Source of the DNA: Pirellulales bacterium
GTDB taxonomy: Bacteria > Planctomycetota > Planctomycetia > Pirellulales > JADZDJ01
DNA: 64,000 bases
NCBI GenBank assembly: GCA_963716135.1
Contig: OY970289.1
Span: 2,167,462 to 2,231,461, forward strand
Reading direction: 5' to 3'
Shown: positions 1 to 64,000 of the stretch, piece after piece
Layout of the letters: the number at the start of each line of letters is the position of its first letter
Numbering within the stretch: position 1 is the first letter of the stretch
Notes under the pieces: generated by a model
What the model saw: only the letters and a program-made list of their open reading frames with translations
Database searches by the model: none
What the model was told of the DNA's origin: nothing
Position numbers and translations under genes: made by a program

Positions 1-590
1 CGGTCCGTGGTCAGTTGAATGTTTCCGACGTCAACCGTGCCGAGCTTGGAAAACACCAGATTGAACGTTTGAACGTTGAAATCTTCCTGGGGGAAAAGGT
101 CGGCCACGAGCGCTATCAGATGCGGACAGTGCACGCTGTACACATCCTCGCCCGGATAGAAATTGCCGAAGCCGTCGATATTGCCCTCCAAAGCATGGAC
201 GCGGCCAATCTCTGCGAGCCGCTTTTTCATCTGCTGAACCGTCGGCGAGAGCAGGTAGGTGTAATTGGTGGCGAGCACCAGGTTGTTTTTCCGTGCAAGC
301 TCCGTAAGCTCGACCGCCTCGCTCCGCTTCATGGTCAGCGGTTTTTCGCAGAGGACATGCTTGCCATGTTCCAGGAAGAATTTGACGAGCTCGTAGTGGG
401 TGGCAACTGGCGTGGCAACGATGACTGCGCCGACTTTGTCCGACAAGAGCTGGTTTCGATCGTTGGTGAACAAGCCGTCGTTGGAGGCGCTGCGATGGAA
501 GATGTGGGTGAGCGTGGCCTCGGATTCCCGATCGAGGACGCCCTTCCACACCTTTCCCCAATATCCAAAGCCAACCAGCGCGACGTTCAT
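1..590 (-). CDS. Gfo/Idh/MocA-family NAD(P)-dependent oxidoreductase (N-terminal part; C-terminus lies beyond the left edge)
   Basis: Absent from the ORF track because it is open at the window edge. My translation of the reverse strand from the ATG at 590-588 gives MNVALVGFGYWGKVWKGVLDRESEATLTHIF...GAVIVATPVATHYELVKFFLEHGKHVLCEKPLTMKRSEAVELTELARKNNLVLATNYTYL... This shows the N-terminal GxGxxG Rossmann motif and the EKP motif of the family. No stop occurs down to position 1. Confidence 0.8.
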   Translation of the reverse strand, partial: MNVALVGFGYWGKVWKGVLDRESEATLTHIFHRSASNDGLFTNDRNQLLSDKVGAVIVATPVATHYELVKFFLEHGKHVLCEKPLTMKRSEAVELTELARKNNLVLATNYTYLLSPTVQQMKKRLAEIGRVHALEGNIDGFGNFYPGEDVYSVHCPHLIALVADLFPQEDFNVQTFNLVFSKLGTVDVGNIQLTTD

Positions 591-641
591 GGAGAGTTTC
601 CTAGCAATTCACCGATAGCGGCAGTGTTTCGATTGAACGGC

Positions 642-1459
642 TCATTGTCGATAGTGTCGATTCAGCACTTCGCACGCGGCATCGAGCCGGACGAGATTGT
701 CGGCCGGATTTTCAGCGCTGCGCATTTCGACCGAAACCATGCCGGAATAATCGTTGGCCGCAAGCGCGCGGGCGATTGTGGCGTGGTCGATCACATCGCC
801 ATCGGCGACGGCCGCCAGTTGCGGATGCGAAACATGGAAATGCTTCAGCCAGGGCGTTGCGGCGGAAATGGCCGCCTCAAACGATTCGCCGTTCAAATAC
901 ATGATGCCGGTGTCCAAGTGTATGCCCAATCCAGCATGATTGACAGCTTGCACTACTGCCAGCGCTTCGGCGGTGTTGGTCATGAAATTGCATTGGTAGA
1001 CCGGCGGATTGGGCTCGATGCAAAACACGACGCCCAGAGCGGCGGCAGTTTCCGCCACGCCGCGGAAAAAATCCACCGCCATTTGCCGGGCCGCCGATTC
1101 GCTCAACTGGCCCCGATCGCGATTCTTCGGCGAACCGAAAACGAACCGCTGTGCCCCCAAGGCGGCGCCAATCTGCAAAATTCGCCGCAAATAGTCGCGT
1201 GTTTCGGCAATCATCGGCCCTTCAAAGATACTGAGCTTCGGCATGCCAAATAGCAAAGCCTGCATTGCTCGGATCGGCGCGCCTGCGCGCTCCAAAAGCG
1301 TTTGCGGCGCACCAGTTCGTCGGCCGTCGGTGCGCAAGGGGCGGGCCAGTATTTGGTCGGTGCGACTTCGACGGCGTCGATCCCGTGCTTGCTCAGAATC
1401 TCCGCGGCGGCCTGATCCTGGTCGGCAGCCCAGGCGATATTCGAGACGCATAGCTGCAT
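642..1459 (-). CDS. sugar phosphate isomerase/epimerase (xylose-isomerase-like TIM barrel); frame broken once
   Basis: The N-terminus MQLCVSNIAWAADQDQAAAEILSKHGIDAVEVAPTKYW... lies in ORF 1211-1504(-). The remainder (...IRAMQALLFGMPKLSIFEGP...GAQRFVFGSPKNRDRG...VVFCIEPNPPVYQCNFMTNTAEA...GLGIHLDTGIMYLNGE...) lies in ORF 642-1463(-), a different frame. The junction is near 1285 (RFWSAQ / GAPIRAMQ). An alternative start is at 1504. Confidence 0.7.
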
Positions 1460-1516
1460 GCACTCACCCACCAGCGTGGAACCGGCAAAAGCCCGCAGAT
1501 CCAATCGGCGCCGTCG

Positions 1517-2551
1517 TCATCCTGTTTCCTCGACAACGTTGATTTCGCTGCGTTCCTGCGGCGGCGGAATTACGCTTTCCGCTTCCATTTCAACGAAGTA
1601 CAAGGGCCGATGCTGCGACTCTTCCAAGATGCGGGCCACGTACTCGGCCAGCACCGCCAGGATGACAAACAAACAACAGAACATGGTGCTGATCACCACG
1701 GAGGTGGTGAGCCAGCCTTCGGCCAATTTGTTTTTGACCAGGGCCGCAATCAGGGCATACAGCAGGTACGCGAGGCTGCCGAAGCTGGCCAGCACCCCCA
1801 GCGCCGCCGCCCAGCGCAGCGGCGTGGCGGAATTGGAAATCAGGATGTCGATGGCCTGCTGGAGCTTGACCAGGAAATTTCGGGAAGGCATTTTCAGCGG
1901 CGGATCGCGCGGCACGCTGTTGATGACTTGCTTTTTGAAGCCCAACAGCGAGTTGAAATATTTGAGGTAGCGCCGGCGGTTTTTGATTTTGGTGAGCGAG
2001 GCCACGGCTTTGCGCGACATCAATTGAAAGTCCGATTCGGCCGCCGACAGTTCGACGCCCAGCATGTTGCGCGCCACGGCATAGAACAACCGCCGGCCCA
2101 ATTCTTGCTTGCGCAGCGCGCCGCGCTTCGCCACCACGACTTCGTAACCCTGTTGGGCGGTGGCGACCATGCGGGCCACGTCGCTGGGTTGATCGAAGTA
2201 CAAATTCATTAGAACCGCGTAGTCGCCGATGCAATTTTCCAGCGCCGCGGCAATGCCGATTTCGCGATTCACTCGAGCCGACAACCGCAACAGCCGCAAG
2301 CAGGAAAGCTTCTGCATCAGATCCCCGACAACCTCCAAGGTGTTATCGCGGGAACTGAGATCCACCAGCACGATTTCGTAGTAGTGGAACTTACTTTGCA
2401 ATTCAGCGTGCAGTTCGGTGAGGAACGAAGGCAGAATCGCCGCGTCGTCCTGGAGGACCACCAGCACGCTGACCAAGACGTCGAAGCGCGTCGCCGAGCT
2501 ATCCGACGCGGCTGTGGTCGACATGAAATAGGCTCCGGAAGTAGGCTGCAT
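1517..2551 (-). CDS. family-2 glycosyltransferase, GtrB/ArnC/DPM1-like polyprenyl-phosphate glycosyltransferase
   Basis: ORF 1517-2551(-), 344 aa. The GT-A type N-terminal half (FDVLVSVLVVLQDDAAILPSFL...YEIVLVDLSSRDNT...) is followed by two C-terminal TM helices (WAAALGVLASFGSLAYLLYALIAAL; VVISTMFCCLFVILAVLAEYVA). That is the layout of lipid-carrier glycosyltransferases. The start may be the internal Met at 2524. Confidence 0.75.
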   Translation of the reverse strand: MQPTSGAYFMSTTAASDSSATRFDVLVSVLVVLQDDAAILPSFLTELHAELQSKFHYYEIVLVDLSSRDNTLEVVGDLMQKLSCLRLLRLSARVNREIGIAAALENCIGDYAVLMNLYFDQPSDVARMVATAQQGYEVVVAKRGALRKQELGRRLFYAVARNMLGVELSAAESDFQLMSRKAVASLTKIKNRRRYLKYFNSLLGFKKQVINSVPRDPPLKMPSRNFLVKLQQAIDILISNSATPLRWAAALGVLASFGSLAYLLYALIAALVKNKLAEGWLTTSVVISTMFCCLFVILAVLAEYVARILEESQHRPLYFVEMEAESVIPPPQERSEINVVEETG

Positions 2552-3674
2552 CCATGGGTCGGTCGTCGCTAGTCGGCGCGCGCAAGTCGGATGCCGCCTG
2601 CAAAATATCGAAAACGTTGTCGATTTTGCCCCCCATCACCACGTGCAGGCCGGGGTGACCATAATTCCGCTTGAAAAGTATAGGTCGCCCATCGTTTCTC
2701 TCGCTGAAGTCGAGCGTGGTTTTCACCTCAAACAAGCTGCGCACGTACTGACTGCGCCCGATGACCGGCAAATAGCGCGTGGCGTCTTTCAGCATTTGCA
2801 TCACCTGCGTACCAGGCAGTCGAGCCAGCGCCAGCTTGTCGTCGGCCACGGAGTCGCGAGCCTGCCACGCTTCATGTGGAGTATAACGAACATGGCTCAG
2901 GCTATGCAGATTTTCGGCGGGAAAGGGCATCGTGGAAAAAAACGGCCCGTCCATCACGGTGATTCCCAAACCGGCGATTTCGGCCGGCGGGCGCACCAGC
3001 GCGATTTCCGCCAGCTCATGCCGAAAATCCAAAATCGGCAAGCCCGAGCGGTGCAGCAGCGGATTGATCTGGGCGAACGCGCAATTGAACACCTGGTCTG
3101 CCATCAGGGAGTGGCCGTTATTCAGCCGGACCTGCAATTGGCCTGAGCCTCCGGCAGGTTCGATCGTGGCCGCCTCGCAAGAGAGCATGACTTGAATTTC
3201 GGCGGCGGCCAGCGCGGCTTGCATCAATTCGCGCAACCGCACGGCGTTGAAGGCGTATTCGCGAACTTGGAATACGGCTTCGATCAGGTCGCGGTCGAAC
3301 AGTTTGGCCAGTTTCGGCGGGGCATCGCTGATCGGCGCTCCGACTCGCTTGCAGAAACCGGAGAATTGGGCCGCCGTGACCTTGCTGTTCACGCGGGCAA
3401 TGGCGTACAGCTTGGTGAAATCGCTGACGATCGCCCCAGGAAACACCTCGGCAAACAGCGGAAAACTGGTCACGCAGCCTTTTCCCGTCAGAATACTGCG
3501 CGGATAGTGGTAGCCCTGATGCACACGGGCCTGATTGTTGTAGCTGGCCCGGGTGAGCAATTGATCCGCGGCTTCGACGAGCACCACGTCGTCGCCGGCG
3601 GCGCGAAAGAAAATCGCCAGGCAGCAACCGTAAAACCCGCCTCCGATGATGATGGTGCGACGCTGGGATGTCAT
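2499..3674 (-). CDS. FAD-dependent oxidoreductase
   Basis: ORF 2499-3812(-). The likely start is Met47 (ATG at 3674-3672), giving MTSQRRTIIIGGGFYGCCLAIFFRAAGDDVVLVEAADQLL... This is a dinucleotide-binding GxGxxG motif followed by an acidic residue at the end of the beta2 strand. It overlaps the 5' end of the GT2 gene by a few codons, which suggests an operon. Confidence 0.7.
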   Translation of the reverse strand: MTSQRRTIIIGGGFYGCCLAIFFRAAGDDVVLVEAADQLLTRASYNNQARVHQGYHYPRSILTGKGCVTSFPLFAEVFPGAIVSDFTKLYAIARVNSKVTAAQFSGFCKRVGAPISDAPPKLAKLFDRDLIEAVFQVREYAFNAVRLRELMQAALAAAEIQVMLSCEAATIEPAGGSGQLQVRLNNGHSLMADQVFNCAFAQINPLLHRSGLPILDFRHELAEIALVRPPAEIAGLGITVMDGPFFSTMPFPAENLHSLSHVRYTPHEAWQARDSVADDKLALARLPGTQVMQMLKDATRYLPVIGRSQYVRSLFEVKTTLDFSERNDGRPILFKRNYGHPGLHVVMGGKIDNVFDILQAASDLRAPTSDDRPMDAAYFRSLFHVDHSRVG

Positions 3675-3992
3675 GAAGGCGGTTGCTGCGTGGGACAATC
3701 GCGGGCTCGCGGGATACTCAAATACAGCCGCAGAATGGGCAGGAACGACCCTGACAAGGCGGCGCATCTGCTTGCGAATCTTTATGATAGTTTTCCAGTG
3801 CCACGCCAACAAGGACGGCCGATCCGAAGTCTATGGTGCTGGGTCATTTGCGATGCGTTCAAAACCGCCGCCGGGCTTGTCTCGACGGTGCATTTCGATA
3901 CCCTAAGCCATATCGCTCCCGGCGCGCGACAGTCGGCCTGGCGGGGTTGAACCTCGGCCGGCGAGAAATCGTCGATTGCAAGGGGGCGTTTG

Positions 3993-4066
3993 GGCGACGT
4001 AGCTCAGTTGGTTAGAGCAGCGGCTTCATAAGCCGCGTGTCGGCGGTTCGAGTCCGCCCGTCGCTA
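3993..4066 (+). tRNA. tRNA-Met, anticodon CAT (elongator type; a lysidine-modified tRNA-Ile2 cannot be excluded)
   Basis: Cloverleaf read by eye. Acceptor GGCGACG/CGTCGCT; D arm GCTC-AGTTGGTTA-GAGC; anticodon arm GCGGC-TTCATAA-GCCGC (CAT); T arm GGCGG-TTCGAGT-CCGCC; discriminator A. No CCA is encoded. Confidence 0.85.
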
Positions 4067-4154
4067 CTGGATATTTGGCGCGAAACGGCGCGCTACCAGC
4101 CTGGAGGCCGGGGCAAAACCGCAAGCGGAGTTCGAATGTTCGACAGGTTGTGGG

Positions 4155-7100
4155 CTACGGATTGAAATCGGGATTCGTGGCGGTGCCGTCCATGCCGTCG
4201 TTGTCGTCGGGATCGCCGCCGGCGCCGCCGGCGCCGAAGGCGACCGTGTTGCCGCTGTAAGTGTTGCCGGTGTTGACAAAGGTATCGTCGTGATGCACAC
4301 CGCCGCCGTCGGCATCTCCGCCATCGCCCCCCGTGCCGCCAGTTCCGCCGGTCGCATCGCCGCCGTTGCCACCATTGCCGGCCTTCGCGGAGTTGAAGGT
4401 GATTTTTGTCTGCGTGATGGTTAGCGGCACCGAGCTGTAGACGCCGCCGCCTTGAGCATCTCCGCCTTTGCCGCCTGCTCCGCCATCGAAGCCCGTGCCG
4501 CCGTCGCCTCCGGCACCTGCGGTGAGTGAGTTCTTCGAGATGGTGGAGTTGGAGATGTCGACGCTGCTGACGGCCTCGGTGGCGACACTGATGCCTCCCC
4601 CAATAGCCAGGCCAGCGTTCCCGCCCGCTCCGCCGGTACCGTCGGTGGCGTTGGCGCTGCCGCCTCCGCCCCCATTTCCGGCACGAGCGCAGTTGTTCGA
4701 AACGGTCGACTTAGTCACATTCAGGTTGTTCGCCCCACTGATGCCGCCCCCCGCACTGTTGCCGCCACGGCCGCCTGCGCCCCCCGCGACGGCGGAGGCA
4801 CTGGATGCGCCTCCGTCTCCGCCGGCGCCGCCGGTTGCGGAGTTGTTGGTGATGGTGGAATTGGTGATCGTCATGGCGCCAAGCGCAACGAGGCCGCCAC
4901 CGTCGGCGTATCCGCCCAGGCCGCCCACGTCGCCGGTGTCGCCGTCGCCGCCGTCGCCGCCGTTGCCTCCGGTGATCGAATTGCCGCACACCGTGGACTT
5001 TGTCAGAGTGACGTCCTGGTCCGCGGCGATACCGCCGCCTGTAGCCTGGCCACCGATGCCGGGTGCGCCGCCTTGATCGCCGCCAGTGCCACCCGCGCCT
5101 CCGTTGCCCCCCTTGAGCGAGTTTCCAACGAATGTGGAGCAGTTTGCGCTAAACGCGACGTCACTGAACACGCCGCCACCGCTTGCAAGGCCGCCTGCAC
5201 CCCCCTCGCCGCCGGTGCCAAGGTCGGGAGCGTTGCCGCCGTTGCCGCCGTCGCCAGCGCAGCCGGAGTTCTTCGAGACGTCGGAAGAGTTGATCTGAGC
5301 GCCGTCGCCGAACACGCCGCCGCCTTGAACGTGGCCACCGTCACCACCTTTGCCGCCGGTGCCGGGTTCGCCGCTGCAATCGCCGCCGGTGCCACCGTCG
5401 CCGCCGGCAAGCGAGTTCTTCGTGATGCTCGATTTGGTGATCGTCGGTTCAGAACGCGCCCACACTCCGCCGCCTTCGGCGTAGCCGCCGGCGCCGCCGT
5501 CGCCACCGGTGTTGCCATTGCCCCCCTTGCCACCGTCGCCGCCGTCGCCGCCGATCGCAGTGTTCAGACAGATTGTGGTATCGGTGATAACGATCACTGC
5601 GCCACGTTCGGAAGAGGTGCCGCCGCCGAGCACATCGCCGCCGTCGCCGGCATCGCCGCCATTGTTGATTCCGAAGGCGCCATTGCCGCCGTCACCACCC
5701 CGTGCGAAATTCTTCGACACTTCGGACTTAGTGAGCGTGAGTTGGCGTAGCGCGTCGATTCCGGCGCCGGTCACACCGCCTCCTCGGCCGGCTGTGCCGC
5801 TATCGTTGATATTTCCGCTGCCGCCGCCATCGCCGCCATCGCCGCCGATGGCACAATTGCCGTTGATCTTTGAACGCAGCGCGCAAACTTGCAGGCCGCG
5901 GATGCCGCCTCCGTTGACGAAGCCGCCGATGCCGCCCGTCAAGCCGGCGTTGCCCGCCTCGCCGCCGAAGCCACCATTGCCACCAGCGGCTAAATTGTTC
6001 AAGACACAGGTATCGGTGATGTTCACCGGGCCATCGCTGTAAATTCCGCCGCCTTCGGCGTTGCCGCCGTCGCCACCGGGTCCGCCTTCGGCGCCAGGGT
6101 TTTCGGCGCCATTGCCGCCGTCGCCGCCGATGGCTTTGTTGCAATTGACCACGCAATTATTCAGCGTGACTCCGGCGCCGGAGGCGACAGGTGTCGCAAT
6201 CACAACGGCCGGGTCCATGAAGAAGTTCACGTTGTAGATTCCGCCCCCCTGGGCATCGCCGCCTTTGCCGCCGGAGATGACGGAAACGACTTCGATGGTG
6301 AAGTCGCCGTCCTCTTCGGGGGTAACGCTGCCGCCTTGTGCGCCGTCGCCGCCGCAGGCGATGTTGTTCGAAACACTACTCTTGCAGCCCCAGACGGCGC
6401 CTTCGGCATAGATGCCGCCACCCTGTGCTTCGCCGCCATTACCGCCGGGCGTGCCGCCGTTGCCGGCTTTCGCCTCGTTGCAATCAACCGTCGATTTATT
6501 CAGCGAGACCGCGCCGAGCGTGGTTGGCTGCAACGTGACAAGGCCAAGCCCTTCGGGTATCTCGCCGCTGCCGACGAAGATACCGCCACCCCGTGCATCG
6601 CAATTGGTGGGCGCAGCAGCGCTGCCCGAGCCGTCGTTGCCGCCGATAGCGCGGTTGAAATTGACTTGCGAGCTATCGATGATTACCAGCGCCGGCGGAA
6701 TTGCCGGAGCCGATTTGGATTTGGAAGATTTGGAAGTCGTGGAGAATGTGGGCATGGCGAACTGGTTGTTGGCGACGTAAATGCCGCCCCCCTCGCCGTC
6801 GCCGGCACGTGCGCCCAAACCGTCACTTGCGGGCGAGGCACCGGTGCCACCGTCGCCGCCATCGCCGCCGCGCGCGGTGTTTTGATTGACCTTCGAGCAG
6901 TTTTTGACGCTGACGGCGTAGGTGAACGCTTGGACCGGCGTCGTTTTGACGGTCAAGTCGTGGGCCACGTTCAAGCCGACGAAGATTCCGCCCCCCTGTC
7001 CGTCGCCTCCAAAGCCTCCGTTTCCGCCAGACGTTGCGCCGTCGCCGCCTTTACCACCGTCGCCGCCCACGGCGCTGTTGCAACTGACCTCTGTACTACA

Positions 7101-8157
7101 GATGGTGACGGGCGCAGCGCCCAAATGCCGCCACCCGCGGCGTAACCACCGTCGCCGCCACTGGTGCCGTCGTCATCGGAGAGCCCTTCGGCGCCATCGG
7201 CTCCCTTGGCCAGATTTGCGCGACGAGGCAATTGGTCAGGGAAACCGGCGCGGTCGAAGCGATGCCGCCGCCGTACGCGTTGCCGCCTTGGCTGCTGAGG
7301 AAGCCGGCGTCGAGGGAGGTGCCGCCGCCGATCGCTCGGTTGTTCAGCACTTTGCTGCCGGTGAGCGTCAGGCATGGGATGTTCGTGGCATAGATGCCGC
7401 CGCCGTAGGCGTAGCCGCCATATCCGCCGCCGTCGAGGCCGTCGCCGCCGAGCGCCGAGTTGTATTGGACGGTGATACATTTGAGGGATTGTGTTCCGCC
7501 GTCGATGTACAAGCCGCCGCCGTAAGCGTTGGCGCCACTGCCGCCGCCGATCCAGGGGAGCATCGAGCCGGCTGCGCCCTGAGCGGTGCAACATTCGATG
7601 ACGACATTTTGCAGTGTGAGTTTTCCGCCGGTGCTGAGGATGCCGCCGCCATGTGCATCAGTTTCACCAGGGAAGACTCCTTCGGTGCCGTCGTCCTGCG
7701 CCAGACCGTTGCGGATGGTGAGATTTTTGAAGATGACGGTGACGCCGTCGAGAATTTGAAATACGCGATCGATCATTTGCGCGTCGATGATCGATTTGCC
7801 TGCGCCGGCGCCTTGAATCGTCACCTTGCGGCCGGACTGGGTGAGATCCAAATCCCCTTCCTGCGCGGCGTTCTCTTGCCCGTTGGAATTGGTGATCGAA
7901 AGGTTGTACACGCCTTTTTGCAGCGTGATCACATCGTCGCCGGCCGAGTTGTTCGCGCCGATGATGGCGTAGCGCAGCGAATGCGTGTCAAGTGGATCGT
8001 CCGGCGCGGTTGCCAACGGATTGTAATTCGCAAGCAGAGTCCGCAGCTCGAGCCATTCGATGCCGATGGGCCGAGATCGGTGCGGGCGGGCCTTTGCTCG
8101 ATTGAGCACGTGGAATCGAGAGTGGCGCGCACGAGAGAGCAATTTGCGAACTCGCAT
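4155..8157 (-). CDS. giant secreted Gly-rich repeat protein 1 (choice-of-anchor-Q-like / parallel beta-helix head plus GGxGGxGG...GGG[IVF] repeats); frame broken twice
   Basis: Fragments are ORF 7096-8157(-), then the frame of ORF 6971-7594(-) between about 7125 and 7215, then ORF 4155-7124(-). N-terminus: MRVRKLLSRARHSRFHVLNRAKARPHRSRPIGIEWLELRTLLA. Head domain: LRYAIIGANNSAGDDVITLQKGVYNL...EGDLDLTQSGRKVTIQGAGAGKSIIDA...RVFQILDGVTVIFKNLTIRNG. This is followed by dozens of units such as LTKSTVSNNCARAGNGGGGGSANATDGTGGAGGNAGLAIGGGIS. An AGGAGC Shine-Dalgarno sequence lies upstream of the ATG at 8157. Confidence 0.8.
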
Positions 8158-8209
8158 GGATATGCTCCTGAAGTATTTTCAAAGTTGCGAGAAGGATTCG
8201 GATCTAATA

Positions 8210-11200
8210 CTAGCCATCCACGTTGGGGTCGCCGTTGGTGCCTGGGTTGCCGGGGTTGCCGTTGGGGCTGCCACCGTCGCCGGCGTCGCCGGCATCGACC
8301 GTGTTGTTGGCGATGGTCGAGCCATTGTTGTTGACGGGTGAACCGAAGGCGCCGCCGCCTGCGGCATCGCCGCCGTTGCCGCCGTCGCCAGCGGTGCCGG
8401 AATCGCTATCCCCGCCCCGGCCGCCGTCGCCGCCGATGGCACTGTTGAAAGTGACCTTCGACTGGTTCACATCGATCGTTCCCAGCGAATACAAACCGCC
8501 GCCATGAGCGGCATCGGCGTCGCCGCCGCGGCCACCATCGCTGCCATTGGTTCCACTGCCGCCGTCGCCGCCGTCGCCTGAGATGGCCTTGTTCTTGGAA
8601 ACTTCCGACTTGGTGAGGGTGATGCCGTCAATGGCACAGATCGCGCCGCCACGCCCGTCGCCGCTGCCACCGCCGTCTCCGCCGGAATTGGAACCGCTGG
8701 CCGATGTGCCGCCGTTGCCGCCGTTGCCGCCGGTGGCCGTATTGCAATTGAGCGTGGAATTGGAAACTGTCACAGACATCACCACGTAGATGGCGCCCCC
8801 CTCGCCGCCGCCGCCGAAGCCGCCGAAGCCCCCGTCGAAATCGTCTCCCGTGTTATTTGCGCCGTTGCCGCCGTTGCCCCCCGTGGCACGGTTGAACGAG
8901 AGGGTTGATTTGCTCACGCACGAAGTGTCATGGGCCCAGACGGCGCCGCCTTGCGCATTGCCGCCGAAGCCGGTCGTGCGCGGAGCACTGCTGTCACCAG
9001 CATTTCCGCCGTTGCCGGCGGTGATGGCGTTTTGGCACAAATTGGAACCTGTGATCGTGGCAACTCTTCCCGCATAAACGCCGCCGCCGTCGGCGTCACC
9101 GCCCCGGCCGCCTGCGCCGCCATTTCCGTCGCTGCTTCCGCCGTTGCCGCCGTTGCCGGCTTTGAGCGTGTTGAACGAGAGTGTGGAGCAACTGATGTTA
9201 ACATCCGTTGCGGCGTAGACTCCGCCGCCCTGAGCATAGCCGCCGTCGCCGCCGCCACCGCCATTGCCTTCGCCGCTGGCATTTCCGCCATTGCCGCCGT
9301 TGCCGCCCTTGGCCGTGTTCGAACTTACGCAGGATCCGACAATATTCACAAATTCGCCTGCGACCAAATTCGGGGCAATTGGCTCATTGTTGTCCTCCGG
9401 AACAAAGTTCGAGAAGATACCGCCGCCCTGCGCACGGCCGCCGGCGCCACCGGCGCCGCCGGAACCGTCTGTGCTGCCCGCGCCTGCGCCTCCGTCGCCT
9501 CCCTTGGCAAGATTGCACGACACACTCGAGTTGATGATGTCCATAAAACCGCTGACAGTGGAAACCTGCTTCGTTGTAATGGCCAGCGCGGGGGCTGCGG
9601 CTAAGCCGCCGGCGAAGATGCCGCCCCCTTGGGCTTGGCCGCCGTTACCGCCGTCGCTCGCGTCACCGTCAGTGGAAGAGCTCAAACCATCCGCGCTGCG
9701 CCGCCGATGGCGCAGTTGTTGTTGACGTTCGATTTGCTCACGAAGACAAGTGCCGACGAGGTTTGGGTGCTCGTGGTGATCGCCGGGTTCACACGACGAC
9801 TGTTGATGTTGCTGTAAGTTCCGCCACCGGCTGCATCGCCGCCATCGCCACCCTTGCCCGGCTCGTCGCCGACTCCGCCCGCGCCGCCGTCCCCCGCGAT
9901 GGCGCTGTTGCAGTTGACTTCGGAGCGCGTGAGCGTCAGTACCTGCGTGCCGTCCGGCGTCACACTGGCTAGGAAGGGGATCAAGGGAATTTCGATGAGC
10001 CCTGTACGAATACCGCCGCCTTGAGCAGTACCGCCATTGCCGCCGTCGCCGCCGCCGGTGTCGTTCTGGCTCGCGCCGCCCATGCCACCGGCGCCGCCTT
10101 TGGCGCAGTTGCCTGAAACTTTGGAATAGTCAACTGAAGCGGACTCGATTGCAATGATACCGCCGCCATAGACACTGCCACCTTGTCCTCCCGTTCCACC
10201 TTGGAAGAAGCTGGTTCCCCCCGTGCCTCCCGCGCCACCCTTGGCAAAGTTATTACTGACGCTGGAACTGTTACATACGATGACGCTCCCATCGCAGGCG
10301 ATGCCGCCACCGAAAACCGAGCCGCCCAAGCCGCCCAGGCCGCCAGTCTCGGCGTCGCCGGCGGGTCCGCCGGTTCCGCCATCTCCGCCAACGGCGCAAT
10401 TGGAGTTCACGGTCGTCTTGTCGATCGTGACGCTTCCATCGAAGAAAACGCCGCCCCCGTCAACCTCGCCGCCGTCGCCGCCTCGACCGCCATCTTGCCC
10501 GAAGGTCTGGCCATCGCCCCCCGCGCCCCCGTCGCCGCCGAAGGCGCCGTTGCACGAAATGTCAGACGACTTGGCCAGGAGGGCGCCAGTGCTGTAGATG
10601 CCGCCTGTGGCATCGCCACCCGATCCGCCGTCGCTGCCGTCGGCTCCGTCGCCACCCTCGCCGCCAAACGCTTTGTTGAAGTTGACGACGCAATTAATGA
10701 GCGTGACATCGGCCGCCGCAGCAAAGGATGCCGCGGTAGGCAACACTTCGAAGCTTAAGTTGAAGATTCCGCCCCCCAGGGCATCGCCGCCGCCGCCGCC
10801 GGGAATGGGGTCGGGCCCGCCATTGGGAAAGCCGAAACCCGCTGCGCCGTCGCCGCCGCACGCGACATTCTTCGAAACACTCGTCTTGTTGGCCCAGACG
10901 GTTCCTTCCGCATAGATGCCGCCGCCAAAAGCTTCGCCGCCAAAGCCGCCGGGCGAGCCGCCGTCTCCCCCCTTGGCCTCGTTGCAATCGACGGTGGACT
11001 TATTGAGCGAAACTGCGCCGAGCGTTGTCGGCGTCGACGTAATGGTGGTCAACTCGTTGTCGATTTCGACACTCCCGACGAAAATTCCACCGCCGTGGGC
11101 GTTGCTATCGAAGGGGAGATCGCCTATGCCGCCGTCGCCGTCGTTGCCGCCGATGGCGCGATTGAAGTTCACTTGCGAGCTATCGATGATCACCAGCGCC

Positions 11201-13048
11201 GGCGGAATTGCCGGAGTAGGCGGCGCTTTGGATTTGGAAGATTTGGAAGTCGTGGAGAGTGTGGGAAAGGCGAACTGGTTGGTGGCAGCGTAAATGCCGC
11301 CCCCCTCGCCATCGCCGGAGCGCGCACCAAACCGTCTGTTGTTATTTCGCCGGCGCCGCCATCCCCGCCGTCGCCGCCGCGCGCGGTATTCTGATTGACC
11401 TTCGAGCCGTTTTTGACACTGACGGCGTAGGTGACCAGTTGAACTGGCGCCGTGTTGACGGTCAAAAACGGGTTCAAGTTCAGGTTGACATAGATGCCGC
11501 CGCCTTGTCCGTCGCCGCCGGCGCCCCCATCTCCGCCAAGGACGAAGCCCTCGCCGCCATCGCCGCCTCTGCCGCCCAGCGCGGAATTGCGACTGATGTC
11601 GGTACAACTGACGGTGACCGGCGCTGAGGCCCAGACGCCGCCGCCGGCTGCCGAACCGCCGTCGCCCCCTTTGCCGCCGGCATCTTTCGCCGACCCACCT
11701 TGGCCACCGTCGCCGGCGCATGCGAGATTACTGCAGACGGTCGATGAAGTAATGGTGAGGCCAGCCAAGGCGAAAATACCGCCTCCTTCTGCAACGCCAC
11801 CGTGGCCCCCCATGCCGCCGGTGTCGGAATTTTCAGTTCCGTCACCGCCGTCGCCGCCATCGCCGGCATGCGCTATGTTACCCACAAAGCAGCAGTTGGT
11901 GGCGCAGACCTGCAGCAGGCTATACAGACCGCCGCCGCGGGCATCGCCGCCGCCTCCCGCCGCGCCGCCGTTCGCGTTCGTGGAGTCGCCGCCGTTGCTG
12001 CCGTCGCCGGCGATCGCGGCGTTTTGCGAGACGTTGGAATTGTCGATCGAAAACACGGTGGACGAACTTATAGTTTTGGCCGTCAAATCGAAGAGCGGGC
12101 CTCTTACGTAGATACCGCCGCCAAAGGCATCGCCGCCGAGGTTTCCGTCGCCGCCATTGCCGGATTCGCTGTCGGAGTCGCCGCCGTCGGCTGCGCAACC
12201 TGCGTGAGCGAGGTTGCAAACGATGTTCGACTTGCTGATGCAGACGGTGGTTCCTTCGCTGTAGAGGCCGCCGCCGAAAGCGCTGCCGCCGGCGCCGCCT
12301 TGTTGACCGTCGGGACTGTCGGAATCGCCGTCGTCGCCGGCGACGCCGTTGCCGCCAAGCGCTTTGTTGTTTTGCAGCGTGCTGGAAACGATTTTCAACG
12401 TGGGCCCGTCGGAGTAGATTCCGCCGCCGCGCACGCCAGCTCCAGAAGCGCCAGCTACATCTCCATCGGCGCCAAGAGCGGTGCAACATTCGATGACGAC
12501 GTTTTGCAAAGTGACGCACCCGTTGCTGAGAATGCCGCCGCCATAGGCGAACGTGTCACCGGGGTACGCGCCTTCGCTGCCGTCGTCCTGCGCCAGACCG
12601 TTGCGGAGCGTGACGTTTTTGAAGATGACGGTGACGCCTTCAAAAATCTGGAAGATGCGATCGATGCATGCAGCATCGATGATTGATTTGCCTGCGCCTG
12701 CGCCCTGAATAGTGACCTTTCGGCCTGATTGAGTGAGATCCAAATCCCCTTCATAGGCCTGGTTCTCTTGGCCGTTGGAATTGGTGATCGAAAGTTTGTA
12801 CACGCCTTTTTGAAGCGTGATCACGTCGTCGCCGCCGGAATTGTTGGCCGCAATGATGGCGGCGCGCAGACTGTGGCTATTGCCGGCATCATCGGGCGCG
12901 GAAGCCCAGGGATTGAAGTTCGCCAGCAGCGTTCGCAGCTCCAACCATTCCACGCCGATCGGTCGGCCGCGTCGCAAGCGCAGCTTTCGATCGATTCGAT
13001 AGGCTAGTGCCCGATTTGCGCAGAACGCAACGGATTGCGAGCGGACAT
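8210..13048 (-). CDS. giant secreted Gly-rich repeat protein 2 (paralogue of protein 1); frame broken at least twice
   Basis: Fragments are ORF 11190-12977(-), ORF 9682-11721(-) (real only from about 11328 downward; its Arg-rich N-terminus is out of frame) and ORF 8210-9685(-). Junctions are near 11330 (..GEITTDGL / GARSGDGEGGGIY) and near 9690 (NVNNNCAIGG / ..SADGLSSSTDGDASDGGNGG). The leader and head are the same as in protein 1 (RRGRPIGVEWLELRTLLANFNPW...LRAAIIAANNSGGDDVITLQKGVYKL...). The track start is TTG at 12977. An ATG at 13048 preceded by GGGAGAA would match the leader of protein 1 better, but needs one more frame correction near 13008. Confidence 0.75.
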
Positions 13049-13499
13049 GGCTGTTCTCCCGGAAGTGGTCAGATCAGAGCTGATTAAAAAGAGATGCGCT
13101 GGCGAAAGGACCCCTAGGCACTCATGTTTCGACAGGCGAAATACTACCCATTTTTTCCAAGCTGTGCAATCATCCTGAACACAACCTGCGAGAAGGCCAT
13201 ATCAAACGTCCGAAATAGGGCGTTTTCCCCATGCGCCGACCGGGCTGATCGGTCCGAACGGTAGGCCGCGGCCAAGGGCCGGATGGTTGGGCGGAGGGGT
13301 TTGGAACGGGAGCCCAAGCTCTTTTTGGGACGCCGCCGCTTGCCGTACCTAGTCAGCGCCGTGGTCGTGTCGAGTATGCCGATTGTGCGGGTTCCGCAGA
13401 GCGGACGAACGCCGCGATTTTTGCACCTAGAGCGAGGATGTACTAGGTTTTCTTTTGAAGTCGCGCGGCACAAATAACTGTTACGGACAACATTTGTAT

Positions 13500-13676
13500 A
13501 TGAAGTGGTTATGCCGGTTCCTACGGTCAGAAGACGGTCCTACCGCAGTTGAATATGCGGTAATGCTCGCGCTGATTATTTTGGTCTGCCTCTCGGCGAT
13601 CATGACCATCGGGCAACAAACTGCTAGCAGCTATCAGAACTCGGCTGCGTCGATTTCCAGTGCGATGGGCAGTTAA
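13500..13676 (+). CDS. flp: Flp-family type IVb pilin
   Basis: ORF 13455-13676(+), with the probable start at Met16 (ATG 13500). MKWLCRFLRSEDGPTAVEYAVMLALIILVCLSAIMTIG... contains the Flp motif (G/xTAxEY followed by a hydrophobic helix). Length is 58 aa. Confidence 0.85.
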   Translation: MKWLCRFLRSEDGPTAVEYAVMLALIILVCLSAIMTIGQQTASSYQNSAASISSAMGS

Positions 13677-13892
13677 GTCGATCTTTCTCGACGATTTCAA
13701 TATCGTTGGTCGCAGTCCCGGATTGAGAAATTGCGGCGTCCAAAGGACATAAAGTCCGTCGCTGTAAACTGGTAGTGACGAGATAGGAATTATACTTATC
13801 TTGCGGATGTCCGCAGCCCGATGAAATACAAAAATAACCCAAGTAGGTGGGAGCGATTGCTGCACCCAGTGCCTGCTTGCGAACGGTAAACG

Positions 13893-13953
13893 ACGGCTCT
13901 CCTTCGCGACAAAGGGATTACCTGCCCCAATCCCTGCGAGGAGAGCCGTTTTT
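13893..13953 (+). terminator. Rho-independent terminator (compound hairpin plus T5)
   Basis: ACGGCTCTCCTTCGC...(inner stem AGGGATT/AATCCCT)...GCGAGGAGAGCCGT, followed by TTTTT at 13949-13953. It lies about 215 nt downstream of the flp stop. Confidence 0.75.
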
Positions 13954-14098
13954 CATTGGTATCGAGCCCAAAAGCGATTCAGTGAAATTCGCGTTGCAAC
14001 AAACGATAGTTCCGAGGATGATCGCCGCCCCCGCAACTGTCACCTAGCGACGCACCGCCCGAGTGCGCGTTGCAGAACGTCGAGGACCCAGGTTCTCC

Positions 14099-14779
14099 AT
14101 GCTTGCGCTTCGTCCGTTTTCAAAGAAACTGTTTGGCGCGTTGGCGGCAATTGGCATCACAGTGACCTCAGGCTGTGGTTCTCAAGACGCCGCCACACCG
14201 ACGGCGAATCTCGTGGGACGATCGTACCGCGTGGCGCCGGAGTCGAAACAATTCGAGCACCTCAGGTTCAACCTACATCCCGAAGTGCAGGTGCGCACTT
14301 CGGCGGGCGAGTTTACGCTCCGGCTGGACGCGGAAAAGTCGCCGCTGACGGTCGATAATTTCCTCAACTATGCTCAATCCGGCTATTACGACGGCACGAT
14401 TTTTCACCAGGTTTACGACAATTTCATCGTGCTGGGGGGCGGATACGACGCGCAATTTCAAGAGAAACCGGCTCATTCAACGGTGCGAAACAAAGCGCAC
14501 AACGGCGTGAAGAATTGCCGCGGCACGGTGGCCATGGCCCGTCAGGCGGACGCCATCGATAGCGCCGCCAGCCAGTTTTTTATCAACGTTGCGGACAACA
14601 GCTCGCTGGACTTTACCGGATCTCAGCCCGACCAATATGGCTACTGCGTATTCGGCGACGTGATCGCCGGCATGGACGTGGTCGATCGGATTTCCAAAGC
14701 CGAAGTCCACACCCTGCCGCAGTTCGCAAATGCGCCCGTGCACCCGGTGGTGATCGAATCGGTCCGCCGGGTGAAATAG
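14099..14779 (+). CDS. peptidyl-prolyl cis-trans isomerase, cyclophilin type, probable lipoprotein
   Basis: ORF 14063-14779(+), with the start taken at ATG 14099. Signal peptide and lipobox: ALAAIGITVTSGC. Cyclophilin core: FHQVYDNFIVLGGGYD...NCRGTVAMARQADAIDSAASQFFINVADNSSLDF...YCVFGDVIAGMDVVDRI. Confidence 0.85.
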   Translation: MLALRPFSKKLFGALAAIGITVTSGCGSQDAATPTANLVGRSYRVAPESKQFEHLRFNLHPEVQVRTSAGEFTLRLDAEKSPLTVDNFLNYAQSGYYDGTIFHQVYDNFIVLGGGYDAQFQEKPAHSTVRNKAHNGVKNCRGTVAMARQADAIDSAASQFFINVADNSSLDFTGSQPDQYGYCVFGDVIAGMDVVDRISKAEVHTLPQFANAPVHPVVIESVRRVK

Positions 14780-15076
14780 GGCCTTCTAAGAGGTCGCTTC
14801 CTGCGACCGGTTGCCGTTCAATTCGGCTGTTGCGGAACCGACCAGGTTGAATCAATTTGCATCCGGCCTGGCTCGAGAGGGTTCTTGGCTATCTTGCCCA
14901 AGCTGTAGACCCGGCATGCGCGTGAAGTGCTACCGCGGGCTACTAAATTGCGTGTAAGGTATTTTCCAAATTGGATTTTTTTGAGGGCGCCGCTGCGTCT
15001 CAAGCGAACCCGCCAACCTTCTCTTCGTAGTAGAAGAACTTCCGGCACAAATTATGCACAGCCATGCGACCCCGAA

Positions 15077-15105
15077 CCTGACAGCTTATCAGCTGTCAGG
15101 ATTTT
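15077..15105 (+). terminator. terminator-like hairpin with no assigned upstream gene
   Basis: CCTGACAGCT-TATC-AGCTGTCAGG is a perfect 10-bp stem, followed by ATTTT. It lies about 300 nt after the PPIase stop and about 165 nt before the next start. Confidence 0.45.
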
Positions 15106-15271
15106 GCGGTGCGACATAGGGTGGTGGGACCCACCCATCCGGTCTCGCTGGTCCCAGAATTACACTTTTTGAAATTTCTGGATGCTCGTATTTGCACCCC
15201 ACACTGCCCGGCCGTACAATGAACGTCCCGCAACTGGCCATCGGGCAAAATCGGTAGAAGGAGATACCGCC

Positions 15272-15499
15272 ATGTCTAAGCCCGTCTTCGTTCAGGAATG
15301 TCCGACTTGCGGTCGAAGTTTGCAGATTCGGGTGGCGCACCTGGGGAAGCGCGTGGCTTGTCAACATTGCCTGGCTGAGTTTGAGGCCTGCGATCCGGCG
15401 AGCAAGCAGTATCCCCCAGACGATTCCAGCCTGTCGCTGCTGGACCGTGCCGACGAATTATTGTCAAGCGTAAGCCGCGATCGGGGATTCGCCGGTTAG
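15272..15499 (+). CDS. small zinc-ribbon protein (CxxC...CxxC), function unknown
   Basis: In ORF 15182-15499(+), the ATG at 15272 is preceded by GAAGGAGA. MSKPVFVQECPTCGRSLQIRVAHLGKRVACQHCLAEFEA... Confidence 0.6.
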   Translation: MSKPVFVQECPTCGRSLQIRVAHLGKRVACQHCLAEFEACDPASKQYPPDDSSLSLLDRADELLSSVSRDRGFAG

Positions 15500-15594
15500 A
15501 TCGCTCGAGCTTCCGAATTCGATCGCCATTGAGCGGCGACTGCCCAGGATGGCTTCGTACGCGGCCTCGGCGGGAAACTCGTATTCCCGACTGT

Positions 15595-17501
15595 TCATTG
15601 CGGATAAGCCATCAGAATTTCGTCGGGATGCACTCCGGCGATCGAGCGGAATCCGCCGTCGGCAATCGTTTCGCCCAGCTTTGTCACTGCGCGGAAGTCG
15701 CGATCCTTGGGCGGCTTGCCGGTGAGCTTGCGCGTGAGATCCTGGCACAACACGTCGGCGGCGCCGCGAATCACTTCATCCTTGCTGCGGGCGCGCGTAG
15801 AGGCTGACGCACAAAATCGTCACCGCATCCTGCAATTGCTGTGAAAGGTACGCCATGCGGCACTGGCGATCTGCAAGCGCCAGTTGATGCTTCGCCATTA
15901 CGCCGTCGATCACTAGCGGCGAACGTTGCAGGCGATCGGCGGCGAATTGCGCGTGCTCGCGCAGATTCTTGGGCATATCGGGCAATTCGGCCTTCGAGTG
16001 GAATCGCAGTTTTTGGCCGATGACCCATTTCAAATATGGACCTACCGCGCCTTTCAATGCCCAGGCGTGGAGCGGATTCAATGGATTGGGCTTTTTGATT
16101 TTCGCGGCGGCCAACGCCTTGCCGATCGGCTCGAAATATTTCATGCCGTGCTGCTTCACCAGCGACTTGAAGAAAGCCATGCCGAGCATTTCCCCTTCGC
16201 CTTCGTAGATGCAGGGGGCGAGGAACTCATGCACGTTGTCGCCGAACATGTGGCCGTGCAAGAACGAGCGGCCGCCGTGCGTTTTCATGAACAGCTCGAC
16301 GGCGGCTTCCTTTCTGCGCTTCGCTGCCGAAGATTTTGGCGATGACGCATTCCATCTCGCCGCGGTAGCCTTGATCCAACAGGCCGGCGCACCATTGCAC
16401 CAGCGCATCGCAGCCGACAATCAGCGCGGCCATGCGGCCCAACCGACGCTGCACCAGTTCGCGCGAAGCGATTTCCGCGCCGTAAGTGCGGCGAAAATGC
16501 GCCCAAGGAATCATGCTGGCCATCATCAATCGCATCGTGCCGGCGGCATTGGCGCACAGCGCGACGCGGCCCAAGTTCAAACCGTGGTAGGCGATCGTCA
16601 ATCCGTCGCCGCGCGGAGGGTTGAGCAGGTTGTCCGCAGGCACGCGATAATTCTTGAAGACGATGCCTTGGTTGTACGTGTGCTTGAGCGCATACAGCCC
16701 GTACTTGCGCAATTGAAACTGTTCATTCTCCTGCTGCGGCAGATCGACGACGAGCACCGCGGGGCGATTTTCAATCAAGCAGACCAGGCCTATCGTGCGC
16801 CCCGGCACGACGTTGGTAATAAACAGTTTTTCGCCGTTGACGACGTATTCATTGCCAACCCGCTCAGCGCGCGTGCGCAGGGCTGTCAGATCGGAGCCGG
16901 CGCAGGGTTCGGTCAGCGCGAACGCCGACAATCGTTCGCCGCTGGCTAGCGTCGGCAAGAATCGCTGCTTTTGTTCTTCGGTGCCGAAGGTGCGCACCGG
17001 ATCGACCGCGCCGATGCAGCCATGCACCGAGGCTAATCCGGCGACCGTGGGATCGAGCATGGCCATCCGTGTGAGAAACGACGCGAACGAGGCGAACGGC
17101 GCGCCGCTGCCGCCGTACTTCGGGTCGACTAAAAGGCCCCAGTAACCCGCTTCTCCTAATTCGCTCAGTACTTTGGAAGTGATCTTTTGATTGGCGTCCA
17201 AAAGCGTGCCGGCCTCAACGTGGCGGCGAACCACGGCCAGCGAGTTCTGCATCACCTTTTCCACCGCCGGAGGAGTTTGCGGCGGCTGGCTGGCGAACAG
17301 TTCGGTCGGCAAGCCGCGCTCCCAGACGGCGCGGTGCACGGGGCTGTTGACCGTTTGGAATCGGGCGGCGAACAGGGCCTCCACCTGATCGTCGGCCTTG
17401 TCGACCGCCCCCATGCGGCGAGCTTCCTCTTCGCTCTTGCCGCCCAGCTTCATGGCGGTTTCGGCAAAGGAGGCTTCGGGGGCTTCAACGGAGTTGGTCA
17501 T
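15595..17501 (-). CDS. long acyl-CoA dehydrogenase family protein; frame broken twice
   Basis: Fragments are ORF 16227-17501(-) (...[17 protein letters not shown]...[12 protein letters not shown]...NGEKLFITN...), ORF 15776-16420(-) ([43 protein letters not shown]...) and a tail that I translated myself down to the TGA at 15597-15595 ([32 protein letters not shown]...DEILMAYPQ). Junctions are near 16310 and 15795. Confidence 0.8.
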
Positions 17502-17536
17502 GATTGCTGTTGCAGGATTGGTTGGGATGCGGCGCT

Positions 17537-17613
17537 AGAAGAGGAGAAGATGAGAAGAGCAGAGGAGCAGATTCGATTTCTCCTCTTCTCATTTTCTCAT
17601 CTTCTCCTCTTCT
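17537..17613. repeat. purine/pyrimidine-rich inverted repeat (20-bp perfect stem) in the spacer between the acyl-CoA ligase and dehydrogenase genes
   Basis: AGAAGAGGAGAAGATGAGAA (17537-17556) is the exact reverse complement of TTCTCATCTTCTCCTCTTCT (17594-17613). The loop contains a further partial copy, TTTCTCCTCTTCTC. Confidence 0.8.
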
Positions 17614-17670
17614 TGTTCCTCTCTGCGTCTCTGCGGTTAATTATATGGATTGGTATCGCTTAAGCGGATG

Positions 17671-19362
17671 TCAGTCGGCGTACAGGGCTGCGATTTCGTT
17701 GGCGAAATGCTCCTGTATGAGTGTACGGCGCAGCTTAAGCGTGGGAGTCAGCTCTTCCTGCTCGGCGGTGAAGGCCCGTGACAGCAGCTTGAAACGCTGG
17801 ATTTGCTCGCAGGTGGACACAGCCGCCAACCGTTGGTCGATTCGGCCACGATACAGTTCCACGACGGCCGGATGCGCCAAGGCCTGGGCCGCGGAGAATA
17901 CGGGAATTTTGCGGGCGATGATCTCGGCGCGCAGCGCATCGGGATTGGGCACGATGAGCGCCGTCAGGTATTTACGGCCGTCGCCGATGACGATTGCCTG
18001 GTGAATCAGCGGTTCTTCGCTGAGCAAGTTTTCCAGGAAGACCGGGGCGATGTTCTTGCCGCCGGCGGTGACGATCAACTCCTTTTTACGCCCGGTGATG
18101 CGTAGGTATCCTTCGGCATCAAGCTCGCCCAAATCGCCGGTCGAGAGCCAGCCGTCGCCGATCACTTGCGCAGTGCCCTCGGGATCGTTCCAATAGCCGA
18201 GCATGACGTGCGGGCCACGGGTGAGAATTTCGCCATCCTCGGCGAGGCGAATTTCCACGTCTGGAAGTGCCCGGCCGGAGGTGCCGATTTTGTAATGCGT
18301 GGGTGTGGAGATGGAAATCACGGGCGACGATTCCGTCAGCCCGTAGCCTTGCAGCAGCGGCACGCCTTCAGCGAAAAAGAACTCGGCTACGTGATCCGGC
18401 AGCGCGGCGCCGCCGCTGCAGCAGGCGCGCACCTGGCCGCCCAGCAGTTTTTGCAAATGCGTGGGCCCGCCGGGTTCGGTGGGTCCGAGCTTTCCGGCAT
18501 CCGTCAGGCCCTGCTTCACCTTTTCAAAGAAGTACGGCACGCCGTTGATCAGCGTGGGATGGACCTGTTCGCAACCGGAGATGATGTATTCGCGATCTTC
18601 GACGATCGCCAATGGCGAGCCGCGCACCAGCCACGTGTATAGATCGCAGGTGCGGGCAAAAATGTGCGAGAAGGGCAGCCAGGCCAGGCGCACGTCCTGA
18701 ATGGTGGTGTCGAACGCCGTGCAACAGCCGATGGCGTTGCTGGCCAGATTGTTGTGGCTGAGCATCACGCCCTTGGCTTCGCCCGTGGTGCCGGACGTAT
18801 AAAGAATGGTCGCCAGGTCGGACGGCTTGGTGTTGGCGATCGCTTCCTGCTGAATCTGTGCGGCGCTATCTTTGCCGATGGCGGCGAAAAGCTCCGTAAG
18901 CGGGAGCACGGGTTGTTCGGCGATCGTCGATTCCATGGAATCGTAGGAGAAGAATTGCAGTCCCGGAGGCAATGAAATTCCGCCGGCGGCGAGCTTGGCA
19001 GCTTGCTTAGCGGTCGATTGCAAAACGATTCGCGCGCCGCTGTCGGCGACTTGATGGGCGATCTGCTGACCCGAGAGCGACGCATGAATTGCGACATGAA
19101 CTCCGCGGGCCAGATGGACTGCCAAATCGAGCAGAATCCATTCGTACCGGTTTTCGGATACTTGCGCCACTCGATCGCCGGGTTCGATGCCGGCGCGGCG
19201 CAATCCGGCCGCCAGGCGGCGCACTTCGTGGGCCAAATCGTTCCAGGAGAGCGTGTGAAAAGATTTGCCGTCGGCGCTGGGTAAATGCAACGCGGTGCGA
19301 TGGCCGTGATTGGCGACGCAATCGGTGAAGAGCTTGACGAGCGTGGTCGCTGGGACGCTCAT
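17671..19362 (-). CDS. long-chain fatty-acid--CoA ligase (AMP-dependent synthetase)
   Basis: ORF 17671-19410(-). The start is taken at Met17 (ATG 19362-19360), which overlaps the thiolase stop codon by 1 nt (TAATG). AMP-binding signature: ATILYTSGTTGEAKGVMLSHNNL, then ...GWLSTGDLGELDAEGYLRITGRKKELI. Confidence 0.85.
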   Translation of the reverse strand: MSVPATTLVKLFTDCVANHGHRTALHLPSADGKSFHTLSWNDLAHEVRRLAAGLRRAGIEPGDRVAQVSENRYEWILLDLAVHLARGVHVAIHASLSGQQIAHQVADSGARIVLQSTAKQAAKLAAGGISLPPGLQFFSYDSMESTIAEQPVLPLTELFAAIGKDSAAQIQQEAIANTKPSDLATILYTSGTTGEAKGVMLSHNNLASNAIGCCTAFDTTIQDVRLAWLPFSHIFARTCDLYTWLVRGSPLAIVEDREYIISGCEQVHPTLINGVPYFFEKVKQGLTDAGKLGPTEPGGPTHLQKLLGGQVRACCSGGAALPDHVAEFFFAEGVPLLQGYGLTESSPVISISTPTHYKIGTSGRALPDVEIRLAEDGEILTRGPHVMLGYWNDPEGTAQVIGDGWLSTGDLGELDAEGYLRITGRKKELIVTAGGKNIAPVFLENLLSEEPLIHQAIVIGDGRKYLTALIVPNPDALRAEIIARKIPVFSAAQALAHPAVVELYRGRIDQRLAAVSTCEQIQRFKLLSRAFTAEQEELTPTLKLRRTLIQEHFANEIAALYAD

Positions 19363-20519
19363 TACACCCGCTCGAATACGGTGGCAATTCCCTGTCCAAT
19401 GCCGATGCACATGGTGGCCAGGCCGGTTTTGGCGTTGCGATCGAGCATGTTGTGAACCAGCGTGGTGGTGATCCGCGCGCCGCTGGCGCCCAGAGGATGG
19501 CCGATGGCGATGGCGCCGCCGCGGACGTTGGTTTTCTCCTCATCCATTTCGAGCATGCGGATACAGGCCAGCGCCTGGGAAGCGAACGCTTCGTTCAGCT
19601 CGATCAGATCGATGTCGCTCAGTTTCATGCCGGCGCGGGCGAGCGCTTTTTTCACGGCCGGCACCGGACCGGTGCCCATCACGCTGGGATCGACGCCGAC
19701 CACGGCGGTGGAGACGATTCGCACCAGCGGCTTGAGACCCAGCGATTTGGCTTTTTCTTCCGACATCACCAACAGCGCGGCGGCGCCGTCGTTCAGCGGC
19801 GAGCTATTGCCGGCGGTGACCGTGCCCATGCCCGGCATGAACGCGGGCTTCAGCGCGGCCAATGCCGCCATCGTGCTGTCGCGGCGGATGCATTGATCGG
19901 TTTCGACCAGAATGCGGTTGCCCGCTTCGTCGCGGCCATAAATCGGCACGATCTCAGGTTTGAATTCGCCTTTATCGGTGGCTGCGGCAGCGAGCTTGTG
20001 GCTGCGCAGCGCGAACGCATCTTGATCTTCGCGCGAGATGCCTTGTGTTTGCGCGAGAAACTCGGCCGTGACGCCCATCAACAGCGCGCCCTTGCTGGTG
20101 CGTTCGAACAATTTGGGATTCAGATCGATGCCGGCGTCCATGGGGATGTGCTGCATGTGTTCCAGGCCGCCGACCACTTGCACGTCTTCGCCGCCGGCGA
20201 CGATCGAATGGGCTGCTTGATTCAGCGCCTGCAAACTGGAGCCGCACAGGCGATTGATCGTCGCGCCGCCGGCGTGCATCGGCAGGCCCGCCATCACGGC
20301 CACGGTGCGTGCGACGTTCAGCCCCTGCTCGCCTTGTTGCTGCGTATTGCCGAGGATTACGTCTTCGATTTCCTTGGGGTCGATTCCGCTGCGCTTTACC
20401 AGGGCTTCGACGACGGCCACGGCAAGATCGTCGCTGCGCACATCGCGGTACACGCCCTTCTCCTTGCTGGAGCGGCCGATGGGAGTGCGAACGGCGGCGA
20501 CGATGACGGGGCGTTTCAT
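19362..20519 (-). CDS. acetyl-CoA C-acyltransferase (3-ketoacyl-CoA thiolase)
   Basis: ORF 19362-20519(-), 385 aa. MKRPVIVAAVRTPIGRS...INRLCGSSLQALNQAAHSI...NEAFASQALAC...GGAIAIGHPLGASGARI...MCIGIGQG shows the thiolase active-site Cys and His motifs. Confidence 0.9.
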   Translation of the reverse strand: MKRPVIVAAVRTPIGRSSKEKGVYRDVRSDDLAVAVVEALVKRSGIDPKEIEDVILGNTQQQGEQGLNVARTVAVMAGLPMHAGGATINRLCGSSLQALNQAAHSIVAGGEDVQVVGGLEHMQHIPMDAGIDLNPKLFERTSKGALLMGVTAEFLAQTQGISREDQDAFALRSHKLAAAATDKGEFKPEIVPIYGRDEAGNRILVETDQCIRRDSTMAALAALKPAFMPGMGTVTAGNSSPLNDGAAALLVMSEEKAKSLGLKPLVRIVSTAVVGVDPSVMGTGPVPAVKKALARAGMKLSDIDLIELNEAFASQALACIRMLEMDEEKTNVRGGAIAIGHPLGASGARITTTLVHNMLDRNAKTGLATMCIGIGQGIATVFERV

Positions 20520-20521
20520 AA

Positions 20522-20549
20522 GGCGGAAGGCGGAAGGTGGAAGGCGGAG
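20522..20549. repeat. heptamer tandem repeat (GGCGGAA)x4
   Basis: GGCGGAA GGCGGAA GGTGGAA GGCGGAG lies immediately next to the thiolase start codon (20519), inside the 55-nt FadB-thiolase spacer. The mRNA, transcribed from the minus strand, carries the CU-rich complement. Confidence 0.85.
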
Positions 20550-20574
20550 TTCACTTGAATCCTACGGTCGTGGG

Positions 20575-22727
20575 TCAAGTCGGCGTTTTGCTGTAGAACT
20601 TTTTGTTGGTGCGGGCCATTTCTTCGAGCAGCGGCGTGGGTTTCCAGCGGGCGCCGAGGGATTCGTATGGTTTGATCATTTCCAGAATTTTGGCGGCCCC
20701 CAGCGTGTCGGCCCAGAACAACAGGCCCCCTTTGAACGGAGGAAAGCCGAGGCCGAAGATCAGGCCCAGATCGACGTCGCGCACGTCGCGCACTACTTTG
20801 TCTTCCAGCAAGCGCGTGGCTTCCAGCAGCATGGGCATGAAGAGCCGCGTGGTGAGTTGCTCTTCGGTGTATTTCTGCTTGCCGCGGACCATCGGCTCCA
20901 GAATCGGCGCAGCGCCGGGTCGGGCTGGCCGCGCTCTTTGCCGCCGGGATAGGCGAAGAAGCCGGCGCCGGATTTTTGCCCCAGGCGGCCGGCTTTGATC
21001 AGCGCCGGCACCAAGGGCGATACCACGACGCGGTCGGGAAAGGCGTCGTACATTACTCGGCCGGCGTAAAAGGCGGTGTCGAGCCCGACGACGTCGAAAA
21101 GCGTGATTGGTCCCATCGGCATGCCGAAGTCTTTAGCGGCGCGATCGATGGCGGGGATTTCGGCCCCTTCGAGCAATAGCTCGATCGCCTCGTTCATGTA
21201 GGGGAACAACAGGCGATTGACCAGAAAGCCGGGGCCGTCGTTCACGACAATCGGCGATTTGCCGATCGACTTGGCGTAGGCCACGGCGGTGGCGATGGTT
21301 TCGTCGCTGGATTTCTTGCCGCGAATCACTTCGACCAGCGGCATCCGTCGCACCGGATTGAAGAAGTGGATGCCGCAAAACTGCTCGGGCCGCTTCAGTG
21401 CCTGGGCCAATTGCGTGATCGGAATGGTAGACGTGTTCGAGGCCAGAATCGCGTCTTTATGCAATTGCGGTTCCAGCCGCGCGAACACTTGCCGTTTGAC
21501 GTCGGCATTTTCAACGACCGCTTCGATTACTAAGTCGCAGGCGGCGAGTTCGGCGTCGGTCGATGTGGCGTTGAGCAAGGAAGCGTATTTCACCGCGCGG
21601 TTTGGATCGGGGCCCTTGGTGAGCTTGCTGTAAGAAACCTCTTCGAGAATTCTTTGCACGCCAGCGGCCAGCGCTTTGGGAATGGCGTCGGCCAGCGTCA
21701 CGGGCACGTCGCGGCGCAAATTCGCGGCGGCAATGCCCTGCCCCATGATGCCCGAGCCGATGACGGCCACCGATTTGATGGGGCGCGTGGGGACATTGGA
21801 GCGCTCGACGCCGGTGTCTTTTTTATTACGGTCGGTGAGGAAGAAGACATTGATCAGGGCGCGATTGACCGGCGAGCCGAACAGCGCGGCCATTCCTTCG
21901 GCTTCGGCATTGCAGGCGGAGTTGATGTCTTCTCCCGCCGCGCCGAGCATCACTTCCAGCGCCGCCATGGGGGCCGGGTAGTGACCTTTGGTTTGTTGCT
22001 GGATCACGGCCGACGCGGTCGCGCCCAGAAAGCCCAATTCGGTTTCGTCGATGTCGACGGGTCCGCTGTGGCGCATTCGGTCATCGAGATATTGCTTCGA
22101 TTTTTGCTCGGCGCGCACCAAGCGGATGGCGGCCTCTTGAATTCGCTCGGGCGGAACGACGTCGGTTGCCAGCCCCATTTTGTAGGCGGTGCGGGCGTCG
22201 ATATTCTCACCGCTGGTGACCATTTCCACGGCATTGCCAAGGCCGACCATGCGCGACGATCGTGCCGTGCCGCCCCAGCCGGGGAAGAGGCCGAGTTTGA
22301 CTTCGGGGAATCCGTACTGAGTTTTGGGATCATCGGCCATCACTCGGCGATCGCACCAGATGGCCAGCTCGGCTCCGCCGCCGACGCAAATGCCATCCAC
22401 CGCAGCCACGGTGACGAACGGGGAGTTCGACAACCGCTGGAACAATTTCCGTCCGCGGTGGCACATTTCGGCGACTTCGGATTTCGGCACGTCGAACGAG
22501 GCGGCGAATTCGCGCAGGTCGGCGCCGGCGATGAACATGCCCGGTTTGCCGGAGCGAATCACCAGGCCCGCCAGATCGGTGCGCTTCGCCAGCGTGTCGA
22601 GATGGGCCGAAAGTTCCGCCAGCACGTGCGACGACAGCACGTTGGCCCCTTTCTTCGGGTCGTCGAACGTAAGCAGGGCGATATCGGCTTCGGGAAACGA
22701 CAGCCGAATTACTGCATCGTTGGACAT
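20575..22727 (-). CDS. bifunctional enoyl-CoA hydratase / 3-hydroxyacyl-CoA dehydrogenase (FadB/FadJ-like); frame broken once
   Basis: ORF 20793-23009(-), real from Met95 (ATG 22727): MSNDAVIRLSFPEADIALLTFDDP...FIAGADLREF... (crotonase fold), then ...VAVIGSGIMGQGIA... (NAD-binding 3-HCDH). The C-terminus continues in ORF 20575-20892(-) (MVRGKQKYTEEQLTTRLFMPMLLEATRLLED...GFPPFKGGLLFWAD). The junction is near 20907 (PDPAL / APILEPMVRG). Confidence 0.85.
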
Positions 22728-22893
22728 AAGACAACCTTGGGCACGAGCGTCGCCAAACCGACAGGATAGGCGGGCATTGGTGATCCGTAAACCCGGACCT
22801 GCGGTCGGGCGCCGGCTCCGGCTTGTGCGGTGGGCGCGGGAATCGTTAGAATTCGTGAGCCGTTTGTCTTCTCCAGCGGAGTATCGTTCGCCT

Positions 22894-23463
22894 ATGAATC
22901 GTCGATCACTAACCAACGTCGTGGTGTTCTGCCTGCTAGTGGTGCTGGGTGTGGTCAGCCGCTGGATTGCCGCCGAGAACCAGCCCGGGCTAACGAATTT
23001 TACGGCCATTGGGGCGACGGCGCTATTCGCGGGCTACTATTTTCGCTCCCGACTTGCGGCACTTTTGGTTCCATTGGCCGTGATGGTGATCAGCAATTTG
23101 TGCTTGCGGCAATACAACAATTTCGGGCAACTGGCGATTGTGTACGTGGCGTTGTTGCTGCCCGTGGCGATCGGGATGTTGCTAGCGCGAAATTTGCGGT
23201 GGTGGACGGTGGGCGTGGGGGCGGTCGCTTCGTCCGTGTCGTTCTACCTGCTCACGAACTTTGCCGAATGGGCGTTTTACAATCTCTATCCGCACACCCC
23301 GGCCGGATTGGTTGAAGGCTACGTGGCGGCGATCCCATTCTTCCGCAACACGCTGGCCAGCGATTTGTTGTTTAGCGCGCTGGTCTTCGGCACCTATGCG
23401 CTGGCGGTTTCGGCGGGCATTCTGCCGCGGCGCGCCGAATTGACGCCGGCGCAAGTCCGCTAG
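22894..23463 (+). CDS. small polytopic membrane protein (DUF6580-like; tentative)
   Basis: This is the C-terminal part of ORF 22324-23463(+), starting at ATG 22894. MNRRSLTNVVVFCLLVVLGVVSRW...TAIGATALFAGYYF...LLVPLAVMVISNL... has about 5-6 hydrophobic helices. The upstream part of the ORF is the antisense shadow of the FadB-like gene. Confidence 0.55.
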   Translation: MNRRSLTNVVVFCLLVVLGVVSRWIAAENQPGLTNFTAIGATALFAGYYFRSRLAALLVPLAVMVISNLCLRQYNNFGQLAIVYVALLLPVAIGMLLARNLRWWTVGVGAVASSVSFYLLTNFAEWAFYNLYPHTPAGLVEGYVAAIPFFRNTLASDLLFSALVFGTYALAVSAGILPRRAELTPAQVR

Positions 23464-23813
23464 CATTGTCAGCGGGCCCTTGCTTGCGCTTCGGGCTTTG
23501 CGCTGCGGGCTTTCCGCTGCAGACTTTTGGCGATACCACCGGCACATCCGCTACAGGCCGGAGAATTGTTAAATTTTGACATTCGCCCCTGACGAGTCAC
23601 CTTTAGCGACCTGTGTCGGCAGCCCGTGCTGACGGTGCAGCTAGCGGCCGGCATTCGAAACCGGCCTTGGGGGGGAATGGATGGCGCGGCGACGCTCGGC
23701 AGCCGTTCGGCTGTGATAGCGTTCCCATTGCAACTCGCCACGATATCCGTGCGGCGACAACGTTCCGCCGGATTCCAAACCTCCAAGAGTTTTCTGACGC
23801 TTGGAGAATCTTC

Positions 23814-26800
23814 ATGAGGCGAGGGTTCGTGCGTTCTGTGGCTCTGTGTTGCGGCTTGATCGTGTCGATCAATCAAGCCGTGCTGCCGCTTGCGCACGCC
23901 GCCACCAACACGTGGAATGGCAACAGCGCGACAACCAGCGACTGGACCGACAGCACGAATTGGACCGGCGGCGTGCCCACCAACGACAGCACTGCCGACG
24001 TGATCTTCGGCGGCACCAACCGGCTGGATTCCACGGTGGATACGAACAATCCCTGGAGCATTAAATCGATCACCTTTAACAACACCGCCGGCGCGTTTGA
24101 AATCCAGTTGAACGCACTGCAAATCGACTCCGGCGGCATCACGAACAATAGCACTGAGACGGAAACTTTCGACAACGATATCACCGTCGGTGCATCGCAA
24201 TCGTGGAACGCTGCCAGCGGCGACCTTGTGTTCAACGGTTCGATTACCACAAATGTTTCACTAACCGTGACCGGCGCTAACGACACCACGTTCACAGGTG
24301 CATTTAATGGAAATGGCGGTTTGATCAAGGATGGCGCCGGAAACGCTGATGATGTCGGGTGATGCCAGCGGGTTTTCCGGCGGCGTGACTCTCACTGCGG
24401 GAACATTGAAGGCGGGCTCTGATCCGGGGCTTCCAACAAACGGCTACACGATCAACGGCGGAATACTCGACCTGAACACACACGATTTGACCATCAAAGG
24501 AATCAACGGCAGCGGCGGCGAAGTCAAACTTAATTCCGCTGATTTGACGCTAAATGGAACCGGCAATACGTTCTATGGCGGCGTGATCAGCGGCAGCGGC
24601 GGTTTGATCAAGAGTGGCACCGGACTACAGGAACTCACGGGGGCCAATACCTATACCGGCGGAACCACTGTCACGGCAGGCACCCTGCAAGGCACCGCCG
24701 GCGTCGGCTTGCAGGGAGATATCCACGTCTCCACCGGCGCCACGGTGGCTTTCAGCCCGCAATCAGGCACGGGAACGTATGCCGACGTCGTGGACGGTGA
24801 CGGCACGGTGAACAAAGTTGGCGGCGGCACGGTGATCTTCACCGGCGCGAATACATATACCGGAGGAACCACGGTTACCGGCGGCACCCTACAAGGCGAC
24901 ACGGACAGTTTGCAGGGGGGCGATGCAACTCGAAAGATCGGCATCGCTTCCGGCGCGAATCTGTCGTTCACTCAAAATGCCGACGGCGCGTTTGCCGGAA
25001 CCATCAATGGAACCGGCGGAAACGTGATCAAAGACGGCATCGGCACCGTCTCGCTGACCGGTGCCAATACGTACACAGGGGCCACGTCGATCAGAGCGGG
25101 CACGCTGCAACTGGGCGACAATACCGCGACGGGATCGCTTGATTCCGCGTCGGAGGTGAACATTGCGTCGGGAGCCACGCTGGCCTTCAATCGCAGCGAC
25201 GCGACTCCGGTCGACTTCAATAACAACATCGTCGGCGCCGGCGGGTTGCATCAGGTGGGCACGGCCACCATCGTTCTCGGTGGAACCAATACGTTCACCG
25301 GCGCATCGACCATTGAAGCCGGAACCACCTTGCAAGTCGGCGACGGCGCCACCAATGGCACCTCGGGCTCCGGCGCGATTCAGGACAACGGCACGTTGAT
25401 ATTCGACCGCAGCGACACGGTGACCGCGGACAACAGCATCAGCGGCACCGGCGTGCTGGTAAAAAACGGCGCCGGCACCTTGATTCTCGGCGGCGTCAAT
25501 TCCTATACCGGCGGCACGTCGGTCGCCGCCGGCACATTGCAGGGGACGACGTCGAGCTTGCACGGCAACATCGCCACGGCGGCCGCCACCAGCGTCATCT
25601 TCGATCAGACCACCACCGGCTCTTATGCGGGCGTCATCAGCGGATCGGGATCAGTGGCCAAAAACGGCACGGGCACCGCCGAGCTCTCCGGCGCCAGCAC
25701 CTACACCGGCGGAACCACGGTCAACGACGGAGTGCTCAACGTCAACGGAAGCGTGGCCGGCAATGTCTTTGTCACCGGCGCCGGAACGTTAGGCGGCACC
25801 GGAACGGTCGCCGGAAACGTGGACAACGAAGCCACGGTCGCCCCGGGCAGCGTCGGCAGTCCGATCGACACGCTCCACGTCGGCGGCACGTACACGAACG
25901 AAAGCGGCGCCACGCTCCAGGTGAATATCGATTCCAATCAAAACGGCTCGGTGCTCGACGCCACCGGCGCCGCCACGATCAACGGGGGAACGGTGCTGGT
26001 GAATTCCACCACCGGATCGGCCAATGCGGGCCAGAAGTTTACCTTCCTCACCGCCAGCTCCGTGACCGGCACCTTCGACGACGCGACCACCCAAAACCTT
26101 CCTCCGTTCTTGATTCCGATTTTGGGCTACACCAGCGACACCGCCTTTTTCACGCTGCTGCGCAACGGCGAAACGTATGAAGCCGTCGGCAGAACATTCA
26201 ACCAGCGCACCGTCGGACGCTATTTGGACCAGATTTCGCCCACGGCCAGCGGCGATCTGCAAACGGTTTTCGACGCGCTCAATTCGATCGACGATCCTGA
26301 GCTGCGCTTCGCTGAAAGCCAAATGGCCGGGGCGCTGCACGGCACCTTGGGACAAATCGGCGTGCAAAATACCACGTTGATCGTGGGCCAAGTCGCCCAG
26401 CGGCTGCGCTCCTCCTCGATGACGCCGACCGTCGATCCGTGCTGCTGCCAATGTAATGGGTGCAACCCGGGCATTTGCAGCGGATGTCTCGAACAAGGTC
26501 TTTTCGCGCCGGTGCCGCCTTGTGGCGGAAGTTGTTGGACCGGCTGGGCGCAAGGCTTTGGCCTGGGAGGCGGCGCCAAATCGGACGGCAATGCCGAGGG
26601 GGTCAACTACAGCATGGGCGGCGTCCTGGCGGGCGTCGAACGCTGGTTGGACGACAGCCGGCTGTTGGGCTTCTATGGCGGATACGTCGGCAGCACGGTC
26701 GAGCGGTCCGCGCCTCGTTCGTTTATCAACGGCGGCCACTTCGGCGGCTATCTCTATGCCGACGATTGCTTCAACTATTGGACCTTGATGAACGGTTACG

Positions 26801-27369
26801 AATTCGATTCCTACGCGACCCACCGCACGATCCAATTCGACGACATCGACCGCGAAGCCTCGGCCAATTACAACGGCTGGCAGGCCTATGTCTACGCCGA
26901 ACGCGGCGTCAGCTACGAATCGTGCGGCCGGCTGTTCCAGCCCTTCGTGGCGCTGCAGTATCTGTATTTGCGGCAGAACAGCTTCACGGAACATGGGGCC
27001 AATTCCATCGACCTGGCCTCTGGCGGCGCGAACACCAATTCGCTGCGCAGCTTGCTGGGCGCGCGATACCAGTGGGCTTGGATGCATCGCACCTGCCGCC
27101 GCTCGTTCCCCGAAGTTCACGCTTACTGGTTGCATGAATACATCGATTCGCATTCGCTGGTGGACGCCACCTTCTCGCCGGTCCCGGAAAACGGCGGCAC
27201 TCCGTTTATTGCCCATGGCCTCGATCTCGGCCGCGATTGGGCCGTCGCGGGCGCCAGCTTCACGTGGGAAATGCACGACTGCTGGAGCCTGTTCATCAAC
27301 GGCGACATCCAGACGAACAACCAGGCCACGCTGTATCTCGGCTCCGGCGGCTTGGGCCACGTGTGGTAG
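23814..27369 (+). CDS. classical (type Va) autotransporter with autotransporter-associated beta-strand repeats; frame broken once
   Basis: In ORF 23613-24362(+), the start at ATG 23814 gives MRRGFVRSVALCCGLIVSINQAVLPLAHA (signal peptide). ORF 24331-27369(+) carries many repeats of G.GTL.L.GANTYTGGTTV.AGTLQ. The C-terminal ~270 aa form the beta-barrel domain, with alternating aromatic and Gly strands ending ...LYLGSGGLGHVW. The frame break is at the A-run 24341-24343 (LIKDGAG / TLMMSGD). Confidence 0.85.
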
Positions 27370-27415
27370 CCCGCGGTTGCGGCACTCGCTCAGTGCAGTC
27401 GCGCGCAAGCGTAAC

Positions 27416-27466
27416 CCTTCCGCCCTCCGCCCTCCGCCTTCTGCATTCCGCCTTCCACCTTCTGCC
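27416..27466. repeat. heptamer tandem repeat, 7 units (GGCGGAA family, purine strand is the minus strand)
   Basis: The plus strand reads CCTTCCG CCCTCCG CCCTCCG CCTTCTG CATTCCG CCTTCCA CCTTCTG. It lies 47 nt after the autotransporter stop. Confidence 0.85.
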
Positions 27467-27680
27467 CGTGCATTCTCGTCACATTCGTTTTCTTCTCCCG
27501 CCGTTCATGCGCGGCTTGCTCGCTGGTCGATGTTAAACTCTGCCGGCCATGGATGCCGGGCGGTTCGCGGTGTCGCCGCGCTAGGCTGCGCCGCCAAATC
27601 AAGGGCGATGCGCTTGGCGCCGACATATTCGCAAAAACCCGCACAGAGCGCAACGGAGTGTTCTTGCCCCCGACTTCGTT

Positions 27681-29275
27681 TTGCGAGCGCTTGTGAACCG
27701 TCCGATACCGCCCTATTTGAAGCTCCGCGCAGGCGAAGCTGCCGATCCCTTGCGGCCCGACATCGCCGACCTGGCCTGTCTGGGCGAGTTGTGCCAGGCC
27801 TTTGCCGAAGCCACCGGCTGGCCCCTGCGCTACGTGCCGGAGCCCGAGCCAAGTGAAGACATCGATCTGCTGTGGTCTGCCCCGGTCAACCCGGGCGTTG
27901 GAGTTACTCCCGGACACCTGCGGATCGATTTTTGTTCTTCATCGCTGGCTTCGGAGATGAATCGCTCGGAGTGGCATTCCGCGGAGCGCATGGCCGGCGC
28001 CGTGGCGGAACTGGTCAACGAACTTGTCGCCGCGCGCCACGCCCTGTGGCAGCGCGAGGCCGAGCTGGCGACCGGAGTGCCCGTCACCGCGCACGAAGAT
28101 GAAGAAGGCCATCTGGCGGAGCGCCTGGAGGCCACGCTGCGCGCGGCGCGCAAGCCATCGGCTGCGATTCCGCGGCGCTGTATTTATTAGACGATGCCAC
28201 CAGCCAACTGAAGCTCCGCGCCTGCTGGGGCCTGCCGGTCGCGAAGCTCACGCTGCCGGCCCGCCCGCTGTCGGAGCAAATGGCCGATTTGGAAGCGCTC
28301 CTGGGGCACGCCGTGGCGCTGGAAAGCACCGCCGATATGGTCGGCGCGTGGCAAACTCCCGAGCCCGCGGAGTCCGCCTTGTGTGTGCCCGTCTCCAGTC
28401 CGACGGTGCCCCTGGGCACGCTCTGGTTCTTCTGCCAGCGCGAGCGCGCATTCAGCGACGAGCAAACGAACATGGCCGAGGTGGTGGCGGGCAAAATCGC
28501 CTCCGACCTGGAACGCACGGTGTTGATGCAAGAACAAACCGCACGCGCCGACTTAGAAAAGCAAGTTTCATCAGCCCGCCGCACACAGCAGCATCAACTT
28601 CCCGTCGCCCCGCCCCCATTGGCCGGGTGGAACATCAGCGGCTGGGCCGAACAAGCCGGCCCGCTGGGCGGAGCGTTTTACGATTGGCGGATGCTCGACG
28701 ACTCCTCCCTGATGGTGATGCTCGGCGACGCCTGCGACGGGGGCATCGAAGCGGCCCTGGCCACCGCAGCCCTGCGCGCCGCCCTGCGCGCCGACAATGG
28801 CCGCATGCCCGATCCCGAGGAACTGCTCGAGCGCGCCAATCGAATCCTCTGGGAAAGCACCGCCGGCGGCTGGTGGGCGGGCTTGTGGCTCGGGCAGCTC
28901 GATCTCAACAAGGGCCGCTGCGACTACGTCTCCGCCGGCCGGCCATCCGCCTTGTGGCTGCGCGGCGACGGCTGGGCTTCGCTGGCCAAGCCGGGCGAGC
29001 CGCTGGGAATCGAGCCAACCATCGCCTGGGAACGAAAGCAACTGATAATAAATCCGGGCGAATCGCTGTTCGTCTGCAGCCGCGGCATCACCGAAACGAG
29101 CAACCAGTACGGCGTGCCGCTGGGCGACATCGCCTTATCGCGCGCCCTGCGCAGCGAAATGACTGCGCCGCCGGAACGCATGATCGAGTTGGTGCGCAAC
29201 CTCATCGAAACGCAAGTCCAGCAGACGATCCAGCGCGACCGCAGCATTCTGATCGTCAAACGCCTGCCGGCGTAG
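27681..29275 (+). CDS. GAF domain plus PP2C/SpoIIE-family serine phosphatase; frame broken once
   Basis: ORF 27681-28190(+) provides the N-terminal region with a coiled-coil-like segment. ORF 28280-29275(+) carries ...GGAFYDWRMLDDSSLMVMLGDACDGGIEAALATAALRAAL...YVSAGRPSALWL...ESLFVCSRGITE... (PP2C/SpoIIE). The frame of the second ORF is open upstream and reads AQAIGCDSAALYLLDDATSQLKLRACWGLP (GAF). The junction is near 28138. The start codon is uncertain (TTG 27681). Confidence 0.7.
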
Positions 29276-29485
29276 TTCGAAGCCCGCGGCGCAAGCAAGG
29301 GATCGGGAGGGCGAGGCTCCCGCCGAGCCGCCGCATCTTGACCCACCGCGCCAATGGAATAGACTCCATTTCGGCACCGGCGCTCCCCCTCGCGCTATTT
29401 AGCTCCGGGTCAATGACCCGGGGGTGCGTGCCACCCCAGTTGCAACGTTCGAACGTCAATAGCCGGAGGGCAACGCCCTCCGGAC

Positions 29486-29569
29486 GCGGGAATGGCGGAA
29501 TTGGCAGACGCGCCAGGTTGAGGGCCTGGTGGTAGCAATACCGTGCAGGTTCAAGTCCTGTTTCCCGCA
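29486..29569 (+). tRNA. tRNA-Leu, anticodon GAG (class II, long variable arm)
   Basis: GCGGGAA-TG-GCGGAATTGGCAGACGCG-CCAGG-TTGAGGG-CCTGG-TGGTAGCAATACCGT-GCAGG-TTCAAGT-CCTGT-TTCCCGC-A. The acceptor, anticodon and T stems all pair. A GC hairpin (29463-29483) lies just upstream. Confidence 0.9.
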
Positions 29570-29611
29570 CTCCGCTGAAATCATCCTGATCCCCCACGCC
29601 CGAATCCGACG

Positions 29612-29821
29612 GTGCTTCGCATGCCCCCCGAAGCTGCACTGCAAGCCCAAATCGAGCGCTATCGCGGCATGACCGGGCAAGAGCGCTTGAAGATTGCCTT
29701 GGACCTCCACGAGTTTGCCTGCGAAGTTTCCCGCGCCGGAATCCGCCACCAATTTCCCGACGCCACCGACGAAGAAATTGAACGCCAACTTCGCCAGCGA
29801 ATTCAGTTGAGTAGCCCATGA
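29612..29821 (+). CDS. small hypothetical protein (helical, about 66-69 aa) enclosed by the tRNA-Leu direct repeats
   Basis: ORF 29612-29821(+), starting at GTG 29612 or ATG 29621. MPPEAALQAQIERYRGMTGQERLKIALDLHEFACEVSRAGIRHQFPDATDEEIERQLRQRIQL. Its stop is 6 nt before the repeat copy. I could not assign a family. Confidence 0.45.
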   Translation: MLRMPPEAALQAQIERYRGMTGQERLKIALDLHEFACEVSRAGIRHQFPDATDEEIERQLRQRIQLSSP

Positions 29822-29827
29822 GGCCCC

Positions 29828-29880
29828 GTTGAGGGGCTGGTGGTAGCAATACCGTGCAGGTTCAAGTCCGGTTTCCCGCA
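29828..29880 (+). repeat. truncated duplicate of the tRNA-Leu 3' half (att-like direct repeat; not a functional tRNA)
   Basis: 51 of 53 nt are identical to 29517-29569 (GTTGAGGG.CTGGTGGTAGCAATACCGTGCAGGTTCAAGTCC.GTTTCCCGCA). There is no 5' acceptor or D arm upstream, and one mismatch breaks the T stem. Confidence 0.85.
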
Positions 29881-29887
29881 TTCTTTT

Positions 29888-30616
29888 TTACCGCAGCCGG
29901 CGATTCTTGAAGGCTGCAAGTGAGATGCCGGCCAGCGCGATTAACACGAGGCCACTCGGTTCCGGCACGGCGGTGATGTTGTCCATGCCAAACGAAATCT
30001 GCGGGCCGGTGCTCAAAAACTGGTCACCGACCAGCACGGCGCTCGTGGCGTCGAGGATGCGGAAATCGAGCACGTTGGCCTTCAGCGTGCTGAACGCCGG
30101 CGGAGCGTGCGCTGGGCTGCCGGCGCTGACGGCCGTCATGTTGGCCGCATCGAAGAGGAACGTAACCGCGTGCCAGTTGCCGTCGGAGGGCAAGCTGTAC
30201 GGAGTTGTCGATACATAGCCGGCGGAATTGTTGGCAGTGCCCTCGCGCACCGCCAGCCGCATCGACAAGCTATTCACGGCGCCAGTGGCGTTGGATGCCG
30301 GGCTCATCAGGCCCAGCGTAATGGCGGTGATGTCGCTGAAATCGCCCAGCCACTGCACGTCGTTGGAGGCCAACAGTCGCGGGGCATTGGAGGCTCCACC
30401 CGAATTGAACTGCAAATATTGATCTCCAGCGCCAGCGGGGCCGCCAGTGCTGATAATCTCCTGGCCGACAGCCATCATGGCCGAGCCGCCGCCGAGCCAA
30501 TTGTTCAATTGCCCATCGTTAAAGTCATCGACTTGGCCGACGGGAATGACGGATGCCCGTGCGGTCAATGTTGCCGCGAGAGTAAAAACGATTGCGAAGC
30601 GAAAGTAGTTCATCAT
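29888..30616 (-). CDS. PEP-CTERM sorting-domain protein (putative exosortase substrate)
   Basis: ORF 29888-30694(-), with the start taken at MMNYFRFAIVFTLAATLTARA (30616). The C-terminus ...ITAVPEPSGLVLIALAGISLAAFKNRRLR shows VPEP, a TM helix and a basic tail. Confidence 0.85.
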   Translation of the reverse strand: MMNYFRFAIVFTLAATLTARASVIPVGQVDDFNDGQLNNWLGGGSAMMAVGQEIISTGGPAGAGDQYLQFNSGGASNAPRLLASNDVQWLGDFSDITAITLGLMSPASNATGAVNSLSMRLAVREGTANNSAGYVSTTPYSLPSDGNWHAVTFLFDAANMTAVSAGSPAHAPPAFSTLKANVLDFRILDATSAVLVGDQFLSTGPQISFGMDNITAVPEPSGLVLIALAGISLAAFKNRRLR

Positions 30617-30626
30617 TGCAGGTTGC

Positions 30627-31343
30627 TCATTGAGGGCCGGGCCAGGGACTATCGGGAACTTTCCAAACAATATCGGGGCGATCGGGAATGCCAATGCTGC
30701 CGCAGCCGACGTAATCGGCGCTATACGCTTTCAAGTGGCCATCCAAAAAAGCCAGGTTCACCATCCCCGCGTGCCGCGCGACCGGGCTGTATTTCTGATC
30801 CGAAGGGAGCAGGGAGCATTGCGTGCCGATGCCTTCCGTCATGAACACCATGGTCTTGCGCGAGCCGACGCGGTCGATGTGGTCCGGCTTGGCGCCCTTG
30901 GGCGTCGAAAGCCACATGTTCATGCCGTAGGCAAAGTATTCCGGCAGGCCTTCGTCGCGCTGGATGGCGTCGGTTAGATCGGGACACATCCACACGCCGC
31001 CGGCGCCCGGGTGCGGCGGCTGATTGGATTGGATCAGGGTATTCAGCGGCGCCTCGTGCAGGAACGCCGGCAAAGCGTTGAACCAATCGCTGGAGCGGGA
31101 AAACGAAACGGTGGGATAGCTGACGCCCTGGCCGCGTCGCGGAAGATAGCCGTAGTGCGCCGAGGCAAACTCCTGGACCGCCAGGGCCCATTGGCGCAGG
31201 TTCGACTGGCACGCCATGCGCCGTGCCGCGGCCCGAGACTGCTGGATCGCCGTCAAAAGGAGCGAAATCAAGATCGCCATGATCGTGACGGCGACCAGCA
31301 GTTCAATTACAGTGAAGCCGGCGGATTTTCGGGCCGAAGTCAT
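30627..31343 (-). CDS. DUF1559 / H-X9-DG protein with prepilin-type N-terminal cleavage/methylation domain
   Basis: ORF 30627-31589(-), starting at Met83 (ATG 31343). [30 protein letters not shown] is a pseudopilin-type N-terminus. The C-terminal [13 protein letters not shown] is an exact H-X9-DG motif. Confidence 0.85.
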
Positions 31344-31410
31344 CAAGGGGACCGTTATGCACGCTTGGATATAGCGCTCCGAATTTACCCCATTCACGCT
31401 CGGTGTCAAC

Positions 31411-32495
31411 ATGGCCAAAGCCACCTGGGAAAAAGACTGGACCGTCGGTTTGAGAGCCTGGATCGAACGCCGCGGCCAGGCCGTGATGGGGCAGGGGAGG
31501 GCGGAATTGCTCGAGGCCATCGGCCAGCGGCGCAGCATCACCGCCGCCGCCAAAGCCGCGGGCATGTCGTACCGCCGGGCCTGGAACATGATCCAGGAAG
31601 TGAACCAAGCTGCGGGGGAACCCTTGGTCGAAGCCGCCGTGGGGGGCGTGAAAGGGGGCGGCGCAACTCACCGAGCGCGGCCGCTTCGCCGTGGACGTCT
31701 ATCGCCAGCTTTACGCCGCGCTGCACGATAGCGCCGCCGGCGTGCTGCGCCGCATCATCAACCCCAGCGAGGACGCGCTCCCCTGCATCCATCTGGCGGC
31801 GGCGATCAGCCTGCAGGAAGTGATCGGCCAACTGCTGGCGGAATATGCGCTGGTGCGCCCGGCGGTTCGGATCCGCGCGGTGTATGGGGCCTCGAATGAG
31901 CTGGCCGCCCATTTGCTGGCCGGCGCCGGGCGATCTGTTCCTATCAGCCGAGGTGTCGGTGATCGATCGCTTGGATGCGGCGGGGATGCTCATTGCGCGA
32001 TCGCGCCGCATCGTTGCCGCCAATAGCCTGGTGGCAATTGGGCAGCAGGCAAATCGCAATGTGCGCAAGCCGGCCGACCTGTTGAAAGCAAACATCCGCC
32101 ACGTCGCCTTGGCCGAGCCGGCCTGTCCGCTAGGCAAGTACTCGAGAGAATATTTGCGATCCATCGGCATCTACGATGCGCTTTTGCCCAAGGTGATGCA
32201 CGTGGACAATTCGCGAGCGGTGCCGGCGGCCGTGGCATCGGGCGCGGCGGAGGCCGGCGTGGCCTTCGCCAGCGATGCCGCGCGAGCCGACGGCTGCCAG
32301 GTGCTGTTCCATGTGCCGCCGTCGCAATCGAGCGCCGAGTATGTGGCGGCAATTCTCCGCAGCGGACAGCAATTAACCGAATCGCGATTGCTGCTGGAGT
32401 ACATCACTTCGCCCGGTGCGGCAAAAGTGTTCCGTCGCTGCGGATTCCAAGCGGCCAAAGGGGCGCACAGACTTGGAAAAGCTCGCGCGCAGTAA
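31411..32495 (+). CDS. ModE-type wHTH fused to a ModA-like molybdate/tungstate periplasmic-binding-protein domain; frame broken twice
   Basis: ORF 31411-31731(+) reads ...[57 protein letters not shown], which is ModE N-terminal-like. It continues as [17 protein letters not shown]... in ORF 31691-32026(+) and as ...[21 protein letters not shown]...[18 protein letters not shown]...AGVAFASDA... in ORF 31845-32495(+). Junctions are near 31655 (G-run) and 31925. Confidence 0.65.
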
Positions 32496-32523
32496 GCCAA
32501 TACCAGCACCCGGATTTCCAGTT

Positions 32524-33348
32524 TTATTTGGCTGGAACCTGAGGCGGTGCCGGTTGGTCCTTGATTGGCGCAGGTTGATCTTTTGCCGGGGCCGATGGGC
32601 TGGTCGGGGTGGCAGCCGTTTCTTCCGGCGTGCCGCTCGTCTGGTTTTGAGTTTCGGCGCCGGCGGACGAGGTTTCCGTGGTCGGGAACAGAACTGCGTT
32701 CAAGCGCGGCAGGAACTCCCTTAAAAACTCCTTGCAGGGGCTGTCTTCCGGCTGTTCACGTTCCCCGGTCTTCAGCGGCGCGATGGCGTAGATTTTGTAG
32801 ACGGCGGGGGATCGGCCCAAAGTCAGGCGTGCGAAATTCGGCGCGACCCATTCGCCGTCGTCGCTAAAGCTCCAGAAAATGCGCAGGCTTTGTTGGCCTT
32901 CCGCTTCGGAGCCGGCCTTATAGCGATTGGTCCAAAAGAAGGCGACATCCTTGCCATATTCCTTGCCGAAGTCGATCGGGAATTTTCGCGCTTCGTCGTC
33001 TTCCTTGAATCCGCTGGCTTTGTAGCAGCGTTCGGGCGTGTGGATTGTCACATCCTGCGGATGACCGCAGACGATGAAGATTTCGACCTTCTTTTCGGGA
33101 TCGAAACGATTGCGAAACACCCGCGAGTAGCTGCCGGTGGCCGCCGAGGCTTCCAGTTCGCGCTGATCGACTTTGGCTGGCTCGCTTTGCCAATCGCCAA
33201 ATTCCAGCGGAACTTTGGTCAGGCGATGGGCGAAATCGATTTGTTCCTTGCTGGGCTCCCGCGTTTGCCAGGTAAGCCTCTTGTACGGAAACGTCTGCAG
33301 GACGAGCAACACGACGACCGCAGCGGCGGGAATCCAAAAGTTTCTCAT
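32524..33348 (-). CDS. exosortase-associated EpsI-family protein with a Pro/Thr-rich C-terminal tail
   Basis: ORF 32524-33348(-) has an N-terminal TM helix (MRNFWIPAAAVVVLLVL), then ...VPLEFGDWQSEP...FIVCGHPQDVTIHTPERCY.... It lies two genes from the exosortase. The family call rests on context plus general similarity. Confidence 0.65.
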   Translation of the reverse strand: MRNFWIPAAAVVVLLVLQTFPYKRLTWQTREPSKEQIDFAHRLTKVPLEFGDWQSEPAKVDQRELEASAATGSYSRVFRNRFDPEKKVEIFIVCGHPQDVTIHTPERCYKASGFKEDDEARKFPIDFGKEYGKDVAFFWTNRYKAGSEAEGQQSLRIFWSFSDDGEWVAPNFARLTLGRSPAVYKIYAIAPLKTGEREQPEDSPCKEFLREFLPRLNAVLFPTTETSSAGAETQNQTSGTPEETAATPTSPSAPAKDQPAPIKDQPAPPQVPAK

Positions 33349-33399
33349 GATAAACCGTTGTATGGGCTAGAAGCTGTGCAAAATTTGGCGTGGCGGCAA

Positions 33400-35716
33400 T
33401 CAGGCCGACGCGGGCAAGGCGTACGCAGGGCGGCGACTGGTTTCTGTAATTCCATTAACGACCGCCCCTAGCACGCGAATGCCCACCGATTCCATCCGTT
33501 CGCGCACGTCATTGACTTTGTGGATTCGGCTGACGTCGCGGCGAACGCTGAGCACCGCGGCGTCCACTTGCCCGCCGATCAGCAGCGTGTCGGCATAGGT
33601 CAATACCGGTGCTGCGTCGATGACAACGAAGTCGAACTGTTCCCGCGCTTTGAGCAGGACGTCTGCGAGGATGCCCTTCGACAAGGCGGCAATGGCGGTG
33701 TAATCGCATTGACCAGCGGAAATAAACATGAGCCCATCAACGGGAGTCGGTTGCAAGGTGGTGGAGAATTCGACATCGCCACGGAGCGCTTCGCTCAATC
33801 CTGGATCAGCGGCGGCTCCGAACACCAAGTGAACGGTAGGCGAGCGGAGATCGCCATCGATCAAAAGAGTTCGACGGCCCGAGCACGCCAGGCTTGCGGC
33901 CAGATGCGAGGCCACGGTGGTTTTTCCTTCCCGATCGCCGGCGCTGGTGATCAATATGATCTGTGGCACCACTTCGCGCGACTGCTGCAAGAGCATGGTG
34001 CGAATGCTGTCCAGCGATTCGGCCAGCACTCCTTGCAACACGCCGGATTGGCTGAGCCTTTTTGACATGGAAGAGATGCTGGGCACGGTGCCGAGGACCC
34101 GCAGCCCTGCTTTGGATCCGACCTCGCTGGTGGTGTTCAAGCGATGTGCTTGATACTCCACTGCCATTACGGCGCCGGCGCCCAACGACAATCCCACGAT
34201 GCCGGCGAACATGGTAAGCACATATCTCAGCACAGGGTTAGTACCCTCGGGCACAGAAGCGTCCTGCAAGGAAATGACGCGTTGCGGCAGGGAGAGCTCC
34301 AGCTTGAGGCGATCCAATTCCGCCGACCAGTGCGTGGCGTTGTTTTCCAACTGCTTAATTTCTTCCATCAGCGACATGTGCTGTGAATTCTCATTGGTCA
34401 GGTCGGTTGCCTTCTTCATGGCGTCCTTATATTGGGCTTCGGCATCTTGGAGCGATTTCAATTGAACGGTTTCCAGCGCCTCGAACTTTTGAATTTCCGC
34501 GGCGCCACTGCCCATTTCATCCTGAAGTTGCTGGATGATGCCCGGGCGCAGTTCGGCTCGTCGCTCGTCGAGCTGTTTTTGCAGACCCTCGATCAGCGAC
34601 TGATAGCGCTGCGCGGTCGGATCGCGCATGCCACGTTTGGTTTGCGTCAGATGCTGCGAAAGCCCTTGCTTGTACTGGTCGATTTGCTGATTAAGAGCGC
34701 CGAGGGTTGGATCGCGCCAGAGCCAAATCGACAAGGTGCTCCGACGGGCCGTTCGACGTGGAGTCATGCTCCTTAAGCATGGCGATTTTCGCCCGAGTAG
34801 CTGACAGATCCGCCTGGATCGTCATCGTTCTGCGTAGCAGTTCGCTGCTACGCTCCATCAAGGACGCGCGTTGAATTTTGACTTGCTCCAAGTCGGGAGC
34901 GTTGTATTGCCGGAGGAGTTTATCCAGCAATTCGCGCTTTTTGCCCATCTGATCCATTGTTTCCTTGTAGCTGGTTTCCACCAGTTCACGACTGCGAAGT
35001 TTGTTGTAGTAATCGGCCTGAACGATATGCTCCAGATACGATTGCTTGACGGCATTGACGATCTTGACCAATTGTTGGGCGTCTTTACCGCGCATTTTGA
35101 TTTGCAATAGCTCTTGATCCATGGGGGCCACGACCGCCAATTCATCTTCCAGGTATTTTTGCGGTTCGCGTTTGTCGCGCAAGACCGGCAATTCGGCGAT
35201 GCCGGGCAATTCCAAGGCGGCGCGCAAAACGAGCGGGCTTTTGATCAAGGCGGCTTGAGTTTTGCGGAATTGATCGTATTCGCCTGCATTTCGGTTGAGA
35301 GGCCCGCCGCCGATGTTTTGTGGATCGCCCACATGCAACCAGGCTGCCACTTCATACGGATCCGGGGCGATCAACCAAACTACGATCGCCAAAGGCACCC
35401 CCATCATCAGCCCGGCGCAAAGTGCCAACAGCCATCGCCGCCGCAGCGCGTGCAGCAATTGGGCGAGGTTGACACCACCGGGTTCGGCTTCGAAATAAGG
35501 CGCTCCGGTGGATGGAATTGCATAAGGGCTAAGCCCGTGGGCTTCGTTCTCCCGCACCATCAAGGCATGATGGCTGTTGCGGACGTCGTCGCTGCCGGCG
35601 CCGCCATTTAGCGATTCGATATTTTCTGCTGGGGACTGGTTCACGACACTGCCTCTTCTTCCAAATGTTCCAACGCTCAATACACTTAGCAGCGCCCCCG
35701 AGTAGCAACGTTCCAA
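33400..35716 (-). CDS. polysaccharide chain-length determinant (GumC/Wzz-like) fused to a P-loop BY-kinase-like ATPase (EpsF/EpsG-like); frame broken once
   Basis: ORF 34691-35716(-) carries a TM helix and the Wzz-like segment (...LLALCAGLMMGVPLAIVVWLIAP...FRKTQAALIKSPLVL...). ORF 33400-34767(-) carries a coiled coil, a second TM helix, Walker A ITSAGDREGKTTVASHLA, A' LLIDGDLRSP and B FVVIDAAPV. The junction is near 34715. The start codon is uncertain. Confidence 0.8.
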
Positions 35717-35719
35717 CGC

Positions 35720-36670
35720 CTACCGGATTTGCGTGGGCGAGGTAGTACGTTGAGCCACGGGCGCTTTCCCGAAACCCACCATCACGGGCACCGCCGAACT
35801 TTCTTCTACGAGGATATGTTCAAGGATTTGCATCTCCACATACAGGAACACAAACGCCAGCGGCATCATGAACCAGCCTGCCAAATCGTGGAAAAAATGC
35901 TTTGCGATTTCCGACTCTTGACCGAGCAACAAATACAATAGCGCGGTAATCACGATTCGAATGAGATTGACCAGCAAGGCGATCGGAATGGCGCTTACAA
36001 TTACGACCGCATTCTGCCACCAGGGGCGTTCGGTGATCATGGTCATCGCGACCGCCATTGCCAGAAAGATGGTGCACATTCGCAATCCGCTGCATTGTTC
36101 TTCGATGTTCAGCGGAAAGCCTTCGCCGATGATCAGGCGATTACCGATGTAGTACGAATCGACACCCAGCGTCTGCAGGGTATAGCTGCTGAAGACGGTT
36201 GCCGCATGTTGCAACGGCGCGAGGAACATGTCTGCGACGTGCTCGGGCAGCGGCATCATGAAGATCAGAAATGCCAAAGGCGCGGCGGACCATCGGAGCA
36301 TCGACCAACCGCCGGCGACCGTGAAAATTCCCATCATCACGGGGATGATCGCCCACATTTCCACGACGCCATTGTGGATATATGCTCCCAGCAACCGCAT
36401 CGCCAGGCCACCAGCAATGATTCCCACTCCGCTCCATCGCGCTAACGTCGAGACCGGTTGAAAGGGCTGCCGCCGCATCACCAGCAGCGCGATGGTAAAG
36501 ATGGGGACAAGATAGCCGTGGGAATATTGCGGATTTCGCCAGATTCCAATCAAGCCATCGATGGTGCTCCAGAAGGTCCAGATCATGACCGCCGTCAAAG
36601 CGACGATCAAATACCAAGGTGTTTTTTGGTCCACTTCCTTCTGCGACTGAGCCACTAAGCTAGATGACAT
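35720..36670 (-). CDS. exosortase (PEP-CTERM protein-sorting transpeptidase family)
   Basis: ORF 35720-36694(-), ATG at 36670 (alternative TTG at 36694). It is a polytopic membrane protein of about 8 TM helices carrying the conserved catalytic-Cys motif EEQCSGLRMCTIFLAMAV. Confidence 0.85.
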   Translation of the reverse strand: MSSSLVAQSQKEVDQKTPWYLIVALTAVMIWTFWSTIDGLIGIWRNPQYSHGYLVPIFTIALLVMRRQPFQPVSTLARWSGVGIIAGGLAMRLLGAYIHNGVVEMWAIIPVMMGIFTVAGGWSMLRWSAAPLAFLIFMMPLPEHVADMFLAPLQHAATVFSSYTLQTLGVDSYYIGNRLIIGEGFPLNIEEQCSGLRMCTIFLAMAVAMTMITERPWWQNAVVIVSAIPIALLVNLIRIVITALLYLLLGQESEIAKHFFHDLAGWFMMPLAFVFLYVEMQILEHILVEESSAVPVMVGFGKAPVAQRTTSPTQIR

Positions 36671-37284
36671 AGTAATCTTGCCGATGGAGGTCAAGGGAAC
36701 AGGCTGGCGGTGTCAAACCATCCACGAGTACAGCGTCGGCCTCGGCCGCAAAATGCGGGAAAGCGATTAGATGGCCTTGACCGCTGTTCGAGCCGACGGC
36801 GGGTTCTTCAAGGCGTGGTTACCCCTCTCCTACCCGATACTTCACGATAAACGGCGCGCCTGAAGTTGTCAAACTACCGCCAGTTCCCGCAAATGCTACG
36901 CAGCAGACACCCGGTTAGATCGCGTCATTTCGAAGCTTTTGTGGACAAATTGAAACATTAAGTCGGAACGACTGCCATAAAACGGACGAGTCAAACGCGC
37001 ACAACTGGACTCGCCTGGCCGCGCCGGAATTTCCGCGGAGCTGATGTCTGAGTTTTGGGCGTAATTTGGCTGGATGGAAAGTGTGTACAGTGCAGCGGAG
37101 CGGTCTTCTCCACGGCCGTCTGGCTCAGCCGGATGCTGGCAAGGCAGCTTTTCTGGGCAAGTCTGTGTCAAAGTTTGCCGATTATTCAAGGGATAGGGTC
37201 TGCGCAGAGATTTCAGGCGCATTGGCGCATTGGATCTCGGCCAGGTAAGCCACGGATAGTGATAATTTGAGCGCTTTGGAGAAT

Positions 37285-38388
37285 ATGGGAACAAGGACGG
37301 TCACCCACTGCTGCTTGCATTTGGGCCCCCTGCCACAACGGAAGTGGCGGCCGCTGGCGGCGCTGACGCTGGCGCTTTTGATCGCGGCGCCGGGCTGCCG
37401 CACTTGGGCCGGCCTGCGTCCCGTGCCGGCCAAGGCGGTCGGCGCCCAGCCGCGCTATGTTCCCAGTGAAAAAAACATGGTTTCGCTCCCCCCTTATGTG
37501 ATCGAGCCGCCGGATATCCTCTTGGTCGATGCCTTGCGGGTGATTCCCAAGGCGCCTTTTAAAATCCAGCCTCTGGATGTGCTGTCGGTGCAGGTGGAAG
37601 GGACCGGCGCCTATCAGCCCATCAGCGGACTGTTTTTGATCGAGCCCTCCGGCATGCTCAACCTGGGTCCGGCTTACGGCAAGGTGAAAGTCGGCGAGCT
37701 GTCGCTGGAAGAGGCCACCGAAGCGGTCACCAAACACCTCAAACGCATTTTGAAAGAGCCGCAGGTGTCGCTGACTTTGAGTGAATCCGGCGGCCAGCAG
37801 CAGGTGGCCGGCGAGCACCTGGTGGGACCCGATGGCACCATCAACCTGGGCACCTATGGCCTGGTGTATGTGGCCGGCATGACGATCGAAGAGGCCAGAA
37901 GCGCCATCCAGGAGCACTTGAAACAGTTCCTGGAGTCGCCGTTGATCTCGGTGGACGTGTACGCCTACAACAGCAAGGTGTACTACGTGATCACCGAAGG
38001 GGCCGGCTTTGGCGACAACATTCAGCGCTTCCCGATCACGGGCAACGAAACGGTGCTGGACGCGGTGAGCCTGGTCAACGGCTTGAGCCGCTTGTCGAGC
38101 AAGAACATTTGGATTGCGCCGCCCTCGCCTTCCGGCTGCGATCAGATTCTGCCGGTGCGCTGGGATGAGATCGCCAAAGGGGCCGGCACCTGCACCAACT
38201 ACCAGGTGTTGCCCGGCGATCGCATCTTCATCTCGCAGGATCACCTGATCGCCTTGGATTCGTTCATCTCCAAGGTGCTCAACCCGCTGGAACGGGCCTT
38301 CGGCACCAGCTTGCTGGGCATGCAAACAATCCAAACTGCCCAAAGCTTCCCGGGTGGCACAAACAACACGAGAAATCCAGGACCTTAA
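37285..38388 (+). CDS. polysaccharide export protein (Wza-like; Poly_export plus SLBB), lipoprotein
   Basis: ORF 37267-38388(+), ATG at 37285. Lipobox LLIAAPGC. ...YVIEPPDILLVDALRVIPKAPFKIQPLDVLSVQV...GMLNLGPAYGKVKVGELSLEEATEAVTKHL...INLGTYGLVYVAGMTIEEARSAIQEHL... It is divergent from the exosortase gene. Confidence 0.8.
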   Translation: MGTRTVTHCCLHLGPLPQRKWRPLAALTLALLIAAPGCRTWAGLRPVPAKAVGAQPRYVPSEKNMVSLPPYVIEPPDILLVDALRVIPKAPFKIQPLDVLSVQVEGTGAYQPISGLFLIEPSGMLNLGPAYGKVKVGELSLEEATEAVTKHLKRILKEPQVSLTLSESGGQQQVAGEHLVGPDGTINLGTYGLVYVAGMTIEEARSAIQEHLKQFLESPLISVDVYAYNSKVYYVITEGAGFGDNIQRFPITGNETVLDAVSLVNGLSRLSSKNIWIAPPSPSGCDQILPVRWDEIAKGAGTCTNYQVLPGDRIFISQDHLIALDSFISKVLNPLERAFGTSLLGMQTIQTAQSFPGGTNNTRNPGP

Positions 38389-38456
38389 CGTAGGCCAGAC
38401 TTAGAAGCAAGAAATCGAAATATTGCAAGAGCCGCAAGCGCATGAGGTGCTGTACT

Positions 38457-39522
38457 ATGTCACACAATGCCACTAGTCGCACAATAATTTGGCTAAGCGT
38501 GCTGTCCGTCGTCGCGACGGCAAGCATGACGTGTTTCGCCCAATGGGGAACCAATGCGTCGCCTTACAGCGAGTGCTGTCCGTGCGTACCTGCGCGGCCG
38601 TGGGGATATTGTCAGACGCGCTGGCATCGTTGGCCCGGAGTGATGTCTGGGGGCATGCCGGTTCAAGCACCGTTGCGCGGTGAAGGGATTTCACCGCCGC
38701 AAACTGAACTGCCAAGCCCCGGCAGCGAAGGGGAGTCGAAAACGAATGTCCCCTCGACTGAGATTCCGAGCGAAACGCGTCCTGCAGCCGGCCCGTCGCA
38801 GGCGCCGTCCAACCCATTCCAGCCCGCTCCAAGCGAACAACCAGTGGAGCCTGCGCCGCAACAAGCGCCTGAGATCGGCGCGCCGGGAGCAAACGAACCC
38901 GGCGCGACTGAGCCGGGCGCTACGCCGCCAGGCACAACCGGGCCGGGGATGGAAATGCCGGGGACCGAACCACCCACGGAATCGCCAGCTCCATCGGATA
39001 CTAACCAGCCTGCACCGAGCGAATCGCCAGCGCAACCGAGTAAGGAGGAGTCGAAGCCGAGCGAAGACTCCCAACCTGGCCCTGCTGCCGAACCACCGCC
39101 TTCGAACTCCGAACCGGGCGCGCAGAACATGTCGCCGGGGTTGCGGCTGCGTCGCGGGGATGGCGGCGGCGCCGGACGTCAAGCACGATTCGGATCCCGC
39201 ACCGGTCATGCCCGTCACACGCAGTACACCGACGCGCGAGTCTGCACCAAGTGGATTTCACGCCAAGGCAAACTCACGCGCAGCGGTTCAGCCTGCCATG
39301 GCGAAAGCTGCGCCGGAACTGATTGCGCCGCAAAATGCGCGACCGATGACGAAAAGTGAATCTACCTCGCAGGCCAAGCAGGCCTCGATCGCCAATCCGC
39401 TTCGCCCAGCGGACGTTTTGCCGGCACGGCCAGCCGTTATGGAAACGGAGACGCTGGGCAACGTTCAGGCGGTGAGCGTGGAGCAGGACAAAGTTGCAGC
39501 GCGGTCCAATCCTTTGCGTTGA
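38457..39522 (+). CDS. secreted low-complexity Pro/Glu/Ser-rich protein with an N-terminal Cys motif; frame probably broken once
   Basis: ORF 38442-39359(+) has a signal peptide (MSHNATSRTIIWLSVLSVVATASMTCFA), then ECCPCVPARPWGYC, then about 170 aa of P/E/S/A/G/T. The C-terminus probably continues in ORF 38680-39522(+) (...APDVKHDSDPAPVMPV...IANPLRPADV...ARSNPLR*). The junction lies at about 39135-39160. Confidence 0.5.
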
Positions 39523-39781
39523 ATTGCCGCGCTGAATTTTACGACGCCAACTGTCGATTTCACGGGCGCGAAAACGCTTTGACCGGTCGGCAACGGCATG
39601 CGACCGGACATCGGACGATTCTTTGCCGCTCCTGGTCTCTTTGAGCTCCGGGAATTAGACTTATAATTGTGTGAGCCCATTTATTGATGGGGCGTGCCTC
39701 GAGCTGGAGCAGTCCAGGGCATGCCATCTGGCCAGGGCGATTTGGTTCCTTCGGGCTATTTAACGGTAGGATTCTGCACCA

Positions 39782-41287
39782 GTGAACCCGCGCCAAGTCG
39801 TCTTAAGCCGAGCGGAAGCTGCTGAATATCCGTCGGCGGCCCCCTTCCATCCCGACGAACAGTTTCCAGAGTATGGCTTCGGGAGCGGTGCGGTTGCGAC
39901 GAGCGAACGGAATGTCGCATATCGAGCAGTTCGTCAGGCATTGCAGTTGAGCGGATGCGACGGCGCGCGATTCGGGACCGCGGATTGGAACCCGCTGGGG
40001 GAATTCATCCGCCCGGGGCAGACTGTGTTGCTCAAGCCGAACCTGGTGAAGGAAACCCATCCGCGCGATCCCAACGGATGGCTGTATACCATCACGCACG
40101 GAAGCATCATTCGCGCCGTGGCGGATTACGCATTCAAAGCGCTTGCCGGGCGGGGCACGGTGGTCGTGGCCGACGCGCCGCAAACCGATTCGAGCTTCGA
40201 CGCCATGGTGCGGCTGCTGGAATTGAATCAGATTCAGGAATTCTATCGGCGGCAGAACTTGGACTTCGAGCTGACCGATCTGCGCAAGGAGCAGTGGACG
40301 TGTGAGGGAGAGGTGATCACCAATCGAAGGAAATTGGCAGGCGATCCGCGGGGATATGTGGCATTCGATTTGGCCGATCGGAGCGAGTTTCATCAGCATG
40401 GCGGCGCCGGGCGGTATTTCGGCGCCGATTACGACGACGGAGAAGTAAACCGGCATCACAGCGGCGGAAAGCACGAGTATCTGCTGGCCGGCACGGCAAT
40501 CAAATGCGATGTGTTCATCAATTTGCCCAAGCTAAAAACGCACAAGAAGGCGGGAATCACCGTCAATCTCAAAAACCTTGTGGGAGTGAACGGCGACAAG
40601 AATTGGCTGCCGCATCACACCGTGGGCACGCCCGTCAATGGAGGCGATCAATTTCCCGCTCCGACACTGAAGCGCAGCATCGAGCACCGCGCGGCGCAGA
40701 TGTTGCGTAAATTGGCGCTAGCAGCGCCCGGCGTGGGTCCTTGGCTCTTGCAGCGCGCTCGCAAAGCCGGCAAGCCGATATTTGGCGACACCTCGAAGGT
40801 GATTCGCAGCGGAAACTGGTTTGGCAACGACACCACGTGGCGGATGTGCTTGGACCTCAATAAATTGGTTCTGTATGGGAATTCGGACGGCACCCTGCGG
40901 CCGCCGGACGCCAAGCAACGCAAAGCTTATCTGTCGTTCGTCGACGGGATCATCAGCGGGCAAGGAGATGGCCCGATGGATCCCGATCCGTTGGAATCCA
41001 AAGTCGTGTTGTTCGGGCTTAGCCCGGCATCGGTCGATGCGGCGGCGGGGATTTTGATGGGATTCGATCTCAAGAAGATTCCGATTGTATGGAACGCATT
41101 TCAGGCGCGCGTTTTCTCGCTGGCAGAGTGGAGCTGGGATGAGATCCAGTGCGTGAGCAACTACGAGCCGTGGAACGTTTCGTTGGCGGAAATGAGCGGC
41201 TCGACGGGGCGATTGGAAGTGAATCCGCACTTTGGCTGGGCCGGTCATATTGAGGCACATCAACCTGCCAGCGCGACCGGGGGGTAG
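39782..41287 (+). CDS. DUF362-domain protein
   Basis: ORF 39782-41287(+), GTG start. ...IRPGQTVLLKPNLVKETHPRDPNGWLYTITHGSIIRAVADYAFKALAGRGTVVVADAPQTDSSF... is the pattern I associate with DUF362. This is similarity from memory, not a search result. Confidence 0.5.
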   Translation: MNPRQVVLSRAEAAEYPSAAPFHPDEQFPEYGFGSGAVATSERNVAYRAVRQALQLSGCDGARFGTADWNPLGEFIRPGQTVLLKPNLVKETHPRDPNGWLYTITHGSIIRAVADYAFKALAGRGTVVVADAPQTDSSFDAMVRLLELNQIQEFYRRQNLDFELTDLRKEQWTCEGEVITNRRKLAGDPRGYVAFDLADRSEFHQHGGAGRYFGADYDDGEVNRHHSGGKHEYLLAGTAIKCDVFINLPKLKTHKKAGITVNLKNLVGVNGDKNWLPHHTVGTPVNGGDQFPAPTLKRSIEHRAAQMLRKLALAAPGVGPWLLQRARKAGKPIFGDTSKVIRSGNWFGNDTTWRMCLDLNKLVLYGNSDGTLRPPDAKQRKAYLSFVDGIISGQGDGPMDPDPLESKVVLFGLSPASVDAAAGILMGFDLKKIPIVWNAFQARVFSLAEWSWDEIQCVSNYEPWNVSLAEMSGSTGRLEVNPHFGWAGHIEAHQPASATGG

Positions 41288-41295
41288 TTCCGCGA

Positions 41296-42698
41296 ATGTC
41301 GTCGCCGCTGTTCGAAAAACTGTACGCCAAGCTGCCGGTGGCCCTGCAGAATGCCGCCTGTTCGCTGGAAGGATGGCGGATTCAACGGAGCCGCTATTCG
41401 CCGGAATTCCATCAGTTGCTGGCGGAATATGAGGAGCGCAATGCGTATTCCGCGGCGCAAATGCAGGAATTCCGTGACGCGCGCGTTCGAGCCATGGTGC
41501 AGCACTGCGATCGAACCGTGCCCTACTATCGCCGCGTGTTCGCCGAATGTGGATTCCGCGCGGATCGCTGCCAAGGGCTGAACGATCTGGCGCAGCTTCC
41601 GGTGCTGACCAAGCAAATCGTGCAAGAGCACACCGGGGAATTGACGTCGGAGGCGGTGGACCGGAAGCAGTGCGTGATTACGCACACCAGCGGTACGACC
41701 GGCGCGGGGCTGCGCTTTCCGGTGACCAAGCGCGCCGCACAGGAATCGTGGGCGGTGTGGTGGCGTTACCGCAGGTGGCACGGTCTTGATCTGAACACCT
41801 GGTGCGGTTACTTCGGCGGGCGGACGTTGGTGCCGCCCGAGCAAATTCGGCCGCCGTTTTGGCGCGTGAATCGGCCCGGGCGACAGGTGATGTTCAGCGG
41901 ATATCATTTGTCGGCGGCGAATTTGCCGGCCTACATCGAAGAGCTGAATCGGCGGCGGCTGCCGTGGCTGCACGGGTATCCTTCGCTGTTGTCGCTGTTG
42001 GCGGGCCATTTGCTCGAGTCGGGGCGGCGGCTGGATTATCAGCCGCGGTGGGTCACCGTCGGCGCGGAGAACCTGTTGTCGCGGCAGGCGCAGTTGATCG
42101 AACAGGCATTTGGGGTGCGCTGCCTGCAGCACTACGGAATGACCGAAGCGGTGGCCAACATATCGCAATACACCGACGGCAATTTATACGTGGACGAGGA
42201 CTTCGCGGCGGTCGAGTTTTTGCCGAACGACGCGGGCAGTTTTTCCGTGGTCGGGACGAATCTGTCGAATCTTGCGTTTCCTCTGTTGCGTTACCAGGTT
42301 GGCGACGACGTGCAGTTGCCCGAAGTCGGGGCGGATTTTGGGGGCGCATTTCCAGGTCGGCGCGTGGCGAGCATCGACGGCCGCAAGGAAGATTACGTGG
42401 TGCTGCGCAATGGGGCTCGGGTGGGGCGGATGGATCACATCTTCAAAGACATGGTGACGGTGCGCGAGGCGCAGATCGTACAGAACGAGCCCGGGCGCTG
42501 ATCGTGCGGCTGGTGCGATCGCGGCAATACACGGATGCCGACGAGGTGCGCTTGCGGAGCGAATTTGCCAGCCGCCTGGGGCAGGATGCGCATCTGGAAT
42601 TTGAGTACGTCGAATCGATTCCGAAAACGGCTTCGGGAAAGGTGCGGTTTGTGGTGTCGACGCTGGAGGAGGGCCGGCTGGCGGGGACCACCGGGTGA
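41296..42698 (+). CDS. phenylacetate-CoA ligase family adenylating enzyme (CapK / F390-synthetase-like); frame broken once
   Basis: ORF 41296-42501(+) carries ...CVITHTSGTTGAGLRFPVT...LHGYPSLLSLLA...VTVGAENLL...HYGMTEAV... The C-terminus (LIVRLVRSRQYTDADEVRLRSEFASRLGQDAHLEFEYVESIPKTASGKVRFVV) lies in the frame of ORF 41802-42698(+). The break is at the G-run 42493-42495. Confidence 0.75.
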
Positions 42699-43101
42699 CG
42701 CCTTGTAACCCTTTACGTTGCATTGGGTTCAGAAGCGGCGGCTGGGCCGGGGGTGGTTTGACAAGGGGGGGAACAAGATTACACTGAAAGTTTGGGTCTC
42801 TCGGAATGGGAGCGTCGCTCCGGTCGCTGGGACCCGGCGCCATCGCAGTCTGCCCCCCGGGGTTCGCCACGGCGAGTTGCTAAATCCACCCTTGGGTAAG
42901 GGAGCAGATTTTGAAACCTCTTCCAGCGAAGAGGAAAGTACGATTCGCAAATGGTCGCTGGAAATGTGTATGGGTTGGCCGGAACGCGGCGAAATACGGC
43001 TAAAAATGTCGCGACCGTCAACCCACGGGAACGGAGTGCGCGCCGGCAGGGGGGACGAGAACATCCGCGATTTTCAAACGATTATCCAATAAGTTAACAG
43101 C

Positions 43102-44322
43102 ATGACATCCGCCACCAAGACGACTTCTTCTTCGCAATCGCCGGCCATCCTCGGCGGGCGACCCACGTTTGAGAAATTGCTGCCGATCGTTCGTCCCACC
43201 TTGCCAAAGTTCGAAGAACTGCGCGAGGAATTGGCCGAAGTGGTCACCAGCGGCATGGTCACCCGGGGGCGGCAGCTGCAAATGTTCGAGCAAGCGGCCG
43301 CGGAGCATCTGAAAGTGAAGCATGCCGTCGCGGTTTCGAGTTGCACGTGCGGGTTGATGTTGGTGTATCAGGGGCTGGGATTGAGGGGGGAGATCATCGC
43401 TCCCAGCTTCACGTTCATGGCCACGATCAGTTCGGCGGTATGGGCGGGACTGAAGCCGGTGCTGGTCGACGTCGATCGCCGAACTCACAACATCGATCCG
43501 GCAGCGATTGAAGCTGCGATTACGCCGGCCACGACGGGGATTGTGGCGGTGCATAACTTCGGCAATCCGGCCGATATCGGCGCGCTGGAGAAAATTGCCC
43601 GGCAGCACAAGTTGAAATTGGTGTTCGATGCGGCGCATGGATTTGGGGCGCGCTATCAAGGCATGCCGGTGGGCTCTCAAGGGGATGCGCAGGTTTACAG
43701 CCTCAGCCCCACGAAGCTGGTGGTTGCCGGCGAGGGGGGCATTGTGGCCACCAACTCCGATGAACTGGCGGAAAAGATCCGGCGCGGCCGCGAATACGGC
43801 ATGGGCAACGGCTACGACAGCTTGTTTGCCGGCATCAACTCGCGAATGAGCGAGTTTCACGCCTGCTTGGGGCGGCACAGCCTGGCGATGCTGGAGGGGC
43901 ACGTCGAGCGTCGGCAAGAAATTGTGGCGATGTACCGACAAGAATTGGGCCAGCTTCCAGGAATTGAATTTCAAGAAGTGTCGCCGGGCAACCGCGCGTC
44001 GTACAAGGATTTTTCGATCACGATCGATGCCGCGAAATTCGGGATGTCGCGCGATGAATTCGCGCAGGCGCTGGCCGCCGACAACATCGATTCGCGCAAA
44101 TACTACGATCCTCCGGTGCACCGCCAAACCGCGTATCGGCAATTTGCACCGCCGGAAGATCGGTTGCCCGTGACTAATTGGCTTTCGCAGGCGAGCTTGA
44201 GCCTGCCGGTTTGGTCGCACATGGGGGACGAAATCGTCCAGCAAGTCTGCCGTGCATGCAGGCGGATTCATGAGGCGGCCGGCGACGTTCGATCCCAGCT
44301 TGCGGCGGGAAAAAAGAAATAA
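43102..44322 (+). CDS. DegT/DnrJ/EryC1/StrS-family PLP-dependent sugar aminotransferase
   Basis: ORF 43102-44322(+), 406 aa. ...RPTLPKFEELREELAEVVTSGMVTRGRQLQMFEQAAAEHLKVKHAVAVSSCTCGL...HNFGNPADI...FDAAHGFG...YSLSPTKLVVAGEGG (Lys in the SxxK context). Confidence 0.85.
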   Translation: MTSATKTTSSSQSPAILGGRPTFEKLLPIVRPTLPKFEELREELAEVVTSGMVTRGRQLQMFEQAAAEHLKVKHAVAVSSCTCGLMLVYQGLGLRGEIIAPSFTFMATISSAVWAGLKPVLVDVDRRTHNIDPAAIEAAITPATTGIVAVHNFGNPADIGALEKIARQHKLKLVFDAAHGFGARYQGMPVGSQGDAQVYSLSPTKLVVAGEGGIVATNSDELAEKIRRGREYGMGNGYDSLFAGINSRMSEFHACLGRHSLAMLEGHVERRQEIVAMYRQELGQLPGIEFQEVSPGNRASYKDFSITIDAAKFGMSRDEFAQALAADNIDSRKYYDPPVHRQTAYRQFAPPEDRLPVTNWLSQASLSLPVWSHMGDEIVQQVCRACRRIHEAAGDVRSQLAAGKKK

Positions 44323-44516
44323 ACACCGATTTCCATCTTAATGTTCCCAATCAGCGGCGACGGCGGGTCCCAAATCCTTGAAAAAGCAAAACTTTCGGGG
44401 ATAATGGCGATTAGGCCGGCAGACTTCTACTTTTGGACCGTCCCGGTCCGGCGAATTCGCATCCACGGAGACGTGCAACTTTGAATCCAGCCCGTAATTA
44501 TCGGGTCACGCCCGGC

Positions 44517-46022
44517 ATGGCGCTGCGGATGTTTGCCGACGCGCTGATGTTGCAGTTGTCGCTGTTGTCGGCGCTGGTGCTGACGCTGTTCGGCGATTTG
44601 CTGTTCAATCCGGAGCTGCCGCACAAATCGCTTTCGGACATGTTTTGGTCGACGCTGAGCATGTACGGCAATTCGGCGTGGCCGTTGACGCTCATCGGCC
44701 TGGCAATCTTTCAGCTCAGCGGCTTTTACACGTATGGCCGCTTCTATCAGGGACGTTACAAGGCGCTGATCGTTTTTCAGGCGGTCTGCCAGAGCTATTT
44801 GATCTTCGGATTCGTCGTGTATTTTCTGCGCGGCGATTTGCCGCTGCCGCGCCGCACGTTGATTATGTCGTGGGTGTTCAGCGTGGTGCTGTTGGTCGGA
44901 TCGCGGTTATGGCAGGTGCTGTGGAAGAATTTGGTCGATCCGGAGCGGCCGCGCCTGACCGGCCAAAAAGGACGCGGAAAGAACGTGCTGGTGATCGGCG
45001 GGGCCGGTTACATCGGCTCGGCGCTGCTGCCTAAGCTGCTGGATTCCGGCTATCGAGTGCGCTTGCTCGATCTGCTGATGTACGATACGGATCCGATCAA
45101 CCAGGTGCTGACACATCCGAACCTGGAAGTGGTGCAGGGAGATTTCCGCCACGTCGGGAAGATCGTGGAAGTGATGCAGGGCATGGATGCGGTCGTGCAC
45201 CTGGGGGCGATCGTGGGGGATCCGGCTTGCGAGCTGGATCGCGAATTGACGACCGAAGTCAATCTTTCCGCCACGCGGATGGTGGCCGAAGTGGCCAAGC
45301 TATGCAGCGTGGAGCGATTTGTGTTCGCCAGCACGTGCTCGGTGTACGGGGCGTGCGACGAGATGCTGGACGAGCGGTCGCGCACCAAACCGATCTCGCA
45401 CTATGGCAACACCAAATTGGCGGCGGAGCGAGTGCTGTTGTCGATGAACGACAACCGTTTTTCGCCGACGATCCTGCGCTTCGCGACGATCTACGGCCTT
45501 TCCGGCCGGACGCGGTTCGATCTGGTGGTCAACTTGCTGACGGCCAAGGCGAAAATCGAGGGCAAGATAACAGTTCACGGCGGCAATCAATGGCGGCCGT
45601 TCGTGCACGTTGACGACGCCGCCTTGGCCATTGCTCGGGCGCTGGATGCCCCCGTGGAACTGGTGGGCAACGAAGTGTTCAACGTCGGCTCGGATGAGCA
45701 GAACTACACGATCAAGCAAGTGGGAGAAATCGTTCACCAACGCGTGCCCAGCGCGGAGTTGCTGGTTAGCGAGGGGGATACCGATCGGCGCAATTACCGC
45801 GTGAGTTTCTCCAAGATTCGGAATCAACTGGATTTCGCCCCGCAATGGACGGTGGAAAAGGGGATCGAGCAGGTGCTGGAAGCGATCGCTCGGGGCGACA
45901 TCGTCGACTACCGCGAAGCGAAGTACAGCAACGTGAAATTCCTCAGTGCCGAAGGGACGCAGCGGCTGAGCCGGGCGACGTGGGCACATAAATTGCTCGA
46001 CGAAATTACCACAGGCTCGTAG
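44517..46022 (+). CDS. membrane-anchored NAD-dependent sugar epimerase/dehydratase (SDR; N-terminal TM region as in CapD/PglF-type proteins)
   Basis: ORF 44433-46022(+), ATG at 44517. About 4 TM helices are followed by VLVIGGAGYIGSALLPKLLDSGYRVRLLDLL (GxxGxxG) and the catalytic YGNTKLAAE (YxxxK). Confidence 0.8.
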   Translation: MALRMFADALMLQLSLLSALVLTLFGDLLFNPELPHKSLSDMFWSTLSMYGNSAWPLTLIGLAIFQLSGFYTYGRFYQGRYKALIVFQAVCQSYLIFGFVVYFLRGDLPLPRRTLIMSWVFSVVLLVGSRLWQVLWKNLVDPERPRLTGQKGRGKNVLVIGGAGYIGSALLPKLLDSGYRVRLLDLLMYDTDPINQVLTHPNLEVVQGDFRHVGKIVEVMQGMDAVVHLGAIVGDPACELDRELTTEVNLSATRMVAEVAKLCSVERFVFASTCSVYGACDEMLDERSRTKPISHYGNTKLAAERVLLSMNDNRFSPTILRFATIYGLSGRTRFDLVVNLLTAKAKIEGKITVHGGNQWRPFVHVDDAALAIARALDAPVELVGNEVFNVGSDEQNYTIKQVGEIVHQRVPSAELLVSEGDTDRRNYRVSFSKIRNQLDFAPQWTVEKGIEQVLEAIARGDIVDYREAKYSNVKFLSAEGTQRLSRATWAHKLLDEITTGS

Positions 46023-46106
46023 TGGTTTGGACGGCCGAGTTCGTCTCATCTTCAAGCAGCGCAAGGTCAATGGGTTGGACTTGTTCGCGCACCGGCCGAT
46101 AGCAGA

Positions 46107-48320
46107 ATGAATCGAATCAAAACAGCGTATTTGATGCTGCGGCAGTTCGGGCCGCGGATTGTTCGTTTGCGAGCGGGCGTGTATCTGTCGAAAGCGCTGG
46201 GGCTGACGCGCCGGCGATTTCCGGCACGTTCGTGGGATTCGATTCGGCTGGAAGAAATTTGCAATTCGGGCACGCCGTGCGAGGCGGGGGCGTATGCCGA
46301 GTTCAAGCGGCGCAACGCTTCGGAGTTTCTTTTTCCGTTGGGCAAGCCGCCGCTTGTGCCGGAGGCCATTCGCAACGCTGGGCAACAGCGGCAGCCGGCA
46401 TTGGCGGAGCGATTGAAGCTAATCGAAGAAAACCGGAGCGTGTATTGCTTTCGCACCGTGGCGCCGGAGCGGGTCGATTGGAACAGCAATCCGCTGGACG
46501 GCATGCACATCGACGGGAGCCGGACGTGGTGCGAGATTCCTGATGTTGCGCCCGGCCAGAAAGACATTCGGCTGTTTTGGGATCCGGCGCAGGGCGCGTG
46601 GGCGATCGATTTGGCACGTGCAGGCGGCCACGGGAAGTCGGTGGATGCCGGTTCGTTGTACTGGCGATGGGTCGATTCGTGGATGGAGGCCTGTCCGCCG
46701 TGGCGAGGAGCGAATTGGAAATGTGGCCAGGAAGCCACCGTGCGGTTGATCGCGCTGGCCATTGGGTTTTGGGCCGTGGCCGACGATCCGGCCACGACCG
46801 ACGAGCGCTTTGTGCAATTTGCCCGGCTGGCGTGGGCCACGGGATATCGCATTGAGAAGCATTTCGAATACGCCCGGTCGCAGAAAAACAATCATGCACT
46901 TTCCGAAGCGTGCGGGCTGATGTTGGTGGGCCATTTGTTTCCGGAGTTTCGCGAGTCGGCGCGATGGTTCGAACGAGGCAGAGCGGTTTTCTGCGACGAG
47001 CTGGCGCGGCAAGTTTATGCCGACGGGAGCTATGTGCAACATTCGATGAATTATCATCGCGTGCTGCTGCAGATGGCGGTGCTGGCGGCACGGTTGGCCG
47101 AATGGCACGGCGAGCCGTTTGATGCGGCGACGATGGAGCGAATTGCGGCGGCCGAGGAATTCCTTTTTCAGATGCTCGATGAAACGACTGGGCGGGCGCC
47201 CTTGTACGGGAACAACGACGGGGCTTGGGTGTTGCCGTTGGACGAGTGTGATTTCACCGATTACCGCGGGGCGGTGCAGGCGGCGCATTACCTGGTTAGC
47301 GGCAAGCGGCGGTTTGCGGCCGGGGCGTGGGACGAGGATTTGCTGTGGCTGTTTGGACCGGAGTCGATGGCAGCGCCGCAGGAAGCCGTGGCCCGGCCAC
47401 AATCCAGCCAATTCAACGACGGGGGATACTACACGCTGCGCGGGGGCGAGAGCTGGGGGATGATTCGCTGCCACACGTTCCGCGATCGTCCGGCGCATTA
47501 CGATCAACTGCATTTCGATTTGTGGTATCGCGGACAGAACTTGCTTGGCGACTCAGGCACGTATCAATACAATCCGCCCGAAGGCAAGACGCTGGAAGAT
47601 TATTTCCAGTTGGCGCGGGGACATAACACCATTGAATTGGACGGCAGTTCGCCGGTGGAGCGGGTTTCGCGGTTTTTGTTCTTTCCCTGGCCGCGGGCCA
47701 AGATGCGGCATTTTGAAGCCGATGCCGGCGGCTATCGATACTTCGAGGGAGAAAGTTACGATTACGACGTGCGCCCGTGGCACGTGCTGCATCGGCGGGC
47801 GATTGTCGGGCTATCGGACGACATGTGGCTTGTCGTCGATGATCTGCTTGGCCACGGTCGGCACACCGCCACGCTGCGATGGCATTTGCCGGAGGCGCCG
47901 GTGCGGCTGGACGCGGAAGTCGCCACGATCGCGGTTGAGACGCCGGCGGGCGAATGTTTCCTGACGCTGTCGAGCGCGGACGCGCATTCCTGGAAACGGC
48001 TGGAAATCGTGCAAGGCTTTCGGTCGGATTATTACGGCCAGCGAACGGGGATTCCGCTGGTGGAGGCCGAAGTCGTCGGCGAATTGCCAATGCGACTGGT
48101 GACGCTGGTGGCGGCTGAGGCCCCGGCGATGTGGCGCCGGGAGGCGGCTGGCTCGCAACGCGAAAGTTACGAATTACGGCGTGGCGAGGCAGCCTGGAAA
48201 ATTGAGTTGGCGCCGCGGTTGCGCCAATCGCAGCGGGTTGTCGCAAGCATTCATTCGGGCGCGCCGAGCGGCAAACGGACCGATCGTGGTTCCGCCGCAG
48301 CGGCGTCGGCGATGCAATAA
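46107..48320 (+). CDS. heparinase II/III-family (alginate-lyase-like) protein
   Basis: ORF 46107-48320(+), 737 aa. ...QKNNHALSEACGLMLVGHLF...YADGSYVQHSMNYHRVLLQM...RPAHYDQLHFDLWYRGQNLLGDSGTYQYN... are typical heparinase II/III-like C-terminal motifs. Confidence 0.75.
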   Translation: MNRIKTAYLMLRQFGPRIVRLRAGVYLSKALGLTRRRFPARSWDSIRLEEICNSGTPCEAGAYAEFKRRNASEFLFPLGKPPLVPEAIRNAGQQRQPALAERLKLIEENRSVYCFRTVAPERVDWNSNPLDGMHIDGSRTWCEIPDVAPGQKDIRLFWDPAQGAWAIDLARAGGHGKSVDAGSLYWRWVDSWMEACPPWRGANWKCGQEATVRLIALAIGFWAVADDPATTDERFVQFARLAWATGYRIEKHFEYARSQKNNHALSEACGLMLVGHLFPEFRESARWFERGRAVFCDELARQVYADGSYVQHSMNYHRVLLQMAVLAARLAEWHGEPFDAATMERIAAAEEFLFQMLDETTGRAPLYGNNDGAWVLPLDECDFTDYRGAVQAAHYLVSGKRRFAAGAWDEDLLWLFGPESMAAPQEAVARPQSSQFNDGGYYTLRGGESWGMIRCHTFRDRPAHYDQLHFDLWYRGQNLLGDSGTYQYNPPEGKTLEDYFQLARGHNTIELDGSSPVERVSRFLFFPWPRAKMRHFEADAGGYRYFEGESYDYDVRPWHVLHRRAIVGLSDDMWLVVDDLLGHGRHTATLRWHLPEAPVRLDAEVATIAVETPAGECFLTLSSADAHSWKRLEIVQGFRSDYYGQRTGIPLVEAEVVGELPMRLVTLVAAEAPAMWRREAAGSQRESYELRRGEAAWKIELAPRLRQSQRVVASIHSGAPSGKRTDRGSAAAASAMQ

Positions 48321-48323
48321 CCG

Positions 48324-49637
48324 ATGTACGTATTGTTAATCCATCAAGTATTTGTCTCGCCGGAAGAGCCCGGCGGCACGCGCCACGTGGAACTTATGTC
48401 GCGGGTGGTGCAAGCGGGCCATCGCGCCACGATCGTGGCCAGCAATCTCAGCTACGTGACCGGCGAAGAGTTTGTGAGCGGACGCCATTGGGTGACGGAA
48501 CAGCACGTTCAAGGGATTCGAGTGCTGCGGTCGTACACGTATCCATCGCTGCACCGGAGCTTCACGTGGCGCGCCATTTCATTTTTGAGCTTCATGTTGA
48601 CGGCGGTGTGGGCCGGCTGGAAGGCGGGCAAAGTAGATTTGGTGATGGGCACCTCGCCGCCGCTGTTTCAGACGCTGTCGGCCTGGCTGATCGCCTGCAT
48701 GCGACGGCGACCATTCCTTCTGGAAATCCGCGACTTGTGGCCGGAATTCGGCATCGATTTGGGCATTCTCAAAAACCCGGTGCTGATTTGGATCGCGCGG
48801 CGGGTGGAAATGTTCATCTACCGGCGCGCCACGCACTTTTTGGTCAACTCGCCGGCTTATCGAGATTATCTGATCACCAAGGGCGTGCCGCGCGGGAAAA
48901 TCAGTTTCATCGCCAACGGCGTCGATCCCGCGGCATTTCGACCCGACGTGGATGGCCGAGCATTGCGGACAGAACATGGATTGGAAGAGAAATTCGTTGT
49001 CACTTACGCCGGAGCGCTGGGCATCAGCAACGACCTCGGCACGCTGTTGCACGCCGCCGCAGAATTGCGCGACGAGCACGATATTCATTTCCTGATTGTG
49101 GGCGACGGCAAAGAGCGCAAAAATCTGGATTCGCTTGTCGAACAGCTCAAGCTGTCCAACATCACGTTCACCGGCGCGCTGCCGAAGCGGCGGATGCCGG
49201 AAGTGCTGGCCGCGTCTGACGTGTGCGTGGCAATTTTAAAGAACATCAAGATGTTCACCACGACATACCCCAACAAGGTATTCGACTACATGGCGGCGGG
49301 CCGGCCCACGGTGCTGGCCATCGACGGGGTGATCCGGCAGGTCGTCGAAGCCGCGGAGGGAGGGATTTTTGTCCCGCCGGGGGATTCGCACGGGCTGGCC
49401 GCAGCCATTGGCCGACTGCATGACGATCGCGCGGCAGCACGGACCATGGGACAAAAAGCGCGGCGCTATGTCGAACAGCACTTTAATCGCGATCAACAAG
49501 CCGATCTTTTATGCCGTTTGGTGGAGCGACTGGCCGAGCATGGGCGTGCGGAGGCGGAAGACTCGTCGAACGATCCGCCGACGGCTGGGCGCGTCTCGAT
49601 CAATATCTTTGAGGAAAGTCGCCGCACTTCGGCCTAA
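48324..49637 (+). CDS. family-4 glycosyltransferase (WbuB-like)
   Basis: ORF 48324-49637(+). MYVLLIHQVFVSPEEPGGTRHVELMSRVVQAGHRATIV... and the C-terminal GT-B motif ...LAASDVCVAILKNIKMFTTTYPNKVFDYMAAGRPTVLAIDG.... Confidence 0.8.
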   Translation: MYVLLIHQVFVSPEEPGGTRHVELMSRVVQAGHRATIVASNLSYVTGEEFVSGRHWVTEQHVQGIRVLRSYTYPSLHRSFTWRAISFLSFMLTAVWAGWKAGKVDLVMGTSPPLFQTLSAWLIACMRRRPFLLEIRDLWPEFGIDLGILKNPVLIWIARRVEMFIYRRATHFLVNSPAYRDYLITKGVPRGKISFIANGVDPAAFRPDVDGRALRTEHGLEEKFVVTYAGALGISNDLGTLLHAAAELRDEHDIHFLIVGDGKERKNLDSLVEQLKLSNITFTGALPKRRMPEVLAASDVCVAILKNIKMFTTTYPNKVFDYMAAGRPTVLAIDGVIRQVVEAAEGGIFVPPGDSHGLAAAIGRLHDDRAAARTMGQKARRYVEQHFNRDQQADLLCRLVERLAEHGRAEAEDSSNDPPTAGRVSINIFEESRRTSA

Positions 49638-49656
49638 GCGGCGCACGTGTTGACCA

Positions 49657-50310
49657 ATGTATCGCCGTTTCGTTAAACGATTGCTCGATTTGGCGCTTGT
49701 GATTCCGTCGTTGATCATCCTTGCGCCGGTTATTGCGCTGACGGCGCTGGCGGTCCGCATGGCGATGGGGCGCGGCGTGCTGTATCGGCAAGAGCGCCCC
49801 GGGCTGCACGGCAAGCCGTTCATGTTGTACAAATTTCGCACGATGATCGACGCCTATGACGAACATGGGCAACCGCTTTCGGATGCGGAGCGATTGACGC
49901 CGTTTGGCCGATGGTTGCGAAAGTTGAGCTTGGACGAATTGCCGCAGTTGTGGAACGTGCTGCGTGGCGACATGAGCCTGGTTGGTCCGAGGCCGCTGGT
50001 GATCCGATATTTGCCGCGCTATACGCCGGAGCAATTCCGGCGGCATGATGTTCGGCCGGGCCTGACGGGCTGGACGCAAACCAACGGCCGCAATGCCCTG
50101 TCGTGGGACCAAAAATTTCAGTTCGACGTGTGGTACGTCGATCATGTCAGCCTTTGGCTCGACGTCAAAATCATCGCGCGCACGATCTGGCTAGTGCTGC
50201 GGCGAGCCAACGTGAGCGCGGAAGGGCATGCCACGATGCCGGAATTCATGGGATCCGCCGCGAAAAGCGGATCGTCGGAGCCGGCAAGCTCTTCGGCGCG
50301 AGTGCCTTGA
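49657..50310 (+). CDS. polyprenyl-phosphate sugar-phosphate transferase (small PglC/WbaP-C-terminal-type initiating 'sugar transferase')
   Basis: ORF 49657-50310(+). A re-entrant helix (RLLDLALVIPSLIILAPVIALTALAV) is followed by ...YRQERPGLHGKPFMLYKFRTM...DELPQLWNVLRGDMSLVGPRP.... Confidence 0.85.
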   Translation: MYRRFVKRLLDLALVIPSLIILAPVIALTALAVRMAMGRGVLYRQERPGLHGKPFMLYKFRTMIDAYDEHGQPLSDAERLTPFGRWLRKLSLDELPQLWNVLRGDMSLVGPRPLVIRYLPRYTPEQFRRHDVRPGLTGWTQTNGRNALSWDQKFQFDVWYVDHVSLWLDVKIIARTIWLVLRRANVSAEGHATMPEFMGSAAKSGSSEPASSSARVP

Positions 50311-50427
50311 GTGGGCGACTTTGGTCGTTAAGATTGAATCTGCAGCCACTTGCCGAAGTTTCGGCACAATGACCTTCGCCGCGCTGCCTGTTCCGAACGC
50401 ATTGCAACCTTACGAGTTCATTCCGGG

Positions 50428-51552
50428 ATGGCAAATCTCCAAAAACTGGTAGTGATGGGCGCGGGGGGTCTTGGGTCCGAAGTCGTGTGGGCGGCCGAAA
50501 ATCGGAACGCCAACTCGCCGACCTTCGAGATTCTCGGATATTGCGACGACGATTCGGCGAAAAAAGGGAACACATTCTTTGGGTACCCCGTGCTGGGCAA
50601 TCCGGAGGAAGTCGATGCGATGCTGCCGGAGAAACCGGGTTTCGTGTGCGCTATCGGCAACAACCGGCGGCGCGCGCAGATTGTGCAGCGTTTGATGGCG
50701 TTGAATTGGACGCCGGTGACGGTGGTTGAACCGTCGGCGATTATCGCCAGGGATGTCCGCATCGGATTGGGCACGTATATCGCCGCGGGCAGCACGTTGT
50801 CGCCCAATGCTCAGGTGGGGTCCCATGTAATTTTGAATCTGAATTGCATGATTACTCACGATAACCTCGTGGAAGACTACGTGCAGATTTGTCCAGGCGC
50901 AAGCTTATCGGGCTTCAGCGTAGTTAAGACTGGAGCTGTGGTGGGATCGAACGCCGTCGTGGCGCCATGCGTCAGCATCGGCGAATGGTCCACGCTGGGC
51001 GCGAACTCCTTTGCCGTGGAAAGTGTGCCCGACGGCGCCACTGCGATCGGTATTCCCGCGCGCGTGATGTTTCGCGCCGAACAAAACTTGATGGTCGCCG
51101 TGTTCCAGTTGCATCACATCGGTTACCTGGTCGCCGACATCCCGGGCGCGGCGGATGAATTCGCAGCACGATTCGGGTACGTCGTGGAAAGCCCGGTGAT
51201 CGCCGATCCGGTGCAAACGGCACACGTGCAACTTCTCCGACAGCCGGGGGCCGGGCATTGGCTGGAGTTGATTGCCCCGATTGATTCGGAGAGTAAACTT
51301 TCCAAGGCACTTGAGCGCGGCGGCGGATGGCACCATGTATGTTACGAGGTGCCAAACATGACACAGGCGTGCCAACAGCTGCGCGATCAAGGTTTGCTGC
51401 CGCTGGGCAGCATTCAACCGGCGAAGGCCTTTTCGGGTCGATCGTTGGCTTGGTTCATGGATCGTGCCAAGTTGCTGGTGGAGCTGGTCGAAAGCGGACC
51501 GGGTGATTTTTCGTTGGCCAACCTTGGGGACACAATTCGCACGCAACCATGA
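50428..51552 (+). CDS. NeuD/PglD-type hexapeptide sugar N/O-acyltransferase fused in frame to a VOC (glyoxalase / methylmalonyl-CoA-epimerase-like) domain
   Basis: ORF 50350-51552(+), ATG at 50428. MANLQKLVVMGAGGLGSEVVWAAE...ILGYCDDD... is the NeuD-type Rossmann-like N-terminal domain and is followed by left-handed beta-helix hexapeptide repeats. Then, with no stop, ...VFQLHHIGYLVADIPGAADEFAARFGY...HWLELIAPID...GGGWHHVCYEV... is the VOC fold with its metal-binding His/Glu pattern. Confidence 0.75.
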   Translation: MANLQKLVVMGAGGLGSEVVWAAENRNANSPTFEILGYCDDDSAKKGNTFFGYPVLGNPEEVDAMLPEKPGFVCAIGNNRRRAQIVQRLMALNWTPVTVVEPSAIIARDVRIGLGTYIAAGSTLSPNAQVGSHVILNLNCMITHDNLVEDYVQICPGASLSGFSVVKTGAVVGSNAVVAPCVSIGEWSTLGANSFAVESVPDGATAIGIPARVMFRAEQNLMVAVFQLHHIGYLVADIPGAADEFAARFGYVVESPVIADPVQTAHVQLLRQPGAGHWLELIAPIDSESKLSKALERGGGWHHVCYEVPNMTQACQQLRDQGLLPLGSIQPAKAFSGRSLAWFMDRAKLLVELVESGPGDFSLANLGDTIRTQP

Positions 51553-51794
51553 CGATTCGCCAGAGGCTGCGCAATGTTGTGCTGGGGGTGCTCGACGATC
51601 CGGAGATCGAGTACAGCGACACTCTTTCGCCTGCTAATTGCGCGGCCTGGGATTCGGTCGCCATGGTGCAGATCGCGCTGGCGGTTGAAGCAGAGTTCGA
51701 CGTGCGATTCACCACCAGCGAAATGGCCAAGATGAATTGCGTGGGCGACCTGGTAAAACTGCTGGAAGCGCACGGACTACGCGACGAAGGCTAA
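51549..51794 (+). CDS. acyl carrier protein
   Basis: ORF 51549-51794(+), 81 aa. Its start overlaps the upstream stop (ATGA). ...LSPANCAAWDSVAMVQIALAVEAEFDVRF... has the phosphopantetheine-attachment Ser in a DS motif at the start of helix II. Confidence 0.8.
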   Translation: MTIRQRLRNVVLGVLDDPEIEYSDTLSPANCAAWDSVAMVQIALAVEAEFDVRFTTSEMAKMNCVGDLVKLLEAHGLRDEG

Positions 51795-51810
51795 CCGTTA
51801 ACTCGTCCAG

Positions 51811-53953
51811 ATGAAGGAAGAAAAAGCGGATCTCGAGAGAATGCTTACCGTGCTGGACGCGACCGCAGGGCAATTGCCGGATGATCCTTTGCTGGTCGAG
51901 GATTGGATCGAGCGGCTCACCGCGAACGAACTTCTGGACACGCCGCAGTTAGCCAAGCGAATCGCGGCCGGCGGCGGTTGGGATGCATCCGCATTCGGTC
52001 GCCGCCTCATCGCGCGGATTCAAGAAAGCCGGCGCGAATGGAAAGATGCGATCGTCCGTTGGACGCGGGTGATCGACGCCGCCGCGGGAATCGATCATGA
52101 AGCGCTTTTGAGCCGCGCGGGCTCGGGCACAAGTTGGCGACAATGCCGGGGCATATGCCGACCTGCGGGCGGCCGTCGCGGAAAACGAAGATTTCGGGTT
52201 TCTCACCCGGGCGGCGAAGCTGTATCGGCGACTGCGGCCAAAAGCTGCGCCGCCATCGCTGCGGCAGGCGAAAGTGGCGCTGCTGTCGAGCAGCACGACC
52301 GCGTTGGCGGCGCCGCTTTTGGAATTGGCGTGCTTCCGCGACGGGATCGACGCCACGCTGTACGAGGCGCCGTTCGACAGTTATCGGCAGCAGATTCTCG
52401 ATCCGCAATCGGAGCTGTATCGCTTTGGGCCGGAGGTGGTGTTGATTGCCACGAACTGGCGCGACGCGAACTTGCCGGCGTTCTCGGACAGTCCGGAAGC
52501 CTCGGTCGCGGAGGCGACCCAGAGCTTCGAACAGCTTTGGATTACGCTGCTAAAGCGATTGCCGTGCCGCGTGATCCAGCACAGTTTCGATCAGCCGCTG
52601 GTGCGCTCGTTCGGGAATTTGAGTCACACACTGGCCGGCGGGCGCGCGGCGATGTTGCGAGATCTCAATCGGAGATTTGTGGCCAAGGCGCCGACGGCGG
52701 TCACCATTCTGGATTTGGAATACACGCAAGCCCGTTGCGGCGGGAAATGGTCGGACGACGCAATCTGGCACATCGCCAAGCAACATCCTGCCACCGCGGC
52801 GCTGCCGACGCTGGTGGATCAGCAAGTGGCGCTTGTGCGGGCGCAGTTGGGCCTGTCAAAAAAGGTGCTGGTGTTCGACCTGGATAACACGCTGTGGGGC
52901 GGCGTGATTGGCGAAGACGGTTTGGAGGGGATCGACATCGGTCCGCCATCCCCTGCCGGCGAGGCGTATCAAGCGCTGCAGCATTATGCCAAAGAGCTGA
53001 AAAGCCGCGGAGTGCTCTTGGCCGTGTGCTCGAAGAACAACGAGGCCGACGCGAAGCAGCCGTTTGAGAATCACGACGCGATGATTTTGCGGCTGGACGA
53101 TTTTGCACTATTTCTTGCCAACTGGGACGACAAGCCCGCGAACCTGCGCGCCGCTGCCGAGGCGCTGAGCCTGGGATTGGATAGCTTCGTGCTCTTGGAC
53201 GACAATCCGACTGAGCGGGCGTTTGTGCGGCGCGAGCTGCCGGAGGTCGCCGTGCCGGAGCTGGGAAACGATCCGGCGACTTTCGTGAAAGCGCTCGACC
53301 GGCGGATGTACTTCGAGGCGGTCACGCTTTCGGAGGAAGACCTCCAGCGCCATCAGCAGTATCAAGAAAATGCAGCACGGCATCAGATCCAACAACAGAG
53401 CGGGTCGCTCGATGAATTCCTGCGCGAGCTACGAATGGAGGCGGAATTGGGACCGGTGAACGAATCGGTCTTGGCGCGGGTGGTGCAGTTGTTGGGGAAA
53501 ACCAACCAGTTCAATCTGACGACGCGGCGTCATGGCGAAAGCGAAGTGCGCGAGATGATGCAATCGCCGCGCTGGTGGACGCAGTATTTCAAGCTGCGCG
53601 ATCGCTTTGGCGACAATGGCCTGATCGGGATGATGCTTGCCCGGGAAGCCGACGACACGGCCGGCACGTGGGAAATCGACACGTGGCTGATGAGCTGCCG
53701 GGTGATTGGCCGGAAGATGGAAGAATTGATGCTGGCGACGCTGGTGCAGGCGGCCCAGGAAAGGGGCATCCGGCGGGTGCGAGGGGTTTACATCCCGACT
53801 GCCAAAAACGCCATGGTCGCCGATCTCTACGCTCGGCTGGGCTTTTCGGCCGTCGGCGCCGCGGCAGGGTCGCAGATCTTCGAATTCGACCTGGCGACGC
53901 AGCCGGCGCCGGCGTGCGATTGCATCCAGGTTTTACGCCCCGCTGAGGCGTAA
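51811..53953 (+). CDS. FkbH-like HAD-IIIC phosphatase / acyl-loading protein with a C-terminal GNAT-like region; frame broken once
   Basis: The N-terminus is in ORF 51811-52887(+), real only to about 52125. The rest is in ORF 52274-53953(+), whose frame is open from 52112. ...KVLVFDLDNTLWGGVIGEDGLEGI...LLAVCSKNNEADAKQPF...FLANWDDKPANL...FVLLDDNP are the HAD-IIIC/FkbH motifs. Confidence 0.8.
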
Positions 53954-54159
53954 CGCGCCGAGCCCCCCAATCGGATTGAGACCAACCGCGTGCATTGTGC
54001 CGATTATTCCGGCGCCATGGCCCCGGGGGCGGCGGGCTGCCGGAACTACGACGCAGCGGGAGCGGCGCGGCCCGCGCTATAATGAAGGAATTCCGCGGTC
54101 GCCGGCGCTGGTGAACAGCACTAGCGGCGTCTTCCTCTTCTTCGCACGGCAGGATCGAC

Positions 54160-55286
54160 TTGTCACGTTTGAAAGCGCTGTTGATCTTTGGCACACGGCC
54201 CGAGGCCATCAAATTGGCCCCGGTGGTGCATGCATGCCGCAATCATCCGCAGATCGAATTGATCGTGTGCCTGACGGGGCAACATCGCGAAATGCTGGAT
54301 CAAGTGGTGCAGTACTTCGAGCTGCCGGTCGATGCCGATCTGCAATTGATGCAGCCGAATCAATCGTTGGCGGCGCTGACGGCGCGGTGCGTCGAGGGCA
54401 TCGACGGATTGCTGACGCGATTTGCACCGCACTGCCTGGTCGCGCAGGGGGACACCACGACGGTGATGGCCGCGGCGATGGCGGCGTTTTATCGCCAGGT
54501 TCCCTACGTGCACGTGGAGGCCGGTTTGCGCACCGGAAACTTGCAAGCGCCATGGCCGGAAGAGTTCAACCGCCGCGTGGCCAGCGTGGTGACCACGTTG
54601 CACTGCGCCCGACCAAGTGGGCGGCCGACAATCTGCTGCGTGAAGGAATCGACCCGGCCAGCGTACACGTGACCGGCAACACGGTGGTCGATGCTTTGCT
54701 GTGGACGCTGGGGCGAGAGCGAGAGAGGTCGGGCAAGTGGACGGAGAAATACGCCTTGCTGGGCCAGCGGCGGATGGTGCTGATTACCGGGCATCGCCGC
54801 GAGAATTTCGGGCCGGGGTTTGAAAACATCTGCCAGGCCATTGCCACACTGGCCGAACGGTTTGCGGACGTGGCCTTCGTGTACCCGGTGCACCTGAATC
54901 CGAACGTGCAGGAGCCGGTTTACCGGATGCTCGGAAAACGAGACAATGTGCACTTGATGGAGCCGGTGGCATATCCGGAATTTGTGTGGCTGATGGATCG
55001 CTCGACGCTGATCCTGAGCGATTCAGGCGGCGTACAGGAGGAAGCGCCGTCGCTACGAAAACCGGTTTTGGTGATGCGGGAAACGACCGAGCGGCCGGAA
55101 GCGGTCGAAGCCGGGGCGGTGGAGTTGGTCGGCACGTCGCTGGAGCGGATCGTGTCGGGAGTGACGCGGCTGTTGACCGACGCGAAAGAGTATGCCCGGC
55201 GGCAAATCGATCACAATCCATACGGCGACGGCAAAGCGGCGGAGCGAATCGTGGAATTGATGCTTCAACAAAATTGGCAGAAGTAA
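54160..55286 (+). CDS. wecB: UDP-N-acetylglucosamine 2-epimerase (non-hydrolysing); frame broken once
   Basis: ORF 54160-54672(+) reads [23 protein letters not shown]...[48 protein letters not shown].... The C-terminal half is in ORF 53976-55286(+) (...[11 protein letters not shown]...[12 protein letters not shown]...[10 protein letters not shown]...[30 protein letters not shown]). The junction is near 54605. Confidence 0.9.
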
Positions 55287-55317
55287 ATCTGGCGGAAGTG
55301 AAAACAGGATTGGATGC

Positions 55318-56568
55318 ATGAAGGCTGATTCATCGTCATTCGCCGCGACGGCCCCGATCACGCCGGCCACCACCAGCGTGTGCGTCATGGGCTTGGGCTA
55401 CATCGGGCTGCCGACCGCCAGCATCTTGGCGAACAAGGGTTATCACGTATTGGGCGTCGATGTGCGTCCCGAGGTGGTGCAGACGATCAATCAGGGCGCA
55501 TCCACATCGAAGAACCGGACTTGGAGATTCTGGTTCGTTCGGCGGTTAACAGTGGTCAGTTGAAAGCGGTGAACGAGCCGCAGCCGGCCGACGTGTTCAT
55601 CATTTGCGTGCCGACGCCGATTTGCGCGGATCATTCGCCCGACCTGTCTTACGTGGAGCAGGCGTCGCGGGCGATCCGGCCGGCGGTGCGTCAGGGAAAC
55701 CTGGTGATCTTGGAATCGACCAGTCCGCCGCGGACGACGGAGCGCGTGGTCGTTCCGCAAGCGATTCCGCCGGAGCTGACCGTGGGGCGCGACGTGTTTG
55801 TGGCGCATTGCCCGGAGCGGGTTTTGCCGGGGCGAATTCTGCTGGAAGCGGTGCGGAACGATCGGGTGATCGGCGGGATGACGCCGGCTTGCGCCGCCGG
55901 GCGCGGCAGTTTTACGAGACGTTTGTGCAGGGGGAAATTTTCACCACCAGCGCCGTGGCCGCAGAAGTGACCAAGCTCGTGGAGAATTCGTATCGTGACG
56001 TGAACATTGCGCTGGCCAACGAGCTTTCGATGCTGGCGGATTCGCTGGGAATCGATCCGTGGGAAATTATCGCGCTGGCGAACCGGCATCCGCGGGTGAA
56101 CATATTGCAGCCGGGGCCGGGGGTGGGCGGGCATTGCATCAGCGTCGACCCGTGGTTCTTAGTGCATTCGGCGCCGGAACTGACGCCGCTGATTCGCACG
56201 GCGCGCGAGGTGAACGACCGCAAGCCGCACTTCGTGGTCGAACACGTGTTGGAGTTAGCCAAGCAATTCGCCAAGCCGCGCATCGGCTGCCTGGGACTGA
56301 CTTATAAGGCGGACGTGGATGATCTGCGCGAAAGCCCGTCGCTGGAAATTGTGCGCGAGTTGCACAAGCTGCGGGGGGCGAAGTGATGGCGTGCGATCCG
56401 TACGTGTCGCCGGAGCGATTCAAAGAATTTCCGTTGTTTAGCTTTGAGGAAGTGATCGCCAAGTGCCAGATGCTGGTGCTGCTGACGGATCATCGGCAGT
56501 TCAAAGAGGTGCCGAAGCGCGTGTTGCAGGAGAAGGTGATCGTCGATACGCGGGGATTGTGGCGGTGA
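55318..56568 (+). CDS. wecC: UDP-N-acetyl-D-mannosamine dehydrogenase (UDP-glucose/GDP-mannose dehydrogenase family); frame broken three times
   Basis: There are four fragments. ORF 55318-55563: [32 protein letters not shown] 55380-55970: ...[10 protein letters not shown]...[13 protein letters not shown].... ORF 55604-56386: ...[22 protein letters not shown]...[15 protein letters not shown]...[18 protein letters not shown] 56383-56568: the C-terminus. Junctions are near 55497, near 55905 and in the G-run 56363-56368. Confidence 0.85.
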
Positions 56569-56574
56569 GGAAAA

Positions 56575-56602
56575 GCAGAAGGCAGAAAGCAGAAGCCAGA
56601 AA
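56575..56602. repeat. purine-rich heptamer tandem repeat (GCAGAAR)x4, followed by GGCGGAAG just before the start codon
   Basis: GCAGAAG GCAGAAA GCAGAAG CCAGAAA, then ACGGTGGCGGTAGGCGGAAG-ATG (56623). This fills the whole 54-nt spacer between wecC and the next gene. Confidence 0.8.
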
Positions 56603-56622
56603 ACGGTGGCGGTAGGCGGAAG

Positions 56623-58779
56623 ATGAAACAGGTTGTGCAAAATTTGAGATCGGGCGTGCTGGAGCTGTTGGACGTGCCGTGTCCGCGCGTGTCGGCTGGA
56701 AACGTGCTGATCCAGACGCGGGCCACGGTGATTTCCGCGGGCACGGAGCGGATGCTCGTGGAATTCGGCCGCGCCGGGATGGTGTCGAAGGCGCGGCAAC
56801 AGCCGGAAAAAGTGCGCCAGGTGATCGACAAGATCAAGACGGATGGTTTGCTGCCGACGTTGGAAGCGGTGCTGTTCAAACTCGACGAGCCGCTGCCTTT
56901 GGGCTACTGCAACGCGGGAACAGTGGTGGAGGTGGGGCCGGGCGTGCGGCGATTCGCGGTGGGAGACCGTGTGGTGAGCAACGGCCCGCACGCGGAGATG
57001 GTTCACCGGCCGGAGAATTTGTGCGCGAAAATCCCGGACAACGTGAGCGACGATCACGCGCCCATGGCGATTCTGGGCGCGATCGGGTTGCAGGGCATTC
57101 GGCTGCTGCACCTGGAGCTTGGCGAAAGCGTGGCGGTGTTCGGTTTAGGATTGATTGGGCTGTTGAGCGTGCAAATGCTTGTGAACTCGGGCTACCGGGT
57201 TTTGGCGATCGATCCGGATCGGCGGCGATTGGATTTGGCCCGGCAGTTTGGGGCCACGGTGGTTGATTTATCGACGGGCGTGGACCCGGTGGCTTCGGCC
57301 GCAACGTTTACCGGCGGCCACGGGATCGACGCGGTGCTGATAACCGCCGCGGCCAAGGACGACAACATTGTCAGCCAATCGGCGCGCATGTCGCGGCAGC
57401 GAGGGCGCATCGTGCTGGTCGGCACGACCGATTTGGAATTGAATCGCGCGGAATTCTACGAGAAAGAATTGACGTTTCAGGTGTCGTGCTCTTATGGACC
57501 GGGGCGTTACGATCCGGCGTACGAAGAGCAGGGGATCGATTATCCGTATGCGTTCGTGCGCTGGACGGAGCAACGCAACATCGAGGCGGTGCTGGAGATG
57601 CTGGGCAGCAAGCGGCTTGACGTTGAACCGCTCCTCACGCGTCGCTTGCCCAGCGATCAGGCGGCTACGGCGTACGACTTGTTGGTGAACGATCGCACGC
57701 AGTTAGGCATTGTATTGCAGTATCCGCTGGAGGAGCCGCCGCGCGACCGAATCGTTGCCGTATCACAGCCGGCAAAGGATCTGCCGAAAGCCGAAAAGGC
57801 GCCGGCGACAGGAGAGGTTCGAGTGGGCATTATCGGGGCGGGAATGTTCGCCAGCCGGGTGCTATTGCCGGCTTTGAGAAAAACATCGGCGCGGCTTTGT
57901 TCGATTGCCAGTTCCGGCGGAGTGACGGCGGCGCATGCGGCGCGTAAGTTCGGCATTGCCGCCTGTACGAGCGATCCGCGAACCATCTTCGACGATTCGA
58001 ACATCAACGCCGTGGTGATTGCCACGCGGCACGATTCGCACGCGCGGCTGGCTGCGCAAGCCCTAGCGACGGGCAAGCATGTATTCGTGGAGAAGCCGCT
58101 GGCGATCGACCATGAAGGGCTGGAGGAAATAACCGAGGCGTATCGAGAAACGAAGGGTTTGCAGTTGGCGGTGGGATTCAACCGCCGCTTTTCGCCGCAC
58201 GCCAAGAAAATTCGCGAACTTTTAGCCGGCCGCAGCGCGCCGGCCGCCATGAGCATGTTGGTGAATGCGGGCACATTGCCGGAGGATCATTGGCTGTTGG
58301 ATCCGCGAGTGGGCGGCGGTCGGATGATCGGCGAAGGGTGTCATTGGTTCGACCTGATGTCGTTTGTGCTGGATCAACCGATCGTGGGCGTGTCGGCGGC
58401 GACGACGGGCGATCGATCCGCCAGCCGCGGCGCCGAAGCGACGTCGGTAACGGTGCGGTTTGCCGACGGATCGCAGGGCACGCTTCACTATTTTGCACAA
58501 GGGCACCGTTCGTTTCCGAAGGAACGTTTGACGGTATTTTGCGACGGCCGGGTATTGGAGCTCGATAATTTTCGACGGATGCGGGGTTGGGGCTGGCCAA
58601 ATTTCCGCCGCATGAATCTGTTTCGGCAGGATAAGGGCCATTTGGCGGAGCTGACGGAGTTTGTCCGGAGCGTTTCGGAAGGCGGCGCGCCGCTAATGGA
58701 ATTTTCGGGATTGGCAAACGTGACGGAAAGCACTTTTGCCGCGGCCAAGCTCAAGCCGCAACGATCGGCATTGGGTTGA
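56623..58779 (+). CDS. bi-domain oxidoreductase: Zn-dependent medium-chain dehydrogenase (N-terminal) plus Gfo/Idh/MocA oxidoreductase (C-terminal)
   Basis: ORF 56623-58779(+), 718 aa. ...PLPLGYCNAGTVVEVGPGVRRFAVGDRVVSNGPHAE...VAVFGLGLIGLL... is MDR-type. ...VRVGIIGAGMFASRVLLPAL...VIATRHDSHARLAAQALATGKHVFVEKPLA... is Gfo/Idh/MocA-type with the EKP motif. Confidence 0.8.
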   Translation: MKQVVQNLRSGVLELLDVPCPRVSAGNVLIQTRATVISAGTERMLVEFGRAGMVSKARQQPEKVRQVIDKIKTDGLLPTLEAVLFKLDEPLPLGYCNAGTVVEVGPGVRRFAVGDRVVSNGPHAEMVHRPENLCAKIPDNVSDDHAPMAILGAIGLQGIRLLHLELGESVAVFGLGLIGLLSVQMLVNSGYRVLAIDPDRRRLDLARQFGATVVDLSTGVDPVASAATFTGGHGIDAVLITAAAKDDNIVSQSARMSRQRGRIVLVGTTDLELNRAEFYEKELTFQVSCSYGPGRYDPAYEEQGIDYPYAFVRWTEQRNIEAVLEMLGSKRLDVEPLLTRRLPSDQAATAYDLLVNDRTQLGIVLQYPLEEPPRDRIVAVSQPAKDLPKAEKAPATGEVRVGIIGAGMFASRVLLPALRKTSARLCSIASSGGVTAAHAARKFGIAACTSDPRTIFDDSNINAVVIATRHDSHARLAAQALATGKHVFVEKPLAIDHEGLEEITEAYRETKGLQLAVGFNRRFSPHAKKIRELLAGRSAPAAMSMLVNAGTLPEDHWLLDPRVGGGRMIGEGCHWFDLMSFVLDQPIVGVSAATTGDRSASRGAEATSVTVRFADGSQGTLHYFAQGHRSFPKERLTVFCDGRVLELDNFRRMRGWGWPNFRRMNLFRQDKGHLAELTEFVRSVSEGGAPLMEFSGLANVTESTFAAAKLKPQRSALG

Positions 58780-58798
58780 ACTTCCGGGGGCATTTCCC

Positions 58799-59533
58799 AT
58801 GATTCAAAATCAAAACTGGAAAAAACGTCTGTACGATGCTTACGTTTCCAGCGGGCAGGCGAGCGACCACATTTCCACGGAGCGGACGTTTCAAAGCCGA
58901 GCTCCGTCAGTTAAATCGGTCATCAGGAAACATATACCGGCTAATAAGAGCCTGCGCATTGTCGATCTCGGGTGCGGGCACGGGGCATTTCTATATTTTC
59001 TGAAGCAGGCCGGATATCAGGATGTGGCGGGCATCGACGTTTCAGCGGAGCAGGTGGAGTTGGCGCAACGGCTGGGCGTGCCGGAAGTAGAACACAACGA
59101 TATCAACAGGTATTTGGAAAGTGCGGAGTCGAGTTCGTTCAACGTGGTATTGCTAATCGACGTTCTGGAGCATCTGACTCGCTCGGAGCTATTTGATACT
59201 TTGGATGAGGTGTTTCGGATCTTGAAGCCCGGCGGCCGGTGCATCGCCCACGTGCCGAACGCGGAAGGGCTGTTTGGCATGCGTATTCGTTACGGCGACC
59301 TGACGCACGAGATGGCATTTGCTCCCAAAAGCGCGCAACAACTGTTTGCGACGATCGGGTTCGAGAAGGTGCAGTGTCACGAGGATCGGCCGGTACCGCA
59401 CAGTCTCAAGAGCCTGGTGCGACGAATTGTTTGGGACGTGTTTACGTTGGTGCCTCGTCTGCTGCTGACCGCGGAGACTGGGGAAACGCGGTTTGTCTTG
59501 TCGCAGAACATGCTGATCGTGGCGGATAAATGA
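58799..59533 (+). CDS. class I SAM-dependent methyltransferase
   Basis: ORF 58736-59533(+), ATG at 58799. Motif I is LRIVDLGCGHGAFLYFL, followed by ...VVLLIDVLEHL...ILKPGGRCIAHVPN. Confidence 0.8.
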   Translation: MIQNQNWKKRLYDAYVSSGQASDHISTERTFQSRAPSVKSVIRKHIPANKSLRIVDLGCGHGAFLYFLKQAGYQDVAGIDVSAEQVELAQRLGVPEVEHNDINRYLESAESSSFNVVLLIDVLEHLTRSELFDTLDEVFRILKPGGRCIAHVPNAEGLFGMRIRYGDLTHEMAFAPKSAQQLFATIGFEKVQCHEDRPVPHSLKSLVRRIVWDVFTLVPRLLLTAETGETRFVLSQNMLIVADK

Positions 59534-59592
59534 GCCGCTTCCCAAGTTTGAAATTTTCAGCCGCGCCATCGAGCGAGGCGAGATAAAGCTTG

Positions 59593-60780
59593 ATGTCACA
59601 ACGCTTGGCCATCTTCGACACGCATCCGATCCAATATTTTGCGCCCTTATGGCGGCGGATGGCCGCCACGCCAGGTTTGGAAGTAGTCGTGCATTTTTTC
59701 AGCGATCACAGCGTACGGGGCGGAATCGATCCGGGATTCGGGGTTCCCGTGGCGTGGGACATTCCGCTGACGGAAGGCTACGAACATCGCTTTATCACCC
59801 GCAACGCTGACGTAACGCGGCCCCGTTCGGTTTTGATTCCGGACGTCGACACTCTGCTGCGCGAAGGGCGATTCGATTGCATTTTGTTGCATGGCTACAC
59901 GTGGGGCTTTTGCCGACAGTTGGTGCGAGCGGTGCGCGCCAAGGACATCGGCATGGTGCTGCGCGGCGAGTTTAGCGACGTCGTGCCCTATCAGGGTCGT
60001 ACGGCGGCCAAATCGCTTTTGCGTAATTTGTATCTGCGATGGTTTTATCGTTACGTCGATACGTTTTGCTACATCGGCGAGGAAGCGCGGATGCATCTGG
60101 CGCGTCGGGGGATTCCGGCGAATCGCATGTTCTTTTCGCCGTACACCGTCGATGCTGGATTATTCTCGCAAGAAAAAGAAAAATGTTCGCGAGATGCGGT
60201 GCGGTCCGAATTGAAAATTCGCGACGGGCAATTGGTCATCTTGTCCAGCGGCAAGCTGATTCCGCGCAAAGCGCCGCTGCTGTTGATTCAGGCGATTGCG
60301 AAGCTGCCGGACAATTCGCGAGTGACGCTGGTGCTCGTCGGGGAAGGCCCGCTGCGTGCCGAATTGGAAGCGGCCGGACGCGAGATTCTGGGCGATCGGT
60401 TGGTGATCACTGGCTTTGTGAACCAAAGCCAGATTGGCAAATATTATTCCGCGGCCGACGTGTTCGTGTTGCCTTCAGAATTCGAAACGTGGGGATTGGT
60501 CGTCAACGAGGCGATGAATTTTGGATTGCCGGTCGTCGTGAGCAGCCAGGTCGGCTGCCGGAAAGATTTGGTGGTCGAGGGAGAAACAGGGTTGTCGTTC
60601 GAGGTTGGCAACGCCACAAGTCTCTCCCAGTGCTTGGCGCAATTCTTGCACGATCCTGAGTTGGGGCCGCGGATGGGTCGCAACGCCGCCGAGCACATTA
60701 GCAAATACTCGATCGAGAATGCCGCGGCGGGGATCCAACAGGCGGTTCGGGCCGCAATCGAGAGCAAATCACACGTATGA
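59593..60780 (+). CDS. GT-B glycosyltransferase (family 4/1)
   Basis: ORF 59590-60780(+), ATG at 59593. The C-terminal motif ...ADVFVLPSEFETWGLVVNEAMNFGLPVVVSSQVGCRKDLVVEGETG... is the E-x7-E signature. Confidence 0.8.
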   Translation: MSQRLAIFDTHPIQYFAPLWRRMAATPGLEVVVHFFSDHSVRGGIDPGFGVPVAWDIPLTEGYEHRFITRNADVTRPRSVLIPDVDTLLREGRFDCILLHGYTWGFCRQLVRAVRAKDIGMVLRGEFSDVVPYQGRTAAKSLLRNLYLRWFYRYVDTFCYIGEEARMHLARRGIPANRMFFSPYTVDAGLFSQEKEKCSRDAVRSELKIRDGQLVILSSGKLIPRKAPLLLIQAIAKLPDNSRVTLVLVGEGPLRAELEAAGREILGDRLVITGFVNQSQIGKYYSAADVFVLPSEFETWGLVVNEAMNFGLPVVVSSQVGCRKDLVVEGETGLSFEVGNATSLSQCLAQFLHDPELGPRMGRNAAEHISKYSIENAAAGIQQAVRAAIESKSHV

Positions 60781-61835
60781 ATATTTTGTATGTCGGCGAT
60801 TTGTTTCCCGGCATGACCGCCAATATGCGCCTGCAAGCGTTACGGGAATTAGGACATCAAGTGGTTTCGCTGGACGTACGTCCGCCTGCGGTGGTTCGCC
60901 GGGAGCGACGGCTTGCGTATCGAGTTGCCCGGAAACTGTTCGGGCGACTCGATTTGGCGGGAGCGAACGCGGCGATCATGAGCCATATGCGCCGCGAGCA
61001 TTGCGACGTGTTGTGGCTCGACAAAGCGCTGACCATTGCGCCGCAGACGCTGCGGATGGTTAAATCGATTCAGCCGGCGTGCCGCATCATTGGTTACTCG
61101 ATGGATGACATGTACGCGCGCCACAATCAATCGCGACGGTTCTTGAAAAGTTTGCCGCTGTACGATGCCTACTTTACGACAAAGACCTACGGGGTGGCCG
61201 AGCTGAGGAGCTTGGGCTGCCGGCGGGTGGAATTTACCGGCAATGCATTCGACAAACACACGCACCGGCCGATCGAGTTGACGGCTGAAGATCGGGAGTA
61301 TTTTGGCGCGGACGTCGGGTTTGTGGGCACGTTTGAAGAAGAGCGCGCCGAACTGATGAACTATCTGGCAGAAAATGGAGTGCCGGTGCAGATTTTTGGC
61401 AACGACTGGTGGCGTTGGTCGCGTGCGCACCCATCGATCCGCATCCGGCATCAAGCAATTTACGGCGATCCATACGCCAAGGCGATTTGTGCGGCTCGGA
61501 TCAACTTATGCTTCTTGCGAAAGATCAATCGCGATCTGCAAACGACGCGCTCGATCGAGATACCGGCCTGCGGCGCGTTTATGTTGGCAGAGCGCACCGA
61601 CGAACATTTATCACTATTTGAAGAAGGCAAGGAAGCGGAATTTTTTTCGACCCCGGAGGAACTACTGAGCAAGAGCCGCTATTATTTGGCACATTCGCAG
61701 GAGCGTGAAAGGATTGCCGCCGCCGGGCGCGAGCGCTGCTTGCGCAGTGAATACAGCTACCACGACCGACTGAAAAAGATCTTATCGCAAGTTACCGAGG
61801 CGACGAGGACTATCTCAAAGGAAAACCAGGAATGA
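60777..61835 (+). CDS. CgeB-like glycosyltransferase-fold protein (Glyco_trans_1_2 / DUF3880-like)
   Basis: ORF 60777-61835(+). Its start overlaps the upstream stop (ATGA). MNILYVGDLFPGMTANMRLQALRELGHQV......NLCFLRKINRDLQTTRSIEIPACGAFMLAERTDEHLSLFEEGKEAEFF..EELLSKSRYYLAHSQERERIAAAG. Confidence 0.6.
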   Translation: MNILYVGDLFPGMTANMRLQALRELGHQVVSLDVRPPAVVRRERRLAYRVARKLFGRLDLAGANAAIMSHMRREHCDVLWLDKALTIAPQTLRMVKSIQPACRIIGYSMDDMYARHNQSRRFLKSLPLYDAYFTTKTYGVAELRSLGCRRVEFTGNAFDKHTHRPIELTAEDREYFGADVGFVGTFEEERAELMNYLAENGVPVQIFGNDWWRWSRAHPSIRIRHQAIYGDPYAKAICAARINLCFLRKINRDLQTTRSIEIPACGAFMLAERTDEHLSLFEEGKEAEFFSTPEELLSKSRYYLAHSQERERIAAAGRERCLRSEYSYHDRLKKILSQVTEATRTISKENQE

Positions 61836-62641
61836 GAATCAATGCAGGGTGTGGACGAAGTCCAACCAAGGGTTGGCGAAACTTCGATAATTCGTTGAGC
61901 ATTCGCCTGGCAAAGGTGCCGTTTTTGGCAAAGGCGATGAGAGCAATCGGCATGTTGAATGCCAAACAATTTGAGTTTATCGAATTCGCGCGCACCCACG
62001 ATATTGAATATGGCAATGCAAAAAAGCGGCTGCCGGTGCCAGCCGGATCAGCGGAAGCGTTTTATTGCTGCCACATGCTCGAGCATTTCGATCGAAATGA
62101 AGCGGCGATGTTCTTGCAAGAGGTGAAGCGTGTGCTTCGCCCTGGAGGGGTTTTGAGGATTGCGGTTCCCGACATTCGCCAGCGCGTGGGTCAATACTTG
62201 GAGAGGAAAGATGCGGACGAATTCATCGAACGGACGCAGCTAGCTCACGAAATTCCCGCGGGCTTTCTGAAGCCGCTTTATCATATGTACTTCTTATCGC
62301 CCGACCACCGGTGGATGTACGACGGCGATTCGCTTTGCCGGCTATTGACCCGGAATGGCTTTGTTAATGTGTCCGTGGTTCAGCCGGGCGAAACGAGAAT
62401 TCCAAATCCAGAACCGCTCAATCTGTTCGAACGGGCTGACGACAGCGTTTATGTTGAAGGAGAGGCGCCCAAGGTCGAGCTGAGGGCGGATGATCGGCGA
62501 TATTTCGGCGCAGCGGTCAGGTTTTTATCGGTGAATGATGGTGGAGAAGAAGAAACCGTGGGCGTCGACCGGGTTAGAGTCGGCCTGTTGCGCAATCGTG
62601 CTTTGGATAGACTGGAATATGAGCAGGCGTATGATGGTTAG
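61832..62641 (+). CDS. SAM-dependent methyltransferase (type 11-like)
   Basis: ORF 61832-62641(+). Its start overlaps the upstream stop. MRINAGCGRSPTKGWRNFDNS...CHMLEHFDRNEAAMFLQEVKRVLRPGGVLRIAVPD. Confidence 0.7.
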   Translation: MRINAGCGRSPTKGWRNFDNSLSIRLAKVPFLAKAMRAIGMLNAKQFEFIEFARTHDIEYGNAKKRLPVPAGSAEAFYCCHMLEHFDRNEAAMFLQEVKRVLRPGGVLRIAVPDIRQRVGQYLERKDADEFIERTQLAHEIPAGFLKPLYHMYFLSPDHRWMYDGDSLCRLLTRNGFVNVSVVQPGETRIPNPEPLNLFERADDSVYVEGEAPKVELRADDRRYFGAAVRFLSVNDGGEEETVGVDRVRVGLLRNRALDRLEYEQAYDG

Positions 62642-64000
62642 TGAGGAACGAACGGACGATCAGGCAATTTCAAGATCCTCTCGGCGCTGGGGCCTGCCGG
62701 CCTTCGAGCGAACTACAAGGCATCCGTATGACGCCTAACACGTTTCAACCCAGAGGGCGAGCGATGGCATTTTCAGCTGCGCCGCCGCAAAGGTCGATGA
62801 CGGAGAGTTTTCGCTGGCTCACGTGGCCGCTGGTGTTGATGATGCTGTTGCTGCCCGTTTGCATTTTGGCGGGTGCTCGAAAGGCAGACCTGGGCGGGCT
62901 GATGGTTGCGTATGTCAATGTGATCGTGATCGGGATGGCGATGATCTATTTCATCCGCGCGGATCGTACGAAGCGTTCGTCCCGGTTTTATTCTTGATCT
63001 GGTATCTGTTTTCGTGGCCGCTGGCGACCATCTATTTTGGGTTGATTGATCCGGACGCGGGGTACGTTACCGTCAAGGACGAAATTCGTCCGTTTGTCGA
63101 GAATGCGCTGCGTGTGCAAGGCGTCGATTTACGCGCTGTTGGTGGCGTATCTGGGGACGATCTTGTTGTTAATGCCGCGGGGGGGCAAATTGCCGACCTA
63201 TTCGGCACAAAATCCCGCCACCAAGCGAATGGCGTATGTTGGCACGGCAATGTCGATGATTGCGTTTGCGGGCGGGATGTATGCGCGCGTGACGGTCAAC
63301 TATGAAAGCACTTTCGGGTATCTGCTTTCGGGAATAATGAATTATTGCTTTGCGATGCCGATGCTTATTGGAGTCATGTTTCCAAAGGTGCCGCGGTTGG
63401 TAAAGACTGTGATTATCACCTTCTTTGCGGTCACGACTCCTGTCTATTTGCTATACCATTCGCGATTGTACCTGGTCGGGCCGTGGATAATGATGGCGTT
63501 CGGGCTGCTTTTCTTCAGCGAGTGGCCACAGCGAAAAAAAGCCGCCTTGGTATTGTCCATTCTAATTTTGTTTCCATTGGCATTGATGATCGGTGAAGCG
63601 ACGCGGAACGTGCGACAGGGGCAATCTCTCGAGCATCGGAAAGAACTTCTCACGCAATGGCAAAACATCCTGGCGAGAAACTCGTTCATCGGTTCGACGA
63701 TGGGACGATTCTTCTCCACCGGCGGACACGCGCTGATCACCTTATCGCCGGAACAAGTGGAATACCTGGATTTCGATCCCGTGCGATACGTCACCGAGTT
63801 GGTGGTCAGCACCGTCGTGCCAGGGCGAATTTATGCGGACTATTACTATTCGACGACGTATCATCTCAACCGCTACGGCTTGCGAGTTGGCACGACGACG
63901 TCCGTGGAGCTTTCGCTACCGGGCAGTCTCTGGATGCTGGGCGGGTGGGCACCGGTATTGATCGGCGGGGTGGGCATCGGGTTGCTACATACGATAATGA
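62641..64000 (+). CDS. polytopic membrane protein, possibly an O-antigen polymerase-type (Wzy-like) protein; partial at the right edge; frame broken twice
   Basis: ORF 62641-62997(+) carries ...MTESFRWLTWPLVLMMLLLPVCILAG...VNVIVIGMAMIYFI. The middle is in the frame of ORF 62823-63305(+) (PVLFLIWYLFSWPLATIYFGLI...). From 63121 a third segment is open to 64000; I translated it myself (ASIYALLVAYLGTILLLMP...MAYVGTAMSMIAFAGGMY...IMNYCFAMPMLIGVMF...LVGPWIMMAFGLLFF...). The function is inferred only from the many TM helices and the operon context. Possible starts are 62641 (GTG, overlaps the stop), 62728, 62764 and 62797. Confidence 0.4.

Follow-up and report, generated by a model that had tools for sequence, protein, structure and literature searches.

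Among the closest described systems are the CSLREA/RbtA proteins (TIGR04214, TIGR04212; PDB 9cdu/9cdv), in which an N-cap helix with an xSLRxAI motif is followed by GGGI...N.A rungs, and for which the structure of the RbtA beta-helix domain has been solved (PMC12643943). In the Pmp repeats (Chlam_PMP PF02415, POMP_repeat TIGR01376), the beta-helix rung is built from a GGx[ILV] strand and an xxN.A strand, while the choice-of-anchor-Q domain (NF041518) is a 58-aa C-terminal cap (NGGPT..DQRG..DIGAFE). With regard to glycine-rich sequences, PGRS domains have been modelled as two-layer polyglycine-II sandwiches (PMC9436101), and runs of GGx triplets are a recognised signature of polyglycine-II bundles (PMC9436101; PMC13243192). 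The RTX beta-rolls are Gly/Asp-rich, acidic and extracellular, and are built on a GGxGxDxUx nonapeptide. The Planc_extracel (PF07595) signal reportedly goes back to Studholme in 2004. The consensus of this planctomycete cell-surface signal is RRLxxExLExRxLLA; in Tuwongella, it was found on 52 proteins, among them eight of the ten longest, and 20 of the motif proteins were found by proteomics, 8 solely in the SDS-soluble fraction (PMC8567305).

The window analysed here, a stretch of 64,000 nucleotides, contains two giant paralogous genes with the following features:

8210-13048, reverse strand: gene A, the upstream paralogue, with about 1614 aa after bridging and a TAG stop at 8210-8212
12921-12965, reverse strand: leader motif of A, RPIGVEWLELRTLLA, of the planctomycete cell-surface signal type
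12032-12920, reverse strand: head of A, with 67% identity to that of B
8261-12031, reverse strand: repeat region of A, with about 29 units and a conserved K/S/P-rich insert (TSKSSKSKAPPTPAIPPALVIIDSS)
8158-8209, reverse strand: spacer between A and B, 52 nt, with a Shine-Dalgarno-like AGGAGC at 8164-8169
4155-8157, reverse strand: gene B, the downstream paralogue, with about 1333 aa after bridging, an ATG at 8157 and a stop at 4155-4157
8029-8073, reverse strand: leader motif of B, RPIGIEWLELRTLLA, after a 28-aa basic stretch without a hydrophobic core
7216-8028, reverse strand: head of B, an N-cap helix with a CSLREA-like motif (HSLRYAIIGANN) and the first beta-helix rungs
4206-7215, reverse strand: repeat region of B, some 22 regular units, each about 48 aa long (GGGI..vtiT.S.vs.N.A.GGxGGxGG..GGxGGxGGxA)
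4158-4205, reverse strand: C-terminal tail of B (GGDPDDNDGMDGTATNPDFNP region), predicted to be disordered and without a sorting signal

A and B are confirmed as real, conserved genes, which upholds the original prediction. Their lengths agree with the roughly 1600 and 1330 aa then proposed, the same-strand arrangement and the spacer with its AGGAGC were recovered, and the C-terminal tails and heads cited at the time match the bridged translation. The bridged proteins contain 26-27% Gly and 23-30 Cys and are acidic, with a pI of about 4.1. They are best explained as lineage-specific tandem duplicates in a Pirellulales planctomycete; a 300-nt DNA block, 83% identical, is common to A (head) and B. 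Since the spacer has a Shine-Dalgarno-like site but lacks a terminator-like one, the two genes are probably co-transcribed.

Searches with the repeat region returned 676 representatives at E<=1e-3, with identities of 36-50% and like units in the inspected examples. As anticipated, none of the characterised families matched A or B from end to end; both proteins fall within a known beta-helix family, in a large branch of it that is uncharacterised. Orthologues of gene A are found in the related loci L002 (5574-9947) and L001; the B head is 89% identical to its L002 ortholog, and the K/S/P-rich insert of A also occurs in B and in the Phycisphaerales protein P0121. Closest to the repeat region among long proteins are choice-of-anchor-Q proteins, which have like Gly-rich units and, in many cases, an A/B-type leader. 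Most relatives carry the cap at their end, and it is present in nine of nine long relatives, whereas A, B and the L003 homologue lack it and end directly after the last unit. The likeness of the head to choice-of-anchor-Q heads noted earlier does not hold, as this domain is the C-terminal cap. A and B are probably capless, polyglycine-II-decorated versions of a known kind of beta-helix surface protein.

The heads, of about 250 aa each, are predicted to be right-handed beta-helices of the CSLREA/RbtA type. The AF2 model of the B head has a pLDDT of 90.1 and a pTM of 0.85, and its Foldseek matches are right-handed beta-helices. A head profile matches the solved RbtA domain 9cdu at E 7e-19, named CSLREA-domain proteins match the head at E 1e-9 to 1e-13, and of 73 head homologues, 32 contain CSLREA_Nterm, 5 POMP_repeat and 5 RbtA. 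A and B have in common with the CSLREA/RbtA proteins the N-cap helix with xSLRxAI and the GGGI...N.A rungs behind it. Despite this homology, A and B themselves fall below a match to either CSLREA/RbtA model and have His where CSLREA has Cys. Their tag is N-terminal and planctomycete-specific instead of a Sec signal with GlyGly-CTERM, their rungs bear Gly-rich hairpins of 25 aa, and their predicted rod is three to four times longer. The likeness to chlamydial Pmp proteins proposed originally stood as a kinship at family level with 'outer membrane repeat'/Pmp-like proteins, given the domains in the head homologues mentioned above, and the rung of a GGx[ILV] strand and an xxN.A strand is common to both. 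It did not stand as a motif match: literal GGA[ILV]/FxxN motifs are very scarce (3/0 and 3/3), and there is neither a profile match nor an autotransporter barrel in A and B. Furthermore, the Gly-rich hairpin makes the A/B unit twice the length of the Pmp unit.

With GGG[IVL] as the anchor, A has about 29 units and B about 26, most of them 45-54 aa long, with the consensus GGGI.......T.S....N.A.GG.GG.GG.....GG.GG.GG.A., so the glycine-rich units of 40-50 aa described before are indeed present. Their DNA is no more than 60-75% alike from unit to unit, with a spacing in multiples of about 141-150 nt, and that divergence marks them as old repeats rather than a product of the assembly. In the AF2 model covering the C-terminal 439 aa of B (4158-5474; pLDDT 93.8, pTM 0.90), each unit has four short strands and then about 25 residues that are ordered but not beta. 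Together, the head and repeat models (pLDDT 90 and 94) and their Foldseek matches bear out the predicted parallel beta-helix, and the repeat block is modelled as ordered rather than disordered. The repeat model matches the nine-PPII-helix antifreeze protein 7jjv (probability 1.00, target-normalised TM 0.63-0.75, identity 22%) as well as the beta-helices of AlgG, AlgE4, pertactin and Ag43; whole-model TM-scores to solved structures are low (<=0.23). This single Foldseek target and the sequence pattern suggest that the GGx runs could form polyglycine-II/polyproline-II helices, with AlphaFold possibly over-confident. For the PGRS proteins the earlier comparison was sound, but calling it compositional said too little: as in PE_PGRS and the springtail/snow-flea antifreeze proteins, GGx triplet runs of two to three turns are modelled as hairpins of such helices. 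Conversely, the A/B hairpins would alternate 1:1 with beta-helix rungs and not form a free-standing domain, A and B have no PE domain and no type VII secretion, and the likeness is one without demonstrated sequence homology.

In the proposed architecture, the mature proteins would be long, acidic, unbranched rods of right-handed parallel beta-helix, opening with a CSLREA/RbtA-type N-cap and continuing with 26-29 units. Each unit would comprise one rung of about 22 aa (GGGI..vtiT.S.vs.N.A) and one hairpin of about 25 aa with two GGxGGxGG runs; from the geometry, hairpins in register would build a flat two-layer polyglycine-II sheet along the rod. The rod would close with a short, acidic, disordered tail and have no choice-of-anchor-Q cap or further C-terminal domain.

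The Gly-rich halves could also be flexible surface loops of a Pmp-like beta-helix that is otherwise ordinary, or make up a second, irregular rung, with the polyglycine-II assignment an artefact of AlphaFold and Foldseek. DSSP gives these segments no regular structure, two clean (GGx)>=2 runs are found in only 40 of 73 units, and the linker joining the runs varies from 0 to 8 residues. AlphaFold, moreover, over-predicts order in regular repeats. However, pLDDT is 93-99 throughout the Gly-rich segments and below 50 over the last 16 residues of the B tail, the 7jjv bundle is matched at full probability, and a strict GGx triplet phase is kept in A, B, L003 and distant relatives, which makes loops or an irregular rung an unlikely reading.

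With regard to export, the planctomycete-type leader noted originally fits the published consensus. RPIG[IV]EWLELRTLLA agrees with eight of ten specified positions and shows one conservative change, lies N-terminally, behind a basic stretch, in proteins of great length, and has only two sites, the A and B leaders, in a six-frame regex scan of the whole 64 kb. The assignment is made from the literal consensus, because the Pfam PF07595 model reported no match to A or B even at E<=10. The same motif is present in 48 of 123 long relatives. The B leader reaches a maximum Kyte-Doolittle(9) value of 1.0, compared with 2.9 for the classical signal peptide of the relative P0133, and since there is no hydrophobic core, a classical Sec or Tat signal would not be used. 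A and B would thus be made with a basic leader ending in the cell-surface signal and leave the cell by the route common to all proteins with the RRLxxExLExRxLLA motif. The missing explanation for export noted earlier is not peculiar to the pair and applies to every PF07595-type protein. Profile searches of A and B agree with the reported absence of barrel, PEP-CTERM, LPXTG or other sorting signals; the autotransporter (24331-27369, PATR and Autotransporter domains) and the exosortase EpsH (35720-36694) noted elsewhere in the window were both found. Once outside, the proteins would be either released or non-covalently retained in the envelope.

A different route would apply if A and B were RTX-like, Ca2+-binding type I substrates that fold outside the cell and use the C-terminal tail as secretion signal. 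Their acidity, the prevalence of Asp as x in GGxGG (30-36%), the disordered, acidic, uncleaved-looking tail and the true RTX-type repeats that follow the beta-helix in the relatives P0220 and P0226 are consistent with this. Against it, A has a single GG.G.D.U. nonapeptide and B has none, HemolysinCabind/RTX profiles match nothing in either protein, a conserved N-terminal signal motif exists, and ABC exporter, HlyD and TolC are unmatched among the Pfam-scanned ORFs of the window, several ORFs being matchless or outside the scan. The Cys content is also unusual for type I substrates. The RTX-like calcium binding suggested earlier is contradicted by the sequence, and we consider type I secretion very unlikely.

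The head might, alternatively, be a carbohydrate-active enzyme of the epimerase, lyase or esterase beta-helix type that the rod only presents. Its best Foldseek matches are the AlgE4 mannuronan epimerase, pectin methylesterases and pectate lyases, and an EPS/exosortase locus lies 20 kb off. Yet the TM-scores of 0.2-0.35 and identities of 11-14% indicate generic beta-helix similarity, no Pfam or NCBIfam enzyme family is matched, and the nearest solved relative by sequence is RbtA, a non-enzymatic surface protein; an enzymatic head is highly improbable. The most likely role of A and B would be that of non-enzymatic surface fibres or adhesins. The explanation as a whole (intact tandem duplicates, motif-led export, a beta-helix rod with polyglycine-II hairpins, and a surface fibre or adhesin role) is held to be fairly probable.

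As called, gene A consists of stop-free pieces in three frames (12977-11190, 11721-9682, 9685-8210) and gene B of 8157-7096 and 7124-4155. The frame discontinuities number six and are not all internal, two of them being in the leader of A:

12978-13010, reverse strand: two frame discontinuities in the A leader; the ATG frame stops at TAG 13004-13006
11325-11332, reverse strand: A frame break 1, one G lost (TTGGGT to TTGGT), a 1-nt gap against L002 at about 11329
9690-9705, reverse strand: A frame break 2, between NNNCAIGGA and ADGLSSSTDG
7210-7216, reverse strand: B frame break 1, AAAA to AAA, a 1-nt gap against L002 at about 7213
7114-7122, reverse strand: B frame break 2, GGGG to GGG, a 1-nt gap against L002 at about 7116

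Each of the four internal breaks is a 1-nt gap relative to unbroken relatives among Pirellulales MAGs, and most breaks are the loss of a single base in a short homopolymer. Putting back the base at B break 1 regains the N.A motif (VAQNLAKG), and A break 2 is absent from L001, where ORF 4179-6374 is continuous (NNNCAIGGAGAAGLSSSTDG). The A leader has a surplus T at about 12982 compared with L002, and its L001 counterpart is unbroken (MSARKPFRRAHKSRFTVLNRSKVRPHRARPIGVEWLELRTLLANF). The start codon of A is uncertain because of the two discontinuities there; the first is also present in L002 and may be genuine, and A would then start from TTG 12977 with a very short leader. Similar breaks affect the UDP-GlcNAc 2-epimerase (CCCC to CCC) and UDP-glucose dehydrogenase (G7 to G6) genes of the window, and the nearest genomes are MAGs with contigs named in contig_N style, which we take to be nanopore assemblies. 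All six breaks are best explained as sequencing or assembly errors and not as biology, with both genes intact in the organism.

That A and B are pseudogenes in decay, or phase-variable genes that homopolymer slippage has turned off, is extremely unlikely: the six discontinuities in 8.9 kb are denser than elsewhere in the window, the L001 and L002 homologues are likewise split into several called ORFs and one leader discontinuity is shared with L002, but break sites vary by assembly and those of the window are intact in some relative, housekeeping sugar-nucleotide genes show identical single-base losses, the restored frames have no in-frame stops or larger deletions, dN/dS against the L002 ortholog is 0.18 in the head and 0.34-0.35 in the repeats, and L003 (9914-13906) holds an intact 1330-codon homologue of gene B. 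Apparent frame breaks were also seen in the acyl-CoA dehydrogenase and SBP genes of the window, at sites located short of base resolution. G/C runs of at least six are sixfold denser in the A/B pair than in the rest of the window.

Genes A and B, the upstream and downstream members of a minus-strand pair of paralogues (13048-8210 and 8157-4155, respectively), are predicted from their sequences and structural models to encode long beta-helix rods with a known planctomycete surface signal, and they may serve as surface fibres or adhesins. The original prediction of two giant Gly-rich repeat proteins holds as an observation and is partly right in its interpretation; the choice-of-anchor placement and the likeness to RTX repeats and to the literal chlamydial Pmp motifs do not hold. 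In this conserved pair, two connected questions of planctomycete biology come together in a clear-cut form. The first concerns the export route of very long surface proteins with a non-hydrophobic RRLxxExLExRxLLA leader, and the second a large unnamed subfamily of beta-helix proteins whose rungs each bear a Gly-rich insert (E<=1e-3, 676 cluster representatives). The value of the pair lies mainly in the structural hybrid proposed below and in the export question for this leader class.

On the minus strand, A is spread over three stop-free segments in three different frames (13073-11193, 11727-9685 and 10129-8213) and B over two (8178-7099 and 7172-4158), all of them 20-29% Gly. Joined across the junctions, the translations reach 1614 and 1333 aa, in agreement with the sizes of ~1600 and ~1330 aa first proposed, and contain 26-27% Gly, 10% Ala and 7% each of Asn, Asp and Ser/Thr. 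The stop codon of A (TAG, 8210-8212) and the start codon of B (ATG, 8157) are 52 nt apart, with AGGAGC at 8164-8169 ahead of the latter. A scan of this spacer found no terminator-like site, so co-transcription of both genes is likely. Promoter and terminator scans gave results at chance level, and Rfam returned nothing at the genes except the neighbouring tRNA-Met (CAT), which lies on the opposite strand ~90 nt past the B stop (3993-4067, plus strand; Rfam 70.5 bits, also called by ARAGORN). Divergent from A, across a spacer of ~450 nt, a small plus-strand ORF at 13500-13676 (MKWLCRFLRSEDGPTAVEYAVMLALIILV...) can tentatively be assigned by its motif to the Flp-type pilins. The plus-strand ORFs over 4.1-13 kb, such as 6922-8334 (470 aa), were rejected as genes: their translations are Arg/Pro/Ala-rich, and they appear to be shadows of a coding strand rich in GGC/GCC, with its GC-rich Gly codons, and should not be called genes.

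A and B form a tandem duplicate, and in the organism both genes are intact. Their heads, the ~250-aa regions following the leader, are 67% identical, and the whole proteins ~38%; at the DNA level, blocks of 79-90% identity cover the heads and a middle segment, with an offset of ~4.5-4.9 kb. Among the homologous loci from related assemblies, the tandem pair is found in the window and in L002 only, L001 and L003 being single copies. The L001 homologue lies between IS110-family transposase genes on both sides (367-1436 and 6843-7628), and the single L003 copy is followed by a Ser/Thr-kinase-like gene.

The internal frame breaks of both genes are sequencing errors, not biology. Each of the four corresponds to the loss of one base:

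~11329, minus strand: break in A, TTGG(G)T, one G lost
~9700, minus strand: break in A, one base lost at about this position
~7213, minus strand: break in B, CAAA(A)T, one A lost
~7116, minus strand: break in B, TGGG(G)C, one G lost

When the window is aligned to the syntenic L002 with MAFFT (83-87% nucleotide identity), it shows 1-nt gaps precisely at 11329, 7213 and 7116, and the 1-nt gaps of L002 itself fall at other positions. Putting the A back at 7213 makes the unit motif VAQNLAKG reappear in B. With regard to the ~9700 break, an intact ORF of L001 spans the site, giving NNNCAIGGAGAAGLSSSTDG, and the L003 homologue is unbroken over 1330 codons. Decay into pseudogenes or phase variation would also leave broken frames; both were rejected, as the breaks are intact in relatives, dN/dS is low and the same kind of loss affects housekeeping genes. 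Relative to L002, dN/dS amounts to 0.18 in the head and 0.34-0.35 in the repeats, which indicates that A and B are under purifying selection. Frame-broken housekeeping genes are found in the window at 54560-54700, 55900-56450, 16230-16420 and 31652-32492. They include a UDP-GlcNAc 2-epimerase, whose two pieces match Pfam model positions 2-128 and 125-346 (CCCC read as CCC, ~54607), and a UDP-glucose dehydrogenase (G7 read as G6, ~56375); an acyl-CoA dehydrogenase and an SBP_bac_11 gene are apparently broken too. The whole window carries single-base indel error of the homopolymer kind. The relatives' genomes are MFD MAGs whose contigs bear contig_N-style names, and we assume these to be nanopore assemblies. 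G/C homopolymers of at least 6 nt are sixfold denser in the pair than elsewhere in the window (1.91/kb vs 0.31/kb), and this density can account for the surplus of breaks in A and B. Gly-rich, GC-rich genes in such MAGs are fragmented through homopolymer errors, and because of this splitting they are missed by gene callers and domain databases.

The leader of A presents two further discontinuities (12978-13010). The frame opened by ATG-13048 ends after MSARNPLRSAQIGH, and one surplus T is present at ~12982 relative to L002; the intact leader of the L001 homologue reads MSARKPFRRAHKSRFTVLNRSKVRPHRARPIGVEWLELRTLLANF. The first discontinuity (...QIGH / LNRSK...) is common to the window and L002 (5735-5760), absent from L001 and adjoins a CGATCG palindrome. 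Two readings are possible: a basecalling error that recurs systematically at what may be a methylation site, or a true change, which would have A start at TTG 12977 (MRRGRPIGVEW...).

The planctomycete-type leader noted at the outset is well supported in both proteins. Translated in all six frames, the window contains RPIG[IV]EWLELRTLLA at only two sites, those of A and B, and RPIGIEWLELRTLLA and RPIGVEWLELRTLLA agree with RRLxxExLExRxLLA at 8 of the 10 specified positions, plus an I for L. This motif (Pfam PF07595) was reportedly put forward by Studholme et al. in 2004 as a planctomycete-specific export signal. At E<=10, hmmscan gave no PF07595 match for A, B or the L003 homologue when run on their first 82 aa; this profile is very short, and weak matches are discarded by the HMMER filters. 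The leaders lack a hydrophobic core (maximum Kyte-Doolittle(9) of ~1.0, vs 2.9 for the classical signal peptide of a relative) and thus do not belong to the Sec or Tat type. Of 123 long proteins related to the repeat region, 48 carry the motif. In the subcellular proteome of Tuwongella immobilis, it was found on 52 proteins, among them 8 of the 10 longest; 20 were detected, 8 of these exclusively in the SDS-soluble fraction (PMC8567305). By analogy with these proteins, A and B may be exported to the cell surface (PMC8567305). Literature searches retrieved no paper identifying the export machinery for proteins with this motif, and the unexplained route is therefore a property of the whole leader class and not of the pair.

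Several secretion classes can be set aside. Autotransporter and two-partner secretion were rejected for A and B, in which no translocator or TPS domain was found: Autotransporter and TPS profiles gave no match, and the last 16 aa of the B model are disordered. The window does encode, as first noted, a bona fide autotransporter and an exosortase system. The former is complete (24331-27369, plus strand, 1012 aa), and combines six PATR repeats with an entire beta-barrel domain, the sole barrel in the window; unlike A and B, it has its own barrel, and it shares no sequence kinship with them. The exosortase belongs to an EPS-type locus ~20 kb from the pair:

35720-36694, minus strand: exosortase EpsH, EPS-type locus
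34691-35716, minus strand: Wzz chain-length determinant, EPS-type locus
33400-34767, minus strand: ParA/tyrosine-kinase-like ATPase, EPS-type locus
30627-31589, minus strand: N_methyl and DUF1559 protein, near the EPS-type locus
29891-30730, minus strand: ORF with a weak PEP-CTERM match (E 0.002) at its C-terminus, near the EPS-type locus

Exosortase sorting of A and B was rejected given the absence of a C-terminal PEP-CTERM signal; there was no profile match, and their tails are acidic and without a hydrophobic segment. LPXTG and type IX profiles gave no match either, and the claim that A and B lack a known C-terminal sorting domain stands, the profile scans being empty. RTX or type I secretion fails in the same way: the GGxGxDxUx nonapeptide (PF00353) occurs once in A and not in B, no RTX profile matched, and the analogy drawn from the GGDGGDGG runs is lost. 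Ca2+ binding is possible from the sequences, which are acidic (pI ~4.1), with Asp as the most frequent x in GGxGG. The 23-30 Cys residues, often at fixed rung positions, fit an extracytoplasmic location, as a weak clue. The Pmp likeness finds no profile match (PF02415/TIGR01376, E<=1) and its tetrapeptides hardly occur in literal form, with GGA[ILV] found three times in A and not in B, and FxxN three times in each.

By sequence homology, A and B can be placed in the CSLREA/RbtA/choice-of-anchor-Q superfamily. A phmmer-type search with B 1-314 yielded 138 relatives, several of them named CSLREA domain-containing protein or predicted outer membrane repeat protein, and some bearing Chlam_PMP or Beta_helix Pfam domains; the named CSLREA proteins are matched by the head at E 1e-9 to 1e-13. 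Among 73 aligned head sequences, TIGR04214 CSLREA_Nterm was found in 32, choice_anch_Q in 11, and RbtA and POMP_repeat in 5 each. The window proteins themselves gave no NCBIfam match to TIGR04214 CSLREA_Nterm or TIGR04212 RbtA, their motif being HSLRYAI or HSLRAAI. The AlphaFold2 head model, built on the head alignment (pLDDT 90.1, pTM 0.85), shows a helix at 61-70 (HSLRYAIIGANN, a CSLREA-like cap) followed by short-strand rungs. Every Foldseek match of this model in the PDB is a right-handed parallel beta-helix, with a TM of just 0.2-0.35 (AlgE4, pectin methylesterases, pectate lyases and tailspikes). [quoted passage not shown] A Por_Secre_tail inside the head was dismissed as noise (sub-threshold E of 0.08-0.1).

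Anchoring on GGG[IVLF] delimits ~29 units in A and ~26 in B, mostly of 45-54 aa, and the consensus of 54 units from A, B and one homologue reads GGGI.......T.S....N.A.GG.GG.GG.....GG.GG.GG.A. The unit DNA copies are 60-75% alike and spaced by multiples of ~141-150 nt; Tandem Repeats Finder reports only short GGx-coding arrays of 9-27 nt, as the 48-aa units are too diverged for detection. This divergence speaks against a recent array produced by collapse or mis-assembly, and the units are genuine, old repeats. Neither Pfam nor NCBIfam gave a match above threshold to the five ORF pieces, the leaders or a 318-aa repeat block, and no end-to-end match to a characterised family was obtained. A HMMER search with the 989-aa ORF of B against 1.84 billion cluster representatives yielded the 676 mentioned, of which 128 remain at E<=1e-10 and just 4 at E<=1e-30, the few close relatives being located on fragmentary MAG contigs. 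The common relatives with Gly-rich units are 36-50% identical and ~400 to 2600 aa long. Those inspected combine a planctomycete-type leader, a CSLREA-type head and GGxGGxGG...GGGLY...N.A units with NGGPT..DQRG..DIGAFE, followed by RTX-like GGxGNDxL repeats or Ig-like modules. NGGPT..DQRG..DIGAFE is the 58-aa C-terminal element NF041518 choice_anch_Q (NCBIfam), present in 9 of 9 long relatives. No piece of A or B matched NF041518, and neither DQRG nor DIGAxE occurs in A, B or the L003 homologue, all of which end after the last unit and a short tail; the choice-of-anchor-Q likeness had been sought in the head, the wrong end of the protein. A and B are a capless subgroup of a large unnamed beta-helix subfamily with a Gly-rich hairpin on every rung.

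The AlphaFold2 model of B 895-1333 (44 sequences; pLDDT 93.8, pTM 0.90) predicts in each unit four short strands within ~20 residues, then ~25 non-beta residues at pLDDT 93-99. Disorder is limited to the last 16 residues, and the high pLDDT over the units speaks for the ordered beta-solenoid first proposed and rules out, at the level of the model, a disordered PGRS-like region. AlphaFold can be over-confident on repeats. Foldseek gave weak whole-model PDB matches to the beta-helices of AlgG, AlgE4, pertactin and Ag43, and, against viral structures, weak generic beta-helix matches with no gp38-type match. The match to 7jjv, a springtail antifreeze protein that forms a nine-helix polyproline-II bundle, reached a probability of 1.00 and a target-normalised TM of 0.63-0.75 at 22% identity. 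In PGRS domains and antifreezes, GGx runs have been assigned to polyglycine-II (PGII) bundles or sandwiches (PMC9436101, PMC13243192). Together with the strict phase of the GGx triplets in the two runs of each unit, the 7jjv match and this literature suggest that the Gly-rich half of each unit is probably a PGII hairpin.

Packed PGII helices lie ~4.8 A apart. As this spacing equals the rise per beta-helix rung, the modelled hairpins could line up along the rod in a two-layer sheet. Tentatively, and with considerable doubt, the repeat region may be read as a hybrid solenoid, in which a right-handed beta-helix would bear a PGII hairpin on each rung, stacked into a flat two-layer sheet. At the 4.8 A rung spacing, this sheet of PGII hairpins would run unbroken over 14-16 nm, and the protein would be exported via machinery that reads the RRLxxExLExRxLLA signal. 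Literature searches found no report of beta-helix/PGII hybrids. If the hybrid exists, a fold considered typical of mycobacterial PGRS domains, springtail antifreezes and phage gp38 tips would turn out to be a frequent component of planctomycete surface proteins as well, with hundreds of relatives. A correct PGII assignment would widen the known distribution of a rare fold and provide a regular, well-predicted scaffold for structural work. The repeat series of both proteins is interrupted by a Lys/Ser/Pro-rich insert (TSKSSKSKAPPTPAIPPALVIIDSSQVNFNRAIGGNDG; ~11130-11330 in A and 6620-6820 in B), which shows 87-90% nucleotide identity between the two genes and is recognisable in a Phycisphaerales protein, P0121.

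Follow-up and report, generated by a model that had tools for sequence, protein, structure and literature searches.

What does the gene series at positions 39,782–53,953 of a 64,000-nucleotide stretch of a Pirellulales genome (contig OY970289.1; the whole stretch is hereafter the window) produce, and which of its genes act together? The setting is a Wzx/Wzy-type, exosortase-associated EPS locus. The initial annotation had placed six of its genes, encoding a DUF362 protein, a CapK-like ligase, a DegT aminotransferase, a hexapeptide acyltransferase fused to a VOC domain, an acyl carrier protein (ACP) and an FkbH-like protein, in one operon-borne sugar-acylation module. All six genes were found at their assigned coordinates, all running in the + direction, and each was confirmed as a member of its family (Table 1). 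The shared direction stands, whereas a single operon is not shown: gaps of ~400 bp occur at 39359–39782 and 42698–43102, and promoter and terminator scans of the locus gave no excess over the shuffled expectation. Among the ORFs scanned in the window, no 4,6-dehydratase was found, nor, in agreement with the initial annotation, a phosphopantetheinyl transferase or a Wzx flippase.

Table 1. Features of the EPS locus, in window coordinates
Feature	Coordinates	Strand	Supporting matches and remarks
DUF362 protein, 501 aa	39782..41287	+	PF04015, 86 bits
PaaK/CapK-like adenylate-forming enzyme, 467 aa reconstructed	41296..42698	+	PaaK/AMP-binding matches; orthologues CapK_C
DegT-family PLP sugar aminotransferase	43102..44322	+	PF01041, 353 bits
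Membrane-anchored SDR (GalE/epimerase-dehydrogenase type)	44433..46022	+	Epimerase
Heparinase II/III-like protein	46107..48320	+	Hepar_II_III_N and Hepar_II_III_C
Small PglC-type polyprenyl-phosphate sugar-phosphate transferase (initiating enzyme)	49657..50310	+	Bac_transf, 215 bits
NeuD/PglB/VioB-type left-handed beta-helix sugar N-acyltransferase	50428..51093	+	TIGR03570, PglD_N, Hexapep
VOC (glyoxalase/epimerase-fold) protein, FkbH-adjacent subfamily	51100..51552	+	Glyoxalase_4; separate 150-aa gene in nearest relatives
Dedicated acyl carrier protein, 81 aa	51549..51794	+	PP-binding; serine motif WDSVAMV
FkbH-like loader, ~713 aa reconstructed	51811..53953	+	TIGR01686, FkbH_N; one frameshift
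Bi-domain Zn-ADH::GFO/IDH/MocA oxidoreductase	56623..58779	+	Domain matches
Class I SAM methyltransferase	58736..59533	+	Domain matches

The functional unit is best explained as a putative four-gene cassette (50428–53953) encoding the NeuD/PglD-like, VOC, ACP and FkbH-like proteins, which is conserved and uncharacterised. We propose, with moderate confidence, that this cassette acylates an amino sugar of the EPS with a glycerate-derived group. In 60 of 80 GTDB loci from many phyla, FkbH has an ACP gene no more than 1 kb away. The order NeuD–(ACP–KSIII–KR)–VOC–ACP–FkbH–DegT is repeated in L001, L002, L005, L008, L092 and L099, and the short order NeuD–VOC–ACP–FkbH is intact in L090. The ACP–KSIII–KR segment is also present in most close relatives' cassettes, so that their acyl group may exceed C3. 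The neighbourhood conservation envisaged by the initial annotation is thus seen for the FkbH, ACP and NeuD-like core, which is syntenic beside DegT, and this conserved unit makes an ACP-borne, glycerate-derived N-acyl amino sugar the best reading. The underlying idea of a route from FkbH via ACP to an N-acyl amino sugar is further backed by domain fusions, namely NeuD::ACP (P0260 and P0286) and ACP::FkbH with an ACP of the window type (P0053 and P0070), and by invariant Asp and Cys residues of the FkbH-like protein.

The FkbH-like protein has an N-terminal helical extension, followed by FkbH_N and an HAD-IIIC phosphatase domain; its C-terminal domain is GNAT-like and contains an invariant Cys. 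It matches TIGR01686 over the full model (303 bits; cut-off 146.65) and TIGR01681 (56.9), and PDB 3SLR by structure (E = 8e-58). Homologues are 700–750 aa in length, with P0002 being 82% identical. The catalytic Asp and Cys residues, whose loss the initial annotation had named as refuting, are present on alignment: D202, D204, K254, D309, D310 and S474-C475-R476 are invariant in 83/83 FkbH sequences from more than 10 phyla. Cys475 was equated with the OzmB-type catalytic Cys through family-model coverage and invariance, rather than by direct alignment with a characterised enzyme. For OzmB- and Tmn16-type FkbH proteins, the loading chemistry from 1,3-bisphosphoglycerate to glyceryl-S-ACP is established; to our knowledge, the literature searched holds no substrate demonstration for the glycan-type subfamily. 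By this chemistry, the FkbH-like protein would take D-1,3-bisphosphoglycerate to form an acyl-S-Cys on Cys475 of the C-terminal domain, its HAD DxDxT site (D202/D204) would strip the 3-phosphate, and the glyceryl group would be passed to the phosphopantetheine arm of the neighbouring ACP.

The true start of the FkbH-like gene is at 51811, and its reading frame is broken at ~52119–52121. Since both this gene and the CapK-like gene are frameshifted in the present assembly, they may be decaying. The assembly is indel-rich, with one frameshift in each of the CapK-like, FkbH-like and WecB genes and three in WecC, and the CapK-like frameshift is a 1-nt deletion in a G-run (42493–42498) whose extra G is kept in a 90.7%-identical relative (L083). 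The frameshifts are most likely assembly errors.

The predicted acceptor of the glyceryl group is the free-standing ACP (PP-binding, 24.4 bits; cut-off 20.8). Its ATG overlaps the preceding stop as ATGA, as initially annotated, this stop being the end of the NeuD/VOC read-through ORF. The ACP is orthologous to the small gene just 5' of FkbH in L001, L002, L089 and L090, and the ACP domain of P0260, where it is joined to a NeuD homologue, shares 49% identity with it.

The NeuD-like protein scores 195 bits against TIGR03570 (cut-off 160.8) and also matches PglD_N and Hexapep, and its domain is nearest in structure to VioB, PglB, WeeI, PerB and PglD, all of which are N-acetyltransferases. Homologues from FkbH cassettes score 190–256 bits against the window protein, as compared with 108–123 bits for the PglD-like genes found where the same backbone lacks the cassette. 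We propose an off-loading role in which this enzyme would transfer the ACP-bound acyl group to the amino group of the sugar. As far as we know, characterised PglD-type transferases are acyl-CoA users, and only LpxA and LpxD within the fold are known for acyl-ACP.

In the window assembly, the NeuD-like and VOC regions read as a single ORF (50350–51552), which the initial annotation took for a fusion. Among matches in a collection of 5.8 billion proteins, this single ORF occurs in this genome alone; in L090 and L089, its two nearest relatives, NeuD and VOC are separate genes. The homologues' tail '...APNKT*' and its TGA (51091–51093) can still be read in the +1 frame at the junction. Compared with L083, 1 nt is missing from the window at 51078. 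The separate genes in relatives and the old stop kept one frame off indicate that the fusion is probably an indel or assembly artefact.

The VOC protein, as its own gene, is a partner specifically tied to FkbH that the initial annotation overlooked. Among metagenome loci centred on the VOC gene, FkbH occurs in 36 of the 41 that span at least 4 kb, and in 21/23 of those with at least 3 kb on both sides. The protein scores 59.9 bits against Glyoxalase_4 and 41 bits against the methylmalonyl-CoA epimerase model TIGR03081 (cut-off 115); by structure, it comes closest to Clostridium acetobutylicum glyoxalase I (E = 1e-17) and to methylmalonyl-CoA epimerase (E = 2e-5). Residues H8, H9, Q42, H82 and E131, the candidate metal ligands, do not vary among 14 cassette VOCs. 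VOC is a metal-dependent fold that stabilises thioester enediolates, and the product of glyoxalase I is a 2-hydroxyacyl thioester. We therefore hypothesise that the VOC protein tailors the ACP-bound 2-hydroxyacyl thioester, with C2 epimerisation the foremost possibility; acting on glyceryl-S-ACP, it would most likely invert C2. In L022, the closest syntenic genome, NeuD–ACP–FkbH occurs without VOC, so that VOC appears dispensable for loading and transfer.

The amino sugar to be acylated would be made by the DegT-family enzyme together with the membrane-anchored SDR. DegT has DesI, a 4-aminotransferase, as its best NCBIfam match (E = 2e-91) and as its best structure (2po3), with WbpE ranking lower, and it adjoins FkbH cassettes in L001, L005, L007, L008, L092 and L099. 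The SDR, which presumably supplies the keto-sugar to DegT, matches Epimerase (E = 5.7e-46) far better than Polysacc_synt_2 (1.5e-13), and its best structure is 6vo6, a 'sugar-nucleotide epimerase/dehydratase'. Its homologue comes after DegT in L087, and the SDR holds the position of PglF in related loci. The PglC-type gene is immediately 5' of the NeuD-like gene in the window and in L001, L008, L022, L089, L092 and L099. Together, synteny and the domain fusions suggest that the amino group of a nucleotide-linked amino sugar receives the ACP-bound C3 acyl group through the NeuD/PglD-like enzyme. On undecaprenyl phosphate, the PglC-type transferase and GT4 enzymes would then assemble the repeat unit, and the EPS would be expected to contain an N-glyceroyl (2,3-dihydroxypropanoyl) amino sugar.

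The closest described counterpart, likened by annotation rather than by sequence, is cj1299/cj1301/cj1302 of the Campylobacter jejuni flagellin glycosylation island. Here, cj1299 encodes an ACP (PMC6109747), cj1302 carries an fkbH domain and cj1301 bears the annotation 'epimerase' (PMC7099621). Two C. jejuni strains, each without cj1302 or cj1301, are also without the dimethylglyceric-acid form of pseudaminic acid (PMC7099621), so that these genes are linked to di-O-methylglyceroyl-pseudaminic acid by correlation. The dimethylglyceric-acid form gives oxonium ions at m/z 391 and 390, and the plain forms give them at 317 and 316 (PMC3068675); by our arithmetic, the +74 Da corresponds to dimethylglyceroyl in place of acetyl. 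This annotated counterpart had been overlooked initially. For the N-glyceroyl group of Tannerella Pse5Am7Gra, the genetic basis was stated to be unknown (PMC5378307).

The two remaining members of the proposed six-gene module have a different context. Neither DUF362 nor CapK occurs within 10 kb of FkbH in any of the 80 genomic loci, and DUF362 adjoins CapK_C genes in L085–L088, EPS loci that lack ACP and FkbH; both observations place the pair outside the ACP module. Loading of the ACP by the CapK-like ligase, proposed by analogy with the ligase, ACP and acyltransferase set for Vibrio cholerae O1 tetronate, is rejected on the same grounds. The CapK-like protein has TSGTTG and SGK motifs; its AMP-binding, PaaK and DVU_1553 matches are weak and all under the equivalog cut-offs, and it matches PaaK structures at E = 8.5e-11. 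Its orthologues carry PF27533 CapK_C, and the CapK_C protein of L085 shares 58% identity with it. DUF362 relatives across phyla are 57–73% identical, and the AF2 model of the window protein (pLDDT 85.8) has its best fold matches in the LarA family. Judged from gene context, DUF362–CapK is assigned to a separate conserved module of the same locus, together with the heparinase II/III-like protein and the bi-domain oxidoreductase. The heparinase gene, part of the backbone common to DUF362–CapK loci, comes after DUF362–CapK in L086, L087 and L088; the oxidoreductase gene comes after CapK in L085 and after WecB and WecC in L090, and is also present in L088.

Domain matches place the bi-domain oxidoreductase and two methyltransferases downstream, as had been claimed. 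The proposed methylation of the acyl group finds no specific support: the methyltransferases embedded in FkbH cassettes resemble the downstream one at E = 1e-5 to 1e-7, a generic class-I level only. Within the Pirellulales clade, the latter (58736..59533) has a conserved place behind the oxidoreductase, with orthologues in L090, L022 and L089.

The interest of this locus lies in a conserved cassette of four genes, encoding a NeuD/PglD-like sugar N-acyltransferase (hereafter NeuD), a VOC protein, an ACP and an FkbH-like loader, and in the distribution of this cassette, rather than in the six-gene grouping, the domain fusion or the methylated product proposed by the initial annotation, whose observation is partly confirmed and whose interpretation is partly supported. 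Domain searches of the window ORFs recovered all six genes of that grouping with the families assigned to them, co-directional and spanning 14 kb. They lie in a planctomycete-type EPS region with a PEP-CTERM protein, DUF1559, EpsI/DUF3485, a Wzc-like kinase, an exosortase and Wza, in which all genes from 37267 to past 62641 are on the + strand. The best genomic relatives of the window are Pirellulales MAGs. Promoter and terminator scans of the locus gave no excess over shuffled background, and nothing was found in support of the neighboring beta-oxidation set feeding the ACP module.

Features of the locus, in window positions
Feature	Position	Strand	Remark
Beta-oxidation set (acyl-CoA dehydrogenase, AMP-forming acyl-CoA ligase, thiolase, FadB-type hydratase/dehydrogenase)	16227-23009	-	complete; adjoins EPS region
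Autotransporter with PATR repeats	24331-27369		between beta-oxidation genes and PEP-CTERM/exosortase genes
Pro/Ser/Glu-rich low-complexity ORF	38442-39359		signal-like N-terminus; between Wza and DUF362
DUF362 protein	39782-41287	+
PaaK/CapK-like adenylating enzyme	41296-42698	+
DegT aminotransferase	43102-44322	+
Membrane-anchored SDR, heparinase II/III-like, GT4, PglC-type phosphoglycosyl transferase			interspersed among the six genes
NeuD/PglB/VioB-type acyltransferase, then VOC domain	50350-51552	+	single ORF
ACP	51549-51794	+	81 aa; ATGA overlap
FkbH-like protein	51811-53953	+
WecB, WecC, Zn-ADH::GFO bi-domain oxidoreductase, methyltransferase, two glycosyltransferase-like genes, second methyltransferase			3' of FkbH
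Multi-pass membrane protein	62700-64000		readable only with frame switches; extends past window end

Three-frame translation revealed several frame disruptions in the window. The CapK-like gene changes frame at 42493-42498, where the window reads GGG and a 90.7% identical relative, L083, reads GGGG. In the FkbH-like gene, the frame shifts within a CG repeat at about 52119-52121; its homologues are 700-750 aa long, and one of them (P0002, 82% identical) spans the junction. WecB carries one break and WecC three, and altogether at least seven single- or double-base disruptions fall in about 15 kb (42-57 kb), in G-runs and CG repeats, a pattern typical of an unpolished long-read MAG. Such a density might be taken as the mark of a decaying locus, with genuine CapK, FkbH, WecB and WecC frameshifts and a module that no longer works in this organism. 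This we find hardly credible: apart from these breaks, the frames are open and share 58-82% identity with full-length orthologues, and every gene of the block is intact in L090, an independent assembly of a close relative. Because the frames of relatives are intact, the indels lie in G-runs or CG repeats, and 135 gap positions over 14 kb separate the window from L083, itself a related assembly of the same data type, the frameshifts are probably sequencing errors. The most indel-variable stretch against L083 is the low-complexity ORF between Wza and DUF362 (28 gap positions), and the membrane protein at the window end may be a Wzy-like polymerase with more frameshifts.

The NeuD::VOC fusion described by the initial annotation probably belongs to the same class of artefact. 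Among the matches in a collection of 5.8 billion proteins, the fused form occurs in the source genome alone; all other matches to the NeuD::VOC query are 210-240 aa long and cover at most 59% of it. In the two nearest relatives, NeuD (221 or 228 aa) and VOC (150 aa) are separate genes, spaced by 9 nt in L090 and 69 nt in L089. Furthermore, the window junction retains the relatives' C-terminal tail '...APNKT' followed by TGA (51091-51093), in the +1 frame, and the window is one base short at 51078 compared with L083. The unfused relatives, the off-frame ancestral stop and the missing base therefore indicate that the fusion is most likely a read-through made by indels, or at best a very recent event, and as a novel fusion it was set aside as a probable artefact. 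Domain 'fusions' in indel-rich long-read assemblies should accordingly be verified against relatives before annotation, and the same comparison is needed for any ORF-level oddity in the window.

The FkbH-like protein appears equipped for catalysis. It matches the FkbH family model TIGR01686 at 303.2 bits (cut-off 146.65) over model positions 2-320 of 323, and TIGR01681 at 56.9 bits (cut-off 35.75). In the alignment of 83 homologues, the HAD motif residues D202, D204, T206, K254, D309 and D310 are kept in 81-83 sequences including the window protein, and S474-C475-R476 is invariant in all 83 and lies inside the TIGR01686-matched region. The HAD Asp residues and the candidate catalytic Cys, on which the earlier functional reading depended, are thus present and conserved, and from family-model coverage and invariance C475 is the predicted glyceryl-thioester cysteine. 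The only solved relative, the structural-genomics protein BF1531, covers the N-terminal and HAD parts. Glycan-type FkbH proteins also carry an extra helical region of about 150 aa before FkbH_N (window 51811-52270), which gave no Pfam family match; in the homologues P0053 and P0070, an ACP domain takes its place.

The partner proteins were assigned in the same way. NeuD scores 195.3 bits against TIGR03570 (cut-off 160.8) with matches to PF17836 (PglD_N) and PF00132 (hexapeptide), and its best structural relatives are VioB, PglB, WeeI, PerB and PglD, all N-acetyltransferases. The ACP matches PP-binding (PF00550) at 24.4 bits (cut-off 20.8) and contains the Asp-Ser motif as WDSV. The VOC is a VOC-fold protein by Glyoxalase_4 (59.9 bits) and not an epimerase equivalog, scoring 41.1 bits against the methylmalonyl-CoA epimerase model TIGR03081, below its cut-off of 114.95. 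Among solved structures, it matches Ni/Co glyoxalase I at E = 1e-17, compared with E = 2e-5 for methylmalonyl-CoA epimerase, and it is about 33% identical to glyoxalase I of C. acetobutylicum. Within the VOC domain, H8, H9, Q42, H82 and E131 are invariant in 14 cassette VOCs, and these candidate metal-ligand positions align with HHIG, HH.C and EL.E of the glyoxalase I and epimerase structures. The CapK-like protein has intact adenylation motifs but scores 58.9 bits against the PaaK model TIGR02155 (cut-off 646), and by these scores is a divergent member of the PaaK/CapK branch rather than a PaaK equivalog; its orthologues carry PF27533 (CapK_C).

FkbH neighborhoods were scanned in 80 loci, one genome per species, from Verrucomicrobiota, Acidobacteriota, Planctomycetota, Nitrospirota, Actinomycetota, Pseudomonadota, Bacillota, Bacteroidota, Cyanobacteriota, Campylobacterota and others. 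An ACP gene lies within 1 kb of FkbH in 60 of the 80 loci, an MBOAT gene within 4 kb in 26, a homologue of the window VOC within 2.5 kb in 15, an SDR/KR gene within 4 kb in 14, DegT within 7 kb in eight and a NeuD-like gene within 7 kb in five, while DUF362 and CapK within 10 kb were each found in none. In the closest FkbH relatives (L001, L002, L005, L008, L092 and L099), the genes follow a fixed long order of PglC-type transferase, NeuD-like, ACP, KSIII, KR, VOC, ACP, FkbH and DegT, and KSIII is found in the long cassettes L001, L002, L005, L007, L008 and L034. At L001:5841-7944 and L002:6436-9151 and in L092, L099 and L100, the NeuD-like gene and VOC are separated by an additional ACP, a FabH-like KSIII and a KR, which may serve chain extension of glycerate or acyl transfer. 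In the Pirellulales clade to which the window belongs, the order is shortened to NeuD, VOC, ACP, FkbH (L089 and L090); the window ACP gene ends 16 nt upstream of FkbH. The gene-neighborhood check called for by the initial annotation thus bears out conservation of NeuD-VOC-ACP-FkbH across relatives. In the closest syntenic genome, a Pirellulales MAG with a 71% identical FkbH, the cassette is NeuD-ACP-FkbH with no VOC gene (L022:8395-11693), so that VOC is dispensable in at least one lineage and its step is an optional tailoring.

In the reverse test, a five-sequence VOC alignment was used as the query against metagenome contigs. FkbH was present in 36 of the 41 VOC-centred loci of at least 4 kb; where at least 3 kb flanked VOC on each side, it was found in 21 of 23, at a distance of at most 1.5 kb in 17. 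This VOC subfamily is therefore a specific partner of glycan-type FkbH proteins. Gene fusions supply a further link, P0053 and P0070 being ACP::FkbH proteins and P0260 and P0286 NeuD::ACP proteins, with 49% identity between the P0260 ACP domain and the window ACP. Depending on the organism, the ACP is thus fused either to the loader or to the N-acyltransferase, as a flow from FkbH through ACP to NeuD would predict.

By comparison, DUF362 and the CapK-like ligase belong to a second module, highly conserved and uncharacterised. Members of the DUF362 subfamily (500 aa) from Planctomycetota, Acidobacteriota and other phyla share 57-73% identity, and a CapK_C protein directly follows DUF362 in four of five independent contexts (L085-L088). 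The pair is followed by a heparinase II/III-like gene and/or a Zn-ADH::GFO oxidoreductase, a GT4 and a Bac_transf transferase, and also by a plain PglD-like gene, DegT and a PglF-like dehydratase. ACP or FkbH occurs in none of the five contexts. The window is this common DUF362-CapK backbone, to which VOC-ACP-FkbH genes have been added beside the acyltransferase. The DUF362 model (pLDDT 85.8) has as its sole significant fold matches the LarA nickel-pincer racemases, at the domain level, in agreement with the Pfam clan that DUF362 and LarA share (PMC11770544). As a guess, the DUF362-CapK pair might serve amidation or another modification of a ManNAcA-type uronic acid.

The initial annotation had joined the two modules. 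In such a six-gene module, the CapK-like ligase would adenylate a carboxylic acid and load the ACP, DUF362 would assist, and FkbH, VOC and NeuD would share the intermediate. The co-direction of the six genes within 14 kb, the intact CapK adenylation motifs and the resemblance of the DUF362 fold to LarA 2-hydroxy-acid racemases, glycerate being a 2-hydroxy acid, all fit this arrangement, yet we judge it very unlikely and rejected it after testing it from both sides, in the 80 FkbH neighborhoods and the five DUF362 contexts. DUF362 or CapK near FkbH is seen in none of the former and ACP or FkbH in none of the latter, four of which are independent EPS loci with DUF362 and CapK adjacent. Moreover, the DegT-to-FkbH block of L022, which is syntenic with the window, is preceded by a GFO/IDH/MocA-like ORF and not by CapK, and a 400-bp gap separates CapK from DegT within the window. 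The analogy drawn earlier with the tetronate of V. cholerae O1 falls with this arrangement. There, RfbK (ACP), RfbL (ligase), RfbM, RfbN and RfbO load by an AMP-ligase and continue with LuxC/LuxE-like and Fe-ADH steps. Domain searches found no LuxC, LuxE or Fe-ADH homologue in the window cluster, and the CapK-like ligase is unlinked to ACP or FkbH. The two systems are alike in that an ACP-borne hydroxy-acyl group would be placed on a 4-amino sugar by an LbH transferase; they differ in that the window ACP is presumably loaded by FkbH from a glycolytic intermediate.

These observations suggest the following mechanism. By analogy with established FkbH chemistry, FkbH would capture 1,3-bisphosphoglycerate on Cys475, strip the phosphate at the HAD site and hand glycerate to the ACP. 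Judging from synteny and fusions, the NeuD-like enzyme would then move the ACP acyl group to an amino sugar made by the SDR and DegT, after which the PglC-type enzyme would start the repeat unit. As a hypothesis, VOC may epimerise C2 of glyceryl-S-ACP through a metal-bound enediolate, the main alternative being dehydration to pyruvoyl-ACP. We consider the core formed by FkbH, ACP and NeuD reasonably probable. Family membership, conserved residues, gene linkage and fusions make up its firm layer, and the part of the original proposal that survives is the route from FkbH through ACP to an N-acyl amino sugar, which cassette linkage, fusions and conserved residues support, stripped of its six-gene grouping, fusion and methylation. 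As to the last, the downstream methyltransferase that had suggested a methylated acyl group is kept beside the oxidoreductase and matches cassette-embedded methyltransferases only at a generic level. A 2,3-diamino-uronic acid route of the WbpA, B, E, D, I type was considered for the acceptor and not adopted: WecB, WecC, GFO and DegT are present, but the transferase is of the PglD/VioB type rather than the WbpD/WlbB type (3mqg match 9e-5), and DegT is closest to DesI, nearer than to WbpE.

The transfer step is open to another reading, in which NeuD is an ordinary PglD-like, acetyl-CoA-dependent N-acetyltransferase for a di-N-acetyl sugar, and VOC-ACP-FkbH serve a different acceptor, for example in polymer or lipid O-acylation. 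To our knowledge, every characterised TIGR03570 member uses acyl-CoA, and FkbH-ACP is paired with an MBOAT O-acyltransferase instead in 26 of the 80 genomes, a coupling from which it also follows that the FkbH-ACP donor unit is not bound to one transferase type. We nevertheless hold this reading to be unlikely, given that NeuD::ACP fusion proteins exist, that NeuD directly adjoins VOC-ACP-FkbH in all close relatives and that no other acyltransferase (MBOAT, AT3 or other LbH) was seen in the window locus. Cassette NeuDs also group more closely with one another: cassette homologues score 190-256 bits against the window NeuD, compared with 108-123 bits for PglD-like genes from loci with the same backbone that lack the cassette. 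NeuD resembles PglD, PglB, VioB, PerB and WeeI in combining PglD_N with a left-handed beta-helix and in its pairing with DegT and a PglC-type transferase. It differs from the characterised members, which use acetyl-CoA, in that its sub-group has ACP-fused members in other organisms and its donor, from context and fusions, would be an acyl-ACP.

The same flow from FkbH through ACP to NeuD could also deliver an acyl group other than glyceroyl, either because VOC eliminates the C3 hydroxyl by way of the enediolate to give pyruvoyl-ACP, perhaps with later reduction to lactoyl, or because another acyl phosphate is loaded. For bryostatin-type loading modules, it has been proposed that the glyceryl-ACP loaded by FkbH is turned into a lactate starter. 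Together with this precedent, the closer similarity of VOC to glyoxalase I than to methylmalonyl-CoA epimerase and the fact that glycerate as the substrate of glycan-type FkbH is assigned by analogy lend the idea some weight. It appears quite improbable, however, since the catalytic motifs of FkbH fully match a family model built on glycerate-loading enzymes, the short cassette has no adjacent reductase, and the dimethylglyceroyl group linked to C. jejuni genes keeps both oxygens (PMC3068675, PMC7099621). We retain glyceroyl transfer by FkbH, ACP and NeuD as the preferred reading. For VOC, the single-domain fold and the His/His/Glu metal-site positions are those of methylmalonyl-CoA epimerase and Ni/Co glyoxalase I, enzymes that work through enediolate intermediates of thioesters or hemithioacetals, whereas the cassette subfamily is defined by FkbH adjacency and its presumed substrate is bound to a carrier protein.

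FkbH-type glyceryl-ACP loading is established in methoxymalonyl-ACP and tetronate biosynthesis (FkbH/FkbJ, OzmB and Tmn16). The window protein shares with these systems the HAD-IIIC and C-terminal domains, by a full-length TIGR01686 match, and a dedicated small ACP gene alongside, and its DxDxT and Cys motifs are invariant among its homologues. By comparison, the window cassette has no PKS, its off-loading enzyme is a sugar N-acyltransferase, and we know of no counterpart of the VOC partner in PKS pathways. The protein also has about 350 extra N-terminal residues (FkbH_N plus the helical extension), BafAIV being about 367 aa (PMC3679948). The + strand cluster contains no FkbK (3-hydroxyacyl-CoA dehydrogenase-like), FkbI (acyl-CoA dehydrogenase-like) or FkbG (O-methyltransferase); FadE- and FadB-like genes do occur at 16-23 kb, but on the opposite strand and as part of the beta-oxidation set. 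A phmmer search with the L001 KSIII found no FabH-like condensing enzyme of the tetronate type in the window.

In the literature searched, FkbH-like proteins appear nearly always in polyketide contexts, the glycan exception being an annotation of C. jejuni cj1302 in passing. In that organism, we take cj1298 to be a PglD-type N-acyltransferase, cj1300 a methyltransferase, cj1303 fabH2 and cj1304 a second ACP. With the annotated members added, cj1298-cj1304 matches the long cassette of L001, L005 and L099, and the window shares its gene families by annotation (FkbH-domain protein, VOC 'epimerase', ACP and, presumably, the PglD-like cj1298). In strain NCTC 11168, cj1302 is an fkbH-domain gene and cj1301 is annotated as an 'epimerase' (PMC7099621), and cj1299 is an ACP (PMC6109747). 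Of two strains without the dimethylglyceric-acid form of pseudaminic acid, cj1302 is a pseudogene in one and cj1301 is missing from the other (PMC7099621), so that, on our reading of the published data, loss of cj1301/cj1302 correlates with absence of the modification. The oxonium ions of the modified sugar, at m/z 391 and 390 compared with 317 and 316 for the plain form (PMC3068675), give by arithmetic a shift of +74 Da, that of dimethylglyceroyl in place of acetyl, so that the product is apparently an amino sugar bearing an N-acyl group derived from glycerate; cj1295 is the only gene tied experimentally to the modification (PMC3068675). Unlike the window, C. jejuni decorates a nonulosonic acid on flagellin rather than an EPS repeat unit, and its gene set also includes KSIII, another ACP and an embedded methyltransferase. 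Among Campylobacterota, the closest locus is L052, from a MAG, which holds FkbH and ACP only, its contig ending right after the ACP. Taken together, the window cassette is a variant of an annotated but uncharacterised system, and neither a PKS pathway nor of the V. cholerae tetronate type.

Antigenicity, phage recognition and immune evasion are all influenced by unusual N-acyl groups on amino sugars. For Pse5Am7Gra of Tannerella forsythia, how the N-glyceroyl group is encoded was described as a major challenge, with its biosynthetic genes posed as an open problem (PMC5378307). Our comparative data define a minimal gene set, comprising a loader, a carrier, a tailoring enzyme (VOC) and a transferase, and on sequence grounds a polyketide-style FkbH-ACP loading step appears to have been recruited to glycan biosynthesis in more than ten phyla. 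We tentatively propose, at somewhat less than even confidence, that PglD-like-VOC-ACP-FkbH is the genetic basis of N-glyceroyl and O-methyl-glyceroyl amino sugars, that VOC is a new epimerase of carrier-bound 2-hydroxyacyl thioesters, and that FkbH-ACP is a C3 glycan donor in many phyla. If so, C. jejuni dimethylglyceroyl-pseudaminic acid and Tannerella Pse5Am7Gra would be examples, and a C3 unit would pass straight from glycolysis into surface glycans, N-linked via PglD-like transferases or O-linked across the membrane via MBOAT partners in a Dlt-like manner. In the 26 MBOAT genomes (L011-L082), FkbH and ACP are followed by an SDR and the MBOAT O-acyltransferase (for example L079:11972-13537 and L029:5613-6383), an arrangement suggestive of a Dlt-like route in which the C3 acyl group carried by the ACP is exported to O-acylate a surface polymer. 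Other FkbH-ACP loci carry a hexapeptide transferase or a polysaccharide deacetylase.
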